64,000 nucleotides of DNA. Origin: Candidatus Moanibacter sp. (GTDB taxonomy: Bacteria; Verrucomicrobiota; Verrucomicrobiia; Opitutales; UBA2987). The notes beneath the pieces were generated by a model. It had not been told where the DNA came from. It worked only from the letters and a program-made list of their open reading frames with translations, and made no database searches. Of this stretch, positions 1 to 64,000 are shown in pieces. The position numbers and the translations under genes were made by a program. Positions within the stretch are counted from its first letter, which is position 1; every line of letters starts with the position of its first letter. The stretch covers positions 12,361-76,360 of the forward strand of contig CBDCEW010000084.1 of the NCBI GenBank assembly GCA_965215885.1, given 5' to 3'.

Positions 1-1452
1 CGCATCGATGCCGCGGCGGCCGAGTTCGCCAAAGGCAAATCCATCTTTAATCGTGAACATCAGCGACTCCACTGCGGAGCGATTGCGGCGTGCCTCGCGA
101 TACGCCTCGCTCTCCCGGTCCTCGGGGGTGGTCAACTTCTTGCCCTTCGCCCCACTGATACTGATCTGCTTTACCCCCATGCCCAGCACCTCCTTGCGCC
201 CCTTCGCCGAAGCATATCCGTCATCGGTGCTGATCAGTTCAGCAATGACACCGGTGCGCTTGATCGAATCGCCGATGGCCGGCGCCAGCTCAATGGAGTC
301 TGCCGCATTGCCTTGCGGTACGATCAAGCTGGTGACAAAACCGTTTTCGCTGCGAACCAGTTGTGGCTTGTACCCGATGACTGGATTGCGGCTGCCCTTC
401 TTGATGTAGACCGCCGATCCGTCCGACAGGCTCAGGACCTTCTGCGTGGACGGTAGCTTCTTTTCGTGAAACACCCGATCATGAGCATACTCAACAACCC
501 GCTTGGCGTCGGCAATATCGCGCCTGATCTGGCTCAATACCCGCTTCAGAAGCTCCCGGCGAGTGGGAGGCAGTGAATCCATCGACAGGCCCTCTTCAAG
601 ATGGCTCAGTTCCCCCGTTAGTGAGTCGGCCGCCTTGTGGCCCCGCTTGAGCAACCGCCGGTAGTGTTTCTTCAGCTTGCCCTTCGACTTCGGTTTGCCC
701 GCGGCCAGACAAATCTGAAACTCCAGCTTGTCCATCTCCTGCAGCCAACGCCCAACCCATCCCTTGCGAAAATCCTCCAGCCCGAATATATGCAACTTCT
801 GACCCAAACGATTGGCCCGCATCAAAAGACCGCTCAGAATCCTCCCATCGGTGGGCCAGCAGCTGTTTGCTTTCACCGAGGTGCTGTCGATCGTCAGCTT
901 CCCGAAATCGTCCCATTGCTCCTGGAGGATAAACCCAATCTGTTTATCAAAGATCAGCTCGCGGGTCCTATGGCTGACCAGGTTCACGTTCTCCAGAATC
1001 GTCGTCACCGCCGGCATCCTCAGTCCCCGCCTCTGAAGAAATCCGTACAAGCTCATCGACTCGCGCAGAAACCGCCGTGCCGGTTTCGTGGTCAACGAAC
1101 CGAGAAACCCACGAATCATCACGAACACGTATACCGCATAAGCCGGCATCCGCGGCCGGCCTACCGCAAGATTCAATTCAGCAGCCAGAATATTCTCCTC
1201 CTCGATGTCCAGCTCCGGCAGCTCCGCTGTGCGCCCTTCAAAGAACCTTCGATCTTCCAATCGAAGTTTCTTCTTCTCACGCGCATGGGCGTCCAGATCC
1301 TTCTCGATCGCCTCGATGATTTGCGCCGCGAACCCGGCCAATTCTTCAACTTCATCCAGAAAATCACGAAAATCCGTGTCTGGAACCGGCAGAATGAGGT
1401 TGCTAAGGGGCGTCTTGTCGCTTTTGTTCTCCTCTGTCGCACATGTTGGCAT
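1..1452 (-). CDS. DDE transposase (IS5/ISNCY-like), 3' end outside window
   Basis: Same frame as copy 2. Starts MPTCATEE at 1452 and has the IDSTSVKANSCWPTD motif. I saw no in-frame stop at the positions that differ from copy 2. Confidence 0.8.
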   Translation of the reverse strand, partial: MPTCATEENKSDKTPLSNLILPVPDTDFRDFLDEVEELAGFAAQIIEAIEKDLDAHAREKKKLRLEDRRFFEGRTAELPELDIEEENILAAELNLAVGRPRMPAYAVYVFVMIRGFLGSLTTKPARRFLRESMSLYGFLQRRGLRMPAVTTILENVNLVSHRTRELIFDKQIGFILQEQWDDFGKLTIDSTSVKANSCWPTDGRILSGLLMRANRLGQKLHIFGLEDFRKGWVGRWLQEMDKLEFQICLAAGKPKSKGKLKKHYRRLLKRGHKAADSLTGELSHLEEGLSMDSLPPTRRELLKRVLSQIRRDIADAKRVVEYAHDRVFHEKKLPSTQKVLSLSDGSAVYIKKGSRNPVIGYKPQLVRSENGFVTSLIVPQGNAADSIELAPAIGDSIKRTGVIAELISTDDGYASAKGRKEVLGMGVKQISISGAKGKKLTTPEDRESEAYREARRNRSAVESLMFTIKDGFAFGELGRRGIDA

Positions 1453-1595
1453 GTTTAACTCATTTCTTAATCTTAAGTTGTTAAACACTAGTATGTTACG
1501 ACACTTTTTATCAAGCCGAAAAACTGATTTTTCTCAAGTTTTTCTTGCGCCTTTTGCGCCTCTTTGCGGCCAATCAGTAGCTTTTCGGATAAGGT
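1..1595 (-). mobile_element. IS5/ISNCY-like insertion sequence, copy 1 (runs off the window start)
   Basis: Near-identical to 58014..59607 (offset 58013 through the CDS). Ends in CTTTTCGGATAAGGT (1581-1595) followed by CTAG. Confidence 0.9.
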
Positions 1596-1624
1596 CTAGC
1601 TCTATCTTTAAACGATTCATTTAG

Positions 1625-2988
1625 CAATTTTGCATCCTCAAAAAAAATGCACTGAAATCGAGCAACTTCCGAAAATGGTACGATAAAGATCAAGCCAATT
1701 ATACCGGCCCCTAGTCCTGGTGGCATATCCGCTCGGGCATGCTGCCAGCATTGCATACTTGCGGGCAAACCTCAAGAGATGTGAGCTTTGGCGCAATCTC
1801 GAGCGAAGACAGGCTGTGTTTCTCCCCGCATTCGCTACCAATTCGTCTCCATCTTCTTAACTCCGTTTGCGCCAAAGCCGTGAAATCTTCAGGCTAGTGA
1901 AGAACCCTGCCGAATTCCCGCTTGACTTTACCGTAGGGTGTGAAATCGACTGGTCGCATGCATCTGGTTTGCCTGGACCTGGAAGGCGTCCTCCTTCCCG
2001 AAATCTGGATCGCGGTCGCGGAAAAGACCGGTATTGCTGAACTCAGGCGAACCACCCGCGATGAGCCCGATTATGACAGGTTGATGCGTTTCCGGCTGGA
2101 TATTCTCTCTCGTCACAACATTGGAATCGACCTGATACAAGAGGCCATCGGCTCACTGGAGCCACTCCCGGGCGCGCTGGATTTTACCCGTTGGTTAATA
2201 TCGGAAACTCGACTCGTTGTTCTCTCCGATACCTTTGCGGAATTTGCCGCTCCCCTCATGAAGCAGCTGGGTTATCCAACCCTCTTCTGCCACAATCTCG
2301 TGATCGATGATTGCGGCCGAATTGTTGACTACCGGCTGCGGCAACAGGATCAGAAACGAAATGCAGTCATCGCTTTTCAAAAGTTGAACTTCGAGGTCAT
2401 CGCCGCGGGAGATTCTTACAACGACCTGAGCATGCTCCAAGCCGCTGACCATAGTATTCTCTTTTGTCCTCCGGACAGGATGCAGACGGAATATCCCGAC
2501 TTTCCCGTCACAACCGACCACTCCGAGCTTCGCGCACGAATCGAAGAGCTCATCTGATACCCCGCCTCCTCTCGGGATACGGAACACTCTTGTTTGAGCG
2601 TTCCATAAATCTGATATTGAGATCTCTATTTACCGTTGCCGGCTTGTTTTATCCAAGCCGATAAAGGTATCGCGCGGCGGAACGGCGGCGGGCTGAAGGG
2701 AGTCAGCTTTTTATGAGTGTCGTTCAACCCGTTCGCTTAACTTCCTCTTTCTTATTGAGAGGATTTTTTGCCATAAAATCCTATTCCGATAAGAAATGCT
2801 AAGGACAATAGTGAAATGATGATGCCAATAAGAAAAACCGGCCTGTCAACCTTGAATACCACATCATGTTCACCTGCAGGTAAAAGAAGCCCTCTGAATA
2901 GGTGGTTGACTGGATACACCCGGGTAGGTTTGCCATCCAGTTGACCTTTCCAAAGAGGATAGTATGCGTCAGTCAGAACTAACACTCC
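1625..2988. repeat. 1364-bp inverted duplication, copy A (partner 31319..32682)
   Basis: Matching coordinates sum to 34307 throughout. Only about 3 substitutions noticed. Confidence 0.95.
1958..2557 (+). CDS. thrH: phosphoserine phosphatase / homoserine phosphotransferase ThrH (HAD family)
   Basis: Motifs CLDLEGVLLPEIW, TTRDEPDYD, LSDTF and AAGDSYND. ATG at 1958 preferred over GTG at 1940. Confidence 0.92.
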   Translation: MHLVCLDLEGVLLPEIWIAVAEKTGIAELRRTTRDEPDYDRLMRFRLDILSRHNIGIDLIQEAIGSLEPLPGALDFTRWLISETRLVVLSDTFAEFAAPLMKQLGYPTLFCHNLVIDDCGRIVDYRLRQQDQKRNAVIAFQKLNFEVIAAGDSYNDLSMLQAADHSILFCPPDRMQTEYPDFPVTTDHSELRARIEELI

Positions 2989-4060
2989 GGGGTTTTTCAA
3001 CTTTGCCTTGATTTGACCCTCTGGGTTGAATATACTGTAATCACCGGGAGTTCGTGTTTTGCAGGTTTTACAGGTAATTTCTGTTCGACCACAGCCATTT
3101 TAAAGGAATCAGGTATCTGAATACTTTTTCAAAGCGGCCTATATAAAAAATGGCACCTGCAATCAGGCAAAAACCCGCCAATTGAGAGTTTTATCGAAGA
3201 GCTCGGCCTTTATATATGGGGCACTGAATAGGGACGCCTGGTCATAGGTTCGAGTAAGAATTGCAGGATCATTAGGAGGTAAAATCTGATAAACTCGCTC
3301 GCCCCAGGCACTGGATTGATTGACCAGGTTCAACTAAAAGTGAGAATTTCCGCCTTCAGGTGGATAGCCTAGTCCGAGAAGAAACAGTAAGAAAGTCAAA
3401 ATACATCCCGTAGCAATCAAGCATTTCTTGAGTTCAGCCTTCGACCAATTTTGATTTAATGCAAATGCCGTCACCAAAGCAGAACCAAGCATGTAGAAGA
3501 TAAGAAATCGCTGTAAGGAAAGATCTCCCAAAGATACCAACGGCCCCAGTAGGATCCGGCTGTGCCATCACCAAAAAAGAACGGGCAGATTGCTGTTATG
3601 AGATTTTCTGGCGGCAACGAATAGCTACAGGCGAATTCATAATCAACTTCTCTGGATCGGTGGGAATATCTCGTGAAATAGGCTGTTGGAATGGTTTGAA
3701 TGGCGGCAATTACTAGGCTGAAGATGCTGGCCAATCCCAGTTTTCCCAGATTAACGACACTTTCATGTAGGTTTGTTTTCCGGATCAGAATCCAGGCAAC
3801 CCAATAAAAGAAAAGAATCAGCCCAGTAAAATATGTGTACTGCGGATAACCAGCCAGTAGCTGTATTCCCAATAGCCCACCCGTATAAATGGCATCCTTC
3901 CAGGAATTGTTTCGCAGAGATTTGTCCCAGAAAAGCAAAATAACCGGAATCCAGGGACAGGTATTCACAAAACCTAAGTGGCCAGCATACAGGCGAATTG
4001 TAAACACCCCTGACAATGAGAAAACTGCAGCCCCGGTAAATGGCCCAAACCTGTGCTACA
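2752..4060 (-). pseudogene. YfhO-family membrane protein (GT-C), fragmented
   Basis: Fragments 3471..4016 (QLLAGYPQY, AAIQTIPT, SLPPENL), 3334..3540 and 2752..3000 (LVLTDAYYPLWK...LPAGEHDVVF). Frame changes, 5' truncation, and far shorter than a full YfhO. Confidence 0.8.
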
Positions 4061-4200
4061 GCAGGTGGCATCAGATCGGCAAGATAAGCATTAAAGTGGT
4101 AAATTTTAGAAAAACAGATTCGCCAAATCAGAAGAACCTTTGTTGATTATCAGCGAGTTACCGAGCCGATTTTCTCCATTTTCATAACCGGATAACAAGC

Positions 4201-4722
4201 ATGAAGCTTTCATCTGAACCAGACGGATCGACGACAATAAAGCAGTGCGGTGAATCGGTCGTGGCAAATCGCACGACCCTCTTCATTTTTCTTCTTCTCG
4301 CAGCGATTGTTACTCTTTACTGGCGCACTCTGTCCTACACTATTCATGAATTAGACGATGCGGATCAGCTTTTATATGTCAGGAATTTCTCGAGTGTGGC
4401 CGATTGTTTCGGACGCGATTTTGGATATCTCTACCGTCCGGTTAAGAATCTCTACTTTTTTCTTTTCGATCAGTGGTTTCCTGAGAATTACCTCGTGTGG
4501 CGTGCGGGAGTACTGGCAATGGTCTCTACCTTTGCCATTCTCCTCGTTCACTTTTACCGGTCGATTCTTCCTTCGCGTAAATGGGCTTTTGTGGCCGTAG
4601 CGGTGTATTTTGCGACACCCGCACATGCCTCGGCAATCTCTTGGTTGAGCACGGTGCACATGATCGTATGTGCCATTGCGCTGCTAAGCTTTATCGCCTC
4701 TGGTGCGCGTTACTTGCGCTGA
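4201..4722 (+). pseudogene. truncated membrane glycosyltransferase-like protein (PMT/TMTC-like N-terminus)
   Basis: TM helix, then LDD...YRPV, then more TMs and a P-x-H...ISW motif. Stops after 173 aa. Confidence 0.6.
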
Positions 4723-5169
4723 ATCTGATAGAGATACTTCTGCGAATCCATCCGAAGAATTCTCGCTTAATAGAAATTCGAGACAGCTATCGGCATCTCA
4801 TGGTTCATCCGGTCGTTGAGCCTTAGCGAAAAGGAGGAATCCCCAGCGTTTTGGAATCCACCTGCGTTCCCACCGGTTGCACATGTCGGATAGATTCCAG
4901 CTCAAACAGGCAAGATCCATCTTTTGAAAAATCCGCTGGGCGCTTCCGTAGTTACTTCGCGCCAGGCTTTGGACGACGGGTTGACCCGCGATGTATCTAA
5001 ACAGACCCACGTTAAATCTTGCGTCATGGGTTAAGCCAGAAAAAGGTAGACTTCGGCCTCCGGGCGGCGTCAGACCGCTTCCGGAGGCCGAGGTTCACCA
5101 TTGCTCGGATATGTTGAATGCCGTATTAAGTACTAAGACCCTTATAGAAAGCGGAGAAACCCAATTCTC

Positions 5170-6447
5170 ATGAGCTTGGAAACCGCATTCACCCTGGACA
5201 CCTCCAGTATCAAATACGGTCCTGGAGTCACCGCGGAAGTCGGCCACGATATTGCACAGCTGAACGCGCGGCGCGTCATGGTGCTGACCGATCCGAACCT
5301 TAAAGAGAGCGAGCCCGTGACTGTCACCTTGGAGGCTTTGAAAAAGGAGGGGATAGATGGCGTCCTATACGACCAGGTTCGGGTCGAACCGACAGATGAG
5401 TCATTTAAAGAAGCGAGTAAATTTGCCGTGGACGGCAGCTTCGACGGCTTTATAACCGTCGGCGGCGGCTCGACTATGGATACGGGAAAAGCAGCCAACC
5501 TCTACTCCACCTATCCCGCGGATTTCTTCGCTTACGTCAATCCGCCTATCGGTGACGGCCGGCCTGTTCCTGGGCCCCTCAAACCGCACATCGCGATACC
5601 GACCACCGCGGGAACGGGAAGCGAAACTACCGGAATCGCCATCTTTGATTTTCACGACATCAAAGCTAAAACAGGAATCGCCCACCGCGCTCTTCGTCCT
5701 CGCATGGGTATAATTGACCCGCACAACATCCGGACTCTACCCAGGATGGTAGCCGCCTGCACCGGACTGGATGTTTTGAGCCATGCCGTCGAATCCCTGA
5801 CAGCTTTACCCTTTCACGAGCGCCCCGCACCCGATCATCCGGGACTGCGTCCCGCTTACCAGGGCGCAAACCCCATCAGCAGCGTATGGGCTGTGCGCGC
5901 TATCGAATTAGTCACCGATTACATCCTGCGCGCTGTCCATGATCCCTCCGACGACGAGGCTCGAGGTCAGATGCTGCTGGCTGCCACATTCGCCGGAATC
6001 GGATTCGGTAACGCCGGTGTCCACCTGCCTCACGGAATGTCCTACCCCGTCGCCGGACTAGTCCGCGACTTCTCGCCCGACGGCTATTCTGTCGATCACC
6101 CGATTATTCCTCACGGGATGTCCGTCATTCTGAACGCCCCCGCGGTATTTCGCTTTACAGCTCCGGCGAATCCCACCGTGCACCTCGAAGCCGCCCGCCT
6201 CATGGGTGTCGACACATCAGAAGCCGAGGAAGAGCACGCCGGCAAACTCCTTGCCGGAGCCGTCGTCGATTTGATGAAAAAGCTCGAAATTCCCAACGGG
6301 CTTCAAGCAGTCGGCTACACCATGAACGATCTGGACAACCTCGTCGAAGGAACGCTGCCACAACATCGGGTGACTAAACTTTCACCAAGACCGGCCTCCG
6401 CTGAAGACCTCAAGCAACTCTTTAGAGATTCGATGAGATGCTGGTAG
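5170..6447 (+). CDS. hydroxyacid-oxoacid transhydrogenase (iron-containing alcohol dehydrogenase family)
   Basis: Motifs GGGSTMDTGK, PTTAGTGSETTG, KTGIAHRALRP, GFGNAGVHLPHGMSYP and HG metal ligands. Confidence 0.9.
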   Translation: MSLETAFTLDTSSIKYGPGVTAEVGHDIAQLNARRVMVLTDPNLKESEPVTVTLEALKKEGIDGVLYDQVRVEPTDESFKEASKFAVDGSFDGFITVGGGSTMDTGKAANLYSTYPADFFAYVNPPIGDGRPVPGPLKPHIAIPTTAGTGSETTGIAIFDFHDIKAKTGIAHRALRPRMGIIDPHNIRTLPRMVAACTGLDVLSHAVESLTALPFHERPAPDHPGLRPAYQGANPISSVWAVRAIELVTDYILRAVHDPSDDEARGQMLLAATFAGIGFGNAGVHLPHGMSYPVAGLVRDFSPDGYSVDHPIIPHGMSVILNAPAVFRFTAPANPTVHLEAARLMGVDTSEAEEEHAGKLLAGAVVDLMKKLEIPNGLQAVGYTMNDLDNLVEGTLPQHRVTKLSPRPASAEDLKQLFRDSMRCW

Positions 6448-6497
6448 GTGAAATCCTTGTGATTACAAAAGTACGTCGTCCCGAGCCCTGCGAGGAT

Positions 6498-6562
6498 CGA
6501 AAAGCTTCCGCTTTCCGCTACATTCCGAATCCAAGTGTGTAGCGGAAAGCGGAAGCTTTTCG
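6498..6562. repeat. perfect 25-bp inverted repeat; GTAG-type REP doublet
   Basis: CGAAAAGCTTCCGCTTTCCGCTACA, 15-nt spacer, then TGTAGCGGAAAGCGGAAGCTTTTCG, lying between convergent genes. Confidence 0.8.
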
Positions 6563-6722
6563 TCCGGTCGCTGCCGCAAGTTTCAACCCGGATTGATCAG
6601 GCGACATCCCGCGCCCCGGGGGCCCGACTGACCTGAAACTTCAATGTGGGTGCGGGTTTCCGGGCGATGGCGGCCGAAATTTTCAGTCCTTTCGAGGGCG
6701 GAATTTGCCGATCCAGGAGTAC

Positions 6723-9700
6723 CTATCCGCGCGCCTCTCCGATCTTCGCTCTCCTGGATGAAGGTTGCTCTACTGCTCCCTGCTCGACCTCAAGGTGGTA
6801 GCCGAAACCGTAAATGCGCGAGAGCGCAATCTTGATATCTTCCAGAATCAGGTAATTGATCGGAACCAGGAGGAGCGTAATAAAAGTGGCGAAGAGGACG
6901 CCGAATCCTAACGACACTGCCATCGGGATGAGAAACTGAGCCTGTGTGAGCTTTTCGAATATCAAGGGAGTGAGCCCACAAAACGTCGTCAGCGACGTCA
7001 GAAGTATCGGCCTGAAGCGAACCACTCCCGCTGTCCGCACCGCATCGATGAGAGTCATTCCCTTGCCCCGCTGCCGATTCACATAGTGGACCAGCACCAG
7101 ACTATCATTTACCACCACCCCGGTCAAAGCGAGCATTCCGAAGAGACTCATCTGGCTGAGCGGTTTTCCCACGATCATATGTCCCAGGACCGCTCCCACG
7201 AGGCCGAACGGAATGACAAACATCACGATTAAGGGTTGTACATACGACCGAAAGGGAATAGCCATGATACCGTAAATCGCAAAGAGCGTGAAATAGAGGC
7301 CGGAAACTAAAGAACTCGAGGATTCCCTCTCCTCCCGCGCCTCCCCCTGAAGGGACCAGTTTACCCCGGGGTGGGCCGCCACCAATCCCGGAAGAAATCT
7401 CGCCAGATCGCTCTGAATGCCCGGCAGATCGACTTTCTCCTTGTTGGCATCGGCGCGAATATTGATCGTCCGATTGCGATCAACGCGTAGGATATTGGAA
7501 AAACTCCGGCCCATTTCCGCATCGGCCACGGATGAAAAAGGCACCTCCACTCCGTCTGGTGTTCTGATTTTCATCGTTTCCAAGCTTCCGAGAGACTTGC
7601 GCTCCTCCATGGGATAGCGGACCATGACGCGAACATCGTCCCGGCCCCTGGGGATACGCTGTGCCTCCTGTCCAAAAAAAGCATACCGCACTTGCCGGGC
7701 CAGATCGGCCATGGTCAGACCGAGTAGCTCCGCCTCCGGCTTGATGCTCAGCTTTACCTCCTGCTTGCCATCTTCGTAGGTGTCAGTGATGTCGAAGACC
7801 TCCGGATACTCGTTAAGCCTATCCTTTACCTCGTCAGCCAATACCGAAAGGACCTCGAAATCCGGACCGGTCAGCTGAACATCGATCGGATCTCCCCGAC
7901 GTCCGATCTCCGCGCGAAAATTCAACTCCTGAGCTCCTGCAATCGGCCCGATCATCTTTCTCCATTCACCTACCAGTTCATTGCTGGTCACGTCCTGTTT
8001 ACGATCTTCCGGTGCCACGATTTCAAACGTGACCTCTCCGATGTGCGACTGGCCGCCCCTCGTTGGTCCCGATCCCCCATATACGCTGAGGATGTTCTCG
8101 ATCACACTCTCGCCGGTTTCAGGGTCTCTGTACTTCTCCCGCAATCGTTCCGCGGCACTCTCAATTTTCTCGGTACGGGATGCTGTAATATCGAAAGGCG
8201 TCCCCAGCGGCATCAGGAGATAGGCCCGGGCGCTCTCACTCTGAATGCGCGGAAATGAAACAAAGCGTACACGGCCGCCCATGATCATCCCGGCCATGAG
8301 AATAAAAATGCCGACAAAAGAGGCCAAAGTCAGATAGCGCCGGTTGAGAGCGAAAGCGAGCACCGGCCGGTAGCACGTATCAATCAGATACTCCAACCCG
8401 TTTGCGAACCACCTCTGTAAACCGGTCCATCCTCCCGCCTTCGAAGCCTCATTCCCGAGCGTTCTCATGTGTTTCAAGTGAGCGGGAAGGACAAGCTTCG
8501 ATTCAACCAGGGAAAAGAAGAGAACCGGGATGACAATGAGCGGAATCTGCATGATGAACGCTCCCCGCCTGCCCTCGATCATCAGCAGCGGGAGGAATGC
8601 CACCATCGTTGTCACAACCCCGAAAATGACAGGCACTGCTACGGCCTTTGTTCCCTCGATCGATGCCTCCAGAGGCGCACGCCCCTCCTCCATGTAACGG
8701 TATACGTTCTCTCCCGTCACAATCGCATCATCCACAACGATCCCGAGAACCATGATAAAGGCGAAGAGACTGATGATATTTATGGTGATGCCGAGGTAAG
8801 GCATCGTCGATATCGCTCCGAGAAAGGCGACGGGGATGCCCACGCACACCCAAAAGGAGACGACCGGCCTCAGAAACAGGGTCAGGATCAAAGCCACTAG
8901 GAAGAATCCCATCGTGGCGCTATCGCGAAGAGTCGAGAGACGCGCCTTCACGATTTCCGATCGATCTCTCCAATAAGAGAGTTCGACTCCCGACGGCATT
9001 CGCTCCTGCGCCTGTTTGATATATCCGCGCACCGCCTCAGAGATTTCAATCGCATTCTGCCCACCCACACGGTAAACTTGAACTACGACGGCGGGCTCCC
9101 CATTATAGCGAATAAAGAGGGGGTCCTCCTCAAATTCGTCCTTCACCTGCGCGATTTCTCCCAAAGTGATGTGGGTGCCGTCATCCCGGGCCAGCACAAC
9201 AATCTTTTCAAAATCCTCTCGCACATAGGCTCGTCCCTTCGTCCGCAAGAGAATATCGCCGGCATCGGAACGGATGACGCCCGCCGGAAGATCGAGAGAA
9301 GTCCGACGAATCGCCTGGGAGATGCTAGTAAAAGTGAGTCCATACTGACGGAGCGTGCTCTCCGAGATTTCGATCCCAATCTCATAAGGGCGAATGCCCC
9401 CGAGAACGACTTGCGTTACACTGGGAAGATTTGCGATTTCATCCCGCACCTGTTCTCCCAGGGCATGTAAATCGTGTTCGGACAGTTGGCCGGCGATCGT
9501 TACTTTTATTACATCCCGCCGCCTCTGCCTCAATTGGATTCGCGGCCGCTCAATTTCTTCGGGAAATGTGTTGATGGCATCGACCCGATTCTTAACGTCG
9601 TCAAGCAGCTCGCGGGGTTCGTACCCATCATCAACCTCGATACTGACCCGCCCAGACCCCTCCGAGGAGGTCGAAGTAATCTCCTTGATTCCCTCCAGGT

Positions 9701-9914
9701 CCTGGATCGCCTCCTCAATGCGAACGACGACCGATTCCTCCACTTCCGCCGGTGTGGCGCCGCGATGTTGCACATTCACGGTAATCATATCGGGTGCGAT
9801 GTCCGGGAAGACCTCGACTGGAATCTTGTAGGCCAACGCGTACACGCCCATCGCCACCATCGCTGCCAGCAGCAGGTTAGCCGCCACAGAATTTCTTGCA
9901 AACCATGCAATCAT
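6723..9914 (-). CDS. RND efflux transporter permease (AcrB/AcrD/AcrF family)
   Basis: 1063 aa; motifs GIVVDDAIVTGEN, GVVVNDSLVLV and RFRPILLTSLTT. Confidence 0.95.
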   Translation of the reverse strand: MIAWFARNSVAANLLLAAMVAMGVYALAYKIPVEVFPDIAPDMITVNVQHRGATPAEVEESVVVRIEEAIQDLEGIKEITSTSSEGSGRVSIEVDDGYEPRELLDDVKNRVDAINTFPEEIERPRIQLRQRRRDVIKVTIAGQLSEHDLHALGEQVRDEIANLPSVTQVVLGGIRPYEIGIEISESTLRQYGLTFTSISQAIRRTSLDLPAGVIRSDAGDILLRTKGRAYVREDFEKIVVLARDDGTHITLGEIAQVKDEFEEDPLFIRYNGEPAVVVQVYRVGGQNAIEISEAVRGYIKQAQERMPSGVELSYWRDRSEIVKARLSTLRDSATMGFFLVALILTLFLRPVVSFWVCVGIPVAFLGAISTMPYLGITINIISLFAFIMVLGIVVDDAIVTGENVYRYMEEGRAPLEASIEGTKAVAVPVIFGVVTTMVAFLPLLMIEGRRGAFIMQIPLIVIPVLFFSLVESKLVLPAHLKHMRTLGNEASKAGGWTGLQRWFANGLEYLIDTCYRPVLAFALNRRYLTLASFVGIFILMAGMIMGGRVRFVSFPRIQSESARAYLLMPLGTPFDITASRTEKIESAAERLREKYRDPETGESVIENILSVYGGSGPTRGGQSHIGEVTFEIVAPEDRKQDVTSNELVGEWRKMIGPIAGAQELNFRAEIGRRGDPIDVQLTGPDFEVLSVLADEVKDRLNEYPEVFDITDTYEDGKQEVKLSIKPEAELLGLTMADLARQVRYAFFGQEAQRIPRGRDDVRVMVRYPMEERKSLGSLETMKIRTPDGVEVPFSSVADAEMGRSFSNILRVDRNRTINIRADANKEKVDLPGIQSDLARFLPGLVAAHPGVNWSLQGEAREERESSSSLVSGLYFTLFAIYGIMAIPFRSYVQPLIVMFVIPFGLVGAVLGHMIVGKPLSQMSLFGMLALTGVVVNDSLVLVHYVNRQRGKGMTLIDAVRTAGVVRFRPILLTSLTTFCGLTPLIFEKLTQAQFLIPMAVSLGFGVLFATFITLLLVPINYLILEDIKIALSRIYGFGYHLEVEQGAVEQPSSRRAKIGEARG

Positions 9915-11305
9915 CGCGACTCCTCTTTCCTCTCGAGCTCTGAAGCGCCCTTTCTCCGACTCGGACTCGAAGCGGATCTGTCCTCCTTTCCTACGGGGAA
10001 TTCCGTCGCACCGGGTCTTACTCGATCCCCACTCCGTTTCGCCTCACCCGCACGTTGGCGCCGCATCCCCTTTTTTCGCCCAGTCATGTTTCCGCCCTCT
10101 CCGCCACGCATTGCCATTTCTTCCGGGGGGTGGGCCTCACCCAGAATCCTCGGCATAACCGGCGCGCCGTCGGTCGCAAATGCCACCGGGGTCAGGCAAA
10201 GCACTTCGCCTTCCTCTAGACCGTCTCGAATTATCACGTTATCTCGATCGCTCCAAAGGATGGAGAGCGTTCGGCGCCTCAGCTTGTTCTCCCCGTCGAT
10301 CAACAATACTTCATTCCCATTGCGCACCGCCGAGCGGGGCACCACGATAACACCCTCGAGCATCTCGCCCTCGACATTCGCTTCCACATACATCCCGACT
10401 TTCAGCGGCGGCTTTCCGGTCGCTCCCCTGCCATAGGGATCATCAACCTGGGCAACGACGAAAAGCTGCCTGCTGCGCACGTCGATGGCTCCCTCCGTCC
10501 GGACGATTCGCCCCCGCCAGTGATTCTCCTTTCCGCCGAATCCGGAGACCAGCGAGACCGGGGGTGCGGGCTGATCCGATTCCCCTCCCTCGCCACGATA
10601 CAGTTCCGGCAGTTTCACAAAGCCGACTTCGGTGCTCGTCAGGGGAAGGCGAATTTCAGCATAATCGACTGCGTAGATTCGCGCCAACACCGTCCCGGGC
10701 GTTACATATTGGCCCACATCAACCCGCTTATCCAGAATCCTCCCGGCATATGGGGCTCTGATTCTAGCCCGCTCAAGATCGCGCTTCGCCTCCTCCACCC
10801 TCGCGGCCGCCGACGCCGCCACCGCTCTCGCTTCCGCCATCTGAGGCAATCGGAGCACCAGGGAACCGGCCGCATCGCCGTCTCCGAGCTTCTCCCAATC
10901 CCTGCGGGCCTGCTCCGCGCGCGCTTCCTCTTCCTCCAGTCGCAACTGCGCCTGTGCGAGAATCGCCTCTGCCACCGTCAGCGAGGTCCGATAGTCACTC
11001 TCCTCGATTTGCAGAAGGGTCTCGCGCGCTTCAAAAAATCCCCCATCACGGAAAACCGGCGACACGCTCACTACTCGGCCCGAAACCTCCGGTATCAAGG
11101 TGCTTTCGGTGCGCGCCTGTACGGTCCCTTGCGTGCGAATTACAACCTGATAGTCCTGGCGCTTCAACCTCACGCCTTCCACTCGCGTGATCGCTGGCGG
11201 AGGTTTACGCCTCGATGGTGTCGGCTTGGTTGAAACGAGATACACAGCGACACTCGCGAATATCCCGAGAACGAAGAGCGGAAGAAGATAGCGCAGGAAA
11301 TTCAT
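9911..11305 (-). CDS. RND periplasmic adaptor (membrane fusion protein)
   Basis: Lipoyl-like halves PEVSGRV and IRAPYAG flank a coiled coil. Overlaps the permease start by 4 nt. Confidence 0.93.
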   Translation of the reverse strand: MNFLRYLLPLFVLGIFASVAVYLVSTKPTPSRRKPPPAITRVEGVRLKRQDYQVVIRTQGTVQARTESTLIPEVSGRVVSVSPVFRDGGFFEARETLLQIEESDYRTSLTVAEAILAQAQLRLEEEEARAEQARRDWEKLGDGDAAGSLVLRLPQMAEARAVAASAAARVEEAKRDLERARIRAPYAGRILDKRVDVGQYVTPGTVLARIYAVDYAEIRLPLTSTEVGFVKLPELYRGEGGESDQPAPPVSLVSGFGGKENHWRGRIVRTEGAIDVRSRQLFVVAQVDDPYGRGATGKPPLKVGMYVEANVEGEMLEGVIVVPRSAVRNGNEVLLIDGENKLRRRTLSILWSDRDNVIIRDGLEEGEVLCLTPVAFATDGAPVMPRILGEAHPPEEMAMRGGEGGNMTGRKKGMRRQRAGEAKRSGDRVRPGATEFPVGKEDRSASSPSRRKGASELERKEESR

Positions 11306-11317
11306 AGGATTTGGCTG

Positions 11318-12817
11318 CTATCCCGAGTTCGGTGCGGAAACGTCCGTCTCCTCAGTTGCTTCGGTAACAGTTTTCTCCCCCTCAGTTTCCCCCGACTCTG
11401 TTCTCAAGAGGCCCTCCGCTTTGGCGCCGACGCTTCCAAAATCGCCGCCTAAAGCAAGATACAGGTCAACCCGATTCTGCAAGCGCTGGTTACTGATCTG
11501 AAGAAGCGAACGCTTTGAATCAAACGATCGGCGCTGAGATTCCAAAACGGTTATGATGTCGTTTAGCCCCTTACCGTATTGATCCCATGCCAACTCCTCA
11601 GCACCGATCGATTCGTCCACCGCCCTCTTGAGAGCCGATTCCTGAACCGTGAGATACGCCTCCGCGGCCAATGCGGTCTCGACCTCGCGGAAGGCCGTCA
11701 GGACCTGTTGTGAGTAGGTCGCCCACGCGCGCTCATGCTCCGCTTGCGATCGTTTCATGTTCGCTTTCAGCCGACGGCCCTGAAATATCGGTTGCGTGAT
11801 TCCACTGGCAAGGCTCCAGACCTTGAAATCTGTATTTAGAAGTTCGCCGAATTCATCCGTGCTCGTACCGCCGCTTGAGGTCAGTCGAATCGCCGGCAGG
11901 CGCGCTTTTTTCGCTTCACCGACCCGTTGCTCCGCCGCCGCCAGGCGTTTCTCTGCTGCCAGTATATCCGGTCGTCGGGAGACGAGTCCAGACGGTAATC
12001 CTGCAGGTATTCTCTTCCCGATCACCGGCAACGCCACCGAAATTCCTAAATCGTAAGAGGGATATCGACCTAAAAGCACTTCCAGGCCCCTCACCGCCAC
12101 GTCTCTCTGCCTGCGCCGTGACGCCAAATTGCTCTGCGCGTTCGCAACATTCGCCCGGGTCAGGCGCAAATCGAGCGCGCGCGTTATTCCCGCGCGGAAC
12201 CGCTGCTCGACCGTTCCAAGGTTCGCTTCAAAACTCCTGACCGTCTCCTCGGCTAGGTCGACCTGCAACTCCGCCTCGATCGCGTTGAACCAGGCCTGCG
12301 TAGTTTGCGCGGCGAGAGAGAGACGGGCTGCTCGATAGTCTTCTTCGGCCGCTTGCCAATCCGCTATGGCGGCGCGATGCCGATTCCGCAGCTTTCCCCA
12401 CAGATCGATTTCCCAGCTCAGATCGAGTGAAAGATTGAAATTATTGCTTCGGCTGCTCGTAATGGCAAATCCACCCGTGCCCGTCCGCTGCCGCCTCGAA
12501 TTGTTTTGTCCGGCCGAAATCTGTGGCCAGCGGTCCGCGCCTCCAATGACCGCTGTAGCTCGGGCAGATTCCAGGCGCGCCGCCGTAGCCAGCAGGTTGA
12601 AGTTGTGGGTAAGCGCCTCTCCGATGATCCCCTCCAGTCGATTGTCAGAGAAATCGCCGATCCAACCATCCTCGAATGCATTATCGGGGCCTTCTCTCTG
12701 AGCAGTCCAATTGGCCGGCGGTTTAATGGAAAGCTTATGCGACTGATCCGGCGGCGGCGTAGCACAGCCGAATATGAAAACGGTCCCCGCCAGCAATGCT
12801 ATTCCTCCTACCCTCAT
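11318..12817 (-). CDS. outer membrane efflux lipoprotein (NodT/OprM family)
   Basis: Lipobox IFGC; motifs SWEIDLWGK, RRPDILAAE and LYLALGG. Confidence 0.93.
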   Translation of the reverse strand: MRVGGIALLAGTVFIFGCATPPPDQSHKLSIKPPANWTAQREGPDNAFEDGWIGDFSDNRLEGIIGEALTHNFNLLATAARLESARATAVIGGADRWPQISAGQNNSRRQRTGTGGFAITSSRSNNFNLSLDLSWEIDLWGKLRNRHRAAIADWQAAEEDYRAARLSLAAQTTQAWFNAIEAELQVDLAEETVRSFEANLGTVEQRFRAGITRALDLRLTRANVANAQSNLASRRRQRDVAVRGLEVLLGRYPSYDLGISVALPVIGKRIPAGLPSGLVSRRPDILAAEKRLAAAEQRVGEAKKARLPAIRLTSSGGTSTDEFGELLNTDFKVWSLASGITQPIFQGRRLKANMKRSQAEHERAWATYSQQVLTAFREVETALAAEAYLTVQESALKRAVDESIGAEELAWDQYGKGLNDIITVLESQRRSFDSKRSLLQISNQRLQNRVDLYLALGGDFGSVGAKAEGLLRTESGETEGEKTVTEATEETDVSAPNSG

Positions 12818-13476
12818 TCGCCTCTCCCCAGTGCTACAGCAGCTTCCTCCTCATTCGCCGAAGAACGGAATCCGGCACAGACGAATTCAATCAGCCTGCT
12901 GATCATCCCTTCAATGTCGTCCGCGTCGCAATATGTCGCCGATGATTGCCTGATTCTCTCGCGCTGCGACATCGACGCCAGCATCAGCGAAAGCGCGAAA
13001 TGATATCGCCAATGAACCTCTTCCGGCGACAGCTCCGGAAGGCTCCCCCTCAGCGCCGCGATAAACGTCGTATGAATCTCTTTAAAATACTCCTCATACA
13101 CATTGCCCATCAAACCTGGCAATTCCGAAAAGGCGCGTCCTAATAATAGCATGAATACTGAATCCGGTCTTCCTCCCGGTGCCCCCGTCTGAAAAAAGGG
13201 TCGCAGGAAAGCTTCGAATATTCGTTCTAACCGCAACGGTGATCCCTTCGCCTCCTCTTGGAAATGCCTCAACAGGGAAAAGCGCTCTTTGTTCATCGGT
13301 ACTATCCGCCGCCGCATCAGTTCCTTCAAGAGCCCCTCCTTCGACCCGAAATGATAATTTATCGATGCCACATTTACCCTCGCCTTCTCCGTTATCTGTC
13401 GTACAGAGGCCGTTTCATAGCCATGTTTCGAGAAGAGCTCTTCCGCCACCGAGATTATTCGTTCTCTTGTCTCCAT
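12814..13476 (-). CDS. TetR-family regulator, PsrA-like
   Basis: HTH ETRERII...VNVASINYHFGSKEGL; C-terminal VHWRYHF motif. Confidence 0.9.
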   Translation of the reverse strand: METRERIISVAEELFSKHGYETASVRQITEKARVNVASINYHFGSKEGLLKELMRRRIVPMNKERFSLLRHFQEEAKGSPLRLERIFEAFLRPFFQTGAPGGRPDSVFMLLLGRAFSELPGLMGNVYEEYFKEIHTTFIAALRGSLPELSPEEVHWRYHFALSLMLASMSQRERIRQSSATYCDADDIEGMISRLIEFVCAGFRSSANEEEAAVALGRGE

Positions 13477-13494
13477 CTCAATTCCCTTTAAATT

Positions 13495-13525
13495 AAAACA
13501 AGCATTTTAAACAACTGTTTCAAAA
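13495..13525. promoter_or_regulatory. putative TetR/PsrA-type operator pair
   Basis: AAAC-AACT-GTTT (13509-13520) and degenerate AAAC-AAGC-ATTT (13496-13507) just upstream of the tetR start. Confidence 0.55.
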
Positions 13526-13674
13526 TCTGTCAAAAATAAGTTTCCCATGAGCTGACAATTGAATCTTATCTGGTATCTGTTTAGCGTGATTAAGGCAAAG
13601 TCCGACAGGCTGCTAACCTGGAAATCTCGTGAGACTTCCCGGGCGGCCGTCAATTGCGGGCAGGGCCAGGTAGT

Positions 13675-14106
13675 ATGATTCGACAAACAAAACAGCGGCA
13701 AACGGGTTTTCTTTCCATCCTACTCACCGTGAGTATACACTTGTCGGGCTGCGCGACGCCGGAACCGAAGGCCGTCCCCGAAATCGAATCGAAGGGATCG
13801 GTTCGAGAGATCGACGGCTTTCGTTTTTATGAAGAGGCTGAACCAAATAGACCCTACACGGTTCTTGGGTATATTGAGATAGAGAGCCTCGCTTCGCGGA
13901 GCAAAGAGAGTGTTCTGAAAGATATGAAGACGAGAAGCGTTTCCATGGGGGGCAATGCAATTATGGATATAAGCAGGGATACACTCCTCGAAACTACTCG
14001 CCCGGCAGCATCGTATGATCTCGGAATGCGGGAAATCGAAGATTTCGCGGCCAATACAATAGTCGAGCGCTACCGCTGGAGGGCCACCGTCATACTGCTG
14101 CGTTAG
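13675..14106 (+). CDS. putative lipoprotein (YbjQ-like domain)
   Basis: Lipobox LSGC; PNRPYTVLGYI...MGGNAI pattern. Confidence 0.65.
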   Translation: MIRQTKQRQTGFLSILLTVSIHLSGCATPEPKAVPEIESKGSVREIDGFRFYEEAEPNRPYTVLGYIEIESLASRSKESVLKDMKTRSVSMGGNAIMDISRDTLLETTRPAASYDLGMREIEDFAANTIVERYRWRATVILLR

Positions 14107-14269
14107 ATCTGGCATCCCGGGAACTTTGAAAAGAGAAAGGTTTCGCCATTCCATTATTCTATCATTCAGAGTGTTTCTCAGATCGGTCAGATCAGTCAGA
14201 TCAGTCTGAGAACGAACTTGGAGTACTTAGGCCAGGGAATAAACGATTAAGCGATTCCTCCTACCGGCC

Positions 14270-16375
14270 ATGAATGAGATAAAGCTGCGCTTCCTCCTTG
14301 CGGGTCTGACACTCCTGTCTCTGCCCGACCTCTGGGCCGGCCCAGCGAAAGACCACCCAGTGGAGGCGCAACTGGTTTCGGAGGTGCGTTCAATCCAGGC
14401 GGGTACTCCCTTCACAATTGCCCTGCGGTTTCGAATGGAACCGCACTGGCATACCTATTGGAAAAATCCCGGTGACGCCGGATTGCCTACGACTCTGGAG
14501 TGGGAGCTTCCAGAAGGTTTCAAGGCAGGGCCTATTCAGTGGCCGTTACCAATGATTTTTGAACTGAGTGGTCTCACCAATTACGGCTATGAGAATGAAG
14601 TCTTTCATCTCGTCACAGTTACGCCTCCTCATGAACTCCGCGAAAGGGAAAACATCACCCTAATTGCTCATGCCACCTGGCTGATGTGCGAAGAAGTCTG
14701 CATTCCCGGTAAAGCGGAACTTTCGCTGGTTCTTCCAGTAGCAGGAAATACTCCTGAATGGAACGAAGTTTGGCGACCCCACTTTGAGGTTACGCGTAAG
14801 AGGTTACCCCGCTCATCCGATCTTTGGGATGTGCGGGCCCATCTGGACGGCGATGAGGTCACTCTCAAGATTGATCACACGGGAGAGTCAATGGCCTCTC
14901 CGGAGGAGGTATACTTTTTCTCCAGTGATGCTCAAATAGATCCGAATGCTTCGCAGAAACTGGAGCGGGCCGAGACCGGCTATCTTCTGACACTCAAAAG
15001 ATCCGCATTCGCGGAATTGGGTGAATCTTTACCCGGTGTCCTCTTTGGCCGGGAGGGATGGCACACAGGGGGGGAACTCTCAGGAATTGCGATAAACCCT
15101 CCTCTCCTTCACGGTCCCATTCCAGATATTGGGGACGTTTCCGCTGCGCCGGTAAAGACACCGCCGAAGCCGATGAGCGCAAAGCTGGCGCTGATTCTCT
15201 TACTCGCTCTGGCTGGAGGTGCTATCCTCAACCTCATGCCCTGCGTTTTTCCGGTGCTGGGTCTCAAAGTCATGGGATTCGTAAGCCAGGCAGGCGAGTC
15301 TCGCTCCAGGGTGACGTTGCATGGATTAGTTTATACACTCGGTATCCTCGTATCATTTTGGATTCTTGCCGTAATCCTGATGGTCTTGAGAAAGAGCGGC
15401 GAAGAACTCGGGTGGGGATTTCAGCTCCAATCTCCAACTTTTGTCTTTTTCCTGGCCATTCTGCTCTTCGCCTTCGCCTTAAACCTGAGCGGCCTCTTTG
15501 AAATCGGGGCTTCATTGACTTCCCTTGGGGGAAATCTCATGCGAGGGGAAGGGTTTAACAGTTCGTTTTTCACCGGGGTCCTGGCTACGGTCGTCGCCAC
15601 TCCCTGCGCTGCTCCTTTTCTTGCTCCCGCTCTGGGGGCCGCCCTCACTCTTGACGCCGGACCTTCCCTCGCCGTTTTCACCTTCATCGGTCTCGGCTTG
15701 TCTCTGCCTTACCTCACACTTTCAGCATTCCCTGACATCGTTAAGGTGTTACCGAAACCCGGTCCCTGGATGGAGAGTATAAAGCAGGTTCTGGCATTTC
15801 CGCTTTACGCTAGTGTCGGGTATCTTCTCTGGGTATTGGACGGTCAACTTGAGGAATATGGATTACTCTACGCAATTTTCGCCCTTATTCTTCTCGCCTT
15901 GGCTGGTTGGATCTACGGTCGCTGGTCAACTCCCGCCCAATCCGTCCGGAAACGTCGCCTCACCCAAGTGGGCGCCCTCCTTCTAACGATTTATGGGATA
16001 TATCTCGGCTATCCGGAATCGGGCCCGGCTCCCATAGAATGGGAAAAGTGGTCTCCCGAAAGAGTCACCCAACTACGCGCCGAGGGAATACCCGTCTATG
16101 TCGACTTCACCGCCCGCTGGTGTCCGACCTGTCAGACAAATAAAAAACTCGTTTTTTCTTCCAAGGACGTGCTCAGGGCCTTCTCTGAAAATAGAGTCTC
16201 TATGCTTAAAGCCGATTGGACCAACCGGGATCCCAGAATAACGCAGACCCTTGCCGCCTTCGGGCGATCCGCCATTCCCTTCAACATTATCTACCTTCCC
16301 GGTCGAAATGATCCGGTCATTCTTCCCGAACTACTCACCCCCGGTATTGTCCTCGAGGCGATCGACGGAATCTAG
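14270..16375 (+). CDS. DsbD/ScsB-family protein-disulfide reductase
   Basis: N-domain WHTYWKNPGDAG and CEEVC; TM domain LNLMPCVFPVL and ATPC; thioredoxin domain WCPTC. Confidence 0.92.
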   Translation: MNEIKLRFLLAGLTLLSLPDLWAGPAKDHPVEAQLVSEVRSIQAGTPFTIALRFRMEPHWHTYWKNPGDAGLPTTLEWELPEGFKAGPIQWPLPMIFELSGLTNYGYENEVFHLVTVTPPHELRERENITLIAHATWLMCEEVCIPGKAELSLVLPVAGNTPEWNEVWRPHFEVTRKRLPRSSDLWDVRAHLDGDEVTLKIDHTGESMASPEEVYFFSSDAQIDPNASQKLERAETGYLLTLKRSAFAELGESLPGVLFGREGWHTGGELSGIAINPPLLHGPIPDIGDVSAAPVKTPPKPMSAKLALILLLALAGGAILNLMPCVFPVLGLKVMGFVSQAGESRSRVTLHGLVYTLGILVSFWILAVILMVLRKSGEELGWGFQLQSPTFVFFLAILLFAFALNLSGLFEIGASLTSLGGNLMRGEGFNSSFFTGVLATVVATPCAAPFLAPALGAALTLDAGPSLAVFTFIGLGLSLPYLTLSAFPDIVKVLPKPGPWMESIKQVLAFPLYASVGYLLWVLDGQLEEYGLLYAIFALILLALAGWIYGRWSTPAQSVRKRRLTQVGALLLTIYGIYLGYPESGPAPIEWEKWSPERVTQLRAEGIPVYVDFTARWCPTCQTNKKLVFSSKDVLRAFSENRVSMLKADWTNRDPRITQTLAAFGRSAIPFNIIYLPGRNDPVILPELLTPGIVLEAIDGI

Positions 16376-16418
16376 CAGCCTGTCGGGCTTGTTCGGCTTC
16401 TTTTCATCAGGCTGCTAG
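16372..16418. mobile_element. short MITE-like element related to the 98-bp family
   Basis: CTAGCAGCCTG...CAGGCTGCTAG inverted ends overlapping the TAG stop of the DsbD-like gene. Confidence 0.55.
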
Positions 16419-16544
16419 CCCGGATTACCTTCCGCTTCCAAATGGTCGCGACCGCGCTCCTTGGTCAATTGTAAAAGGATCAGATGCACTTTCATAGTGC
16501 CCTACCTATGCCACGGCGAAACGTCATTTACAATAGCATTCTCT

Positions 16545-16765
16545 TTAGACCTCGGAATACTCCGAGATCGGTTCCCCGTTGAAGCGCAGAACGAGGCCCT
16601 TGTCTCCCCCGACGTTCCACAGCATGGCCAACGTGCCTCCATCCTCTCGGAAGAGGAGATCGTACCAATGGACCTGCTCCACGAAACCGGCCGTCGGTCC
16701 CGCGTAAGTGTCGTAATCATCGATGCCCTCCGCGGCGCCCCGTCCCGTGGAGCAACTGTGCAGGC
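16545..16765 (-). pseudogene. internal fragment of an aldose 1-epimerase-like (DUF4432) gene
   Basis: Manual translation gives VAPRDG/..GIDDYDTYAGPTAGFVEQVHWYDLLFREDGGTLAMLWNVGGDKGLVLRFN. No start, with one frame change. Confidence 0.55.
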
Positions 16766-17263
16766 CGGCACGACGAGGCTTACGACAAAGAGCAAATCTG
16801 GTAGCCGCGTCGGCAACGAAGGGGCACTGCCCAAACTTCCGACCAACGACTTCGATTGTGACTACGACGTTCGAGTGGAATCTGAACCGGGTTTTAATCG
16901 AAATTCGTAGTCGTAATCGTAGTCGAATGTCGGTCGATTACGATTATGGCCCGGCCAAAGGTGCACTCCTCATCAAGACAAAACAGAGCACCGCCCGGAG
17001 CTTTCGGTCATACTTCTGTATGCCTGTTTGCACCGGCCGGCAACTTCTTTCTGTCCTGGCCAGGCCACATCTCGCATCCCGAAACCTGCATCCCCATCCC
17101 GTAGCCCGACGACTTCGTCGTTCGGGTAATCACGTGCAAGTAGATTACCTGTCCCCAATTCCTTGACCATGACCACAGCTCATCGGTTGCTACCCCTCCC
17201 CCTTTCGCGTGTTTAGCGTACACCGTCCGTAGCTTTTGCGAAGGAGGGGGCAATTCCCCATCC

Positions 17264-17669
17264 GAGCAATAATTAGGGACAGGCAATTTATAAAAAAGAT
17301 GCAACAATTGTGATTTCTATGAGAAAATACAGGTTAACAATGTAGTTAGTCGTAGTGCTGTATACCATTCGGCCCCGGCTCGGTATACCGGACCTTGGCC
17401 GCGGTTCGTCTGTCTTCGTCCCTAAGCGTCGCCAAATGGGATACAAGCAGACGGTAAACGGAGCAATAATTAGGGACAGGCAATCTATAAAATCTATAAT
17501 AAAGATAGTGCAGCAATTGTGATTTCTATGAGAAAATACAGGTTAACAATGTAGTTAGTCGTAGTGCTGTATACCATTCGGCCCCGGCTCGGCATACCTC
17601 CCATTCACCGTGACTCGTCTGTCTTCGTCCCTAAGCGTCGCGAATTGGGATACAAGCAGACGGTAAACG
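17264..17669. repeat. tandem duplication of a ~200-bp unit (17264..17460 and 17461..17669)
   Basis: Both units start GAGCAATAATTAGGGACAGGCAAT and end GGGATACAAGCAGACGGTAAACG. Confidence 0.9.
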
Positions 17670-17687
17670 GTGAGAAGCAATCGTTAA

Positions 17688-18467
17688 CTATTCCGATCCT
17701 CCATCCCGCTCAATGGACAAGAGATCAGCCCTGAATTTTCCCCAATTCACTTTGCCCACCATCCGCACCGGAATTCTGTACTTGTCATTCGATACCCAGA
17801 CTTTGAGGAATGCTCTACCTTTCTTCCGGAATACTTCACTCACCCTTGAGAGATTCGGCCGCACCAAAAGCGTTTCGAATTTACCCGCTTTCAAGTCGAG
17901 AACAGGACCCGCCACGACTTCCAGATCCGCGTAACCATGGCTTTTCCCATCCGTTAAAAGGAGCGAGAAACTTCTCCCGGCTGCCAGCCCAAGGGTACGC
18001 GCGGCAAAGATTCCGGAAAGCGGGTCGAGTGCCTTTCCGGGCAGGGCAATGGTGGTGCGCTTTTTCCCATCGATACTATAGAGTGCATGATTTTTCTCCC
18101 AATCAAATGTGACTTCCGCGTCTCGTGTGCGCTTCCTGTGCACCTGCCTTTTTCGAAAGAGCATCGAGTAGCTGAGAGACAAATCCGCAAAACTGGTAAA
18201 TCGGTCACGAACTCTGAAGAATGCATCGGCAAAACTATTGGTGCTCACGGAGAAGATGAACTGGTAAGCGGGCTTTCCGCCGAGTTCGACAATATCTCCC
18301 ACTTCCAACACCGCGGTGCCGACATTAAACACCCCCCAGCTGAGTCTATAGGTCAGCTTTTCGCCGGGAAAAATCGGAGGTTCACTCTCTCTTTCGACGC
18401 CAAACGCGACTTCACAAAAGAAGAGAGAAAGGGTCAGCCAGCCAGCTGCATTCCAGGAGAGCCTCAT
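17688..18467 (-). CDS. DUF3108 domain-containing exported protein
   Basis: Signal peptide; [18 protein letters not shown]...[12 protein letters not shown]. Confidence 0.8.
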
Positions 18468-20926
18468 TCATTCACGGCGAGCGGCTTCAACTTCCAAATC
18501 TCATCAGCATATTCTCGAATCGTGCGATCAGATGAGAATTTTCCCACGCGTGCGGTGTTGAGAATGGCCATGCGTGCCCATCGCTCACGGTCACGATAGG
18601 CGCGATCGACTCCGAGTTGAGTTTCGCAATAAGACTCGTAATCGGCCAGGACCAGATAGGGGTCCCCTCCATCGAGGAGGTTGAAACGTATCGATTCGAA
18701 AGCCGACGGCTCCTCGGGCGCGAAATAGTCCGAGCCGATCCAATCCACGACCGAATGCAATTCCTCATGCCCATAATAGAGCTCTGAAGGAGAGTACCCC
18801 TGCTGCCGCTGCGCTTCAACTTCCCCAGCGGTCTTTCCGAAGATGAAAATATTCTCATCGCCGACTTCTTCCCTGATTTCGACATTGGCACCATCGAGCG
18901 TGCCAATGGTTACGGCACCGTTCAAGGCGAGTTTCATATTACCGGTCCCGGATGCCTCCTTTCCCGCTGTCGAAATCTGTTCAGAAACGTCCGCTGCCGG
19001 GATAATGCGTTCGGCAAGGGTCACTCCATAGTTAGGCAAAAAGGCGACTTTTATCTTACCGTTGATTCGCGAATCCTGGTTAACCTTAGCAGCTACAGCG
19101 TTGATCGCATGAATGATCGATTTCGCCATCTCATAACCCGGCGCCGACTTTGCCGCGAAGATAAAGACACGGGGATGAATGTCATAGTCCCGATCGTGAA
19201 GCAGTCGCCGATAGAGGGTGAGAATATGCAACAGATTCAAATGCTGCCGCTTATACTCATGAAGCCGCTTTATCTGCACGTCGAATATGGCCGTGGGATC
19301 AACCTCCACACCGCAGAGCTCCCTAATCAATATCGCGAGGGCTCGCTTGTTCTCCAACTTCACGTTCAGAAATCGATCCTGAAATTCAGAATCTTCGCAG
19401 AATTCCTCCAATTGCCTCAGCCGATTCAAATCAGCCGGCCAGTCCATCCCAATCTTATCATCGATAAGCGCAGAGAGTCTGGGATTGCACAATTTGAGCC
19501 ACCGCCGTGGGGTGATGCCGTTCGTCTTGTTATTGAAACGCCCGGGATAGAGTTCGTGAAAACTCGGGAAAAGGCGTGATTTGAGCAGCTCAGTGTGCAA
19601 AGCGGCTACCCCGTTTACGGAATGACTGCCAACTACGGCCAGATTGGCCATTCGAATCTTTTTCGGATCGCCCTCTTCGAATATGGAGAGTTTGGCCCTC
19701 CGATCTGTGTCGCCAGGCCATTTTTTCTCTACTTCCTCATCAAGAAATCGCCGATTTATTTCATCAATAATCTGCAAGTGTCGGGGCAACACTCTGCCAA
19801 AAAGGTGCACACTCCAGGTTTCGAGAGCTTCCGGTAGAGTCGTGTGATTTGTGTAGGCAAAGACCTCTCGGCAGATTTTCCAGGCACGCTCCCATTCCAG
19901 CCCTTCTTCATCGTAGAGGATGCGCATCAATTCGACTATGGCGATAGAGGGGTGGGTATCGTTCAACTGAACGGTCACCTTTTCGGGAAGTGTTTCCCAT
20001 GATCCGTTGTTTTTTCTAAACCTCCGCAGTATGTCTCGCAGGGAACAGGAGACAAAGAAGTACTGCTGCACCAACCTGAGCTCCTTTCCGCTCTCCCTAT
20101 TGTCGTTAGGATAGAGCACCTTGGAGATCGTTTCGCCCAAGGCCTTTTCACGCACCGCCTCCACGTAACCCCCTTCGTTGAAGACTTGCAGGTCGAATTC
20201 CTCAGAGGCTTTAGATTCCCATAGGCGCAAAAAGTTCACCGTGTTGGCGCCGTATCCAACGATCGGTAGATCCCACGGTACACCGACAAACTTCCGTGTG
20301 TTGACCCAGGCGGGTTGGCATTCGCCCCTGTCATCAAACCGGTCGACCACCTTTCCGTACATCTGCACTTCGAGGGCGTACTGGGGCCGCACTACCTCCC
20401 ACGGATTATCGTACTGCAGCCAATTATCCGGATGTTCAACCTGCTTCCCATTTACGAATTCCTGCCGGAAGAGCCCGAATTCGTAACGAATGCCGTAGCC
20501 AACCGCCGGGTAATTCAATGTCGCCAGAGAGTCGAGAAAACAGGCCGCGAGGCGACCGAGTCCACCATTACCGAGCCCCATGTCTACTTCTTCGTCCGCC
20601 AGATCGCCGATACTGTGACCCAGATCCGAGAGCGCCTTCCGTGCGACATCGTATAGTCCGGAATTATGCAGGTTACTCTCAAGCAAGCGGCCCATCATAT
20701 ATTCAAGTGAGAAATAATAGAGCCGGCGGGTGTTCTTGCGGTTGTGCGCGCCCTGAGTCGCAATAAATCGCTCCAGCATTCGATCTCTCACCGCCATACA
20801 GGTCGATATCCACCAATCCCTCTGCCGGGCGGTATGCGTATCCCTTGCAAAGGTGAATTTCAGGTGGTTCAGAATCGAAGTCTTGAGCCCATCTCCATCA
20901 TTCCCAATATTAAAACGGTAGGCCAT
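18464..20926 (-). CDS. glgP: glycogen/maltodextrin phosphorylase
   Basis: Motifs [21 protein letters not shown] and the PLP site EASGTGNMK. Confidence 0.97.
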
Positions 20927-20932
20927 CGGTAT

Positions 20933-22855
20933 TCACTTGCCGAACCGTTTCTCAAGGTCGGTCCGTGATATTTCGAACAATGTGGGGTATCCATGCGGAT
21001 CAGTTAAAGGATTATCGCATTTCAGGAGATCCCTCGCCAGCGCCCTCATTTCTTCTTTCGTGGGTGCAGGTGAGACCCGTGCCGCAAGAGAAGCGGCCCT
21101 TCGCGCAATCTCCTCATAAGCGATATCGGATCGATCGGGGTGAAGTCCGCGCTCGCGAATAAGGCCGATTAGGTCGCGTAAAAAGTCCTCTCCCTGAGCG
21201 GGGTCGAGCCAATCCGGTAGCGCTTCCACTCGAAAGAAATTTCGCCCGAACGGTTCGATGTCGAAACCTTTGCTTTCGAGAAATTGCGCATGCTCGACCA
21301 GTGTTGCGGCAAGCCGGGGATCCAGTTCCAGGGGAATAGGAAACAACAGCTTCTGCCGATTACTCTGCACACCTTTGAGACGTTCCAGGATGTTCTCAAA
21401 GAAGATGCGTTCCAATGCCCCACGCCTGTGCAGGAGAAGAATTCCAGCCCCCGTCTCAAATATCGCATAGGCCTCGTGGGCAACTCCAAGATAACGCCAA
21501 TCCGGCCCACCGGCAAGAGAAGGCGGCCGTAATGCACTCCGAGCCCGCCCCGTTACTTCCCCGGATAAGGGCGCTCGGGGCTCTTCCCTCCGAGGTGGAT
21601 ATGCCACAATCTCTTCGCCTTTGCGACTTTCCGTTTGCGCCGCTGAAGGAGGTTTATGGATCAATCCTTTGGTCAAGGGAGAAAACACGGGAACAGGAGG
21701 GGATGACGGATTCGTTTCCGCAAAAGTCGGGCTCCCCGAGGCTTCGCGAAGCCGTTCAAGCACACTGCTGATTATGAAATGCCGGACTTTGCCTTCCTCG
21801 CGGAATCGAATCTCCCTCTTGGCGGGATGCACATTAACGTCCAAACCCCCTGGATCTGACCGTAAGAACAGAAAACAGAGAGGATAGCGTCCTTTGGGGA
21901 CGTATGTATGATAAGCTTCTATTAGGGCAAAATTGATCGTCTTACTATCGACTGGTCTCACATTTACATAGGTGACCATTTCCTGGCGAGTGGACCGCCC
22001 TACACCCGGTTTCCCTATCAGTCCCCTGAGACTGAAGTCCCCCTCTTCAGCATTAATTTCAATCAGGTCTCTTGTCACCTGTTGCCCAAATATCTCCGAA
22101 ATCCGGTCTCTTAACCGAGTGCACACGGGAGACATGAAAACGGTGCGTCCATTTTCCAGTAGCGTGAAGGAGGTCGAGGGGTTGGCGACCGCGTAGAGGC
22201 GAGCCAGGTGAATGATGTGAGCAGCTTCCGTGTTATCGGTCTTTAGGAACTTTCGCCGCACCGGCACCGAATTAAACAGATGTGCCACTTCTATGCTTGT
22301 ACCGGTCGGCATACCGCACTCTTTGCTGTGTATATACTTGCCACCGTTTACCAGGACCTCGGTCCCATGGTCGAACCCCTCGCTACGCGAACGCAGGGTG
22401 AATCGGGATACACTGGCCACCGAGGACAATGCTTCTCCCCGGAAACCAAATGTAGAGATCGCGGCAAGATCGCTTGCTTCTCTAATCTTGCTCGTCGCGT
22501 GGCGCTCCAGTGCCATCAGTCCGTCGTCGGGACTCATGCCACAGCCGTTGTCATCTACCCTCATGTAACTCTTCCCACCATTTCGAAATTCGATTTCGAT
22601 GCGCGTGGCTCCCGCATCGAGACTATTTTCGACCAGTTCCTTGATTACCGCCACGGGACGTTCGATAACTTCGCCGGCCGCTATCTGGTTAGCGACTCGA
22701 TCCGGTAAGATGCGAATCGTCGAAAGGCTGTCTGCAGCGACTCGGGAGCCCGTCGCCTCTTGTTCTTCGAATCCTCTTGGCGAAGGTTTGACGTTGAAGG
22801 CAGCCGACCCTCGTTTTCGCGGAGCTTTTTCAGAAGTATTAGATTTTACCGGCAT
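20933..22855 (-). CDS. mutL: DNA mismatch repair endonuclease MutL
   Basis: Motifs QIAAGEVIERP, HATSKI, GFRGEAL and DVNVHPAK. Confidence 0.96.
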   Translation of the reverse strand: MPVKSNTSEKAPRKRGSAAFNVKPSPRGFEEQEATGSRVAADSLSTIRILPDRVANQIAAGEVIERPVAVIKELVENSLDAGATRIEIEFRNGGKSYMRVDDNGCGMSPDDGLMALERHATSKIREASDLAAISTFGFRGEALSSVASVSRFTLRSRSEGFDHGTEVLVNGGKYIHSKECGMPTGTSIEVAHLFNSVPVRRKFLKTDNTEAAHIIHLARLYAVANPSTSFTLLENGRTVFMSPVCTRLRDRISEIFGQQVTRDLIEINAEEGDFSLRGLIGKPGVGRSTRQEMVTYVNVRPVDSKTINFALIEAYHTYVPKGRYPLCFLFLRSDPGGLDVNVHPAKREIRFREEGKVRHFIISSVLERLREASGSPTFAETNPSSPPVPVFSPLTKGLIHKPPSAAQTESRKGEEIVAYPPRREEPRAPLSGEVTGRARSALRPPSLAGGPDWRYLGVAHEAYAIFETGAGILLLHRRGALERIFFENILERLKGVQSNRQKLLFPIPLELDPRLAATLVEHAQFLESKGFDIEPFGRNFFRVEALPDWLDPAQGEDFLRDLIGLIRERGLHPDRSDIAYEEIARRAASLAARVSPAPTKEEMRALARDLLKCDNPLTDPHGYPTLFEISRTDLEKRFGK

Positions 22856-23016
22856 CGATTCGTTTTAAGTAGAATACTTTTCGATCTATCTGTCATGAAA
22901 ATTCGATAATTCCCCGTCGTGCGGTAGCACTGCTCTTGCATTATGGATCTGTCTGAACAGAATATACTCCGAATCCGTGCATCCGCATTCTTAATTCCCG
23001 AAATTTCTCATTTCCG

Positions 23017-25020
23017 ATGGCGAACCGACTGGCCCAAGAGAAGAGTCTTTATCTGCGACAGCACGCAGAGAATCCTGTCGATTGGAACCCGTGGGGAGAA
23101 GAAGCTCTGCAAAAAGCCGCCGCGGAGGATAAGCCCATACTCGTTTCTATCGGATACAGCTCCTGCCATTGGTGCCATGTCATGGCGCACGAGTCTTTCG
23201 AGAGCGAATACACGGCAAAACTCATGAATGAGCATTTTGTCTGTATAAAAGTCGACCGTGAAGAGCGGCCTGATATCGACCAGATCTATATGGAAGCCGT
23301 TCAGATGCTCAATGGCAACGGGGGTTGGCCCTTGAACGTATTCTGCTTGCCTGATGGTAGGCCTTTTGCCGGGGGGACCTATTTCCCGCCCGAAGATCGT
23401 GGGCAGGGTTTGATTCCTTGGCCACAATTGATCGTTCGAATTTCCGATCATTATAAACAAAACAAGGACGACTTATTGGAGAATGCCGATGCCATTATAA
23501 AGAATCTCGCTGCGGGAAACGTACTCGCGCAAGACCCCGCTAAGAAGCTGGAGAACGAACAGCTGCTCGAAGCCGCCCATCGCCTCTGTCAACAGCACGA
23601 TGACGAATTCGGCGGTTTCGGAAACGCCCCGAAGTTTCCCCCTTCGATGACCTTGAGTTTCCTCCTGGAAGTGAGAAACAGCGCTGCCGTCGATGAGCGA
23701 AATCCTGATTTTGCAGGCCGCATCGATGGAGTCGTCAACACCACCCTCATGGGAATGGCCCACGGTGGGATGTTCGACCAGATTGGGGGTGGATTCGCCC
23801 GCTACAGCGTCGATAAATACTGGCTCATCCCACACTTCGAGAAAATGCTATACGATAACGCCCAACTTATCGAGATCTATACCAAGGGTTGGCTTCGCTA
23901 CCGGAACCCGCTTTATCGGTTGGTCGTTATTGAGACTATCGATTGGCTGGTGCGTGATATGCTCGCTCCCAATGACGGCTACTATTCTTCTCTCGATGCC
24001 GACAGCGAAGGGGTGGAAGGTAAGTTCTATGTTTGGCGAATTGGGGAAGTTAAGGAGATTCTCGGAGGCGAAAACGCTGACGAATTTTGTAACGCCTACT
24101 CTATTACGGAAAAGGGAAATTTTGAAAATGGCACATCGAATCCAGCTCTCTCGCTCACCGATATCAATCAGAGGGAGGCCCTGAAACCCCAGCGGGAAAA
24201 GATGCTGGCCGCTCGCAACGAACGGATCCCTCCCAGCAAGGATTCCAAGCAACTCACTTCCTGGAATAGTCTACTTATAAAAGGATTGGCCGAGGCCGGC
24301 TTCTACCTTGGGAAAAGGAGTTGGCTGGAGGCGGCTCGGAGTGCGGCGGATTGGATATGGCAGGAACTTCGGTGCGGCGAGAACCGCCTCCAGGCCGTCT
24401 TCTACGGTGATGAAGCGCGATTCAACGGATACCTGAGCGACTACGCGTATTACGCCGAGGCCCTCCTCTCTCTCGCCGCCAAGATCGACTGGATCGAACC
24501 TCTTGCCAGCGCTCGCTATATCGATCGAGCCCGGACCATCGTAGACGCTGTTATCGAACATTTCGAGGATGTCGATTCTCCGGGGTTTTATTTCGTCAGT
24601 GACGATCACGAATGTCTCGTCGCTCGAAAGAAGGAGTGGTTCGACAATGCTATCCCCGCAGGAAACTCCAGCCTCATCCACTGTTTCGGGTGCCTCTACG
24701 CTCTCACTGCTGATGAGAAGTATCGCCGCCCTTTCGACGAACTGCGGCAGGCTTATCCGGTCCTGGCCGAACGCGCGCCATCCGCTATTTCTCACGCTCT
24801 CGCCGGATTTGCAAGCGACGCCATAGGCACAGTTGTCATCAAAATCAAGGGAGTGGATGATCTCGATCCCCTACAACGGGCGTTGAGTGAAAAACCGTGG
24901 AGGAGGGTTTATTTGCTCGTGATCGAAGATCCGGTTCAACCTCCCGGTTACCAACTCTGTGTCGGCACCCAATGCCTCGAACCCACCGAGGACTCGGACG
25001 AACTTATAAGCAGAATATAG
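23017..25020 (+). CDS. thioredoxin-domain protein (YyaL/DUF255 family)
   Basis: Motifs [22 protein letters not shown] and [11 protein letters not shown]. Confidence 0.93.
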
Positions 25021-25089
25021 CTTCGGCGGCGCTCCGGTGCCAGGATTTCTTCCCCTGCCCGTTCATCCCCCCCCATTGTTCCTGAGATC

Positions 25090-25130
25090 GGGTCTATGTT
25101 CGTATTTCGGCGAAATACGAACATAGACCC
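25090..25130. repeat. perfect palindrome, 20-bp arms with a 1-nt spacer
   Basis: GGGTCTATGTTCGTATTTCG G CGAAATACGAACATAGACCC. Confidence 0.85.
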
Positions 25131-25349
25131 AGTGATCAGTCTGGAATTGCCAAGATTCATTTTTTTTACCCTACGGAAGCCTATCGAAATTCCGTGGTAC
25201 CAAAGTCCGGCAGATTCAATGCGAAAAAAGGGTTGATCGAGGTATATTGGGGCTATAAGAATCTCTCCTCTTTCCCACCTATGGGCATAGGGCATGTTGG
25301 GGAAGCTTCACGACAAAAATTGCTCAAAAATTAAAACAAGGAAAATGAG

Positions 25350-25790
25350 ATGGCTAAGATTATTCCAATGATAAGCTCAGGAACCGCAGGCCCGTTGGGC
25401 GTCCGTCACCTTCCCAGACTATGGTTGAAGGTGTCGCTCGATATTACCGGTCAACTGCACGACGACTATCCTGCCATCGGTGCCGGATTTGACCAGATGG
25501 TCCTCGACGGTATCGGCATCGATAAAGATGCATTCGTCGCTTACATGAATGAAAATAAACCCTCCTATTGCCAACTGGAAGGCTGGATTCTGGAGCAGAA
25601 AGGGGGTTCGCTCGATGCGGCAGCAGTCAGCGAGTTAAACGCAGCCATCACAGGCTACATTCATGATGACGGCACCCGCGCCGAGATTCTCGGTGTCGCG
25701 GGCCGTAGTGATGATGGTTCGGTAAAGGATGCCGTCAAACTCAACAGCCTCGATGATTGGGCCGCGTTTCATAAGGAAAACATAGCCTGA
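25350..25790 (+). CDS. DUF5069-like protein
   Basis: AGPLGVRHLPRLWLK...LNSLDDWAAFH; RBS AAGGA upstream and a terminator downstream. Confidence 0.75.
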   Translation: MAKIIPMISSGTAGPLGVRHLPRLWLKVSLDITGQLHDDYPAIGAGFDQMVLDGIGIDKDAFVAYMNENKPSYCQLEGWILEQKGGSLDAAAVSELNAAITGYIHDDGTRAEILGVAGRSDDGSVKDAVKLNSLDDWAAFHKENIA

Positions 25791-25813
25791 GATTTGGATC
25801 TGGAAGTGACTTT

Positions 25814-25849
25814 AACCCGGTTTCCTCCCTTGGGAAACCGGGTTTTTTT
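25814..25849 (+). terminator. intrinsic terminator
   Basis: AACCCGGTTTCC / GGAAACCGGGTT stem followed by a T-run. Confidence 0.85.
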
Positions 25850-26058
25850 CGCCGCCGCAGGGTCCATCCGGGGCTGTCCGCTCCAGATTCCTGAATACGC
25901 ATAAATCCGTGTAAGCCGAAGCGGTGAAACAAGTGGGCTAATGATGTTGGAGCACCAAGAGAATACCGAGCTATACTTGCGTATCTAATCACAATTCTAT
26001 TCCGTTATAAGAGTAAGACCAGACCTGGGAGCCTTATAGTTCCTGGAATCAAAAAAAT

Positions 26059-26092
26059 GAATCTGTCGGACCCTAAGTCTGACAGGTTCCTA
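26059..26092. mobile_element. internally deleted MITE (ends only)
   Basis: GAATCTGTCGGAC CCTAA GTCTGACAGGTTCCTA, matching the ends of the 98-bp MITEs. Confidence 0.6.
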
Positions 26093-26102
26093 AGGGGATA
26101 TA

Positions 26103-27953
26103 TTGGCAGTGAGATATCGAGAAATCCACTCGGCTTACAGTTGGCGGCTTAAGAACGACCCGGAGGCCCTGTGGCCGCTCATATCAGATACTAATCGTTT
26201 TAACCAGGATGCGGGTCTTCCGTCCATGATCACCGACGGAATGGATCCCGAAGAACCCAACGTGCGGCTCATGCATCAACGATATTGCGGACTAACGATA
26301 CGCTGGCGAGAGTTTCCCTTCGACTGGATAAGACCCAATCGCTTCGGAGTAGCGAGGAAATATCTCAATGGTCCTATAGAAAGCCTTCGCATGCTGGCAT
26401 ACTTGGAGCCGATACCGTCCGGCGGCACCCACTTTCAATATGATGTGTGGATCCTGCCGAGAAACATTCTCGGATGGCTAATGACAATGCTGTATTCAGG
26501 CCTCATCAACCGAAGAAACTTCGAACGCATCTTTCTCCGTTACGACAATCTGTTAACGGATGAGAGAGGTAAGTTTCCCCTTCCCATCACCTCATCCAAA
26601 GCAGTCTCGAGAAGGCAATCCCGTCGCATCCTTGAAATTGGGAATACATTGGAAGGGATCCAGGGACTGCCCTCCCATCTGGTAAGGCGTTTAACCGACT
26701 TGGTTGCCAAGGCCGATGACTTTACCCTGATCCGCATCCGCCCCTACGCGATAGCAGACGTCTGGAATGCTTCTCGCTCCATCATTCTTGAGCTCTTCCT
26801 TCACGCAACTCGTCAGGGACTGCTCAAGTTCAGTTGGGAAGTCCTCTGCCCCTTGTGCCGCGGGGCAAAAGAAAAAGCAAGCCGCCTCGAAGTGCTGAAA
26901 ACCGATGTCCATTGTGACTCCTGCAATATCAGCTTTCGAGCGAATTTTGACCAATCGGTTGAACTGGTCTTTTCTCCCAATCCCGCCGTACGCAATCTCG
27001 AATTTCATGAATTCTGTGTCGGAGGCCCTCAGGTTACTCCACATATCATTGCGAAGAAAACGGTTGGAAGCGGAGAGTCCTACCTGTGGCAACTCCAAAT
27101 TGAACCGGGTCGATACCGGCTCCGAGTCGAACAAAAGTTGGGCGGGTTGCTCATAGGCGCCAGCAGCCAGGGTCAGGCCTCTATCGAGATCGTCCACTCT
27201 TCCGATCCGTGGCCTGAAGGGGAAGTTACCCTGCATCCCACCTGTGAGATTACTCTCCGTAATTCCACCGAATTTAACGAACTCTTCCTCCTTGAAAGGA
27301 TGGTTTGGATGGATGACGCCGTGACTGCGGCCGAAGTAACGGCCAGGCAGACTTTCCGCGATCTTTTTTCGAGTGACGCGCTGCGCCAGGGAGAACAGAT
27401 ATCGGTGGGCACGCTGACGCTTGCCTTCACCGATCTGAGAGGTTCAACTCGCCTCTATGAAGATATCGGAGACGCTCCTGCCTTCGGCCTCGTGATGAGC
27501 CACTTTGATGTCCTCAAGGCATGCGTTCGAAAATACGAAGGCGCCCTAATAAAGACGATGGGCGACGCTATTATGGCCGCATTTATCGAACCGGTTAACG
27601 CTCTAAAGGCTCTCCTCGAAGCCCAACGGAAACTCGCCCAAGAATCCGGCCACCGTCGTCCCCTTGCTCTTAAAGTGGGTATCAACACCGGCCCGTGCAT
27701 AGCCATCACGCAGGACGAACGGCTCGACTACTTTGGGACAACGGTTAACCTTACCGCAAGGCTTGAATGCCTGTCACAGGGTGACGACATCGTCGTTTCG
27801 GCATCCTTTGCCAAGGACCCGGCGATCGAAAGCTACCTGCAAGAGAACAAGGAGAAATTTCACATTGAACGCGACTCTTCACGGGTAAAGGGTATAACAG
27901 GCGGCCCCGTCGCTTTTCTCCGAATAAAGCAACCTTTACCGACAGGTTGCTAG
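26103..27953 (+). CDS. class III adenylate/guanylate cyclase with SRPBCC-like and DUF5939-like domains
   Basis: Catalytic motifs FTDLRGST, KTMGDA and DYFGTTVNLTARLE; CPLC/CDSC Zn-like motifs; N-terminal LWPLISDTNRFN. Confidence 0.88.
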   Translation: MAVRYREIHSAYSWRLKNDPEALWPLISDTNRFNQDAGLPSMITDGMDPEEPNVRLMHQRYCGLTIRWREFPFDWIRPNRFGVARKYLNGPIESLRMLAYLEPIPSGGTHFQYDVWILPRNILGWLMTMLYSGLINRRNFERIFLRYDNLLTDERGKFPLPITSSKAVSRRQSRRILEIGNTLEGIQGLPSHLVRRLTDLVAKADDFTLIRIRPYAIADVWNASRSIILELFLHATRQGLLKFSWEVLCPLCRGAKEKASRLEVLKTDVHCDSCNISFRANFDQSVELVFSPNPAVRNLEFHEFCVGGPQVTPHIIAKKTVGSGESYLWQLQIEPGRYRLRVEQKLGGLLIGASSQGQASIEIVHSSDPWPEGEVTLHPTCEITLRNSTEFNELFLLERMVWMDDAVTAAEVTARQTFRDLFSSDALRQGEQISVGTLTLAFTDLRGSTRLYEDIGDAPAFGLVMSHFDVLKACVRKYEGALIKTMGDAIMAAFIEPVNALKALLEAQRKLAQESGHRRPLALKVGINTGPCIAITQDERLDYFGTTVNLTARLECLSQGDDIVVSASFAKDPAIESYLQENKEKFHIERDSSRVKGITGGPVAFLRIKQPLPTGC

Positions 27954-27956
27954 TCC

Positions 27957-29357
27957 CTACTTCAACAATCGGCGCCACCGCGCGATCTGTTTACGCACTT
28001 CACGGGGCCCGGGCATTCCGGTTTGCTCACGCTTTTTAAGAGACTGCGTCGCGTCAAAGACCGACTTCCAATCGCTCCCCAGTTTCTTGTGCATCTCCCG
28101 AACCATTCCATCGTCGAGTTCGGTAAGCGCCACGCCGCGCTCTTCCGCCAGCGCGACAAGACGACCCACGCATTGATGGGCCTCCCTGAATGACACCTTC
28201 CGCTCAACGAGATAATCGACGAGGTCGGTAGCGAGCAGATTCGGATCGGAAACCGCCGCTCTGCAGTTATCCTCATTAAACAAAATCTCTTTCACCACGG
28301 CTGCGAGAACATCAAGACACGATAATGTCTGATCGAAGGAGTCAAAGACGGGAGGTTTATCCTCCTGCAGGTCCCGGTTGTAAGTGAGGGGCAGCCCCTT
28401 CACGAGCGAGAGTAGCGTTTGAAGATTTCCCTGGAGTCGTGCTGCCTTGCCCCGGATCAATTCAAGCGAATCGGGATTCTTCTTCTGTGGCATGATGCTC
28501 GAGCCTGTGGAAAATGCATCAGGCAGGACGATGAATCCAAACTCGTCGCTGCTCCACAGTATGAGATCTTCCGCAACCCGGGATAAATGGGTTCCACAGA
28601 GCGCGCAGGCGCTCGCGAACTCGATATAAAGGTCTCGGTCGGCCACGGCGTCCATGCTGTTTCGGGTCAGCTGCGGACGACCTTTTCTGTCAACAAAGCC
28701 CAATTCCACGGCCAGAAATTCCCTATCGATCGGCAAGGTTGTTCCAGCGAGGGCGCCGGACCCAAGCGGACAGACGTTTGCATTATCACGAACAGCAGAA
28801 AACCGTTCGCGATCACGCTGAAACATCTCGACATAGGCCAGGAGATGGTGCGCCGCGGATACCGGCTGCGCCCTCTGTAAATGCGTGTAGCCAGGAAGTG
28901 GGAGTCCCCGATATTTGTCCGCCTGGTCGATAAGGCCACCGAGGAGCGCTCGCAGCGCCTCCACCAATTCCGCACAACTCCACCTAAAAAACAGCCGCAT
29001 ATCGGTCACGACCTGGTCGTTACGGCTTCTCCCCGCGTGCAGTTTCGCCGCTGCCGGAACGCGACGCGTGAGGGCAAACTCAATATTCATATGAATGTCT
29101 TCCAGTTCCGCCTTCCATCGGAAGCGTCCGCTCTCAATCTGCACCAGGATAGCATCCAGCCCGCGATGAATCGCAGTGCGCTCCTTTGCCGTCAAAAGGC
29201 CGACCCTGCACAACATGGAGGCATGTGCTCTGCTCACCGCTACGTCGAAACAGGCAAGTCGCGCATCAAAGGAAATCGACTCACCAAACCCTACCATAAG
29301 CGAGTCCGCTCGACCCTTAAATCGCCCGCCCCATATCGCTTGCTTACTCTTCGGCAT
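27957..29357 (-). CDS. argH: argininosuccinate lyase
   Basis: Motifs [22 protein letters not shown] and [12 protein letters not shown]. Confidence 0.97.
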
Positions 29358-29423
29358 TTGGCCGCACAATCACATCCTTCTATTTTGAAGGCAAGCACTT
29401 TGGGCGTTAGAGAAGCGGGCTAG

Positions 29424-31318
29424 CAGGGTAAAAGGATTCCAGGAAGCAACTAGCTGATAAGCAAGAAGATAAAAAAAGAGCTAAACAAACCCGAGGGAAT
29501 CAGTCATGTTAAGATGGGATGAAAGACAAAAAATCTTACCAACTGAATCCTTCGATAGATCGTTTAACTCTGCGTCTGGTCCTGCCCGAAGAGCAGGAGC
29601 GATTCAATGATCTATTGAAACAACATCATTATTTACACAGTGCGGGCAGCGCAGGAGAGACCCTGCGCTATGTGGCGCAGATCGACGGGCAATGGATGGG
29701 CCTGCTCTTGTGGGGGGCCGCATCCTACCGGCTGAAGGATCGAGACGAATGGATCGGGTGGGACGGGGCGCAACGGCATGCACGATTGAAACTGGTAGTA
29801 CAGAACCGGCGTTTTCTGATTTTGCCCGGGGTGGATCTTGCAAATTTGGCCTCCAAGACGTTGGGTATGTGCCTGAGAGTCTTAGCCGATCACTGGCAGG
29901 AGGCTTTTGGCTATCGTCCCTTAGTAGCGGAAACGTTCGTGGACCCACAGATTCACCGGGGCACTTGCTACGAAGCGAGCGGGTGGACGCCCTTGGGCTT
30001 GAGCGCGGGATATGGCCGCCAACGCGAAGATTTCTATCAACGCCATGAGCGTCCCAAGCAGATCTGGGTCAAACCCCTCAAGGCTAATGCCCTTGAGCTT
30101 TTGCGCGCTTCAGGGCCATTGCCCGCGGCACAGAGCCAGGCGCTCAATGAAACCGATAACTCCCATGCGGTCTGCCTCAAAGTGGAACAGATGAGCAGCC
30201 TGTGGGAACGCTTCAATCAGATAGAAGACTTCCGTCGTAAAGCGGGCCTTAGATATCGGCTCGCCACGGTCCTGAGCATGATTGTGCTCGGCACGATGTG
30301 CGGCAAACAGACCCTCAAGGGCATCGTGCGCCTGGCCCATCATCTCAATCAAGCCCAATTGCGCGCCTTACGCTCCTGGAAAAACCCCAAAACAGGCCGC
30401 TATAAGGCCCCTTGCTATGATGTCTTCTATCGGGTCTTGCAAAACGTAAAGGCCGAGCTCTTCGATAAAACCCTCACCGAATTCATCTGCTTACAAGACG
30501 GCTGTTTGCCCCGCGATATTGCCGTCGACGGCAAGACCCTCAAAGGCACAAACACCGAAGAATCAAAGGCTCTGCACCTGGTGGCCGCAGTCGATCACCA
30601 AAGCGCTCAAACCTTAGCCCAAGTCGCTACCGCCGATAAATCCAACGCGATCACCGCCGCCCAGACTCTCTTGCGAAAGATGCCCATTTTGGACGGCTCC
30701 ACCTTCACCTTCGACGCCATGCATAATCAAAAAGAAACTGCCCACATCGTCGTCGAAGAACTCAGTGCTGACTATGTTATTCAAATTAAAGACAATCAGC
30801 CCAACATGCATCAATACGCTCAGAATCTCTTCAGCTCCACCCCCTTTTTCTCCACCAAACCGTGGACAATGACCATGGGCGACTCGAAATACGTCAAATA
30901 GCAACCCATTCTCTAAGCGCTCCCTCTGCCGGCCTGCCCCATGCCCGCCAGTTCGCCTGTGTGCAACGCACCTTCCATTATCCAAACAAAGCTGAACCTT
31001 CCTCTGAACGCTCTTACTACGTAAGCAGTCTCGATCCCGCCGATTTGAGCCCTCAACAGTTCCTCTCGAAAATTCGCAACCATTGGTCGATCGAAAATAA
31101 AAATCATTACCCCAAGGGATCGCTTCTTCGATGAAGATCGATGTATGATCCGTAATCATAACGCAGCCAGAATTCTTGCTGCATGCAGGCAACTGGTTCT
31201 CAGCCTCAAGTCTTCCATGGGCGCTGAATCCACTCCCGCACTCTGTGATGATTTCGTCTTTAACTTACATAAGGCCATCAATATCATCACCTAATGCTCC
31301 GAGAATCAAAATACCGTG
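29424..31318 (+). mobile_element. ISAs1-family element with N-terminal DUF4338 domain
   Basis: Imperfect inverted ends CAGGGTAAAAGGATTC / CACGGTATTTTGATTC (11/16). No flanking direct repeat. The right end abuts duplication copy B. Confidence 0.8.
29519..31294 (+). pseudogene. DUF4338-ISAs1 transposase in three frames
   Basis: DUF4338 part (HHYL, RDEWIGW, NRRFLILP, ETFVD, GTCY..SGW) and DDE part (AVDGKTLKG, DAMHNQ, HGRLE, HWSIEN, FDED). Frame changes at CCCCCTTTTT (30840-30849) and at about 31111. Confidence 0.85.
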
Positions 31319-31555
31319 GGAGTGTTGGTTCTGACTGACGCATACTATCCTCTTTGGAAAGGTCAACTGGATGGCAAACCTACCCGGGTGTATCCAGTCA
31401 ACCACCTATTCAGAGGGCTTCTTTTACCTGCAGGTGAACATGATGTGGTATTCAAGGTTGACAGGCCGGTTTTTCTTATTGGCATCATCATTTCACTATT
31501 GTCCTTAGCATTTCTTATCGGAATAGGATTTTATGGCAAAAAATCCTCTCAATAA
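31319..31555 (+). pseudogene. duplicated 3' end of the YfhO-like gene
   Basis: Same peptide as 2752..2988, cut at the ISAs1 end. Confidence 0.85.
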
Positions 31556-31749
31556 GAAAGCGGAAGTTAAGCGAACGGGTTGAACGACACTCATAAAAAG
31601 CTGACTCCCTTCAGCCCGCCGCCGTTCCGCCGCGCGATACCTTTATCGGCTTGGATAAAACAAGCCGGCAACGGTAAATAGAGATCTCAATATCAGATTT
31701 ATGGAACGCTCAAACAAGAGTGTTCCGTATCCCGAGAGGAGGCGGGGTA

Positions 31750-32349
31750 TCAGATGAGCTCTTCGATTCGTGCGCGAAGCTCGGAGTGGTCGGTTGTGAC
31801 GGGAAAGTCGGGATATTCCGTCTGCATCCTGTCCGGAGGACAAAAGAGAATACTATGGTCAGCGGCTTGGAGCATGCTCAGGTCGTTGTAAGAATCTCCC
31901 GCGGCGATGACCTCGAAGTTCAACTTTTGAAAAGCGATGACTGCATTTCGTTTCTGATCCTGTTGCCGCAGCCGGTAGTCAACAATTCGGCCGCAATCAT
32001 CGATCACGAGATTGTGGCAGAAGAGGGTTGGATAACCCAGCTGCTTCATGAGGGGAGCGGCAAATTCCGCAAAGGTATCGGAGAGAACAACGAGTCGAGT
32101 TTCCGATATTAACCAACGGGTAAAATCCAGCGCGCCCGGGAGTGGCTCCAGTGAGCCGATGACCTCTTGTATCAGGTCGATTCCAATGTTGTGACGAGAG
32201 AGAATATCCAGCCGGAAACGCATCAACCTGTCATAATCGGGCTCATCGCGGGTGGTTCGCCTGAGTTCAGCAATACCGGTCTTTTCCGCGACCGCGATCC
32301 AGATTTCGGGAAGGAGGACGCCTTCCAGGTCCAGGCAAACCAGATGCAT
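31750..32349 (-). CDS. thrH: ThrH, second copy
   Basis: Identical to 1958..2557 except QEAIG to QEVIG. Confidence 0.92.
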   Translation of the reverse strand: MHLVCLDLEGVLLPEIWIAVAEKTGIAELRRTTRDEPDYDRLMRFRLDILSRHNIGIDLIQEVIGSLEPLPGALDFTRWLISETRLVVLSDTFAEFAAPLMKQLGYPTLFCHNLVIDDCGRIVDYRLRQQDQKRNAVIAFQKLNFEVIAAGDSYNDLSMLQAADHSILFCPPDRMQTEYPDFPVTTDHSELRARIEELI

Positions 32350-32687
32350 GCGACCAGTCGATTTCACACCCTACGGTAAAGTCAAGCGGGAATTCGGCAG
32401 GGTTCTTCACTAGCCTGAAGATTTCACGGCTTTGGCGCAAACGGAGTTAAGAAGATGGAGACGAATTGGTAGCGAATGCGGGGAGAAACACAGCCTGTCT
32501 TCGCTCGAGATTGCGCCAAAGCTCACATCTCTTGAGGTTTGCCCGCAAGTATGCAATGCTGGCAGCATGCCCGAGCGGATATGCCACCAGGACTAGGGGC
32601 CGGTATAATTGGCTTGATCTTTATCGTACCATTTTCGGAAGTTGCTCGATTTCAGTGCATTTTTTTTGAGGATGCAAAATTGAATAA

Positions 32688-33356
32688 ATGAATCGTCTTA
32701 AAAGCGCAGATTCCGTTATTTCTCTGCCCGAGTTTTGTATCAACCTGGTGATAGCTTTAGTAATCAGCACTCTGGTTGGACAGCTCTACATACGATATGG
32801 ACGCTCGCTATCAAACCGTCGTAGATTTGCCAAGTCATTCGTCCTGTTGTGTGTGGTTACGACGCTGATAATATCGGTAGTGAGTTCATCCCTGGCTCTC
32901 TCTCTGGGGCTTGTGGGCGCTCTTTCGATTGTCCGGTTCCGCGCGGCCATAAAAGACCCTGAAGAATTAGTCTACCTTTTTCTGATCATCGCGTTTGGCG
33001 TGGGACTGGGCGGCAACCGGCCGGTCCTTACTTTAGTCGGCTTTCTCGTCGCCGCTTTCGTGATTCGATTACAGGCGTTCGATGAAAAGGGTTCCGAGGC
33101 GACGCATAAGGTTTTGAGCATTTGCTCACCAAAATTACCGGCGAGTGATTTGAAACAGATACCTCAGCTACTACGACCTCATTGCACAGGCGTTTCTCTA
33201 AAACGGTTCGATGAAAACGAAGATGGTATGGAAGCCGTATTCCTGATAGGCGTAGAAAGCTGCGATGCGCTTATGAGTTGCAAAGAGGCGTTGGAGAGTG
33301 CGTTCACAGAAATTAGAGTGTCCTTTTTTGATTCGGCGTTTCTTACAGAGGATTAG
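32688..33356 (+). CDS. DUF4956 membrane protein
   Basis: Motif SLALSLGLVGALSIVRFRAAIKDPEEL; C-terminal ACT-like region. Confidence 0.88.
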   Translation: MNRLKSADSVISLPEFCINLVIALVISTLVGQLYIRYGRSLSNRRRFAKSFVLLCVVTTLIISVVSSSLALSLGLVGALSIVRFRAAIKDPEELVYLFLIIAFGVGLGGNRPVLTLVGFLVAAFVIRLQAFDEKGSEATHKVLSICSPKLPASDLKQIPQLLRPHCTGVSLKRFDENEDGMEAVFLIGVESCDALMSCKEALESAFTEIRVSFFDSAFLTED

Positions 33357-33398
33357 GACTGACGAAGAGGGAGATATAACGAACTGCCAGATGCCGTA

Positions 33399-36300
33399 AT
33401 GATGCGTCTCAATCCTGGATCAGCGCGGGTTTTGAAGTACTCTTTGGTGGTGCTGTTGTTACCGGTTATTTTGATTACCCTGGCCCTCTTCTTCGACTAT
33501 TTCGAATGGGTAGGTATTAAGGACTATCTGTCCCGGGATTTTGCCATCGAATCCGAGGATTTGGTTTTTTTTGGAATTGCGTTGCTGGTTTTCTCTTCCC
33601 CGTTCGTTGTCAGGCGGTGGGTTCGTTCGTTGAATCTATTTCTCTCAATGCGGTCTTCCAGACCCGAAGCTCTTTTGATTTCCAGGGATCAGGACAGGAA
33701 AGAGGGGAAAGGAACTTCACCAGCTTTACACAATGCACCGAATGCTATTTTCGCTTTGTTGCTTCTTTCGTTTGCCGTAGCTGCCTTCGCACCGGATTGG
33801 GCGAAGAGCGGGGTCTACCATACCATGGCTTCTGCACTCAATCCGTTTGCGGAAGAATTCGTTACGCCGGCAGAACGTTCCATCAACGTAGTTCCCAGTC
33901 CGGATAGGCAAGGTGACAGTCTTGAGAAGACAAAGCTTCCTGTGATCGAGCTAACAATTCCCGAGTTGAGTATGCAGACATTGCTCAAGGCCATTCCGGA
34001 AATCGATCCGAACATCAACAAAGTCACAAACTTTTCCAGGTTTGCCGGTGTTGACGGCCCACAGTGGCCTTGGGTCCCCGCAGCGCTGACTTACGGGAGA
34101 AGAACCTATGACGTGGAAGTTCGTTTTCGTGGATGGAACATGGATCACTTTATGGTTCAGAAGAAATCCTGGCGAGTAAAGTTTCCTAAAGACAACCTGT
34201 TTTACGGTCTCCGTGAGATTAATATCATAAATCAGCGGGACCATACCGCTGTAATTGATGTTTTGCGGAGTGAATTATTGCGGGATTCCGGGTTACTGGT
34301 GCCAACGCAGTTCATGGTGCATCTCCGCATCAACGGCAGGTTTGCGGGTATTCAGACGTATCTTGAGCAGCCTGGAGAGCGCTTTTTTATCAAGCATAAC
34401 CGAGCGGTGGGAGACTTTTACGGAGAGAAGAAACCGATTGATTCGAAGAAGGGATTCTTAAATCCCGATAGTTGGCAGAAGTATTCGGCATGGAAGGATA
34501 GGCACTCATTTGAGAATTTGATGGAATTATACCGGGCAATCTTCAGTAAGGGCAGACCCGGGTATAAGGAGAAGATCGAGGAGATTCTCGACATTGACCA
34601 GTATCTCACGTTTTGCGCGCATGCAGCCATTATGGCGCGCCTAAATCATTCCGGGCATAATATACGATGGATCTTTGATCCAGTTTCAGGGAAGTTTCAG
34701 ATCGTTCCATGGTACCAGGGGCCGACCACGTATAGAAGTGGCAATGATTTCAGGCTGATAAAGAGGCTGGGTTGGAAAGTTTACCCACTTGGTCTTGCCA
34801 TAAACGATGATATGGATGGCCTGTTTCATTTAGAGGATTTCCGCGAGAGGTATTATTCGAGGACCTGGGAACTCCTAACCTCCAGCCATGAACGAAGCCG
34901 AATCCTGGCGAAAATAGATGAACTTTATGAACTGGTTAAAGAGGATGTTTATGCCGACTCTCGTATACACTATAGTCCATACGTTCAGATGTATATCAGT
35001 AATGAGCAGTGGGAAGAAAGCATTTCGCGCCTGAAGGAGTTGGTGGTATTGCGAGATCAATATCTGAAGTCGGAGTTTAACCGCTGCGATTTAACCGTAT
35101 CGGCAAAGCCATCCGGCCCAAGGGAATTCGTGGCCGAATCTCTGTTGGGTGCGTTGACTTTATTAGGTAGAATCGAACTAGCGAGCAGCGAACACATAGC
35201 CCCGTATGTTGAAACTCTGAGGATCGGAATTAGAGGATTACAGTTAGAATCCATTGAGGACCTCATAGTTCTCGATTCGAAGAGTGGTCAGCAATTTAAG
35301 GCCATTAGCGAATCAAATGGGAATGGCGAAGAGATGCTGGTTTCGTTCAAAATTGCTCGGTCCTTCCCATCGCGCGTCTCCGGGATCCCCTACCAGGTGC
35401 CGCTTGAGAATGGGATCTTTGTGTCACCGTACCCAATGGAAACTGGGAAGCTTTATACCCCTCAGAAGACGATTCATACTCTCTCATTGGCGCTCAGAGG
35501 GAAAAGGGTCCTGCCGAGTACAGTTGCATGGGAGGTACTATCAGTGGCAGCGAGAAATTCTGTCACCGGTGATCCGTTGCCCTCAGGAGTGTCTCCCGAG
35601 CAGGCACATTCCGGATCGAGAGTAGAGAGCGGTATGACTCGAACGATGGAATTGGTTTCACATCCTCGCACGCCGGAGGGCACTTTATCGGAACGGAAAC
35701 CTGACGGCATTGGGAAGCTGCAGCCAGGCATTGCGCAGTTTCAAAAGACTGTGGTGTGGAGTCGCGGTAAAAGAGTGTTAGAGGAGGATTATGTGGTTGA
35801 AAAAGGGACGAAATTGATCGTCGAGGCGGGAGCGGTGATCGCGATCAGGGAGGGGCGTTCGTTATTGGTGAAAGGCTTGATCGAAGCGAAAGGTACCCCG
35901 CAAGAACCCATCCTGTTTACGTCCGAAAACCCAGGTGAATATTGGGGAGTTATTGCCGTGGCAACTCAAAGGCAAGGAATGAATGTATTTCAAAATTGTA
36001 TCTTCGAGTACGGGAGTAATGCGACTTTGGGACGGGTAGATTATACCGGGGTTGTCTCCCTTTATTTCTCCGAGGGGACGGTTGAGGAGTGTATCTTTCG
36101 CGACAACCGCGCGGACGATGCGATCAACTCGAAGTATGCGTCACCGACGATATCAAATTGCCGCTTCGTTCGCAATCTCGACGCTGTCGACATAGATTTT
36201 GGTGGAGGTATTGTTAAGAACTGCACCTTTCGCGACAGTCGCGACGATGCCATCGATTTGTCCTCATCTTGGGCGATTATAAGAGATAACCGGATCTATG

Positions 36301-36767
36301 GTGGCGGCGATAAAGGTATTTCGATCGGTGAGAAATCCTTTCCCAAAGTCTACAACAATTTGATTCTTGACTGTAATATTGGAATTGCCATCAAAGATCT
36401 TTCTGAACCCGTTATGATTAATAATACGGTGACTCGAAATAAGTGGGGTTTGGCTCTTTATAGAAAGAAATTTGAATTTGGTCCGAGCAAAGGAGAGCTT
36501 ATTAACTCTATCGTTTTTGGCAATCGAACCGACGTCATCATTGAAAAGGGATCTCACATTTGGGCGTCTAACAGTCACATTGGACAGCGAGTGGCCGGTC
36601 CAGATAATTCGAGCGATCCGCCACTTTTTTTAGATCCCGGCAGGCGTGATTTTCGTCTGTCGGATGACTCCCCCTGCCTCGGAAAAGGAAACGGGTATTT
36701 GGTGAGTTACTATGGGGTAAAGGGGTCGCAGCGATTGTGGAATGTGGGATGTGAATACGATGATTAG
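33399..36767 (+). CDS. membrane-anchored CotH-kinase-like protein with C-terminal right-handed beta-helix
   Basis: N-terminal TMs; VRFRG, KKSWRVKF, INGRFAG..TYLEQ and HN..IFDP..GKF motifs; beta-helix repeats DDAIN, DAVDID, DDAIDLS and GDKGISIGE. Confidence 0.82.
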   Translation: MMRLNPGSARVLKYSLVVLLLPVILITLALFFDYFEWVGIKDYLSRDFAIESEDLVFFGIALLVFSSPFVVRRWVRSLNLFLSMRSSRPEALLISRDQDRKEGKGTSPALHNAPNAIFALLLLSFAVAAFAPDWAKSGVYHTMASALNPFAEEFVTPAERSINVVPSPDRQGDSLEKTKLPVIELTIPELSMQTLLKAIPEIDPNINKVTNFSRFAGVDGPQWPWVPAALTYGRRTYDVEVRFRGWNMDHFMVQKKSWRVKFPKDNLFYGLREINIINQRDHTAVIDVLRSELLRDSGLLVPTQFMVHLRINGRFAGIQTYLEQPGERFFIKHNRAVGDFYGEKKPIDSKKGFLNPDSWQKYSAWKDRHSFENLMELYRAIFSKGRPGYKEKIEEILDIDQYLTFCAHAAIMARLNHSGHNIRWIFDPVSGKFQIVPWYQGPTTYRSGNDFRLIKRLGWKVYPLGLAINDDMDGLFHLEDFRERYYSRTWELLTSSHERSRILAKIDELYELVKEDVYADSRIHYSPYVQMYISNEQWEESISRLKELVVLRDQYLKSEFNRCDLTVSAKPSGPREFVAESLLGALTLLGRIELASSEHIAPYVETLRIGIRGLQLESIEDLIVLDSKSGQQFKAISESNGNGEEMLVSFKIARSFPSRVSGIPYQVPLENGIFVSPYPMETGKLYTPQKTIHTLSLALRGKRVLPSTVAWEVLSVAARNSVTGDPLPSGVSPEQAHSGSRVESGMTRTMELVSHPRTPEGTLSERKPDGIGKLQPGIAQFQKTVVWSRGKRVLEEDYVVEKGTKLIVEAGAVIAIREGRSLLVKGLIEAKGTPQEPILFTSENPGEYWGVIAVATQRQGMNVFQNCIFEYGSNATLGRVDYTGVVSLYFSEGTVEECIFRDNRADDAINSKYASPTISNCRFVRNLDAVDIDFGGGIVKNCTFRDSRDDAIDLSSSWAIIRDNRIYGGGDKGISIGEKSFPKVYNNLILDCNIGIAIKDLSEPVMINNTVTRNKWGLALYRKKFEFGPSKGELINSIVFGNRTDVIIEKGSHIWASNSHIGQRVAGPDNSSDPPLFLDPGRRDFRLSDDSPCLGKGNGYLVSYYGVKGSQRLWNVGCEYDD

Positions 36768-37458
36768 GTCGCCTGAGGAAGGGTTGAGCTTTCGAGAGGA
36801 GCGGAAGTTTGTCATACCCCGTGGCGACTGTCGGGAGATTGAGGGTATGATCAGAATCTCGCCCGCGATGTTTTCTGAGAACTTTCCACCCCGATGGGTA
36901 AATAGCATCTACCTAGATACTTATGATTTTCTGAATCATACCGAACACCTTGCAGGAGTCTGCGATCGAGCCAAACATCGAGTTCGGTGGTACGGTAGTC
37001 TTCGAGGAAAAATCACGAGTCCGGTTCTTGAGGAAAAAATGCGCTTCAGCATTTTAGGAGCGAAGAGAAGGTACCGATTGCCGGAGTTTAACTTTGATGG
37101 GCGTATATCTTCTTCTATCCTCCACTCGAAACTTAGGGAAGGGGAGGTTGATCCTCGTATTTTGGAAGTTTGCCTTAAGAAGATCTTAACCATTGTTACT
37201 CGCTACCGGCGAAAGTATTTTGTATCGCGTGATGGAAGATATCGAGTAACGATCGACTGGGGGCTCGAATATTACGGAGTTCAAGCAGGTGGGTGCGGTT
37301 TTCGAAGAGGTAGAAAAGAATCCACCGTTATTGTTGAGCTTAAATATGATCCGGAATTCAGTGACGACGTGCATCGAGTAGTTTCTAAGATGCCGTTTCG
37401 AATTGTCAGGAACTCAAAATATATGAGAGGCGTCAGCTCGATTTATGGCATCGAATGA
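36760..37458 (+). CDS. VTC-domain (polyphosphate polymerase-like, CYTH fold) protein
   Basis: Motifs REERKF, VNSIYLDT, KHRVRWYG, RYRRKYF, RVTID, ELKY and SKY. ATG overlaps the CotH-like stop. Confidence 0.88.
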   Translation: MIRSPEEGLSFREERKFVIPRGDCREIEGMIRISPAMFSENFPPRWVNSIYLDTYDFLNHTEHLAGVCDRAKHRVRWYGSLRGKITSPVLEEKMRFSILGAKRRYRLPEFNFDGRISSSILHSKLREGEVDPRILEVCLKKILTIVTRYRRKYFVSRDGRYRVTIDWGLEYYGVQAGGCGFRRGRKESTVIVELKYDPEFSDDVHRVVSKMPFRIVRNSKYMRGVSSIYGIE

Positions 37459-37517
37459 ATTGGCGTTATGTTCCTAAACAATGCAATTCACAGCCACGTC
37501 TTCACCGGTGGAGAAAA

Positions 37518-38204
37518 TCAGGCTGAAGGTGGAGGTTGCCTTCCCTGGTTGCCTTCGATGATTTGAGAAATTTGCTCCACGACCTCTACAAGGGGTATTT
37601 TCGAATTGTTGATTCGTATTGCTCCCTGGGGGCAGTGGAGAGGAGCCAGATTTCGCGTGGAGTCGGTTTTGTCGCGCTCTTCGATGGGATCCCGAAGGCC
37701 TTCTTTTGAACGACGGCGGGCTCTGGTCTCTTGATCGGCTTCCAGGTAGAATTTGAAGTCCGCATCGGGAAAGACGACCGATCCGATGTCCCGGCCTTCC
37801 ATAACAATGCCGTGGAATTCGTGATTCCGGGCGAATGAGGCGAGGCTGCGCTGATAATCAAGCAAGAACTGCCTTACCTGGGGAACGGCCGAGAATTGAG
37901 AAACCTCCCGGTTTACCTGGGGGCTCCTCAACTCTTGCGAGGTGGGCGAAAATCCGGATAAGCGAATACGAGCGCTTCGACTCCGGACGACAGTATCGAT
38001 CTGTATTTTGTTTAAATCTGATCCCAACTTACCAGAGTTTTCAGAACTCAGACCTCTATTAAGGCAGAAGTAGGTGACGGCTCGATAGTGGGAACCGGTA
38101 TCGACGTAGAGCAATTTGAAGCGTTCGGCGATGAGGCGCGCAGTGGAAGACTTACCGGATGCGGCCCCTCCATCAATAGCGATGATTTTGAATTCTTCCG
38201 GCAT
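37518..38204 (-). CDS. cmk: cytidylate kinase
   Basis: Motifs IAIDGGAASGKSST, DTGSHYR and EGRDIGSVVFPDA. Confidence 0.95.
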   Translation of the reverse strand: MPEEFKIIAIDGGAASGKSSTARLIAERFKLLYVDTGSHYRAVTYFCLNRGLSSENSGKLGSDLNKIQIDTVVRSRSARIRLSGFSPTSQELRSPQVNREVSQFSAVPQVRQFLLDYQRSLASFARNHEFHGIVMEGRDIGSVVFPDADFKFYLEADQETRARRRSKEGLRDPIEERDKTDSTRNLAPLHCPQGAIRINNSKIPLVEVVEQISQIIEGNQGRQPPPSA

Positions 38205-38207
38205 TGT

Positions 38208-39566
38208 TCACGATTCGGTGTGTAGTGAGCCCAGGATGTCAAAGAATCGTGGGAAAGTCTTTGCTACGCAGTCCGGGTTCTTAATGGATAGCCAAGGATT
38301 ATCCTGGTCGAGGATATTGGCACAGCCGAGGATTGCGAAACTCATGGCTATCCGATGATCGTTGTATGTCTCGATAGTGACTCCCCGGGCTGCTCTCTCC
38401 CGAAGAGCGGAAAGGTCGGGAGTGATCAGAAGATCCTCCACTCCCTCTTCGATTCCCTGTCCGAGCCGCCGTAATTCGTGAGCGACCGATGCGAGGCGAT
38501 CAGACTCTTGCTTACGCGTGTGGCCAATTCCTCGAATATGGACCCTGCTTTCGAATAGCGGGGCAACTGCTGCCAGGGTAAGGAAAGTGTCAGAGATGGG
38601 ATTGAAGTCCAAATCGAGCAGGTCTCGACCTGAGGGCAATCTCCTGCCCCCTTCAAATCGAAAAGAAATCTCGGAAGAATCGCTCTCCACGCAAAGTCTT
38701 GTGTTTTCCCGAAGCAAACTCAGAAATTGAGAATCTCCCTGGAGAGGAACTTCACTTAAGGCGCGTATGCTGATGGTCCCCCCCGCCACGAGGGGAAGAA
38801 TGGCAAAGTAGCTGGCGGCTGTCGCATCCGGCTCAATTTCATATACTGCGCCCTCCAAATTGTAATTGCAGGGGGCCTCAATCTCAAAACCGCCATTTTC
38901 CCCGGTTACATATCTCTGGAGTCCGAATTGCTCCATCATCCGATGAGTCATTTCAACAAAGGGCTTTGATACCGTTTCGCCTCGAAGTGAAATCTGTAAG
39001 AGGTCTTTTGCGTGGGGCGCCGCCATCAGCAAAGCGGAGAGAAACTGACTGCTGGCACTTGCGTTCACTTCAATCTTACCCCCGGAGAGACCGTGAGTGT
39101 GGAGGGTGAACGGAAAGTGCCCTGTTTGGCCTTCGTATTGGATCTTTGCGCCGAGAGCTATGAGGGCGTCGAGGAGCCCTTTCATGGGACGATTTCGCAT
39201 AATGTTTTCGCCATCGAGAAAGTAAGAGCCACCTTCCCGGAGGCAGAGAAAGGCGGTCAGAAACCTCGCAGCAGTACCCGCGTTTCCGATAAAGATACGC
39301 GCGTCGGGGTTCGGAATTTTACCACCTTGACCTCTAATCCGCACTGAGTTTTCGGTGTGTTGGGCTATGACTTCATAGCCCAATGCGATGAGAGCCCGCA
39401 CCATAATCTCAGTATCTTCGCTAAAGAGGGCGTTGCGCAGGGTAACTTCATGATCGCAGAGTGCCGCCATTATAAGCGCCCGATTTGTGATACTCTTCGA
39501 ACCGGGTAATCCTACCCTTCCCGCAACGGGTCGAGTGAAGGGAAGTATGGGAAGAGGGTCTTTCAT
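38208..39566 (-). CDS. aroA: EPSP synthase
   Basis: Motifs PGSKSITNR, GNAGTAARF, SSQFLS, QESDRL and DHRIAM. Confidence 0.96.
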   Translation of the reverse strand: MKDPLPILPFTRPVAGRVGLPGSKSITNRALIMAALCDHEVTLRNALFSEDTEIMVRALIALGYEVIAQHTENSVRIRGQGGKIPNPDARIFIGNAGTAARFLTAFLCLREGGSYFLDGENIMRNRPMKGLLDALIALGAKIQYEGQTGHFPFTLHTHGLSGGKIEVNASASSQFLSALLMAAPHAKDLLQISLRGETVSKPFVEMTHRMMEQFGLQRYVTGENGGFEIEAPCNYNLEGAVYEIEPDATAASYFAILPLVAGGTISIRALSEVPLQGDSQFLSLLRENTRLCVESDSSEISFRFEGGRRLPSGRDLLDLDFNPISDTFLTLAAVAPLFESRVHIRGIGHTRKQESDRLASVAHELRRLGQGIEEGVEDLLITPDLSALRERAARGVTIETYNDHRIAMSFAILGCANILDQDNPWLSIKNPDCVAKTFPRFFDILGSLHTES

Positions 39567-39573
39567 GCCAAGC

Positions 39574-39671
39574 TAGGAATCTGTCGGACCTAGAATTCTT
39601 AACACCCCCATATCGACGAATTCATGGTGACAGATCGACATTCCGACGCAGATGAGACCGACAGATTCCTA
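39574..39671 (-). mobile_element. 98-bp MITE, copy A
   Basis: Perfect 14-bp terminal inverted repeat TAGGAATCTGTCGG with CTAG at both ends. Supplies or overlaps the tyrA TAG stop. Confidence 0.85.
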
Positions 39672-40532
39672 GCTGCCCTCCAATTTTAGCCGAAGGCGGT
39701 CGCGGAAAGCTTTGCCGTGTTCGAGGACATTGAGAATCTCAAAGACCTGACCATTTGTGATGGCGGTCTTCATGGCTTGGAGTTCATCCTCAAACCCACC
39801 GATGGCACGGACGATTTCTTCGCGATTCTGTTCGATTATGCATTTCCAGAGACTGGGGCTTGCGGCCGCAACACGCGTCGAGTCGCGCAGTCCGTCTCCC
39901 GCAAAATTGCGCCAGTTGGAGTCTTTGGAGCCAAGGTAGGTACAGAGAACGCTGGCCAAAACATGGGGTAGATGGCTGATATTGGCTACGATTTCGTCGT
40001 GCTGCTCCGGCGTCACCGTTACGACTTCCATATCGAGCGCTTTCCAGAACAGCAGTAGCGATTCAACCGCCTTTTCATCGGTGTCAACTAGAGGTGTTAC
40101 GAAACAGGCCTTCTTACGATAGAGCTCAGCATCCGCATACTGCATACCGCTCTTCTCGGAGCCGGCCATGGGATGCGACCCGACGAATGCCGCATTGCCT
40201 GGAATCAGAACATGGCAATGGCGTGTAATCAGGCTCTTAGTGCTACCGACATCGGTCACGATTGCCCCCGGTTTGACACAACCGGCGATGCGGGCCACTA
40301 TCCCTTGAACGGCTTCAACCGGTGTGCATACAACAACGATATCGGATCCTCGAACTGCCTCTTCAAGGGTCTCGGTTACAGAATCGCACCAGGGTTGTGA
40401 TGCGCATTTGAGGCGTGTTTCGGGGCGGCGCGCCCATAGAATGGTACGCTGAGAAATTTGGCGTGCTTTAACAGCCTGTGCCAGAGAGGCGCCTAGAAGG
40501 CCCGGTGCGATGATAGTGATCTGCTCAAACAT
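39669..40532 (-). CDS. tyrA: prephenate/arogenate dehydrogenase
   Basis: Motifs TDVGSTK, GSHPMAGSEKSG, HDEIVANISHLPH and RDSTRVA. Confidence 0.92.
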   Translation of the reverse strand: MFEQITIIAPGLLGASLAQAVKARQISQRTILWARRPETRLKCASQPWCDSVTETLEEAVRGSDIVVVCTPVEAVQGIVARIAGCVKPGAIVTDVGSTKSLITRHCHVLIPGNAAFVGSHPMAGSEKSGMQYADAELYRKKACFVTPLVDTDEKAVESLLLFWKALDMEVVTVTPEQHDEIVANISHLPHVLASVLCTYLGSKDSNWRNFAGDGLRDSTRVAAASPSLWKCIIEQNREEIVRAIGGFEDELQAMKTAITNGQVFEILNVLEHGKAFRDRLRLKLEGS

Positions 40533-42345
40533 CAATTTTGCTTTGATATTTCAACCGGTAAAACAGGAATGCGATAATGTAAATCAGCAGAGCGAGTTGT
40601 GCCAGGAACTGAAGCCCGAAGAGCATCGATAGATACTCGAGGCAGCCGCCCAAAACGGACCCCAGAAGGTTTGATCCGAGTGCTGAGGTGGGGTTAGCCG
40701 AACGGGAAAGGAGGATCGGGACGATAATACCGGCAAAGAAAATGGGAATAGCGATGAGAAGTCCACCGAGAATGCTTCGAGGGAGCATCTCAAAATGATT
40801 GAGTTCGCTGACCGGGAAATAGCATACCAGAACAACGGCGAAGAAGAGGCCTAAGAACCAGTATGTGGGATCTCTCAGACTGAAATGCATGACAACCAGA
40901 TTGGCCAGCAGAACCATCGTCAGGATGGCAGCAAATACGGCGGAGTTTACAATCCATGTGGATCCGAAAAGAAGGGATAAGCTGGTGATGCCACGCGTCT
41001 CCAAAAGGAGAAATGAAGTGCCCATAAGAAAGAGGGTAGAGTCAAATTCCCGGACTACGTTTTTCTTCCCAAACGCGAATACGACCAATCCCGTTCCCAG
41101 GAGCAGGATGAAGAGCAGTACCAGGAGGTAGCCCCAAGGGAAGACTCCGGGACGTATGTAAAGAAAGGGCCAATCATCACTCGTGGTTCGAACCTGGGGT
41201 ATCTCGCTCCCCGCCTCTATCGTCTGAAAGGTGTTCAGTCGGGCGTAATTGAGCTTGGCACTCTCTTTAGGGACGATGAAGGTTACACTGAAATGTTCTC
41301 TCTCGTGAAAAAGTGGTAGTGGCCGTATGCCGGTCGCCTTCGCGATTGTCGTATAAAGCCGCAAGAAAAACCACTCACCGGCATAAACGCTTATAGTAAT
41401 GCTGAGATGCCCCCTATCAGAAACCAGCTCCCAGGCGGATCGAATGCTGTCCTCGGTGTAGACGTAATTGTCAAGTCGCAACGAGGACATGGATGAAAAC
41501 ATGGCATGCGAGTCGAGGAAACCGAAACTGACGACGTCAAAGGGTTCACCCTGGTATTGTTCAAAGAAAGGTCTGGCATCGTTAACCACCGGAATTACCT
41601 CCGAATTTTGGTAAGGTTGTTCAGGGTGTAGCGATTGTCCCAATGCAATGATCTCTCCGTCGATATCTACAGAATAGATCATGGCGTAATCGTTTCGAAT
41701 TGCCGCCTGAACATCGTTTCCGGTGCCGGCTCCCACAATTAATGCCCTTCTGCGCGCATCATTTATAAAAAAGGGTAAGTCGTAGACGCGTCTTAATCCG
41801 AATGCCAAGAGGTCTTTGCTTTGAGAGAGCTCCTCCCTGGATAACGGGAGCTCGGAGAAATCATGCATGTATTGATGGAAATCCCGGTTTACCCTGATCG
41901 TGATTGCGACAGGATTGTCATGCTTAACATCGATGCGATTGTAAGGTGAGTATATTGCCCCCTGAATGGAAAAAGCGCTCAGAATTAGAATGCCGAGAAA
42001 GGCTGCAATGCTGTACCACTTTCGCGACAGCCAGCAGAACGGTAATCCCCCAATCATGAACCAGATTGGAGGGTTCGCGGAGAACGAGGTTGCGATCGTG
42101 AATGCGATTATGCCCAGGAGCGAGCCGAGCAGATCTGCCGAGTAGGCACGAAGAGTGGGAATTCTACCAAAGAGATACCCAACAGGAGTTCCAGCAAATA
42201 TAAAAACACTGACAATGAAGCAGAAGAGGCAGAGAAAAATTGCGATGTTGAGACTGAAGGTAGAGAGAGACCAAGTGTTCAGCTCCCCATAAGAAAACTG
42301 AGGTAGTCCGTCAAGGGATTTTTTGAGTTTTTTCTCATGTTGTGT

Positions 42346-43656
42346 TTACAAGGCGTTGGCATTTGCTTGCTGAAGTCTTTTCCACACCGGTGAACCGGTG
42401 CGTTGGAGCGATTGGAGATACTTTTGCTCATCGTAGCGTTCGCTATTTTGCCAACAGCGAAACAGAATGCGGGTCCACTTGAGAGCGAGGGCACGAAGAA
42501 TGGTTTGGCGGGGTTTGCCCTGTTCTTTTTTGATCTGGTAAAAGGCCTTTGCCCAGGCACAGTTTCGGATCGAATGTTCGGCAAATTCAACGAAACTTTG
42601 CCGCACGAAGGTAGGAGCCGCCCACCGCCAGTTGACCATTCGTTTCGGTTGTCCGGTTCTTTTGTCCTGCCCGCTGTTGATCGTGACCGGAGCGGATCCA
42701 TTCCACTGGGTCATGTTCTGGGCCGTTTCGAAGTGCGAACGATCGGTCCCGAACGCGCACAGCAACCGGGGACTCATGACCTCGCCGGCTCCGGGAATGC
42801 CACTGAACACGGCTGCATCGGGATGGCTTCTGAATAGCTCCCTGATACGCTTCTCATACGCTTTGATCTGCGGGCACAGGGTCAAAAGCTGTCCGGCCAA
42901 CGTCTGTGCTTTTCTGCTGGATGCTTCAATGATGGCTGCATCTTCGGTCAAGGCTCGTGCGTTACCGATCAATTCGAGACGCTCCTGGATTTTGGCGTCA
43001 CTGCGACAGTTGTGCTTATAGAAGAACTTTCGCAAGACACCCTCCGATGCTCTGTGCAGCTTCTTGAGGGTCGGCCAACGCAATATAAAGTGCAGGCACA
43101 GGCCACTGCCTAGATCATCGAACAATTTCAAGACCAAAGGGTTATATTGCTTCAGACAACTGCCCAACTGCTGTTCGAGGCTGGTAGCCTGATCGACGAA
43201 TCCACGGCGGTCCTCGCACAACAGGTTCAGCTCCCGTGTTTGGGCCGTGTCAGGTATGAAACATTTGGTAAAAAGCTCGGGATGTTTGAGGAAAAACTCC
43301 GCGTGTATTTGCGCATCGACCGGGTCGCTCTTGGCCCCTGATGGATACAGCGCCCGGCGATAATCCTTCGCCCTGGCCGCATGCACTGGATAGATATCGA
43401 CAAACTCCAAGCCCATCAGAAAGTTGATCAACCCTCCTCGCTTCTGGTCCACCACCATGGCCATGCGCTTGCCCACGCTGGCATACTTTTCTCTCATCTC
43501 TACGGCAAATTCGTGCAAGCTGACCGCATCCTGCGCCACCTGTCGATGGGTCCCTTTTCCCGTTTCGCTCTCTATGATCCACAGATCGTTTTTCTGATCC
43601 GCCCAATCAATTCCTATCACCACACTATATCGATTTGTTTTTTCCCTTTTCTGCAT
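42346..43656 (-). CDS. IS110 DEDD recombinase/transposase
   Basis: Motifs VIGIDWA, KSDPVDA, GIPGAG and APVTINSG; 436 aa, intact. Confidence 0.93.
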   Translation of the reverse strand: MQKREKTNRYSVVIGIDWADQKNDLWIIESETGKGTHRQVAQDAVSLHEFAVEMREKYASVGKRMAMVVDQKRGGLINFLMGLEFVDIYPVHAARAKDYRRALYPSGAKSDPVDAQIHAEFFLKHPELFTKCFIPDTAQTRELNLLCEDRRGFVDQATSLEQQLGSCLKQYNPLVLKLFDDLGSGLCLHFILRWPTLKKLHRASEGVLRKFFYKHNCRSDAKIQERLELIGNARALTEDAAIIEASSRKAQTLAGQLLTLCPQIKAYEKRIRELFRSHPDAAVFSGIPGAGEVMSPRLLCAFGTDRSHFETAQNMTQWNGSAPVTINSGQDKRTGQPKRMVNWRWAAPTFVRQSFVEFAEHSIRNCAWAKAFYQIKKEQGKPRQTILRALALKWTRILFRCWQNSERYDEQKYLQSLQRTGSPVWKRLQQANANAL

Positions 43657-43699
43657 CCCTTTGTTCCTTTAGTTTGTCTTTTTGCTTTTTTCAAAGGCA

Positions 43700-43985
43700 C
43701 TGGATGTCCAGGCGAAGTCCTTATAGTTGGATCCTGTTATGAGGATGTAAACTGAGTGTTCGTTTTCGGTCATCCAGGCAGGCCGTCCACTCGAAATTCT
43801 GTCGGAAGTCCTCTTCGGACTGATTCCTAAGTTCGTAGTGGACGGCTGCCTTTGAATATTTTCACCCTTAGCCAAACAAACTCTTTGACCCATCGCCAAC
43901 CACTGATCGGCCAAGTTATTCACAAAGGGGCCTCGCCGAGTTTTTCCTGCGGCTCCACTCGGTCCCTTGGATGAATAACCTGGAG
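43700..43985 (-). ncRNA. predicted IS110 bridge RNA (5' hairpin, target-binding loop, donor-binding loop)
   Basis: Two stem-enclosed internal loops, each closed by CGAA/UUCG. Guides match the MITE terminal repeat (43798-43806, 43822-43831) and the circle junction (43720-43727, 43747-43756). Transcript ends are estimates. Confidence 0.8.
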
Positions 43986-44453
43986 CTACTATAAGTAAAC
44001 TGAGGTGTCTGGAAACTTGAGGTGCACCAGTCCAAATTTCTGGGAAAATGCAAAAGGGATGCCGACCAAGAATAGAGAAGGGAGAGTAAGATGCACGAGC
44101 CCGCTAAATCGTTTTCCCAACGCGACTCCAATCCCCATTCCCAGAAAAGCGCCGATTAATACAATGTTGTTGAAGTAGGCGAATATCCTGATCTGGGTTG
44201 TGCTCCAGCGGATTATTGCCAGCTCAAGGGCTAATATTCCGAAGGTCGCCAATCCAATTTTGAAAGCGACTGGTCCGCCTTTCTCAGCCCACCCCGTCTC
44301 CTTTAGCAGGTTCAAGCGCATTTTGAGAGCGAGAGTTCTCTTCTCGTAGAAAAACCTTTACCCTTCATCAGCTGTAGGAGTAAACTGGGAGTGAATCTTC
44401 TCTAGGTGCCTGTCGGCGAAGTGAGAAAGTCTCTTAGGATCGTTTGTAGATTC

Positions 44454-44573
44454 ATGAAAAATCAGCCTGACGGTAAAGAGAGCGCGAGAGCACGCCGACA
44501 TTTAATGATCTTATACGGATTTATGGCCCTGTTTATTGGGCTCCCATTCGTCCTCTTTTTCATCTTCCTCTAA
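44454..44573 (+). CDS. 39-aa single-TM small protein
   Basis: MKNQPDGKESARARRHLMILYGFMALFIGLPFVLFFIFL*; below the ORF-track size cutoff. Confidence 0.55.
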   Translation: MKNQPDGKESARARRHLMILYGFMALFIGLPFVLFFIFL

Positions 44574-44696
44574 CCGGGAGTGTTACTTATTAATAAAAAA
44601 ACCCCGTGGTTAAATATTAAGCCTGGCGTTCTCGGATTCATTATTTTTTGAGATTAGTTTAATGATCAGGTTCAGTCAGTTTCCGGAAGTGTAGTC

Positions 44697-45707
44697 ATGA
44701 CCAAGACTATCTTAATAATCCGGGTGTTCTTTTTTATGCTCTGCATTTTCGGGAGTTGGTTGGTCTGGTACTCCAATAAGGACTGGGAACAGTATCTTTG
44801 GCTTAACCTGTTTATGGGCGCGAGTCTGGGAGCCTTCGTCATCCTCGTCGATATCTTTCTAAAAGGTTTTTCTTTGAGGGGGTTAACGGCGCTAACCTTT
44901 GGATTGTTTGTCGGGTGGCTTATCGCCTACTTTATTTCGGAGTCGCCTCTTTTTGAAAGTGGGGAGCCCCAAACTCTATTTATGGTCCGGTTGGCCCTTT
45001 TTGTGATCATGATGTATCTCGGGGCCGTTATCGCCTTGAGAGGGCGCGACGAGTTTAATCTGGTTATCCCGTATATCCGATTTGTCCCCCACGGGGTTGA
45101 TGTGCCTTTAGTGGTGGTCGACACAAGCGCCCTTATCGATGGGCGCATTTACGGTATTTGTGCGACCAAGTTTATGGGATACGCTCTCGTAATTCCACGA
45201 TTTGTCCTCGACGAGTTGCAAGCTATCGCGGATTCGCCTGATCCTCAACGCCAGGCCAGAGGCCGTAAAGGTCTTGAAGTCTTAAATGAGTTAAACCAGG
45301 TCGTGAACCTTGATATTCGCATCCACGAGAGCGATCTGAGCAGCCACCAGAATGTCGATTCCAAGATTATCTTTCTGGCCGAGTCACTCAAAGCAAAGAT
45401 TATCTCGACAGACTTTAACCTGGCGCAGATGGCGGAGTTTCAGGGTGTCGAATGGTTGAATATCAATGCCTTGGCGAAAGCATTGAATCCGGAACTGATC
45501 ATCGGTGAGACGTTGGAGGTGGAACTCGTCAAAACCGGCAAAGAGGCCGGACAGGCGTTGGGTTTCTTGAACGACGGATCGATGGTCGTAGTAAACGATG
45601 GTAAGAAATTCCTCGGGAGAAAGGTGCGCATCGAAGTCCAGAGCGTTCTCCCGTCGGCGGGAGGTAAGATGGTGTTTGCCAAGATTCTCGAACCTATCGG
45701 GGACTAG
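44697..45707 (+). CDS. PIN/TRAM domain membrane protein (YacL-like)
   Basis: N-terminal TMs; PIN motifs VDTSALIDGRI, ELQAIADS and TDFNL; TRAM motif GFLNDGSMVVV. Confidence 0.92.
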   Translation: MTKTILIIRVFFFMLCIFGSWLVWYSNKDWEQYLWLNLFMGASLGAFVILVDIFLKGFSLRGLTALTFGLFVGWLIAYFISESPLFESGEPQTLFMVRLALFVIMMYLGAVIALRGRDEFNLVIPYIRFVPHGVDVPLVVVDTSALIDGRIYGICATKFMGYALVIPRFVLDELQAIADSPDPQRQARGRKGLEVLNELNQVVNLDIRIHESDLSSHQNVDSKIIFLAESLKAKIISTDFNLAQMAEFQGVEWLNINALAKALNPELIIGETLEVELVKTGKEAGQALGFLNDGSMVVVNDGKKFLGRKVRIEVQSVLPSAGGKMVFAKILEPIGD

Positions 45708-45955
45708 CAGCCTTATAGTCGGACTTTTATGTCTCTTTCGGAAGCATTTCCCTTTATTTTCCGGAAAATTATCCGAAGATATAAGAAACTTATGAGGTGT
45801 GATATAACTTTTGATGTCAAAATTTGCATAAAAAGGCGTCTATACCGGTTTTTTTTCTTGGCAAAGAATGAAAAGTACGCTTATCTGGGAGGCCCCCTAT
45901 AATTGGGGGACTATATCTTGAATCAGAAACATATAAAAATAGAGGAGAATATAAT

Positions 45956-46303
45956 ATGAATTATAAGACTACGAAAAAAGGGTTTACCCTTGTGGAAATC
46001 ATGATCGTGGTAGTCATTATCGGGCTACTGGCGGCAATGGCAATTCCGGCCTTCAACAAAGTTCGAGCTACCTCACAGGATAAGGCAGTAACGAATAACT
46101 TGCGGCAATTTGCCTCCGCAGCTCAGCAGTATATGTTGGACGAGGGGGTAGCGAGTGTTTCGTCGACGAATATTGTGGGCGTTGGGTTGCATATCAGCGT
46201 TCTTGACCAGGTTGCGGATGAGACCTATGTGCTGACGGTGGCAACCAATACGACTCGAATATCTACTACTGTAAATACTCGCACGATCAATTACGATTTC
46301 TAA
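45956..46303 (+). CDS. short type IV pilin
   Basis: Class III signal [25 protein letters not shown]; strong RBS GAGGAG; own terminator. Confidence 0.92.
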
Positions 46304-46322
46304 TTAGATTCGAGCATTTTCG

Positions 46323-46359
46323 GGCCGCCTTCTTCTGTTGAGGAAGGCGGCCTTTTTTT
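46323..46359 (+). terminator. intrinsic terminator after the pilin
   Basis: GGCCGCCTTC / GAAGGCGGCC stem followed by T7. Confidence 0.85.
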
Positions 46360-46493
46360 GTTCGGCTTTGCCGGAGCCCGCATTCCCTCATTGGGTAAGC
46401 TTTAGGGACTGCCGGCAGCCGCAATTCGACCGATACGCGACTGCGGAATTGATGAGAAAAGCGAGCTAAGGCATCGTGTAAACAAGCTGGAAG

Positions 46494-48434
46494 ATGCGTC
46501 TTCGTCTATTACTGCTCGTATTTAACACGGTACTTGCGTTGGGCTTCAGTTGTGTGCTGGTGGATCCGTTGTGGGCGGAACTGATGATCGTGTATGGGGG
46601 CTACCCCATTATATTTGTAACTTTCCTGATATTCGTTTGGTCGCTGGCAAGGTTGTTTCAGGGGGAAGTCCGAAGTGTCCGATTTTCGCGAAACAGTGTC
46701 GTCTTTCTGGTAACGATTGTGGGTTCCTCTTCGCTACTGCTGTTACACGAGCCTTTCGATTTTAAAATTGTCATGGATGAACTGGTGCTTCTTGGCATTT
46801 CCATGAAGATGCACTTTGAGAAGATCGTTGCGGTAGCAGTCAGATCAAATGACTACTTTGGAAGTTTTGAGCTAATTGGGGGATATCTGGACAAACGTCC
46901 TTTTTTTCATCCCTTCCTCCTCTCTTTGGTGCATACACTTACAGGGTATAGACCGGAGAACGCATTTGTTCTGAACGGGGCGCTGACCTTTGTGCTTCTC
47001 GTCCTGGTCTATTCATACGGGCGGAAGCTCGTTGATGCATCTGTTGGAATCCTGGCGGTGCTTTTGATTGCGAGCGTGCCCTTAGTCGGACAGAATGCGA
47101 CGGGCGGACATTTTGAGATATTGAACCTCGTCATGATCGTCGCAGCGATGCTGTTATCTTGTCGGTATTTGGAGCAACCTGATGAGCGCTCTCTTGCTTC
47201 ACTCTGCTATTGCGGACTGCTCTTGGCCCAGACGCGATATGAGTCGGTCGTATTCGTATTATCGATCGGCGCGGTTGTGCTGATAGGTTGGGTCAGAGCA
47301 GGGAAACCGATTCTCTCGTGGCCAACCGTGTTCGCGCCTTTGTTGCTGGTTGGATATCCCCTTCATTTTCGAGTGACGATGTCGAGGCCCGACTTTTCCC
47401 AGCTCGCTGGTAAGGGACTTGAAAATGCATTCAGCCTGGAGTACGTGGGATACAATCTCGTGCGTGCCGTTAATTACCTGTTTCACATGGGACAGGTCCT
47501 CTCCAATTCAATATTTCTGTCTCTCTTGGGAGTAATCGGCCTTATCATTTTTCTTGGATTTGTCTGCTGGCGATGGCGAGAGGTATGGGAGAAGAAAACC
47601 GCGCATCTTGTGCTCTTTATTTTCACGGTCGGAGTTATGCTTTCTTTTGCACTGACAATGGGTTATCACTGGGGGCAATATGACGATCCTATAGCCAGTC
47701 GTTTTAGCCTGTCTTTGGCACTTGTTTTTGTGTTTGTTTGCCCCGTTGCGCTGAGAATTGTGCCGGGACCGTACCTTCTTTCAGTACTGGTCTTGTTCGG
47801 TTACAATATCTGGTTTTTCATTTGGGATCTCGAACCTCTCGAAGTTGTAACGATGGGCGTGAGGCTGATTCTCGTCTTCATTATCGCCTGCGCGCTGACC
47901 TTGATTTGGCTGCTCAAAGGTAAGAATATGGTGAATTTCATGATAGCGGCCACCTTGGTGTTCATCGTTTTTATGACCATTCCCGTCCTCGCCAATCATC
48001 GCTACTCCCAGATTTCGACGCCCGCCACTGAAGTGCGGATGATGCGGGAATTTTTTAAGGAGAATCCAAGGAGAGATTACTTCTTTACCTCCAGGAGCGC
48101 TTTAGTGGCGAGCACGCATCTCGTCTCTTCGGCGACGATACGCAAGGTTCGCGAGAATCCCGAGACGATCGCCGAGCATATTCTGCACCGAAACTACAAT
48201 GCGATATATGCCTTTCAGCTGGTCGATGTCCATCCGGATACCGGGGAGCTTCATATCGTCGATAAATACGATCTTGGCCCTCGATTCGTTTACGAAACGG
48301 TAATCGAACGCAGGCTGGTACCCTTACAGCTCGCGCGCATCGTGCGTATCGTCGCTGTGAAATCGCCGGAAGAGGGTGGCGAGAACACACTCGAAGCCGA
48401 TTCGGAATCTTCCCAGTCAGCGGCGCTGGAATGA
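46494..48434 (+). CDS. multi-pass GT-C-type glycosyltransferase-like protein
   Basis: DE in the first loop; LDKRPFFHPFL and GYRPEN motifs; many TMs; paralog of 59659..61497. Confidence 0.72.
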   Translation: MRLRLLLLVFNTVLALGFSCVLVDPLWAELMIVYGGYPIIFVTFLIFVWSLARLFQGEVRSVRFSRNSVVFLVTIVGSSSLLLLHEPFDFKIVMDELVLLGISMKMHFEKIVAVAVRSNDYFGSFELIGGYLDKRPFFHPFLLSLVHTLTGYRPENAFVLNGALTFVLLVLVYSYGRKLVDASVGILAVLLIASVPLVGQNATGGHFEILNLVMIVAAMLLSCRYLEQPDERSLASLCYCGLLLAQTRYESVVFVLSIGAVVLIGWVRAGKPILSWPTVFAPLLLVGYPLHFRVTMSRPDFSQLAGKGLENAFSLEYVGYNLVRAVNYLFHMGQVLSNSIFLSLLGVIGLIIFLGFVCWRWREVWEKKTAHLVLFIFTVGVMLSFALTMGYHWGQYDDPIASRFSLSLALVFVFVCPVALRIVPGPYLLSVLVLFGYNIWFFIWDLEPLEVVTMGVRLILVFIIACALTLIWLLKGKNMVNFMIAATLVFIVFMTIPVLANHRYSQISTPATEVRMMREFFKENPRRDYFFTSRSALVASTHLVSSATIRKVRENPETIAEHILHRNYNAIYAFQLVDVHPDTGELHIVDKYDLGPRFVYETVIERRLVPLQLARIVRIVAVKSPEEGGENTLEADSESSQSAALE

Positions 48435-48695
48435 ATTTCAAAAAGACACAGTTTTTCTGTACAGCGATACTCGGCGGGTCAGCCTTTGTCTCGAAGAAGA
48501 CGGATTTCTCTCTTCCTCTCAGCTCGAATTGGCGTGAGAATTTTTCCTCTTGGGTGTCGAAGTTTCCAGCTTCAACTTTATTATGATCAGGAGTTATGAT
48601 TATCGGACGATCTTTCTTCTCTTCACCCTACCCTACCTCTTTGATATGGCGAAAGTTCCGGAGGCAGCCAAATCGCTTCTAAGGAATTCTTCCCG

Positions 48696-49985
48696 ATGGA
48701 AAGAGCAGGTGTGAATCATAGAAGGATACAATTTGTCTGTATGGCGCTGTTGGTTGGCAGCCTCCTGTTTTATGTCACTCTGTATCCTCCCGCCTGGAGG
48801 CTTTTCATTGGCCCATATTACATGGGGTATCCATTTCTGGATCTGCATGGCGTCCTCTCCTATGCCGAAGGGTATAATCGGGGTTGGAACTTAAGGACAT
48901 TGGAGTCCAACCCCTTGGACTTTTTGAAAAGGGGAAATACGGCATATCCCAATCTGTGGTATTCTCTCCCCGGAGCGTTAGGATTTACGCGTCAACATGA
49001 AATCCCTTTGGCTCTTATGATTGTCGTGGGATTTCTCTCCTTCCTCCTCTTTTTTCTCTACCCCCGTTCGTGGAAGGATGTCTTAATCGGTTTTCTTGTT
49101 ATTTGCTCACCGGGAGCACTCCTGGCAATGGAGCGTGGCAATAACGATCTCGTGATTTTTTTGTTGCTCGCCATCGTCCCGCTCTGCTTCGAGTGGCGGT
49201 CGCGTGTGGGATTTCCATTGGCGTGGACAGTGCTGCTGTTTGCCACAGCCCTCAAGTACTATCCGATTACCGGATATATTCTCTTTGTGAGGAATATAAA
49301 GCAGCTGCGCCTACTGTTTTGGTATGCATTTGCGGCCTTCTTCGCGGTTTCGGCCTATTTCGCAGTCAATGTGGAGGATTTTCTTCAGGTTCCCCGGAAT
49401 CTTCGGGCCTACACAGATCCCATCGACGTTTTCACTTTCGGAGCAAAGGGCTTCTTTTATTTTATCAGTTATGACAGAGAATACCTTGGAGTCTCCGTCC
49501 TTCTCGGCTTTCTGGCTATCTTGGGTGGGGCCGCCTTTTTCGCGAAAAAGACCGATTCTTCACTTCTACCGAGCTCTCAATGGCGTGAGAATTATTTCCT
49601 CTTGGGTGTCGCTATCTCGGCTTTCGCATTTTTTTTGATCAGCAGTTACGATTATCGGACCATTTTTCTTCTCTTTACGTTCCCTTACCTCCTTGAATTG
49701 GGAAAAGACTCAGGGGAAGCCAATCGTCTCAGGATAGCGGCGCGGGTTCTCACAGCGCTTCTGATTATCGTGATGTGGATCGAAACGGTCTACTTTTTTG
49801 TGGTCTTAGACCCGGTTCAACGCCAGTGGCATGCGGTAGGGGTCGGGTACGTGGTACTCATCAAGCACGGTTTGGCGTGGATTGTGATGGCAATGCTGGT
49901 AGGGTTGGCTTTCCTGCTTCTGAAGCCGAGTGTAGCGAGACTTTGGGCATCTCTTCCACCATTGATAAAAGAGAAATCGGGATAG
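48696..49985 (+). CDS. GT87-like membrane glycosyltransferase
   Basis: Motifs FLDL, AYP, ERGNNDLVIF, LKYYP and YDYR. Confidence 0.72.
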   Translation: MERAGVNHRRIQFVCMALLVGSLLFYVTLYPPAWRLFIGPYYMGYPFLDLHGVLSYAEGYNRGWNLRTLESNPLDFLKRGNTAYPNLWYSLPGALGFTRQHEIPLALMIVVGFLSFLLFFLYPRSWKDVLIGFLVICSPGALLAMERGNNDLVIFLLLAIVPLCFEWRSRVGFPLAWTVLLFATALKYYPITGYILFVRNIKQLRLLFWYAFAAFFAVSAYFAVNVEDFLQVPRNLRAYTDPIDVFTFGAKGFFYFISYDREYLGVSVLLGFLAILGGAAFFAKKTDSSLLPSSQWRENYFLLGVAISAFAFFLISSYDYRTIFLLFTFPYLLELGKDSGEANRLRIAARVLTALLIIVMWIETVYFFVVLDPVQRQWHAVGVGYVVLIKHGLAWIVMAMLVGLAFLLLKPSVARLWASLPPLIKEKSG

Positions 49986-50080
49986 GAATCTGTCGGCCGA
50001 ATCCGCGTCGGAATGTCGATCTGTCACCATAAAATCCGCTTCCCGGTGATGTTGGGAATTCTAAGTCCGACAGATTCCTA
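49983..50080 (+). mobile_element. 98-bp MITE, copy B
   Basis: Same 14-bp terminal repeat and length as copy A, with shared internal GCGTCGGAATGTCGATCTGTCACCAT. Begins at the upstream TAG stop. Confidence 0.85.
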
Positions 50081-50157
50081 ACCTGTGAATTTCACCGAGA
50101 TTTCCGGATCAATGGGAGGCAGCGCACGAAACTCATCGTGAGTAAAAGGAAGGTAGC

Positions 50158-51000
50158 GTGTCATCTGATAAAGAGTATACCTCGCCGTTAGACAAAGCGT
50201 GGTTTTGTCTGTGCAAAGAAGCGTATAACGTAATGGTGACTTCGCTTGGCCTTTGCCTGATATACTGCTACTTGCTCTGGCTTCCCTATGCCTCCTTTCT
50301 TTTGCAAAGCGGTGCTTACAGTGAGGTGCCAAAACAGTATGGATTTTCAGTTTTCGAACTCTCTCCATGGAAGTATTGGGGACACGCGCTTCTAGTTATT
50401 GGATGTCTATCGGGAGTTGCCCTTGTCTTTAGGCGATACGTAAGGATCTTCCTTTGCATTCACCTGATGATTTTCTCGGGACTGATCGTATCGGTCCCCT
50501 TTTCTTTGAGTGCGGATCATAAGATCGCTTGCGTTCTGATGTTGTGGCTCCTGCTGCTTCCAACCGGATTCGATGCCCGGGGCTACTATACCGGCCTCGC
50601 CGTTTTTGGTCTCAGGTTTCAGCTCGGGCTCATTTATTTCTGTGGCACTCTCTATAAACTGTTCGATCCGTCTTGGGTGACCGGAAATGCCCTCTTAGTA
50701 GGGCTACTTAACATGGTATCCGCCTCTTCGCTCGGTCTCGCATTCGGGCTACATGTGCCACCCTACATACACGGGATTTTAACCTATCTGTCGTTGGCGG
50801 TCGAAATGCTGGCCCTTCCGTTAATTCTCATTCCCGTTGGATCCAGTTGGATTCGGCGAGCTCTCTTCTGCACGCTGGGCCTCTTCCATTTGGGGACATT
50901 CTTTCTCTTCGATCTGGGGATGTTTCCCTTCATCATGATTACTTATCTTTTCTCTCTTCTTGAAACCGATGATTTCAGAATCTTTCAAAGAAAGACTTAG
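50158..51000 (+). CDS. HTTM-domain-like membrane protein
   Basis: Motifs QLGLIYF...YKL...WVTGNAL and LFHLG...LGMFPFIM. Confidence 0.62.
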   Translation: MSSDKEYTSPLDKAWFCLCKEAYNVMVTSLGLCLIYCYLLWLPYASFLLQSGAYSEVPKQYGFSVFELSPWKYWGHALLVIGCLSGVALVFRRYVRIFLCIHLMIFSGLIVSVPFSLSADHKIACVLMLWLLLLPTGFDARGYYTGLAVFGLRFQLGLIYFCGTLYKLFDPSWVTGNALLVGLLNMVSASSLGLAFGLHVPPYIHGILTYLSLAVEMLALPLILIPVGSSWIRRALFCTLGLFHLGTFFLFDLGMFPFIMITYLFSLLETDDFRIFQRKT

Positions 51001-51658
51001 CGCCTGCCTCAAATCGCCCGCTGACAGTCTACGCCAAGGGGGCGCTGCGCTACTGCTTATTCTCACAGTTTACGCAGCATCTGTGGAGACTCTTCTGCAG
51101 CCACTCGGGTGGGAGATGGAGATTCTAAATCCCGTTGTGCGCCCATTGTCACAGCTTCTCGGCTTTAATCAGAATTGGGCGATGTTTACGCGTGGAAAAA
51201 TTGAACCGCTGGCTACCGATGAATTGAGGTTGGATTCCGCCAGGCTTCGCCTCATGACAGCATTTGTGGTGGACGATAAAGGAGAGTTACGCGACCCCTT
51301 TACCTTTGAAATTGTAAGTTTCTCAGAGGCTTTCCAACACTACGTAGATAGTCCTCGATTTATTCGTGCCTTATTGTTCGAAGTCGACGATCGTCATGAG
51401 GAGGGTCGACTGAATACGGTCTTAACCGTCGCGAATGCTGTCGCCGCAGGTTTTAAGAGAAGAATCGGTGAGGTGAAAGAGGTCGTCTACTACACCTATC
51501 GGTATGATCTACCCGTTGATGGGGAAGAGGCGTTATTCGAACATTTTTATGAAATGCCGGTGATACTGAGAGAGTGGGGACGCGTACGATTTGTTCAAGG
51601 AAAGCCGGTGGAATTGACAAAGGCGTGGGGGGAGGCGGCAGAATGGAGAGAGATTTAG
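50969..51658 (+). CDS. membrane-anchored hypothetical protein (QNWAMF motif; HTTM partner or C-terminal half)
   Basis: Overlaps both neighbours; LLGFNQNWAMF motif. Confidence 0.55.
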   Translation: MISESFKERLSACLKSPADSLRQGGAALLLILTVYAASVETLLQPLGWEMEILNPVVRPLSQLLGFNQNWAMFTRGKIEPLATDELRLDSARLRLMTAFVVDDKGELRDPFTFEIVSFSEAFQHYVDSPRFIRALLFEVDDRHEEGRLNTVLTVANAVAAGFKRRIGEVKEVVYYTYRYDLPVDGEEALFEHFYEMPVILREWGRVRFVQGKPVELTKAWGEAAEWREI

Positions 51659-53121
51659 TCGGGAAATCTCATCGTTTTCAGGCCGGACAGGCCGACTTCG
51701 TTTCTCACGTGAATTACAAGGAACATTTTGACTGTGTCGCGGAAAATGACACCCGCCCCCGCTGGTATCAGAGGCACTTCCACCGGCAGATCCAACGGAT
51801 TCTGGGGCACCATATTCCGGAGGGGAAGCGAGTTGTCGAATGGGGTTGCGGTGGGGGAAGCCTTTTGGCTTCGCTGCGACCCAGTCACGGGTTGGGATTG
51901 GACCTCAGTCCAAAGATGATAGAGAAGGCGAGGAATCGTTTTCAGGAACCCGGCCTCCAATTTCGCGTTGGAGATCTCAGCCGCGAAGTCCTGGATGAAG
52001 AGTTCGACGACATCGTATTAGATTATCTACTCGGTTATGTGGAAGATATACAAAAATGCCTCGAGAATTTGCACGCTTCCTCGGGAGCGCGCACGCGCCT
52101 TTATATCACATCGCTCAACACTATCTGGAAACCGATTCTACGCCTCGGGCAAATTGTCGGCGCCGTGGTGAGGCAGCCCCCGAGCAATTGGCTCTCGCTG
52201 GACGATCTCATAAACCTTGTCGAACTCTCCGGCTGGGAAGTCGTCACAACGTCATCGGAACAGCTCTTTCATTTTGATGTACCCCTCGTAACGGGCCTTT
52301 TTAACCGCTTCCTCGTTCGCCTGCCTTTTCTCCGTCATTTTGGGACGACGCTTCTGATCGTAGCGCGACCTCAGAAAGTGCCGGAGCTTAGCGGTGAGAT
52401 AAGTTGCTCGGTGATCGTGCCGGTGCGCAACGAAGCGGGAAACATTCGGCCTGCCCTCGAACGTGTGCCGACACTTGGAAAGCGAACCGAGATCATCTTT
52501 GTGGAAGGCAACAGCAGCGATGATACCTGGGAGGTCGTTCAGAGGGAGACCGGCGAATACAGTGGCCCACACCAGGTCTCCTGTTGCCGTCAACCGGGAA
52601 AGGGAAAATGGGACGCCGTATTCACGGGATTCTCCAAGGCAAAAGGAGATGTGCTGGTGATTCAAGACGGTGATCTAACGGCTCCACCGGAGGATCTCCC
52701 GAAATTTTTCGAAGCCGTTATTCAGGGCAAAGCGGAGTTTGCCAATGGAAGCCGCCTTGTCTATCCGATGGAAGATAAAGCGATGCGGTTTCTGAATTTG
52801 ATTGGTAACAAGTTTTTCGCCCTGGCACTTTCCTTTGTCATCCGCCAGCCCATCAAAGACAGTCTATGCGGCACCAAGATGCTTCTTCGCTCCGATTATG
52901 AGTCGCTCCTGAAGCGCATGGAGGAATTCGGCGACTTTGACCCATTCGGTGATTTCAATCTTCTCTTCGGTTCTTCCTTACTCGACCTGAAGATCCGTGA
53001 TATCCCCGTGCGTTACAGAGATCGTAGCTATGGTGAGACTAACATTTCGCGGTTTCGACACGGTTGGATCCTGTTAAAGATGACCTGGTTCGGTTTGAGG
53101 AAACTGCGCTTCCACGGCTAG
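51643..53121 (+). CDS. class I SAM methyltransferase-like / GT2 (DPM-synthase-like) fusion
   Basis: Motifs EWGCGGG and GLDLS; VIVPVRNEAGNI, QDGDL, DSLCGTK and DPFGDF. Confidence 0.88.
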   Translation: MERDLVGKSHRFQAGQADFVSHVNYKEHFDCVAENDTRPRWYQRHFHRQIQRILGHHIPEGKRVVEWGCGGGSLLASLRPSHGLGLDLSPKMIEKARNRFQEPGLQFRVGDLSREVLDEEFDDIVLDYLLGYVEDIQKCLENLHASSGARTRLYITSLNTIWKPILRLGQIVGAVVRQPPSNWLSLDDLINLVELSGWEVVTTSSEQLFHFDVPLVTGLFNRFLVRLPFLRHFGTTLLIVARPQKVPELSGEISCSVIVPVRNEAGNIRPALERVPTLGKRTEIIFVEGNSSDDTWEVVQRETGEYSGPHQVSCCRQPGKGKWDAVFTGFSKAKGDVLVIQDGDLTAPPEDLPKFFEAVIQGKAEFANGSRLVYPMEDKAMRFLNLIGNKFFALALSFVIRQPIKDSLCGTKMLLRSDYESLLKRMEEFGDFDPFGDFNLLFGSSLLDLKIRDIPVRYRDRSYGETNISRFRHGWILLKMTWFGLRKLRFHG

Positions 53122-53211
53122 TCCCGGCTGGCCGGGATCGGACTTTATGCCTCTTTCGGAAGAGTTATTCGGTTTCATTCCAATCCCGGCCTGCCGGGAC
53201 TAGAGATCTGT

Positions 53212-54573
53212 ATGCAACTCAATCTCATTGAAGAGGATCAGTTTCCCCCGGAAAGTCGCATTCTATCGGTTTCGGCATTGACCAAGCAGATTAAGACTCT
53301 GCTTGAAAGGGAGATTGGGGAAGTCTGGATTCGGGGCGAGATTTCAAATTTCCGCCGCCAAAGCAGCGGGCATTGCTACTTTTCCCTGAAGGATGAAAAG
53401 AGCCAGGTATCAGCAGTAGTCTTTCGCGGCGATGTATCTGGTATGATAGTCTCCTTGAAGGACGGGAGGCAGATCATCGCTTACGGCCAACTCTCTGTCT
53501 ATGCTCCCCGGGGAAACTATCAATTGATCGTGCGCTACGCGCTCGAGGCAGGCGAGGGTCAGCTTCAGCTTGAATACGAACGACTCAAGACGAAACTTAC
53601 GAAAGAAGGGCTTTTTGATCGAGAGCGGAAGCGCGCCCTCCCCGTCTTACCCCGCAGCGTCGGTGTGATTACTTCGCCCACGGGCGCGGCCATCCGGGAT
53701 TTTATCAGTATTTTGACGAGACGTGGCTGGCAGGGAAACATCGTGGTCCTGCCGACAAAGGTGCAAGGTGAAGGCGCTGCTGAAGAAATCGTGGAAATGT
53801 TGGAGTTTGCCGAGCGTTGGGGAAGACTCGATCTGCTTGTAGTGGGTCGAGGTGGAGGTAGCCTGGAAGATATCTGGCCCTTTAACGAGGAAATTGTGGC
53901 TCGGGCGATCGCCAGTTGCTCTATACCGGTGATCTCGGCAGTAGGCCATGAGATCGATTTCACCTTGAGCGACTTCGCTGCCGATAAACGCGCGGAAACT
54001 CCGTCCGCCGCCGCGGAAATGATATCGAGCAATTATCTCGAGTTTGTCGTGAGGCTTTCGGATTTGGCAAGTGCCTTGGAGGATTTGGGCCGGCGCATAA
54101 TCGAACAGCGAAGCAATCACCTGCAATTGCTCAAAAGCCAGCTTTTTGGCCTGTCTCCCTCACAAATGATCGAACACTCCTTCCTGCGTCTTGACGACTT
54201 GGAGAATCGATTGCGAGAAAGGCTTCATAGAGCAATAACCGGTCGAATTATAATCGTGCAGGATCTGAAATCACGGATCGCGGCAATATCTCCCGGATCC
54301 CGCTTGAAGGTCGCTTCAGGCAGTCTTCGATCCCTCTTTCCGCGGTTGGATCGGGCCACCAGGAGCACGGTGGAGAAGGCACAGGCCCGGGTCGAACATT
54401 GCTCCAGACGTCTCATCAATGCCAGTCCCAGCCGGATCCTGAAACGAGGGTTTGTTCTTGTCAGGGACGAGGAGGGTAAGCTCGTCTCCCGAAGGAGTGG
54501 AATTGAGAAGGGGCAGCCCCTCACCAATCAGTTTTCGGATGGCGAGATTAAGGTCGAAGTGACCAAAATTTAG
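53212..54573 (+). CDS. xseA: exodeoxyribonuclease VII large subunit
   Basis: Motifs GEISNF...SGHCYFSLKD, RGGGSLEDIW and SAVGHEID. Confidence 0.96.
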   Translation: MQLNLIEEDQFPPESRILSVSALTKQIKTLLEREIGEVWIRGEISNFRRQSSGHCYFSLKDEKSQVSAVVFRGDVSGMIVSLKDGRQIIAYGQLSVYAPRGNYQLIVRYALEAGEGQLQLEYERLKTKLTKEGLFDRERKRALPVLPRSVGVITSPTGAAIRDFISILTRRGWQGNIVVLPTKVQGEGAAEEIVEMLEFAERWGRLDLLVVGRGGGSLEDIWPFNEEIVARAIASCSIPVISAVGHEIDFTLSDFAADKRAETPSAAAEMISSNYLEFVVRLSDLASALEDLGRRIIEQRSNHLQLLKSQLFGLSPSQMIEHSFLRLDDLENRLRERLHRAITGRIIIVQDLKSRIAAISPGSRLKVASGSLRSLFPRLDRATRSTVEKAQARVEHCSRRLINASPSRILKRGFVLVRDEEGKLVSRRSGIEKGQPLTNQFSDGEIKVEVTKI

Positions 54574-54789
54574 TACTCCAATTCGTATAATCGCCTCGGT
54601 CCCACTGGGCAGACTTTTTTGGCTTCTATCGATCTTACGGGTCACGCTTCGGCTATGCCGAGTGCCCGGAGCTTTCCTATTGAGATCGAAACGCATCGAA
54701 CGGAAGCGGCTAGCTCATCCCCGAAGCTTGACCTTCCAGTTCGATTCCGGCTTCCTTCCCACATGGAAGCGCTGCTTCAGCCCGCCCGC

Positions 54790-55000
54790 AGCGAGCCAGT
54801 CGCTTTGGCCTACACCGAGGAAAAACGCGAACATTTTTACACCACCGCCATGCGGCGCTATGAACGCGCGCCTCATCTGTTCATCGGCTTTCCCAGCCGG
54901 TATCTTCCCAACGAGGGCCAGCGCATCGAGCCGACCTTTATGAGGAGCCGGAACGGGGTGCATTTTACGCGCTGGTCGCGGGCCGTGATTCCCGAGTCGG
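54790..55000 (+). pseudogene. fragment of a beta-propeller glycoside-hydrolase-like gene
   Basis: EHFYTTA..YERAPHLFIGFPSRY...FMRSRNGVHFTRW, with no plausible start or end. Confidence 0.45.
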
Positions 55001-55053
55001 CGCCCAGAGTTCGGGTTGCGCTGAAATTGGAAGGTGCCGTGGTAGGCTAACAG

Positions 55054-57162
55054 ATGGTAGGGGGGAGGATACCTTTTCGCTCACCGACACTCCGATTCTT
55101 TTGCGGAAGTCTGACCCTTGCGGTGTGTCAACTCCTGCTGATCAACTTGGCAATGCTCAACAAGTCGCCCACTTTCGACGAACCAGCACATCTCTCTGCA
55201 GGCTATAACTTCTGGTTAAATAGCGACTACCGCCAAGGGACTGACAGCTCTGTCTTCTCCCAAAAGTGGGCAGCGCTACCGCTCCTCGGAATGAAAGACC
55301 TCCAATTTCCATCGCAAAGTTGGCAGGGAAAAGTAAATTTTAATCGCTCCGGGTTCAATTCCCCGAAGCTTGCTTCGTACCTTCAAAGATCTGGAAACTC
55401 AAATGCCTCGGGGCTTGCCCCGAGGATCTTTACCCTGGTTATGGGATCGGGATCCCATTCCTCCATGAATTGGGCAATCCCACGGAAGCGATCTTATTTC
55501 GCTCCAGAGCAATGATCTCGCTATTAGCAGCTCTTGCCGGCGTGCTAATTTTCCTCTGGGGTTACTCCACATACGGCGGATGGGGAGGTCTAGTAGCGCA
55601 ATCCCTTTTCGTCTTCAATCCTATGGTTTTAGCCAATGGAGGACTTGTGACGACGGACATACCCGTAACGGTTTGGTTTCTGGCGTCAATTTTCGCATTC
55701 TGGCGACTGACGGAACGGATCTCCATCACACAGATCACCATAACAGGAATTGCCGCAGGCCTCCTCGTTATCTCAAAGATGACCGGCCTTCTATTTGGGC
55801 CTACCGCGGCAATCCTTGTGGCCATCCGAGTTTTTCATCCAAAGCCAGTCCATTGGATTGGACGCTTTGGAAACGGGGCAACGAGGCGATATTAGCCCAA
55901 GTTTGATTAAAAAGCCCCTGACCAAGGCTCTGGCACTCATCTCAGCTTCATTCCTCGCGGCTGCGATATCCCTAGGTGTTATCTGGGTGGCCTACGACCT
56001 TCGCTACGCGCGGGTAGCCGGCGTTGAAGATGTGAACAACCTCGACATATTACCCTGGGAATTAAACCGGGAACCCGAAGGCGGGCTATCGCCATTCATT
56101 GAGTTGTCCCGCCGGTATAGCCTCTTGCCACAAAGTTACCTCCTCGACCTGACACGCCTTACAGTGACTTCAGGGGAGCGCCCCTCATTTCTTTTCGGCC
56201 AAACAGATCTGAAAGGCTGGTGGTATTTTTTCCCATTCGCTTTCATTGCAAAAAGCAATCCCGCAGCGCTCATCTTGTTAGCTCTTGCCCTCGCTGCATT
56301 ATGGATTAAAAATCGAAAAATCACTGCGCTACCAAGCCGACCCGATAGACATTGGTCTATGACAGAAATGATTCCTTGGTCCGTTTTCTCTGTCCTCTTC
56401 TTGATCGCGGCGTTGCGAACCCCCCTCAACATCGGCTACCGCCACATCCTACCAATCCTGCCATTTTGCTGCCTTTACAGCGGTGCATCAATTTTCTGGA
56501 TCGGCCAATCAAAGGCCATGCGCATTTTCCTCATCTTCTTGGGAGCCTGGCTTGTCATCGCAACATTGGTCAGTTTCCCAAACTATATCGCCTATATCAG
56601 CCCTATCCTTGGAGGCTCATCCAACAACTACAATGTCCTCATCGATAGCTCCACGGACTGGGGGCAAGAGTTACCCGCAGTGAAGGACAAAATTAATCAC
56701 TGGCACACTGTGTCGGGGAAAAAACTGCCCGTATACTTCTCCTATTTCGGTTCAAGCCGTCCCTCAGATTACGGATTGGAAACGCAGGCACTGCCTTCAT
56801 TTTTCAGAAATGACCAATCACGGTTTTACCCCCTCCGTCCCGGGATCTATCTTATCAGCAACACCATGTTGCAAACACTCTACACCCGTTTCCCAGGCGA
56901 ATGGAACCCCAGCTACGAAAAGTTGTACCAAGAAATCGCCTGGGTGCCCAAGTTAATGAAAGCAGGAAAGAAGCCCGAAACCATGAATTCCCAAGAGTGG
57001 ATTAATTCGGCGACCACCTGGAATGAACTGCGATTCGCACGCCTTGCCAGCTACCTCCGCCACCGAGAACCTGACGACCACGTAAACCATGGAGTCCAAG
57101 CCTATGTCCTCACGAGGGAAGAACTTCGAGATGCCCTTCAGGGCGATCCGATCATGCCTTAG
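55054..57162 (+). pseudogene. ArnT/GT39-like membrane glycosyltransferase in three frames
   Basis: Motifs SPTFDEPAHL, LANGGLVTTD, GWWYFFP, LNIGYRHILP and DSSTDWGQEL. Frame changes at a ~92-bp insert and near 55860-55890. Confidence 0.85.
55342..55433. mobile_element. ~92-bp palindromic insert resembling IS200/IS605 ends (PATE-like)
   Basis: Hairpins CGAAGC-TT-GCTTCG and CCTCGGGGC-TT-GCCCCGAGG. Removal restores the host frame; no target duplication. Confidence 0.62.
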
Positions 57163-57439
57163 ACGTTAAAAAAACGAGCGCCCGAAACGACGAATCGTCA
57201 AATCCGAAAAAAGTGAACGACCGAGAAAAAATACCTTAACGAATTTAAGGGGTTTCAGGAGGTATTTGATATGGCAAAGTGACACGTGTTGAAATACTTC
57301 GAGTTCCGCTTGTTCTCCGGCAGTGACGTCGAGGGTTCTAACAAGTGCAACTATTTCCGTAGAATTGAACATGCTCCGGAGGATTGGTTCCTCGTTTGTC
57401 AGTGTCGCAGTTACCCTCCTGAAACTTCTCGATGATCCT

Positions 57440-57660
57440 GTCTCGTAGACTCTTATCCACCCCATGTTTGCGCGGCAGCTTGCTTACCAAGTACCCCATA
57501 TTAAAGTTGCAAAGCTGATGCAATACACTCAGCTTGTTCGCGGTTGGTTTTGCCCGTTTGGTGTCTCTTCGTTTTTGTTTTTTCATGGATGGTATCTTAA
57601 CCGAAACCATCCCCTAACGACAGGACCAACCTTTTCTTTTTCCTGCCTGTGGGGCGCTAT
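57440..57660 (-). mobile_element. IS4-family remnant (left end and transposase N-terminus)
   Basis: KPTANKLSVLHQLCNF..GYLVSKLPRKHGVDK resembles DUF4372-type IS4 transposase starts. Confidence 0.5.
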
Positions 57661-57692
57661 TGTTTCTGGCCCGTGAATTGAAGCAAAGCAAG

Positions 57693-59607
57693 ACCCCATT
57701 CGAAAAGCCTTTCGAGCGGGCGGTTTAAGGTTCTCCGCCACGGGCGGACCAGCCTATGGCTGGCAGGTTTCGGGTTTTAGGCTGCCGGCGCTGCCGATGA
57801 GCAGGTATTGAGCGGCCATCGGCGTGGCTTGCTGCACAATACGTATATTTGCCGCTGTCTGGAGGCATACTCATCCCGTGGTGCTTTTTTCTCTGAGCTT
57901 CAAAGCGGTCAGATTCAGGCTGCCTGTTCCAGTTCCTCCCCTCGGCGTTTCTTCATCAGTATGATGCGGCAGAAGTTGTAGGCCAGAACCTTCTCGAGCA
58001 GTTCATCGCCTACCGCATCGATGCCGCGGCGGCCGAGTTCGCCAAAGGCAAATCCATCTTTAATCGTGAACATCAGCGACTCCACTGCGGAGCGATCGCG
58101 GCGTGCCTCGCGATACGCCTCGCTCTCCCAGTCCTCGGGGGTGGTCAACTTCTTGCCCTTCGCCCCACTGATACTGATCTGCTTTACCCCCATGCTCAGC
58201 ACCTCCTTGCGTCCCTTCGCCGAAGCATATCCGTCATCGGTGCTGACCAGTTCAGCAATGACACCGGTGCGCTTGATCGAATCGCCGATGGCCGGCGCCA
58301 GCTCAATGGAGTCTGCCGCGTTGCCTTGCGGTACGATCAGGCTGGTGACAAAACCGTTTTCGCTGCGAACCAGTTGTGGCTTGTACCCGATCACTGGATT
58401 GCGGCTGCCCTTCTTGATGTAGGCCGCCGATCCGTCCGAGAGGCTCAGGACCTTCTGTGTGGACGGTAGCTTCTTTTCGTGAAACACCCGATCATGAGCA
58501 TACTCAACAACCCGCTTGGCGTCGGCAATATCGCCCCTGATCTGGCTCAATGCCCGCTCCAGAAGCTCCCGGCGAGTGGGAGGCAGTGAATCCATCGACA
58601 GGCCCTCTTCAAGATGGCTCAGTTCCCCCGTTAGTGAGTCGGCCGCCTTGCGGCCCCGCTTGAGCAACCGCCGGTAGTGTTTCTTCAGCTTGCCCTTCGA
58701 CTTCGGTTTGCCCGCGGCCAGACAAATCTGAAACTCCAGCTTGTCCATTTCCTCCAGCCAACGCCCAACCCATCCCTTGCGAAAATCCTCCAGCCCGAAG
58801 ACATGCAACTTCTGACCCAAACGATTGGCCCGCATCAAAAGACCGCCCAGAATCTTCCCATCGGTGGGCCAGCAGCTGTTTGCTTTCACCGAGGTGCTGT
58901 CGATCGTCAGCTTCCCGAAATCGTCCCATTGCTCCTGGAGGATAAACCCAATCTGTTTATCAAAGATCAACTCGCGGGTCGTATGGCTGACCAGGTTCAC
59001 GTTCTCCAGAATCGTCGTCACCGCCGGCATTCTCAGTCCCCCGCTCTGCAAAAATCCGTACAAGCTCATCGACTCGCGCACAAACCGCCGTGCCGGTTTC
59101 GTGGTCAACGAACCCAGAAACCCTCGAAGCATCACGAACACGTATACCGCATAAGCCGGCATCCGCGGCCGGCCTGCCCCAAGATTCAATTCAGCAGCCA
59201 GAATATTCTCCTCCTCGATGTCCAGCTCCGGCAGCTCCGCTGTGCGCCCTTCAAAGAACCTGCGATCTTCCAATCGAAGTTTCTTCTTCTCACGTGCATG
59301 GGCGTCCAGATCCTTCTCGATCGCCTCGATGATTTGCGGCGCGAACCCGGCCAATTCTTCAACTTCATCCAGAAAATCACGGAAATCCGTGTCTGGAACC
59401 GGCAGAATGAGGTTGCTAAGGGGCGTCTTATCGCTTTTGTTCTCCTCTGTCGCACATGTTGGCATGTTTAACTCCTTTCTTAATCTTAGGTTGTTAAACA
59501 CTAGCATGTTGCGACACTTTTTATCAAGCCAAAAAATGATTTTTCTCAAGTTTTTCTTGCGCCTTTTGCGCCTCTTTGCGGCCAATCAGTAGCTTTTCGG
59601 ATAAGGT
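57693..59607 (-). mobile_element. IS5/ISNCY-like element, copy 2 (1915 bp)
   Basis: Inverted ends ACCCCATTCGAAAAG / ACCTTATCCGAAAAG (12/15). 4-bp direct repeat CAAG at 57689-57692 and 59608-59611. Confidence 0.9.
57915..59465 (-). CDS. DDE transposase, 516 aa
   Basis: RBS AAGGAG before ATG 59465; motifs IDSTSVKANSCWPTD, STDDGY and RSAVES. Confidence 0.88.
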   Translation of the reverse strand: MPTCATEENKSDKTPLSNLILPVPDTDFRDFLDEVEELAGFAPQIIEAIEKDLDAHAREKKKLRLEDRRFFEGRTAELPELDIEEENILAAELNLGAGRPRMPAYAVYVFVMLRGFLGSLTTKPARRFVRESMSLYGFLQSGGLRMPAVTTILENVNLVSHTTRELIFDKQIGFILQEQWDDFGKLTIDSTSVKANSCWPTDGKILGGLLMRANRLGQKLHVFGLEDFRKGWVGRWLEEMDKLEFQICLAAGKPKSKGKLKKHYRRLLKRGRKAADSLTGELSHLEEGLSMDSLPPTRRELLERALSQIRGDIADAKRVVEYAHDRVFHEKKLPSTQKVLSLSDGSAAYIKKGSRNPVIGYKPQLVRSENGFVTSLIVPQGNAADSIELAPAIGDSIKRTGVIAELVSTDDGYASAKGRKEVLSMGVKQISISGAKGKKLTTPEDWESEAYREARRDRSAVESLMFTIKDGFAFGELGRRGIDAVGDELLEKVLAYNFCRIILMKKRRGEELEQAA

Positions 59608-59658
59608 CAAGCTAGGCCGGAAATCACAGACCTTCATCAATTCGTCTTCATCGTATCT

Positions 59659-61497
59659 ATGACTCCGGGATCTCGAGTTCGGCTATCACTGTTTTTCTTA
59701 TCCATTCTTTGTTCTCTTATTTTTGGATTTTTCGTCTTCAGCCCCGAGCAAGCCGATATACTCCTGAAATACTGCGGCTACTGGATGATCTTTTTTAGCT
59801 TCGTTGTGTTTATGGTCTTTCTCACGAAGGCTTTGAAGACCTTCCCTGCTGAGTATGGTCTGCAGATACGCGACCTCTTTGCCTGCACTTGCCTACTAGC
59901 TGTCTGGCTTATCCCGCTGGTTCAGGAACCGTCTGGATACAAAGTGATCTACGACGAGATTATCCTAACCGGCTCCGCTCAGCAGATGCATTTCGAACGA
60001 GAGATGCACACTCCCTTGCGGGGTTACACCATCAACGGCGTCTTTTACATTCTCGGCAGTTTTCTGGACAAACGGCCTTTCTTTTTCCCATTCCTCGTTT
60101 CCTTGATGCACGACTTCTCCGGTTATCGACCCGAAAATGTGTTCTACCTCAATTTCATTCTCAGCTTTGTCCTGGTCGCGCTGGTCTATCTGTTGGGCCG
60201 CATTTTCTCGGGTGTCGCCGGAGGCCTTCTGGCCGGCCTTCTACTCGCCAGCCTCCCGCTTCTCGCTCAATTAGCAAGGAGCGGAGGATTCGAGCTGCTG
60301 AATCTTTTGATGATCGTGCTCACCATCCTCCTCGGAATCCATTATTATCGGAAGGCGGACAGCGTTTCGCTTACAGCCTTTGGTTATAGCGGGCTGCTGC
60401 TCGCACTCGTGCGTCACGAGTCGATCATCTTTGTAATTCCCGTTGGTCTCACCACGCTTTGGAGGTGGTGGAAATCGCGCAAGTTGGTGCTCCCAGGGTT
60501 CTTCATTCTCATCCCACTGCTACTGACCATCTACACGCTCCAGCTTACCGTTTTCGAGCAGAGGTCCGAACGCTGGCAACTGAAAGACAAACCCGATGCC
60601 ACTTCCCTCTTCGGGCTGCAGTATCTCCCCGACAATTTCGGGCATGCCCTCAACTTTTTTTTCGATCCGGGATACGCCCACCCTAACTCCCTCTTTCTCA
60701 GTGTCTTCGGACTCTTTTTCGGCATCCTTTTCCTCGTTAAACTCTCGCGAAAGACCAACCGCGAATTGTTGTGCCGGGCCGATCGGGCACCCCTGCTCTT
60801 ATTCGGCGTTACTCTGTTTTTGGTGTCGTTTGTGCTCCTCGGTTACTTTTACGGCCAGTTTGACGATCACATGATGAGTCGGCTGAGCCTCCCTTCACAC
60901 TTGTTGCTCATCTTCCCGGGTGTCATATATTTGGGCCGTTATGAAAAGAGCGGGCAGGCCTGGTGGTGCGCCCTTGTCCTCGCCGTGATCGGTTTCTTCG
61001 CACAGTCCCTACCTACGGTGGCGAACGGCATTTCTTCTCGATCTTACGTGCCCGCGACCGTGGAAAACTGGAAAAGGGCGTTTATTAAGAAACATAGAAA
61101 TGAGAATTTCCTCTTCATCGATTATTCTCCCATACTCCCAATTACTTACAAGAAGAGCGGTCTCAGTTACCAACGCTTGGCCATGCGGCGTGACGAACTG
61201 GAATTTCACTTCGCGGCGCGCAGCTTCGACGCCGTCTACCTCTTTCAAAATCTCGCCCGCGATGAATTCGGTACGCTGATGCCTTACTCCGGTTTCGAAA
61301 CCCCCGAGGGTTTTGCCCTGGAATCGGTTGCAGAAAAACACTTCTCACCACTCGCGATCGGTAGAATAAGCCGCATCGTCGCAATTACCTCCCAATCCGA
61401 TCCCTACAAGGATTTCTGGGCTAACGTTTCTCAAATTGAAGATGTAAAGGGGCGGATGGAACGCTTCCATAATGAGTGGTTAAAGAGACTTCCCTGA
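59659..61497 (+). CDS. multi-pass GT-C-type glycosyltransferase-like protein
   Basis: YDE, MHFE, LDKRPFFFPFL, GYRPEN and GQFDD..SRLSL motifs shared with 46494..48434. Confidence 0.72.
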   Translation: MTPGSRVRLSLFFLSILCSLIFGFFVFSPEQADILLKYCGYWMIFFSFVVFMVFLTKALKTFPAEYGLQIRDLFACTCLLAVWLIPLVQEPSGYKVIYDEIILTGSAQQMHFEREMHTPLRGYTINGVFYILGSFLDKRPFFFPFLVSLMHDFSGYRPENVFYLNFILSFVLVALVYLLGRIFSGVAGGLLAGLLLASLPLLAQLARSGGFELLNLLMIVLTILLGIHYYRKADSVSLTAFGYSGLLLALVRHESIIFVIPVGLTTLWRWWKSRKLVLPGFFILIPLLLTIYTLQLTVFEQRSERWQLKDKPDATSLFGLQYLPDNFGHALNFFFDPGYAHPNSLFLSVFGLFFGILFLVKLSRKTNRELLCRADRAPLLLFGVTLFLVSFVLLGYFYGQFDDHMMSRLSLPSHLLLIFPGVIYLGRYEKSGQAWWCALVLAVIGFFAQSLPTVANGISSRSYVPATVENWKRAFIKKHRNENFLFIDYSPILPITYKKSGLSYQRLAMRRDELEFHFAARSFDAVYLFQNLARDEFGTLMPYSGFETPEGFALESVAEKHFSPLAIGRISRIVAITSQSDPYKDFWANVSQIEDVKGRMERFHNEWLKRLP

Positions 61498-61608
61498 CTT
61501 GAAACTTATAGGTCGGCGCGACTTCGCGGGCCATCCCCCCGCTCGTCTCATCGCCCAAACGGAACTCGGCCTCGAGGTGATCGTAATTACGAATTTGAGT
61601 AGGTAGCA

Positions 61609-62763
61609 TCACACCCGCGGAAACTTCGTCCACTTCTGCTTCGATGCGGCCGATTTGACACAGGTTTCGATGAATGCCATGCCGTAGACACCGTCGTGGA
61701 CGTCGGGGAAGTCGTGCTTTTTGACCTTTCTCCCCGACACCTCTTCGCCGATGGACTTTGCCGCTTCGACGTAAACATTGGCAAAGGCCTCGATAAATGC
61801 TTCGGGATGTCCAAAGGGGAGACGGGTATGATCGGTTGCCGCCTTGCTAAGATAGGGATTTCCTCGGCGATATATCTGGCGCGGCTTATCGGGATATCTT
61901 ACGGCAAGTTCGTTGGGGTGTTCCTGGTGCCACTCGAGTGAAGCCTTTGTTCCGTAAACTCGAATATTCAGGTTGTTCTCTTCACCGATCGAAATTTGGG
62001 AAGCGTAGATGATTCCTTTGGCGCCACCCTTGTAGCGCACGAGGATATTGCCGTCATCTTCGAGCTTTCGCCCCTTAACAAAAGTGGTGAAGTCCGCGCA
62101 GAGCGAATCGATTTCCAGATCCGTGATGTAACGTGCAAGATTCTCCGCATGCGTTCCGATGTCACCGATGCAGCCGGCGGCCCCAGAGCGCTTCGGGTCG
62201 GTGCGCCAGACCGCCTGTTTCGCCCCGGTTCCCTCGACGTAATCGCTGAGCCAGCCCTGTGGATATTCCGAGACGACTTTGCGAATCGTGCCTAGAGTTC
62301 CCTTTTTGACCAAAGCCCTCGCTTCCTTGACCATCGGATAGCCGGTGTAATTGTGGGTGAGGGCGAACACTTTTCCGCTCTTCCTGACCAGACTGCGCAA
62401 TTGCTTCGCTTGTGCCAGAGAAAATGTCATTGGCTTATCGCAGACGACGTTGAACCCGGCTTTCAGAAAGGTCACTGCAATCGGATAATGCATATGATTC
62501 GGCGTAACGATCGTGACGAAGTCGATCCGCTCGTTGTTGGGAAGCGCGGCCTCATTTTTCGCCATCGACTCGAAACTGCCGTAGACTCGCTTAGGATTGA
62601 GCATGAGGTCGCTACCGGAGAGCTTCGATTTTTTCGCATCGGCCGAAAATGCTCCAGCTACGAGATCAATCTTTCCGTCGAGGTTCGCTGCATGTCGGTG
62701 GACCGCTCCGATAAAGGCGTCGCGACCTCCCCCGACCATTCCCATTCTCAGTTTTCTTTTCAC
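61609..62763 (-). CDS. Gfo/Idh/MocA oxidoreductase
   Basis: Motifs [26 protein letters not shown] and GDIGTH. Confidence 0.92.
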
Positions 62764-63794
62764 TTTTCAAAGGCCGCGTCAAAGGCGACCGAACTGGGCG
62801 GAAAATCCAACTGGCGGGTGTATTCCGCTGATTCCTGTGCTCCATGAAACCGGTTCATACGGCTATCCTCCCATTCGATAGAGAGCGGCCCGGCGTATTC
62901 GATGTCGTTCAGAGCGACAATTATCTCCTCAAAGTTTATGTCTCCGTGACCGAGGGACCGAAAGTCCCAAAAGCGACGAGGATCCGCGAAGTCGGTGTGA
63001 CCGCCGAATACTCCGACGGTCCCGTCTCCGTGACCCCACCAGACGTCTTTCATATGGACGTGGAAGATACGGTCCGCGAGTCTCCGGAGGAAGCTGACGT
63101 AATCGACGCCCTGGTAGCCGAGGTGTGAGGGGTCGTAATTGAATCCGAATCGCCGGTGATACTTCACCGCGGCGAGAGCGCGTTCCGACGAAGCGATATC
63201 AAATGCGATCTCCGTTGGGTGCACTTCCAGCCCGAAATTCACCCCTACCTTGTCAAATTCATCGAGGATTGGCACCCAGCGTTTGGCGAAGTCCGCGAAA
63301 CCTTTCTCAAGGTAGGTCTGATCGGTGGGGGGAAAAGCGTAAACTGCGTGCCAGATGCTGGAGCCGGAAAATCCGTTTACAACACCTGGAAACGAATCCT
63401 TTGGTTTCGATCCAGGCTTGAGGTCGAGAAAGTTGCGATACGCCTTGGCTGTCTTAATCATTTTCCGAGCCGCTCTTTTGCGCACGTTCTCGGGTTTACC
63501 GTCGCCCCAGACGTCCTCCGGAAGAATGGCCTTATGGCGCTCGTCGATATTGTCACAAACCGCCTGACCGACCAGATGGTTGGAGACGGAATAACAGGTA
63601 AGGCCGTGGTCGAGGAGAATTTCCCAGCGCTCCCTGCAGTACTTCTTGCTTCGGGCAGCCTGGTCGACGTCGAAGTGGTCTCCCCAGCAGGCCAGTTCGA
63701 GTCCGTCATATCCCATCTCCTTGGCCTGGCCGGCGAGATCGCTGAGAGTGAGGTCAGCCCATTGTCCGGTAAATAATGTTACGGCTCTTGACAT
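62760..63794 (-). CDS. sugar phosphate isomerase/epimerase (IolE/xylose-isomerase-like TIM barrel)
   Basis: Motifs [26 protein letters not shown] and SIEWED. Confidence 0.92.
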
Positions 63795-64000
63795 GACTTT
63801 TTTGGTTTCTCGGTTTTGAATTAGCCCCGCGCTGCTTTTGAGAATTCAGCGTTTTATGGGCATTTTGAAATCTCTACGCAAATCAAATATGCATTGCCGT
63901 TCTCTATCGGCGGAGTTGTTAAAATGGGTCAAAAGATCATTTTCTTACTCGAAATCGTTCTCGTAATCGCGCTCGAAACCCCATCAGAACCTGCTAAGCG

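Follow-up and report, generated by a model that had tools for sequence, protein, structure and literature searches.

An IS110-family element in a membrane-protein gene

The window, meaning the whole stretch of 64,000 nucleotides that was analyzed, belongs to contig C84 of an assembly of 6.36 Mb in 105 contigs (90% complete, 5.5% contamination). On its minus strand, at 42292-43995, lies an IS110-family bridge-recombinase element of 1704 bp, the CT core at each end included. Its limits were fixed with the help of nine further full copies. All 10 full copies in the assembly are 99.8-100% identical (0-2 base differences) and have sharp limits, and every one of them starts and ends with CT, corresponding to a 2-bp core without further target duplication. 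The window copy carries a private change at position 43963, at which it differs from all four sequencing runs compared. Two partial copies were also found, a 3' piece where the same contig begins and an internal fragment of 211 bp. The non-coding ends of the element are a long left end (~340 bases) and a short right end (~55 bases).

The recombinase (transposase) of 436 amino acids (aa) is encoded at 42346..43656 (minus strand). It scored 64.5 bits with PF01548 and 38 bits with PF02371, above the respective cut-offs of 29 and 21.3, and contains both the RuvC-like DEDD domain and the Tnp20 domain by which the IS110 group is recognized. The score with NF033542 was 119 bits, under the cut-off of 140, and the structures of IS621 and ISCro4 were matched weakly (IS621, E 2e-4). 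The element is a new, distant member of the known IS110 family. The catalytic positions are D17, D70, D111, D114, and S328; four of these (D17, D111, D114, and S328) are conserved, while the second one is D instead of E. Residue 70 is Glu in 46 of the 50 aligned proteins and Asp in four, namely this recombinase and its three closest relatives (70-79% identical). Since 10 near-identical copies are present, the recombinase with Asp for Glu is probably active.

The flanks of the element are the two parts of one host gene on the minus strand. The 5' part (43996..44321) is identical to residues 1-110 of protein P0001 at 109 of 110 positions. The 3' part (40525..42291) is 98% identical to the same protein and has a 2-base frameshift in a CT run; a search with this part had led to P0001, which is intact and 698 aa long. 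The gene encodes a membrane protein, relatives of which have a spermidine-synthase-like methyltransferase domain (PF01564 was detected in P0004 and not in P0001). Thus, both flanks match a single intact protein, in agreement with an earlier, sequence-only reading of this DNA, according to which the element had inserted into a coding gene. That reading had also rebuilt the empty site. Intact P0001 has SVYLWGAE spanning the insertion point and reads FPDTSVYLWGAE over the insertion site, the same as the rebuilt sequence, so that the reconstruction held across the junction. The junction is scarless, with 0 bases lost or duplicated, the empty allele being deduced from protein. The empty allele was seen in this form, as a protein reading, and not as DNA: the 60 relatives included no same-genus genome, and no joint skipping the element was present in the four runs compared, three of which (X3, X8, and X16) have broken or absent cover of the flanks, so that this result counts neither for nor against an empty allele. 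The rebuilt allele is itself broken, as the CT run at 42260-42271 is two bases short of what P0001 requires; run X1 has no gap at this CT run.

One short-read contig of run X1 covers 41300-43995 with three changes and no gap, and thereby bridges the right junction. A second X1 contig (43966-44700) holds the left junction and extends 30 bases into the element, one short of the bridging rule applied. Run X1 is possibly the source sample itself. An additional feature of contig C84 is an inverted near-duplicate of the 11.5 kb downstream flank, which has the same right junction (second copy, C84:1-491), two extra IS insertions, and ~19 substitutions. Of the four flank differences between the two variants in the compared stretch, X1 shares two. 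Because the same right junction occurs in two assembly variants and in X1, more than a single variant of the sequence has it. The inverted near-duplicate, the 5.5% contamination, the mere 30 bases of element in the X1 contig at the left junction, and the possibility that X1 is itself the source sample would be compatible with a repeat-induced misjoin, which would have put the element at a sequence resembling its own end. We consider such a chimera hardly credible, as both flanks belong to one gene from which 0 bases are missing and the right junction recurs in both variants and in X1.

The near-duplication itself (G000:C84:1-15348 versus C84:43679-55142, 99.6-99.8% identity) starts inside the second element copy at the contig start. 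A second strain, a duplication, or a misjoin are all possible origins. That the duplicated region might be an expanded IS110 unit is not supported at its far boundary, where another IS follows directly and neither a core nor a donor arm is present; at the other end, the region is truncated where the contig begins.

Predicted bridge RNA and the roles of its loops

The 340-base left end folds much more stably than shuffled sequence, into a 5' hairpin followed by two stem-loops. The predicted bridge RNA occupies 43701..43982 on the minus strand (fold z -4.8 for the whole) and comprises the 5' hairpin (~43912-43982, z -3.2), a putative target-binding loop (43777-43850, z -7.1), and a putative donor-binding loop (43701-43776, z -2.7). 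An Rfam search with it yielded no family at threshold. In the target-binding loop, the left target guide (43822..43830) fits the left flank of nine of the 10 copies at 6-8/8 and the right target guide (43799-43806) fits the right flank of the same number at 5-6/6. Nine full copies occupy the corresponding programmed target, AGGAAT-CT-GTCGG. Informative loose ends at the element limits in three other runs were all of the target type (5/5). The donor-binding loop spells the element's own ends, with a left donor guide at 43747..43756 (8 covarying bases, 43749-43756) and a right donor guide at 43720-43727, which is complementary to the element's left end. Each loop further has two candidate handshake bases: AA at 43797-43798, which complement the donor's TT preceding the core and were assigned by analogy to PMC11208158, and GA at 43718-43719. 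None of the guide positions varies across the 10 copies, whose differences (at most two bases) lie elsewhere. Left-end look-alikes without a transposase were observed at two further places in the assembly, a 77%-identical 5' hairpin (G000:C6:7714-7800) and a 26-base start near another IS (G000:C41:8930-8955); they are possibly relics of related IS110 elements.

The extent of the left donor guide was examined by covariation in relatives. Eighty of 172 loci could be parsed, one of the 80 being this element, and the parsing pattern fixed the first five guide bases, so that only the later positions are informative. The guide agrees with the donor at -4, -3, and -2 in 78, 62, and 54 of the 80 loci, respectively. 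Identity at all of the positions -4 to -2 was found in 17 of 33 distinct combinations, a value reached in 0 of 10,000 permutations. Agreement falls to 25/80 at -1 and to 41/80 at the core C, and therefore the secure left donor guide has 8 bases. The 10/10 match that the sequence-only reading had credited to this guide accordingly stands as 8/8, plus two further positions (43747-43748) of unproven role. The idea that the A at -1 of the guide is a conserved safeguard mismatch was not supported, since this base varies among the 80 loci (A in 38, T in 33, C in 8, and G in 1).

Next to the guides, the handshake bases were surveyed in 73 complete relatives whose flanks are distinct, taken from 233 loci. 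A right-flank match of at least 4 bases was present in 62 of the 73, versus 9.8 in shuffles. The base following the right donor guide, which is the first of the handshake bases GA, forms a Watson-Crick pair with the target base at -1 in 68 of the 73 and with the element's own donor in none. This pattern is the one described for IS621 in PMC11208158. Because nine of the 10 copies lie in the target, and because guides and handshake bases covary in relatives, the roles that had been assigned to the target and donor loops are right. In the present element, T precedes the core in both target and donor (handshake bases 43718-43719 and 43797-43798), and thus the inner handshake base cannot distinguish them. 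A G.T pairing at the inner handshake was found in one of the 73 relatives.

Among the relatives, the loci L021-L242 have a near-fixed donor (CTCAG, four variable bases, CT, TATAG) and are found across several phyla. This donor also serves as a junction promoter, and the targets vary freely. In L122, L125, and L051, CT-TATAG from the element's left end recurs within the inner stem of the donor loop.

A donor-like insertion site

At the rebuilt site in the host gene, the target guides match poorly (left 3/8, right 2/6), as had been noted before, while the other nine copies score 6-8/8 and 5-6/6. The target loop cannot have read the site. The donor guides, conversely, score 9/9 (left) and 4/6 (right) here and 2-4/9 and 1-2/6 at the other nine copies. 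Tabulated in this way, nine of 10 copies occupy target-like sites and one a donor-like site, a distribution that is not that of exchanged loop roles. The window copy is thus in a site that matches both donor guides (8/8 on the secure bases, 4/6) and not the target guides, which is what insertion of a donor into a donor-like sequence entails. The match is two-armed: only the left arm had been credited before, and the right arm reaches 4/6, or 5/6 when one U.G wobble is counted.

The rank of this site was determined genome-wide. When 741,342 unoccupied CT cores from the two strands were scored against the donor guides, the maximum was 12/15, attained by one site; the occupied site has 13/15. When scored against donor DNA over the 14 non-core bases, the best other value is 11 (23 of 741,278 sites), versus 13 here. 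With 8-base guide scoring, the occupied site has 12/14, which is reached by 0 of 741,278 other cores. A perfect 8-base left arm is shared by 19 other cores, none of which has 4/6 on the right arm and none of which is occupied. Moreover, 124 perfect programmed targets in the genome were left empty, so a shortage of targets is not the reason for the choice of site. A REP-like repeat contains the programmed target; facing pairs ~95 bases apart are present in the window at 39575, 39670, 49984, and 50079, and these four motifs are among or near the 124 empty perfect ones.

The two junctions preserve a record of the exchange. In the left junction (43988..44006, minus strand), the host donor-like arm (43996-44006) is followed by the core (43994-43995) and the element's right-donor arm (43988-43993), which doubles as a -10 box. 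In the right junction (42286..42314, minus strand), the element's left-donor arm (42294-42302), preceded by a -35 box (42309-42314), adjoins the core (42292-42293) and the host donor-like arm (42286-42291). The 15/16 direct repeat that the insertion had been said to create is indeed present, at 42289-42304 and 43991-44006. Donor and host site differ at -1 (T versus A) and at +4 (A versus G). The left junction retains the host A and the donor A, whereas the right junction retains the donor T together with the host G. The Tyr of P0001 requires the host A at -1. The retained host A and G place both crossovers within the 5 bases that contain the core.

This position bears on whether host recombination at the 15/16 bases of microhomology could have integrated a circle of the element, the bridge RNA playing no role. 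The donor DNA match extends two bases to the left of the guide, where the site mismatches the guide RNA, and these bases are superfluous under a pure guide model; overall, 13 of the 14 non-core bases are identical to donor DNA, as such recombination would have it. Both crossovers, however, fell into the shorter, 5-base core block and outside the 10-base identical block, which fits a recombinase and not microhomology. RecA usually needs far more than 16 bases of homology, and the 16 bases available here are well under that length. We therefore regard this route as very unlikely.

The site might instead have been the target, in trans, of a bridge RNA encoded by another IS110 element or by a copy with altered guides. 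The assembly is 90% complete and has the degenerate left-end look-alike on contig C6, which leaves some room for such an RNA. Against this, no other IS110 family was found in the assembly, all 12 PF02371 matches belonging to this element, and the copies differ by at most two bases, none in the guides. A loose search for another loop spelling the site carries no weight either way: it gave 266 matches, and the 60 that were inspected resembled chance or the element's own donor loop. A foreign guide would also leave the rank of the site as the best donor match unexplained. The probability of this scenario is, in our estimate, close to negligible.

Taken together, the loop roles, the top-ranked donor match, the crossover at the core, and the lack of another IS110 family in the assembly support the donor-by-donor recombination that had been proposed for this copy. 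We assign a probability of about 0.78 to the reading that the insertion was such an event, brought about by a complex of two donor-binding loops. The evidence is a single event, for which 0 of 73 relatives provides a second natural example. The main rival invokes the same enzyme starting from a half match, with a donor loop reading the left arm and the core only and the right-arm match being incidental. It draws support from a re-analysis of programmed IS621 insertions, in which left-donor-only sites are more frequent (21/168) than two-armed ones (4/168) (10.64898/2026.08.31.748434), from natural expanded IS110 loci, which have mostly one-sided matches (10.64898/2026.08.14.744561), and from the two mismatches in the right arm at our site (4/6). 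However, 20 cores have a left arm that fits all 8 bases, and the occupied one has the best right arm among them, for which the chance is 1 in 20. We hold a one-armed start to be improbable, although it deserves more weight than microhomology, a guide in trans, or a misjoin.

In the two-donor-loop reading, events may be pictured as follows, with bridge RNA expression, circle formation, and the two-donor-loop complex all inferred from work on IS621 and IS622. The element would circularize, and its joined ends, which are the donor, would create a promoter for the bridge RNA. In the computed junction, -35 and -10 boxes are spaced 17 bases apart, as judged by consensus match alone. Usually, one target loop and one donor loop would direct insertion into the repeated intergenic target. 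Once, a complex with two donor loops may have paired the donor of the circle with the chromosomal look-alike in the host gene, and strand exchange at the CT core would then have left the element with a donor-like junction on either side. The conserved L-W-G codons supply the right arm of the look-alike. Of the 16 full-length homologues of the host protein that were aligned, 15 have L-W-G, and the donor likeness is therefore a coding accident and not an older scar. Among the contigs of the four runs compared, no circle joint was detected; one RNA run contained a fraction of 0.57 of the sequence words compared.

The left junction now fully matches both donor guides, and the promoter-like site across it is weak (9/12). 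By inference, it would constitute a complete donor in the chromosome. One may speculate further that the element is naturally tilted to donor-loop reactions, given T at -1 in both target and donor, whereby the inner handshake would be unable to promote exchange at the target over other exchanges, and Asp for the catalytic Glu, and that the insertion created a rearrangement hot spot; we rate this combined proposal as doubtful. If it were true, the left-junction donor would be able to recombine with any of the 124 empty targets, and the inverted near-duplicate that begins inside the element on C84 could be such a product. A rearranged junction joining the host left arm to a target right arm was not found in the assembly, in which there is only one other 9/9 left arm.

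Relatives and known systems

Donor-like insertion was sought among related elements (32-47% protein identity). None of 73 occupies a donor-like site; their top score is 6/13, versus 12/13 here. When single junctions were scored, 82 left ones reached at most 5/8 and 111 right ones at most 3/5. In this survey, unparsed loci were dropped and the kin are not independent. A single-protein search of genome contigs and an alignment search of viral contigs yielded no relatives. In the clade, the natural share of donor-like insertions is 1 of 83 parsed insertions, with a 95% interval of 0.03-6.5% that is subject to the same non-independence of kin. The counts did not show the present element to be more prone to donor-like insertion than its relatives, as 1/10 versus 0/73 is not significant (Fisher p 0.12).

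One of the closest known systems is IS621 (PMC11208160, PMC11208158), with which the element shares the IS110-group layout, the CT core, a promoter formed where the ends join, the four guides and the handshake bases, a repeated intergenic target, and rare donor-like insertions for which a pair of donor loops is the explanation. Specifically, PMC11208160 describes donor-like genomic insertions of IS621 in E. coli at low frequency, and PMC11208158 describes donor-donor recombination in vitro, modelled as two donor loops. The recombinase differs from IS621 in length (436 versus 328 aa in the structure), in its distant sequence (E 2e-4), in Asp for Glu, and in its guides. Further, the donor-like insertion is natural and inherited here, whereas those of IS621 were selected in an assay. 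IS622 likewise inserted its donor at genomic sites resembling the donor (10.1101/2025.05.14.653916), and the two-donor-loop route dominates its insertion in human cells. There, 91.3% of insertions were donor-like with a target occurring once; here, the share is 1/10 with 124 perfect targets empty.

Other reports differ in how many arms are matched. Across 11 bacteria, donor-like insertions are rare (10.64898/2026.04.29.721476). Of 168 sites of programmed IS621 insertions, four were two-armed and 71 one-armed (10.64898/2026.08.31.748434); the half-match recombination in that study resembles our case in that a donor loop recognizes the site without the target loop. The natural expanded IS110 loci (10.64898/2026.08.14.744561) also have donor-matching boundaries in natural genomes, with one-sided donor matches and complete pairs essentially absent. 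The rough natural share of 1/83 agrees with the laboratory value of 4/168 (10.64898/2026.08.31.748434). Our literature search, within the main texts of mostly open-access papers, yielded no natural two-armed insertion that has become fixed in a host gene. The present case is a clean, natural, and fixed example of a side reaction already known from the laboratory, and it leaves the mechanism unchanged.

Donor-like insertion is a main specificity problem for bridge recombinases as editors. The present case shows it occurring for a wild-type element within its own host, in an inherited form. It also shows that this route can strike coding genes, which the programmed target avoids, and that it took the best two-armed match in the genome. 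For a distant enzyme, the locus provides a ready pair of substrates.

IS copies are very abundant in the genome, and the window contains further ones. A high-copy IS at 29424-31318 encodes a 460-aa protein in which DDE transposase domains are fused to a DruA-like one, and a third high-copy IS, at 57691-59615, encodes a 556-aa DDE protein.

Follow-up and report, generated by a model that had tools for sequence, protein, structure and literature searches.

An IS110-group element whose predicted bridge RNA is programmed against the tips of a MITE-like repeat

A hairpin in the leader of an IS110-family recombinase gene, encoded on the minus strand of a 64,000-nucleotide stretch of a Candidatus Moanibacter sp. 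contig (the window, by which we mean the whole stretch analysed), carries two arms that, put together, spell the end of a repeat found nearby. Is this hairpin the target loop of a bridge RNA, and do the copies of the element in the genome lie where such a guide would send them? The comparisons below lead us to conclude that the element at 43995..42292 (minus strand) is very probably an active-looking insertion sequence of the IS110 group, which would move by bridge-RNA-guided recombination with a two-loop RNA targeting MITE-like tips. The guide-RNA system is of a known kind, and the element is an unusually readable example of it.

The element, its recombinase and its leader RNA

The boundaries of the element (Table 1) were set from a flank comparison of its genomic copies. 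The genome from which the window comes (G000) holds 10 full-length copies with the same span, at 100% identity as reported, and the comparison places a CT at both ends in 10/10 of them. The ends themselves, CTTATAG... and ...CAGTTTTCT, are not inverted repeats. In addition, a contig from run X3 represents the empty site (27 letters on the short side, depth 2): it joins 42288 to 43991, jumping 1,702 bases, i.e., 1,704 less 2.

Table 1. Positions of the element, its predicted RNA parts and its surroundings in the window
Feature	Position	Strand	Remarks
Complete IS110-family element	42292..43995	-	1,704 bp with the CT core at both ends (1,702 bp + one duplicated CT)
Recombinase gene	42346..43656	-	436 aa; DEDD/RuvC-like domain + Tnp domain (Pfam)
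-10 hexamer TATAGT, left end	43988..43993	-	17 nt downstream of the right-end TTGACG once the ends are joined in a circle
-35 hexamer TTGACG, right end	42309..42314	-	Computed from the element's own ends
Leader RNA 5' stem-loop	43912..43982	-	Upstream of both guide loops; in the MFE and centroid folds
Predicted two-loop bridge RNA core	43701..43850	-	Fold, covariance model, covariation
Predicted target-binding stem-loop (loop 1)	43850..43777	-	RNAfold
Left target guide UUAGGAAUC	43822..43830	-	Top-strand sense: left arm + core C
Right target guide UUCCGACAGAAU	43796..43807	-	Reverse complement ATT-CT-GTCGGAA
Predicted donor-binding stem-loop (loop 2)	43776..43701	-	RNAfold
Left donor guide CACUCAGUUUAC	43747..43758	-	Matches the element's right end
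Right donor guide CCAACUAUAAGGAC	43717..43730	-	Reverse complement GTC-CT-TATAGT-TGG
Interrupted membrane methyltransferase-like gene, 5' piece	43996..44321	-	Left flank ...CACCTCAGTTTA
Interrupted gene, 3' piece	40525..42291	-	Right flank TATGGGGAGC...; 2-nt loss in the (TC)n run at 42262..42270
Unoccupied 100-bp MITE-like repeat	39573..39672	.	Target sequence at both inverted tips
Unoccupied 100-bp MITE-like repeat, opposite orientation	49982..50081	.	Tip 50066..50081 is the exact 16-mer

The recombinase matches PF01548 over profile positions 1-155 of 155 (E 1.2e-17) and PF02371 (E 2.3e-09). Its matches in the PDB are weak, to ISCro4 (9t56) and IS621 (8wt6), and run over the C-terminal domain with the SG motif included, ...TINSGQD being aligned to ...RRYESGSS of ISCro4. 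Among 8 relatives, D17, D111, D114 and G329 are invariant and S328 is kept in 7; the second acidic position (column 70) is E in 6/8 and D in the window protein and in that of G006, a genome of another genus. The catalytic Ser is putatively assigned by analogy, from its likeness to S241 of IS621.

Upstream of this gene, RNAfold returns the stem claimed in the original prediction both in the 339-nt leader (MFE -114.2 kcal/mol, z -4.09, 0/100 shuffles as good) and in the 150-nt two-loop core (-57.7 kcal/mol, z -6.19, 0/200 shuffles as good). The minus strand over 43850..43777 reads GGCAGCCGTCCACTACGAA / CTTAGGAATCA / GTCC-GAAGA-GGAC / TTCCGACAGAAT / TTCGAGTGGACGGCCTGCC, with stem and guides as they had been described. 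The guides of loop 1 spell (T)TAGGAAT-CT-GTCGGA, the 3' side of the loop being complementary to the core plus GTCGGA, and would thereby call for yTAGGAAT-CT-GTCGGA; in a MITE-like inverted-repeat element of ~100 bp, this sequence makes up the outermost 15-16 bp. Loop 2, on the other hand, matches both ends of the element itself, right (CTCAGTTTT-CT) and left (CT-TATAGT): the left donor guide agrees with CTCAGTTTT-C at 9/10 positions, the mismatch adjoining the core, and the right donor guide agrees at 8/8 with CT-TATAGT, which is the core plus the opening 6 nt of the left end.

Paired guides had been named as a finding that would speak against the prediction, and part of this is seen: in the free-RNA MFE of the core, the two sides of loop 1 pair weakly through five guide nucleotides apiece (C20-G52, U21-A51, G24-C47, G25-C46 and A26-U45), owing to the presence of GGAA in either half of the target. 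We do not read this self-pairing as a refutation, since the flank evidence given below is decisive.

An Rfam scan of 38000..52000 (E <= 1) gave no match on the element. The sole match of that scan is a sub-threshold, terminator-like BcKCsr2 at 46286..46358.

By analogy with IS621, the element would excise as a circle, at the junction of which a TTGACG-17-TATAGT promoter would be built to drive the RNA. This promoter is computed purely from the element's ends; four relatives (L045, L044, L047 and L057) likewise have TTGAC(G)...CT at their right ends. The recombinase, as a tetramer, would then hold target DNA with loop 1 and donor DNA with loop 2, cut at the CT core with its DEDD and Ser sites and carry out strand exchange, whereby handshake guides, the dinucleotides 3' of the core-binding bases, may aid by pairing with the incoming strand. 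The circle-junction motif is absent from the G000 assembly, and no circle junction was seen in 4 runs available as contigs, a form of data that cannot show absence. As for the RNA, metatranscriptome contigs from one study hint weakly at a transcript: they cover 43701-43995 and 43707-43940, stopping at 43701 and 43707, at 2-5x the depth of the ORF contigs of the same runs. Contigs, however, reveal neither the ends nor the amount of an RNA, and such libraries may contain DNA. In the RNA runs the ORF is left uncovered in places, where again contigs cannot show absence.

Target sites in the genome and guides in relatives

The element had been predicted to carry a guide programmed against the terminal repeat of a MITE, and the flanks of its copies rebuild the predicted target in 9 of the 10 cases. 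Thus, 9/10 IS110 copies in G000 are flanked by yAGGAAT-CT[IS]CT-GTCGG(A/T), the tip of a ~100-bp MITE-like repeat. The left target guide matches yAGGAAT-C in the left flanks of these 9/10 copies, and the reverse complement of the right target guide matches the right junction, TT-CT-GTCGGA, over 10 contiguous nt comprising donor positions 6-7, the core and the right target arm. We infer that the last AA before the final U of the right target guide is the handshake guide.

Within the window, the composite 16-mer TTAGGAATCTGTCGGA has an exact match at 50066..50081 (minus strand), and a 15-mer is exact at 39574..39588, the 16-mer at 39573..39588 (plus strand) differing at the first base. With up to 2 mismatches, 6 matches were found against 0.02 expected, a number reached in 0/100 shuffles, the guide loop itself being one of the six. 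The two matches do lie at inverted tips of repeats, as had been claimed; the repeat length, however, is 100 bp and not 98. Genome-wide, a further 256 unoccupied sites of the 13-mer AGGAATCTGTCGG are present, mostly as inverted pairs 90-99 bp apart. The base at position -7 shows no significant preference between occupied sites (T 6, C 3 of 9) and unoccupied ones (T 164, A 47, C 25, G 20 of 256).

The tips number 167 + 162 in all, and 52 inverted pairs of GGAATCTGTC lie 75-110 bp apart, mostly with 94 bp between motif ends. One end of the repeat usually carries extra conserved sequence, TCTTCAAA or CTAGAAA. Flanking TA/TA dinucleotides occur in only 13/52 tip pairs, and in six longer tip pairs searched by inspection for an autonomous parent, none encloses a multicopy unit or an evident transposase; for these reasons we call the repeat 'MITE-like'. 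An abundant 1.9-kb IS was considered as the parent and rejected, as its ends differ.

A relative with an altered guide is found in G006, where the element has 80.6% DNA identity to that of the window. Its left guide reads AGGAGG as against AGGAAT in G000, so that the left target guide becomes UUAGGAGGC, and all 16 full copies examined lie in AGGAG[T/G]-CT tips (AGGAGT 15, AGGAGG 1, AGGAAT 0). AGGAGT makes up 237 of the 924 AGGARKCTGTCGG sites in G006, and AGGAAT 32 of the first 50 sites listed. The pairing is imperfect in that the G006 guide has G beside the core and 15/16 targets have T there. The original prediction had proposed comparing flanks and guides for covariation, and between these two genomes guide and target do differ together.

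More distant relatives came from a genome search; a protein-query search for loci returned 0 in genome contigs and one 42%-identical locus in metagenome contigs. In 9/11 loci of relatives, a covariance model (R1) recognizes this two-loop architecture just ahead of the recombinase gene, and the fold is kept in seven distant ones with 31-43% protein identity where aligned. The covariation alignment (A3) was limited to the 9 sequences with E <= 0.002, weaker matches (L046, L048 and L049) being omitted. In it, 94.7% of cells are paired as compared with 26-46% when the partners are slid, with 0/500 shuffles as high, and 33/39 pairs have changes on both sides, figures to be read with the knowledge that the alignment is fitted to the model, which favours structure. 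A first alignment (A2) was discarded, as it included antisense matches of the model. For L052 and L053, R1 gives no RNA match; the 5' part of these elements is apparently missing, since their protein matches begin at residues 120-128.

The guides of these relatives, read by hand, behave likewise. Loop-1 guides match the element's own flanks in L045, L044, L051, L050, L054, L047 and L057, flanks which differ between elements. The CUAUAAG of the right donor guide is kept in 7/9 aligned sequences and in L057, and the variants in L051 and L054 match their own left ends; the left donor guides of L045, L044, L051 and L047 fit only with a one-base bulge or in a shifted register beside the core. Also read by hand, the loop-1 base 3' of the core-binding pair complements donor position 7 in 8/8 elements, and the corresponding loop-2 base complements target position 7 in 8/9, with four different base pairs. 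In the window element this loop-2 handshake base faces target position 7 of the MITE as a G.T wobble, a non-Watson-Crick pair.

Two other explanations for the hairpin deserve consideration. The recombinase protein might recognize the MITE tip directly, the resemblance of loop 1 being incidental or the trace of a MITE remnant captured in the leader; after all, the loop-1 stretch 43815..43830 itself resembles a MITE tip with 2 mismatches. A captured fragment, however, would not explain why the right guide reads as the target's reverse complement, and the stems covary, guide and target change in concert from G000 to G006, and loop 1 fits unrelated flanks of its own in seven more distant elements. 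Direct recognition is thus very improbable in our view. Alternatively, the hairpin, which does lie in the 5' leader of the recombinase on the same strand, might be a cis-regulatory element of its mRNA, acting in attenuation or translation control rather than in trans as a guide. We give hardly any credence to this as a replacement for the guide, for it leaves unexplained both that the internal loops predict the flanks of 9/10 and 16/16 copies and that the second loop matches the element ends; besides, the hairpin could serve both in the leader and as a guide.

The window copy in a gene

It had been proposed that guides and target can both be read from this one locus. The guides can. The target cannot be read from the flanks of the window copy, because this copy sits in a gene, at a donor-junction-like site; it is readable only from the unoccupied MITEs nearby. 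The interrupted gene is methyltransferase-like (Table 1), and an intact orthologue from a protein database (P0001, 698 aa, 98% identity) reads ...PDTSVYLWGAEHLVSL... over the left flank, CT and the right flank. A search for the gene in 20 relatives found only its two copies in G000.

The insertion site is CTCAGTTTA-CT-TATGGG. Its left flank, CTCAGTTTA-C, agrees with the left donor guide at 10/10 positions; the right arm agrees with the donor guide in part (TAT, then 1 of the next 3). Against the target guides, the site scores ~2/7 positions on the left and ~2/5 on the right. Such sites are scarce: CTCAGTTTACT occurs only 2 times in 6.36 Mb, and CTCAGTTT[AT]CT only 20 times genome-wide, IS right ends included, and among random CT sites about one in 4^9 should have a left arm that agrees with the donor guide over 9 nt. 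This copy marks the edge of an 11.5-kb inverted duplication, the other arm of which starts inside an IS copy at a contig start.

These observations point to an off-target event, and as judged from the letters of the site the window copy most likely arose by donor-loop-guided recombination of the 'half-match' or DBL-DBL type. The copy might instead have arrived without donor-loop guidance, by a random insertion at a CT or by a rearrangement between IS copies. This is a single event, which affords no statistics across events; the right-arm match is partial; and the position at the end of the inverted duplication, in a repeat-rich draft assembly with 5.47% contamination, would suit a rearrangement. 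A chimera of two IS copies would, however, show MITE halves as its flanks, and here the two flanks come from the same gene and, joined through one CT, restore the reading of the orthologue, as expected of a simple insertion. For a random insertion, the rarity of the 9-nt donor-guide match is awkward, all the more so as the target guides match poorly. Arrival without guidance is hence unlikely, though it keeps some weight, and donor-loop guidance is the reading we prefer for this copy.

Relation to known systems, and meaning

Several features tie the element to IS621 of E. coli (PMC11208160, PMC11208158). The order of target loop and donor loop, the CT core and the targeting of repeats all parallel IS621 (PMC11208160), as the original prediction had it. 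Likewise shared are a recombinase of DEDD and Tnp domains, an RNA at the left end that begins with a 5' stem-loop, left guides in top-strand sense with right guides complementary, a promoter split over the joined ends, a multicopy genomic repeat as target, and the handshake-guide pattern. The mismatch of the left donor guide beside the core also has its counterpart, since position 7 of the left donor arm (LD) in IS621 tolerates mismatches (PMC11208160). The differences are nonetheless considerable. Protein similarity is very low (PDB phmmer E 1.7e-4, C-terminal domain only); the window protein has 436 aa as opposed to 328 aa in the IS621 chain in the PDB, with D rather than E as the second acidic residue; the leader of ~340 nt is counted as a further difference; the right target guide comprises the core + 6 nt here and 4 nt in IS621; and the target is the tip of a MITE-like inverted repeat, not a REP.

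Other members of the family have comparable habits. IS1111 is placed in the other subgroup, in which the guide RNA lies downstream of the gene. In Coxiella burnetii, 20/21 copies of IS1111 lie in QMITE2 (Wachter et al. 2018, PMC5896051), so that it too is an IS110-family member with a MITE family as preferred landing site; it differs in that a GTAG REP inside the MITE is targeted, not the terminal inverted repeat, and that paper, which predates guide RNAs, gives no guide-target reading. ISPpu9 and ISPpu10 of Pseudomonas putida (PMC12288879, 10.64898/2026.03.19.712850) are also IS110-family elements with all copies in one conserved intergenic repeat, but their targets are REPs, the stem-loop of which is an extra specificity determinant. 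As to the window copy, LD-only, RD-only and LD+RD off-target insertions have been reported for IS621 (Xie et al., bioRxiv 10.64898/2026.08.31.748434). The likeness is that the insertion site matches the donor loop (LD arm + core) and not the target loop; unlike that preprint, whose data come from in vitro and plasmid-insertion experiments in E. coli, we describe one fixed, natural, gene-inactivating insertion, with its mechanism proposed. The mechanism, and the targeting of MITEs or REPs by the IS110 family, are thus already published (IS1111 in QMITE2, PMC5896051), and no new principle is added here.

What the locus does offer is a natural data set on bridge recombination: 10 + 16 copies whose flanks are known, unoccupied targets by the hundred, a sister element whose guide differs by one base, and a single off-target insertion at a donor-like site. 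It also presents a case in which one mobile element takes another, the MITE-like repeat, for a safe landing pad, and may occasionally knock out a gene where its donor loop misdirects it. The handshake-guide rule appears, from the guides as read, to hold in a clade far from IS621. The recombinase is a distant, long-form (436-aa) one with a predicted natural target of ~16 bp, and a longer right guide improves specificity in IS621; a half-match off-target example from the wild is in turn relevant to the design of bridge editors.

Going further, we tentatively suggest, with slightly less than even confidence, that an IS110 element here follows a MITE family of its host by changing one base of its guide, and that its donor loop acts in the wild as a second targeting module, giving gene-disrupting insertions at donor-like sites. 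If so, the G006 element would use only AGGAG[T/G] tips and ignore the commoner AGGAAT, discriminating single bases at position 6 and tolerating mismatch at position 7, and in the window copy we would see a DBL-guided half-match insertion that has become fixed. Two things shown so far mainly in E. coli experiments would then be on display in natural genomes. The MITE and the bridge element would form a two-level parasite system.

Target loop and MITE-like target

The original prediction was of a bridge recombinase aimed at MITE ends; the observation is real and its interpretation essentially right, as judged from the flanks, the second loop and covariation. The predicted stem, internal loop and small hairpin are present in the minus-strand sequence of loop 1, GGCAGCCGTCCACTACGAA-CTTAGGAATCA-GTCC GAAGA GGAC-TTCCGACAGAAT-TTCGAGTGGACGGCCTGCC, and the composite 16-mer (left guide plus reverse-complemented right guide) was found exactly where it had been placed. 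The 15-mer claimed at 39574..39588 belongs to a 16-mer match with one mismatch, at the first base. Both matches lie in inverted repeat tips, as proposed, with a repeat length of 100 bp rather than 98 bp. Allowing up to 2 mismatches, six 16-mer matches occur in the window against 0.02 expected, a number reached in 0 of 100 shuffles; the guide loop itself accounts for one of the six.

Features of the element and its surroundings (window positions)
Feature	Positions	Strand	Remarks
IS110-family element	43995..42292	-	1,704 bp
Recombinase ORF	43656..42346	-	436 aa; PF01548 at 1.2e-17, PF02371 at 2.3e-09
Loop 1 hairpin	43850..43777	-	121 nt upstream of the recombinase ORF
Loop 2, predicted donor loop	43776..43701	-	directly after loop 1
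D70 codon	43449-43451		second DEDD acidic residue
Exact 16-mer match	50066..50081	-
16-mer match, one mismatch	39573..39588
Inverted repeat tips	39573/39672; 49982/50081
Miniature palindromic repeat	26057-26093		two MITE-type tips a few bases apart; 2 mismatches to the 16-mer
(TC)n run	42262..42270
Metatranscriptome contigs	43707-43940; 43701-43995
Sub-threshold Rfam match BcKCsr2	46286-46358	+	downstream of ORF 45956..46303
1.9-kb IS	57691-59615		ORF 57915..59585 (-)
Duplicate arms on C84	1-2988 (within C84:1-15348); 31319-42782 (C84:43679-55142)		inverted

The genome that carries the window (6.36 Mb, 105 contigs, 90.3% complete, 5.47% contamination) holds 13 matches to the element, of which 10 are full-length, spanning the same 1,704 bp at a reported identity of 100%; the remaining three comprise two fragments and a partial copy with which the window's contig, C84, begins. 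The flanks of nine of the ten read ...[C/T]AGGAAT then CT TATAGTAGC...CTCAGTTTT CT then GTCGG[A/T]..., and therefore the rebuilt empty site is yAGGAAT-CT-GTCGGw, exactly as spelled by loop 1. The proposed check, that the flanks of other copies should rebuild the loop-1 target, thus came out as anticipated in 9/10 copies. The left target guide, TTAGGAATC, reads in the top-strand sense, and the reverse complement of the right guide, TTCCGACAGAAT, is ATT-CT-GTCGGAA.

A further 256 AGGAATCTGTCGG sites in the genome are unoccupied. There are 167 plus-strand and 162 minus-strand occurrences of the tip motif GGAATCTGTC, whose nearest inverted partner is most often 90-99 bp off (46 cases); 52 inverted tip pairs are spaced 75-110 bp and six 30-39 bp, and the same tips are also found on longer repeats of 200-290 bp. 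We use the label 'MITE-like' because TA/TA flanks accompany just 13 of the 52 pairs, because extra conserved sequence usually lies at one end, and because inspection of six longer tip pairs showed no multicopy unit or evident transposase inside them.

Guides and targets in related elements

Of 40 related genomes one, G006, from the same family but a different genus, gave 25 matches with a protein identity of about 79%. We examined 16 full copies (80.4-80.7% DNA identity, all 1,704 bp) out of 18 loci, the two left out being without the first 78 nt. All 16 are flanked by CTAGGAG[T/G]-CT[IS]CT-GT[C/T]GGAC (15 AGGAGT and one AGGAGG on the left; 15 GTCGGAC and one GTTGGAC on the right). The left guide is CTTAGGAGGCA, as against CTTAGGAATCA in the window element, and the loop-1 hairpin shows a compensatory change from GTCC/GGAC to GTCG/CGAC. 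G006 contains 924 AGGARKCTGTCGG sites, including 237 AGGAGT; the first 50 of the 924 comprise 32 AGGAAT, 14 AGGAGT, 2 AGGAGG and 2 AGGAAG. Given these flanks and site counts, the G006 element occupies only tips that have G at position 6, in keeping with its guide, and tolerates a mismatch at position 7, where the guide has G and the target T. A second proposed check, on a related genome, was accordingly borne out: the guide differs and the flanks of its copies differ with it. In G006, AGGAGT- and AGGAAT-type tips also repeatedly share a strand at a spacing of about 244 bp (C1:170227/170470, 375307/375551, 438386/438630), which suggests a longer composite repeat with one tip only of the type used by this element.

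In a phylum sample of 401 genomes (protein matches at E <= 1e-50), 12 matched, the window's own genome among them, at 32-44% identity. A covariance model built on the 150-nt RNA core recovered nine of 11 loci, six of them at E <= 0.0012 and three at E 0.016-0.093, all directly upstream of the recombinase gene; at the two loci without a match, the elements appear to be 5'-truncated. In the nine-sequence alignment, which is itself fitted to the model, 94.7% of cells are paired, compared with 26-46% when partners are slid, and 33 of 39 pairs have changes on both sides, values reached by 0 of 500 shuffles. Compared by hand, loop 1 of each of seven distant elements matches its own flanks.

Flanks of distant elements matched by their own loop 1
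Locus	Left flank and core	Right arm
L045	CTCGTG-CT	TCGTA
L044	GCCCC-CT	TTGCG
L051	TAGCCGGGG..-CT	TCAGC
L050	GATAC-CT	right end outside locus
L054	GA[C]CCG-CT	GT
L047	ACTTGA-CT	GGTT
L057	CTCGTC-CT	CGAAC

Between elements loop 1 varies, and loop 2 keeps CUC... and, mostly, CUAUAAG; this agrees with the published pattern (PMC11208160) of a poorly conserved first loop and a much more conserved second. L057, a relative on a metagenome contig, has identical CGAACTCGTCCT on both flanks (L057:30-50 and 1676-1690), an arrangement that suggests a tandem direct repeat as the target.

Donor loop and the window copy

The second stem-loop has a design like that of loop 1, both being closed by CGAA/UUCG. On its left side, CACUCAGUUUAC agrees with the right end of the element, CTCAGTTTT-C, at 9/10 positions, and the reverse complement of its right side, CCAACUAUAAGGAC, is GTC-CT-TATAGT-TGG, matching the core and the six bases with which the left end begins. 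When the element ends were joined in a script, TTGACG and TATAGT fell 17 nt apart, an arrangement like the native split promoter across the right and left ends of IS621 (PMC11208160). On the predicted fold, a start about 7 nt past the -10 hexamer would coincide with the foot of the 5' stem-loop.

For IS621, PMC11208158 describes two bases 3' of the core-binding bases that pair, after strand exchange, with positions 6-7 of the other DNA. When we assigned these handshake positions by hand, donor position 7 was complementary to loop 1 in 8/8 elements (A:T in seven, C:G in L047) and donor position 6 in 6/8. Complementarity between loop 2 and target position 7 held in 8/9 elements, via A:T, C:G, G:C and U:A, the exception being the window element with a G.T wobble. 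The right target guide, reverse-complemented, consequently matches the right junction without a break (TT-CT-GTCGGA, 10 nt, in the window element). This pattern favours an IS621-like mechanism in the clade.

Part or all of the stretch was found in 20 runs from 9 studies. Contigs from two metatranscriptome runs of one study cover the RNA region at word depths of 21.5 and 13.7, versus about 3-18 for ORF contigs of the same runs, and stop where the 3' end of the donor stem-loop is predicted; because contigs cannot show RNA ends or levels, expression of the bridge RNA is only weakly hinted at. No circle junction was seen in the run contigs. Elsewhere in the window, the BcKCsr2 match scores 24.6 bits (E 0.043), below the gathering score of 40, and the matched part is essentially a GC-rich, terminator-like hairpin with a U run.

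The window copy, with flanks ...CACCTCAGTTTA then CT...CT then TATGGGGAGC..., lies inside a membrane protein gene whose named homologues are annotated as class I SAM-dependent methyltransferase or spermidine-synthase-like. Removal of the element and one CT gives ...PDTSVYLWGAEHLVSL..., and the intact orthologue P0001 (698 aa, 98% identity) carries exactly PDTSVYLWGAEHLVSL across the junction. A contig of run X3 links 42288 to 43991, skipping 1,702 bases, which is modest support for an empty site since its short side has only 27 letters at depth 2. Downstream of the element, the (TC)n run lacks 2 nt relative to P0001, shifting the frame about 25 nt from the insertion; the loss reflects either a further lesion or an error in assembly or sequencing.

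The site fits loop 1 poorly (about 2/7 left and 2/5 right positions). Against loop 2, CTCAGTTTA-C agrees with the left donor guide at 10/10 positions, a closer fit than that of the real right end, and the core is followed by TAT; the genome has only two occurrences of CTCAGTTTACT. Donor-loop guidance probably placed this copy, which fits the class of half-match or LD+RD (left plus right donor arm) off-target insertions that the preprint 10.64898/2026.08.31.748434 reports for IS621. The C84 arms are inverted duplicates (99.6-99.8%, about 11.5 kb). One arm begins within the IS110 copy with which the contig opens, so that the left flank of the second arm's IS is not readable. This arm also has two extra 1.9-kb IS copies. 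The duplication may be real and IS-bounded, or may come from an assembly collapsing or folding strain variants. The 1.9-kb IS encodes a 556-aa DDE_Tnp_1 transposase (PF01609, 9.8e-09) and has well over 100 near-identical genomic copies, with ends unlike the MITE tips.

Place within the IS110 family

Every defining feature of an IS110-group bridge system that can be read from sequence is present in this putatively active element. Its recombinase resembles IS621 and ISCro4 marginally, with E about 1e-4 and over the C-terminal domain alone, and exceeds the IS621 PDB chain by about 100 aa. The residue corresponding to the E of DEDD is Asp (D70) here and in G006, and Glu in six more distant relatives (alignment A4); in the same alignment, relative L049 has Asn where the presumed catalytic Ser would stand.

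Elements of the IS110 family typically target repeats. IS4321/IS5075 target transposon terminal repeats. IS621 targets REPs (PMC11208160), IS1111 targets QMITE2 in 20/21 copies (PMC5896051), and ISPpu9 and ISPpu10 target REPs (PMC12288879, 10.64898/2026.03.19.712850). The habit of targeting repeats and MITEs is itself already in print, and our search of the literature on IS110, MITEs and terminal inverted repeats found no description of this particular pairing. What the present element adds is a natural retuning of guide and target, together with a donor-like off-target copy.
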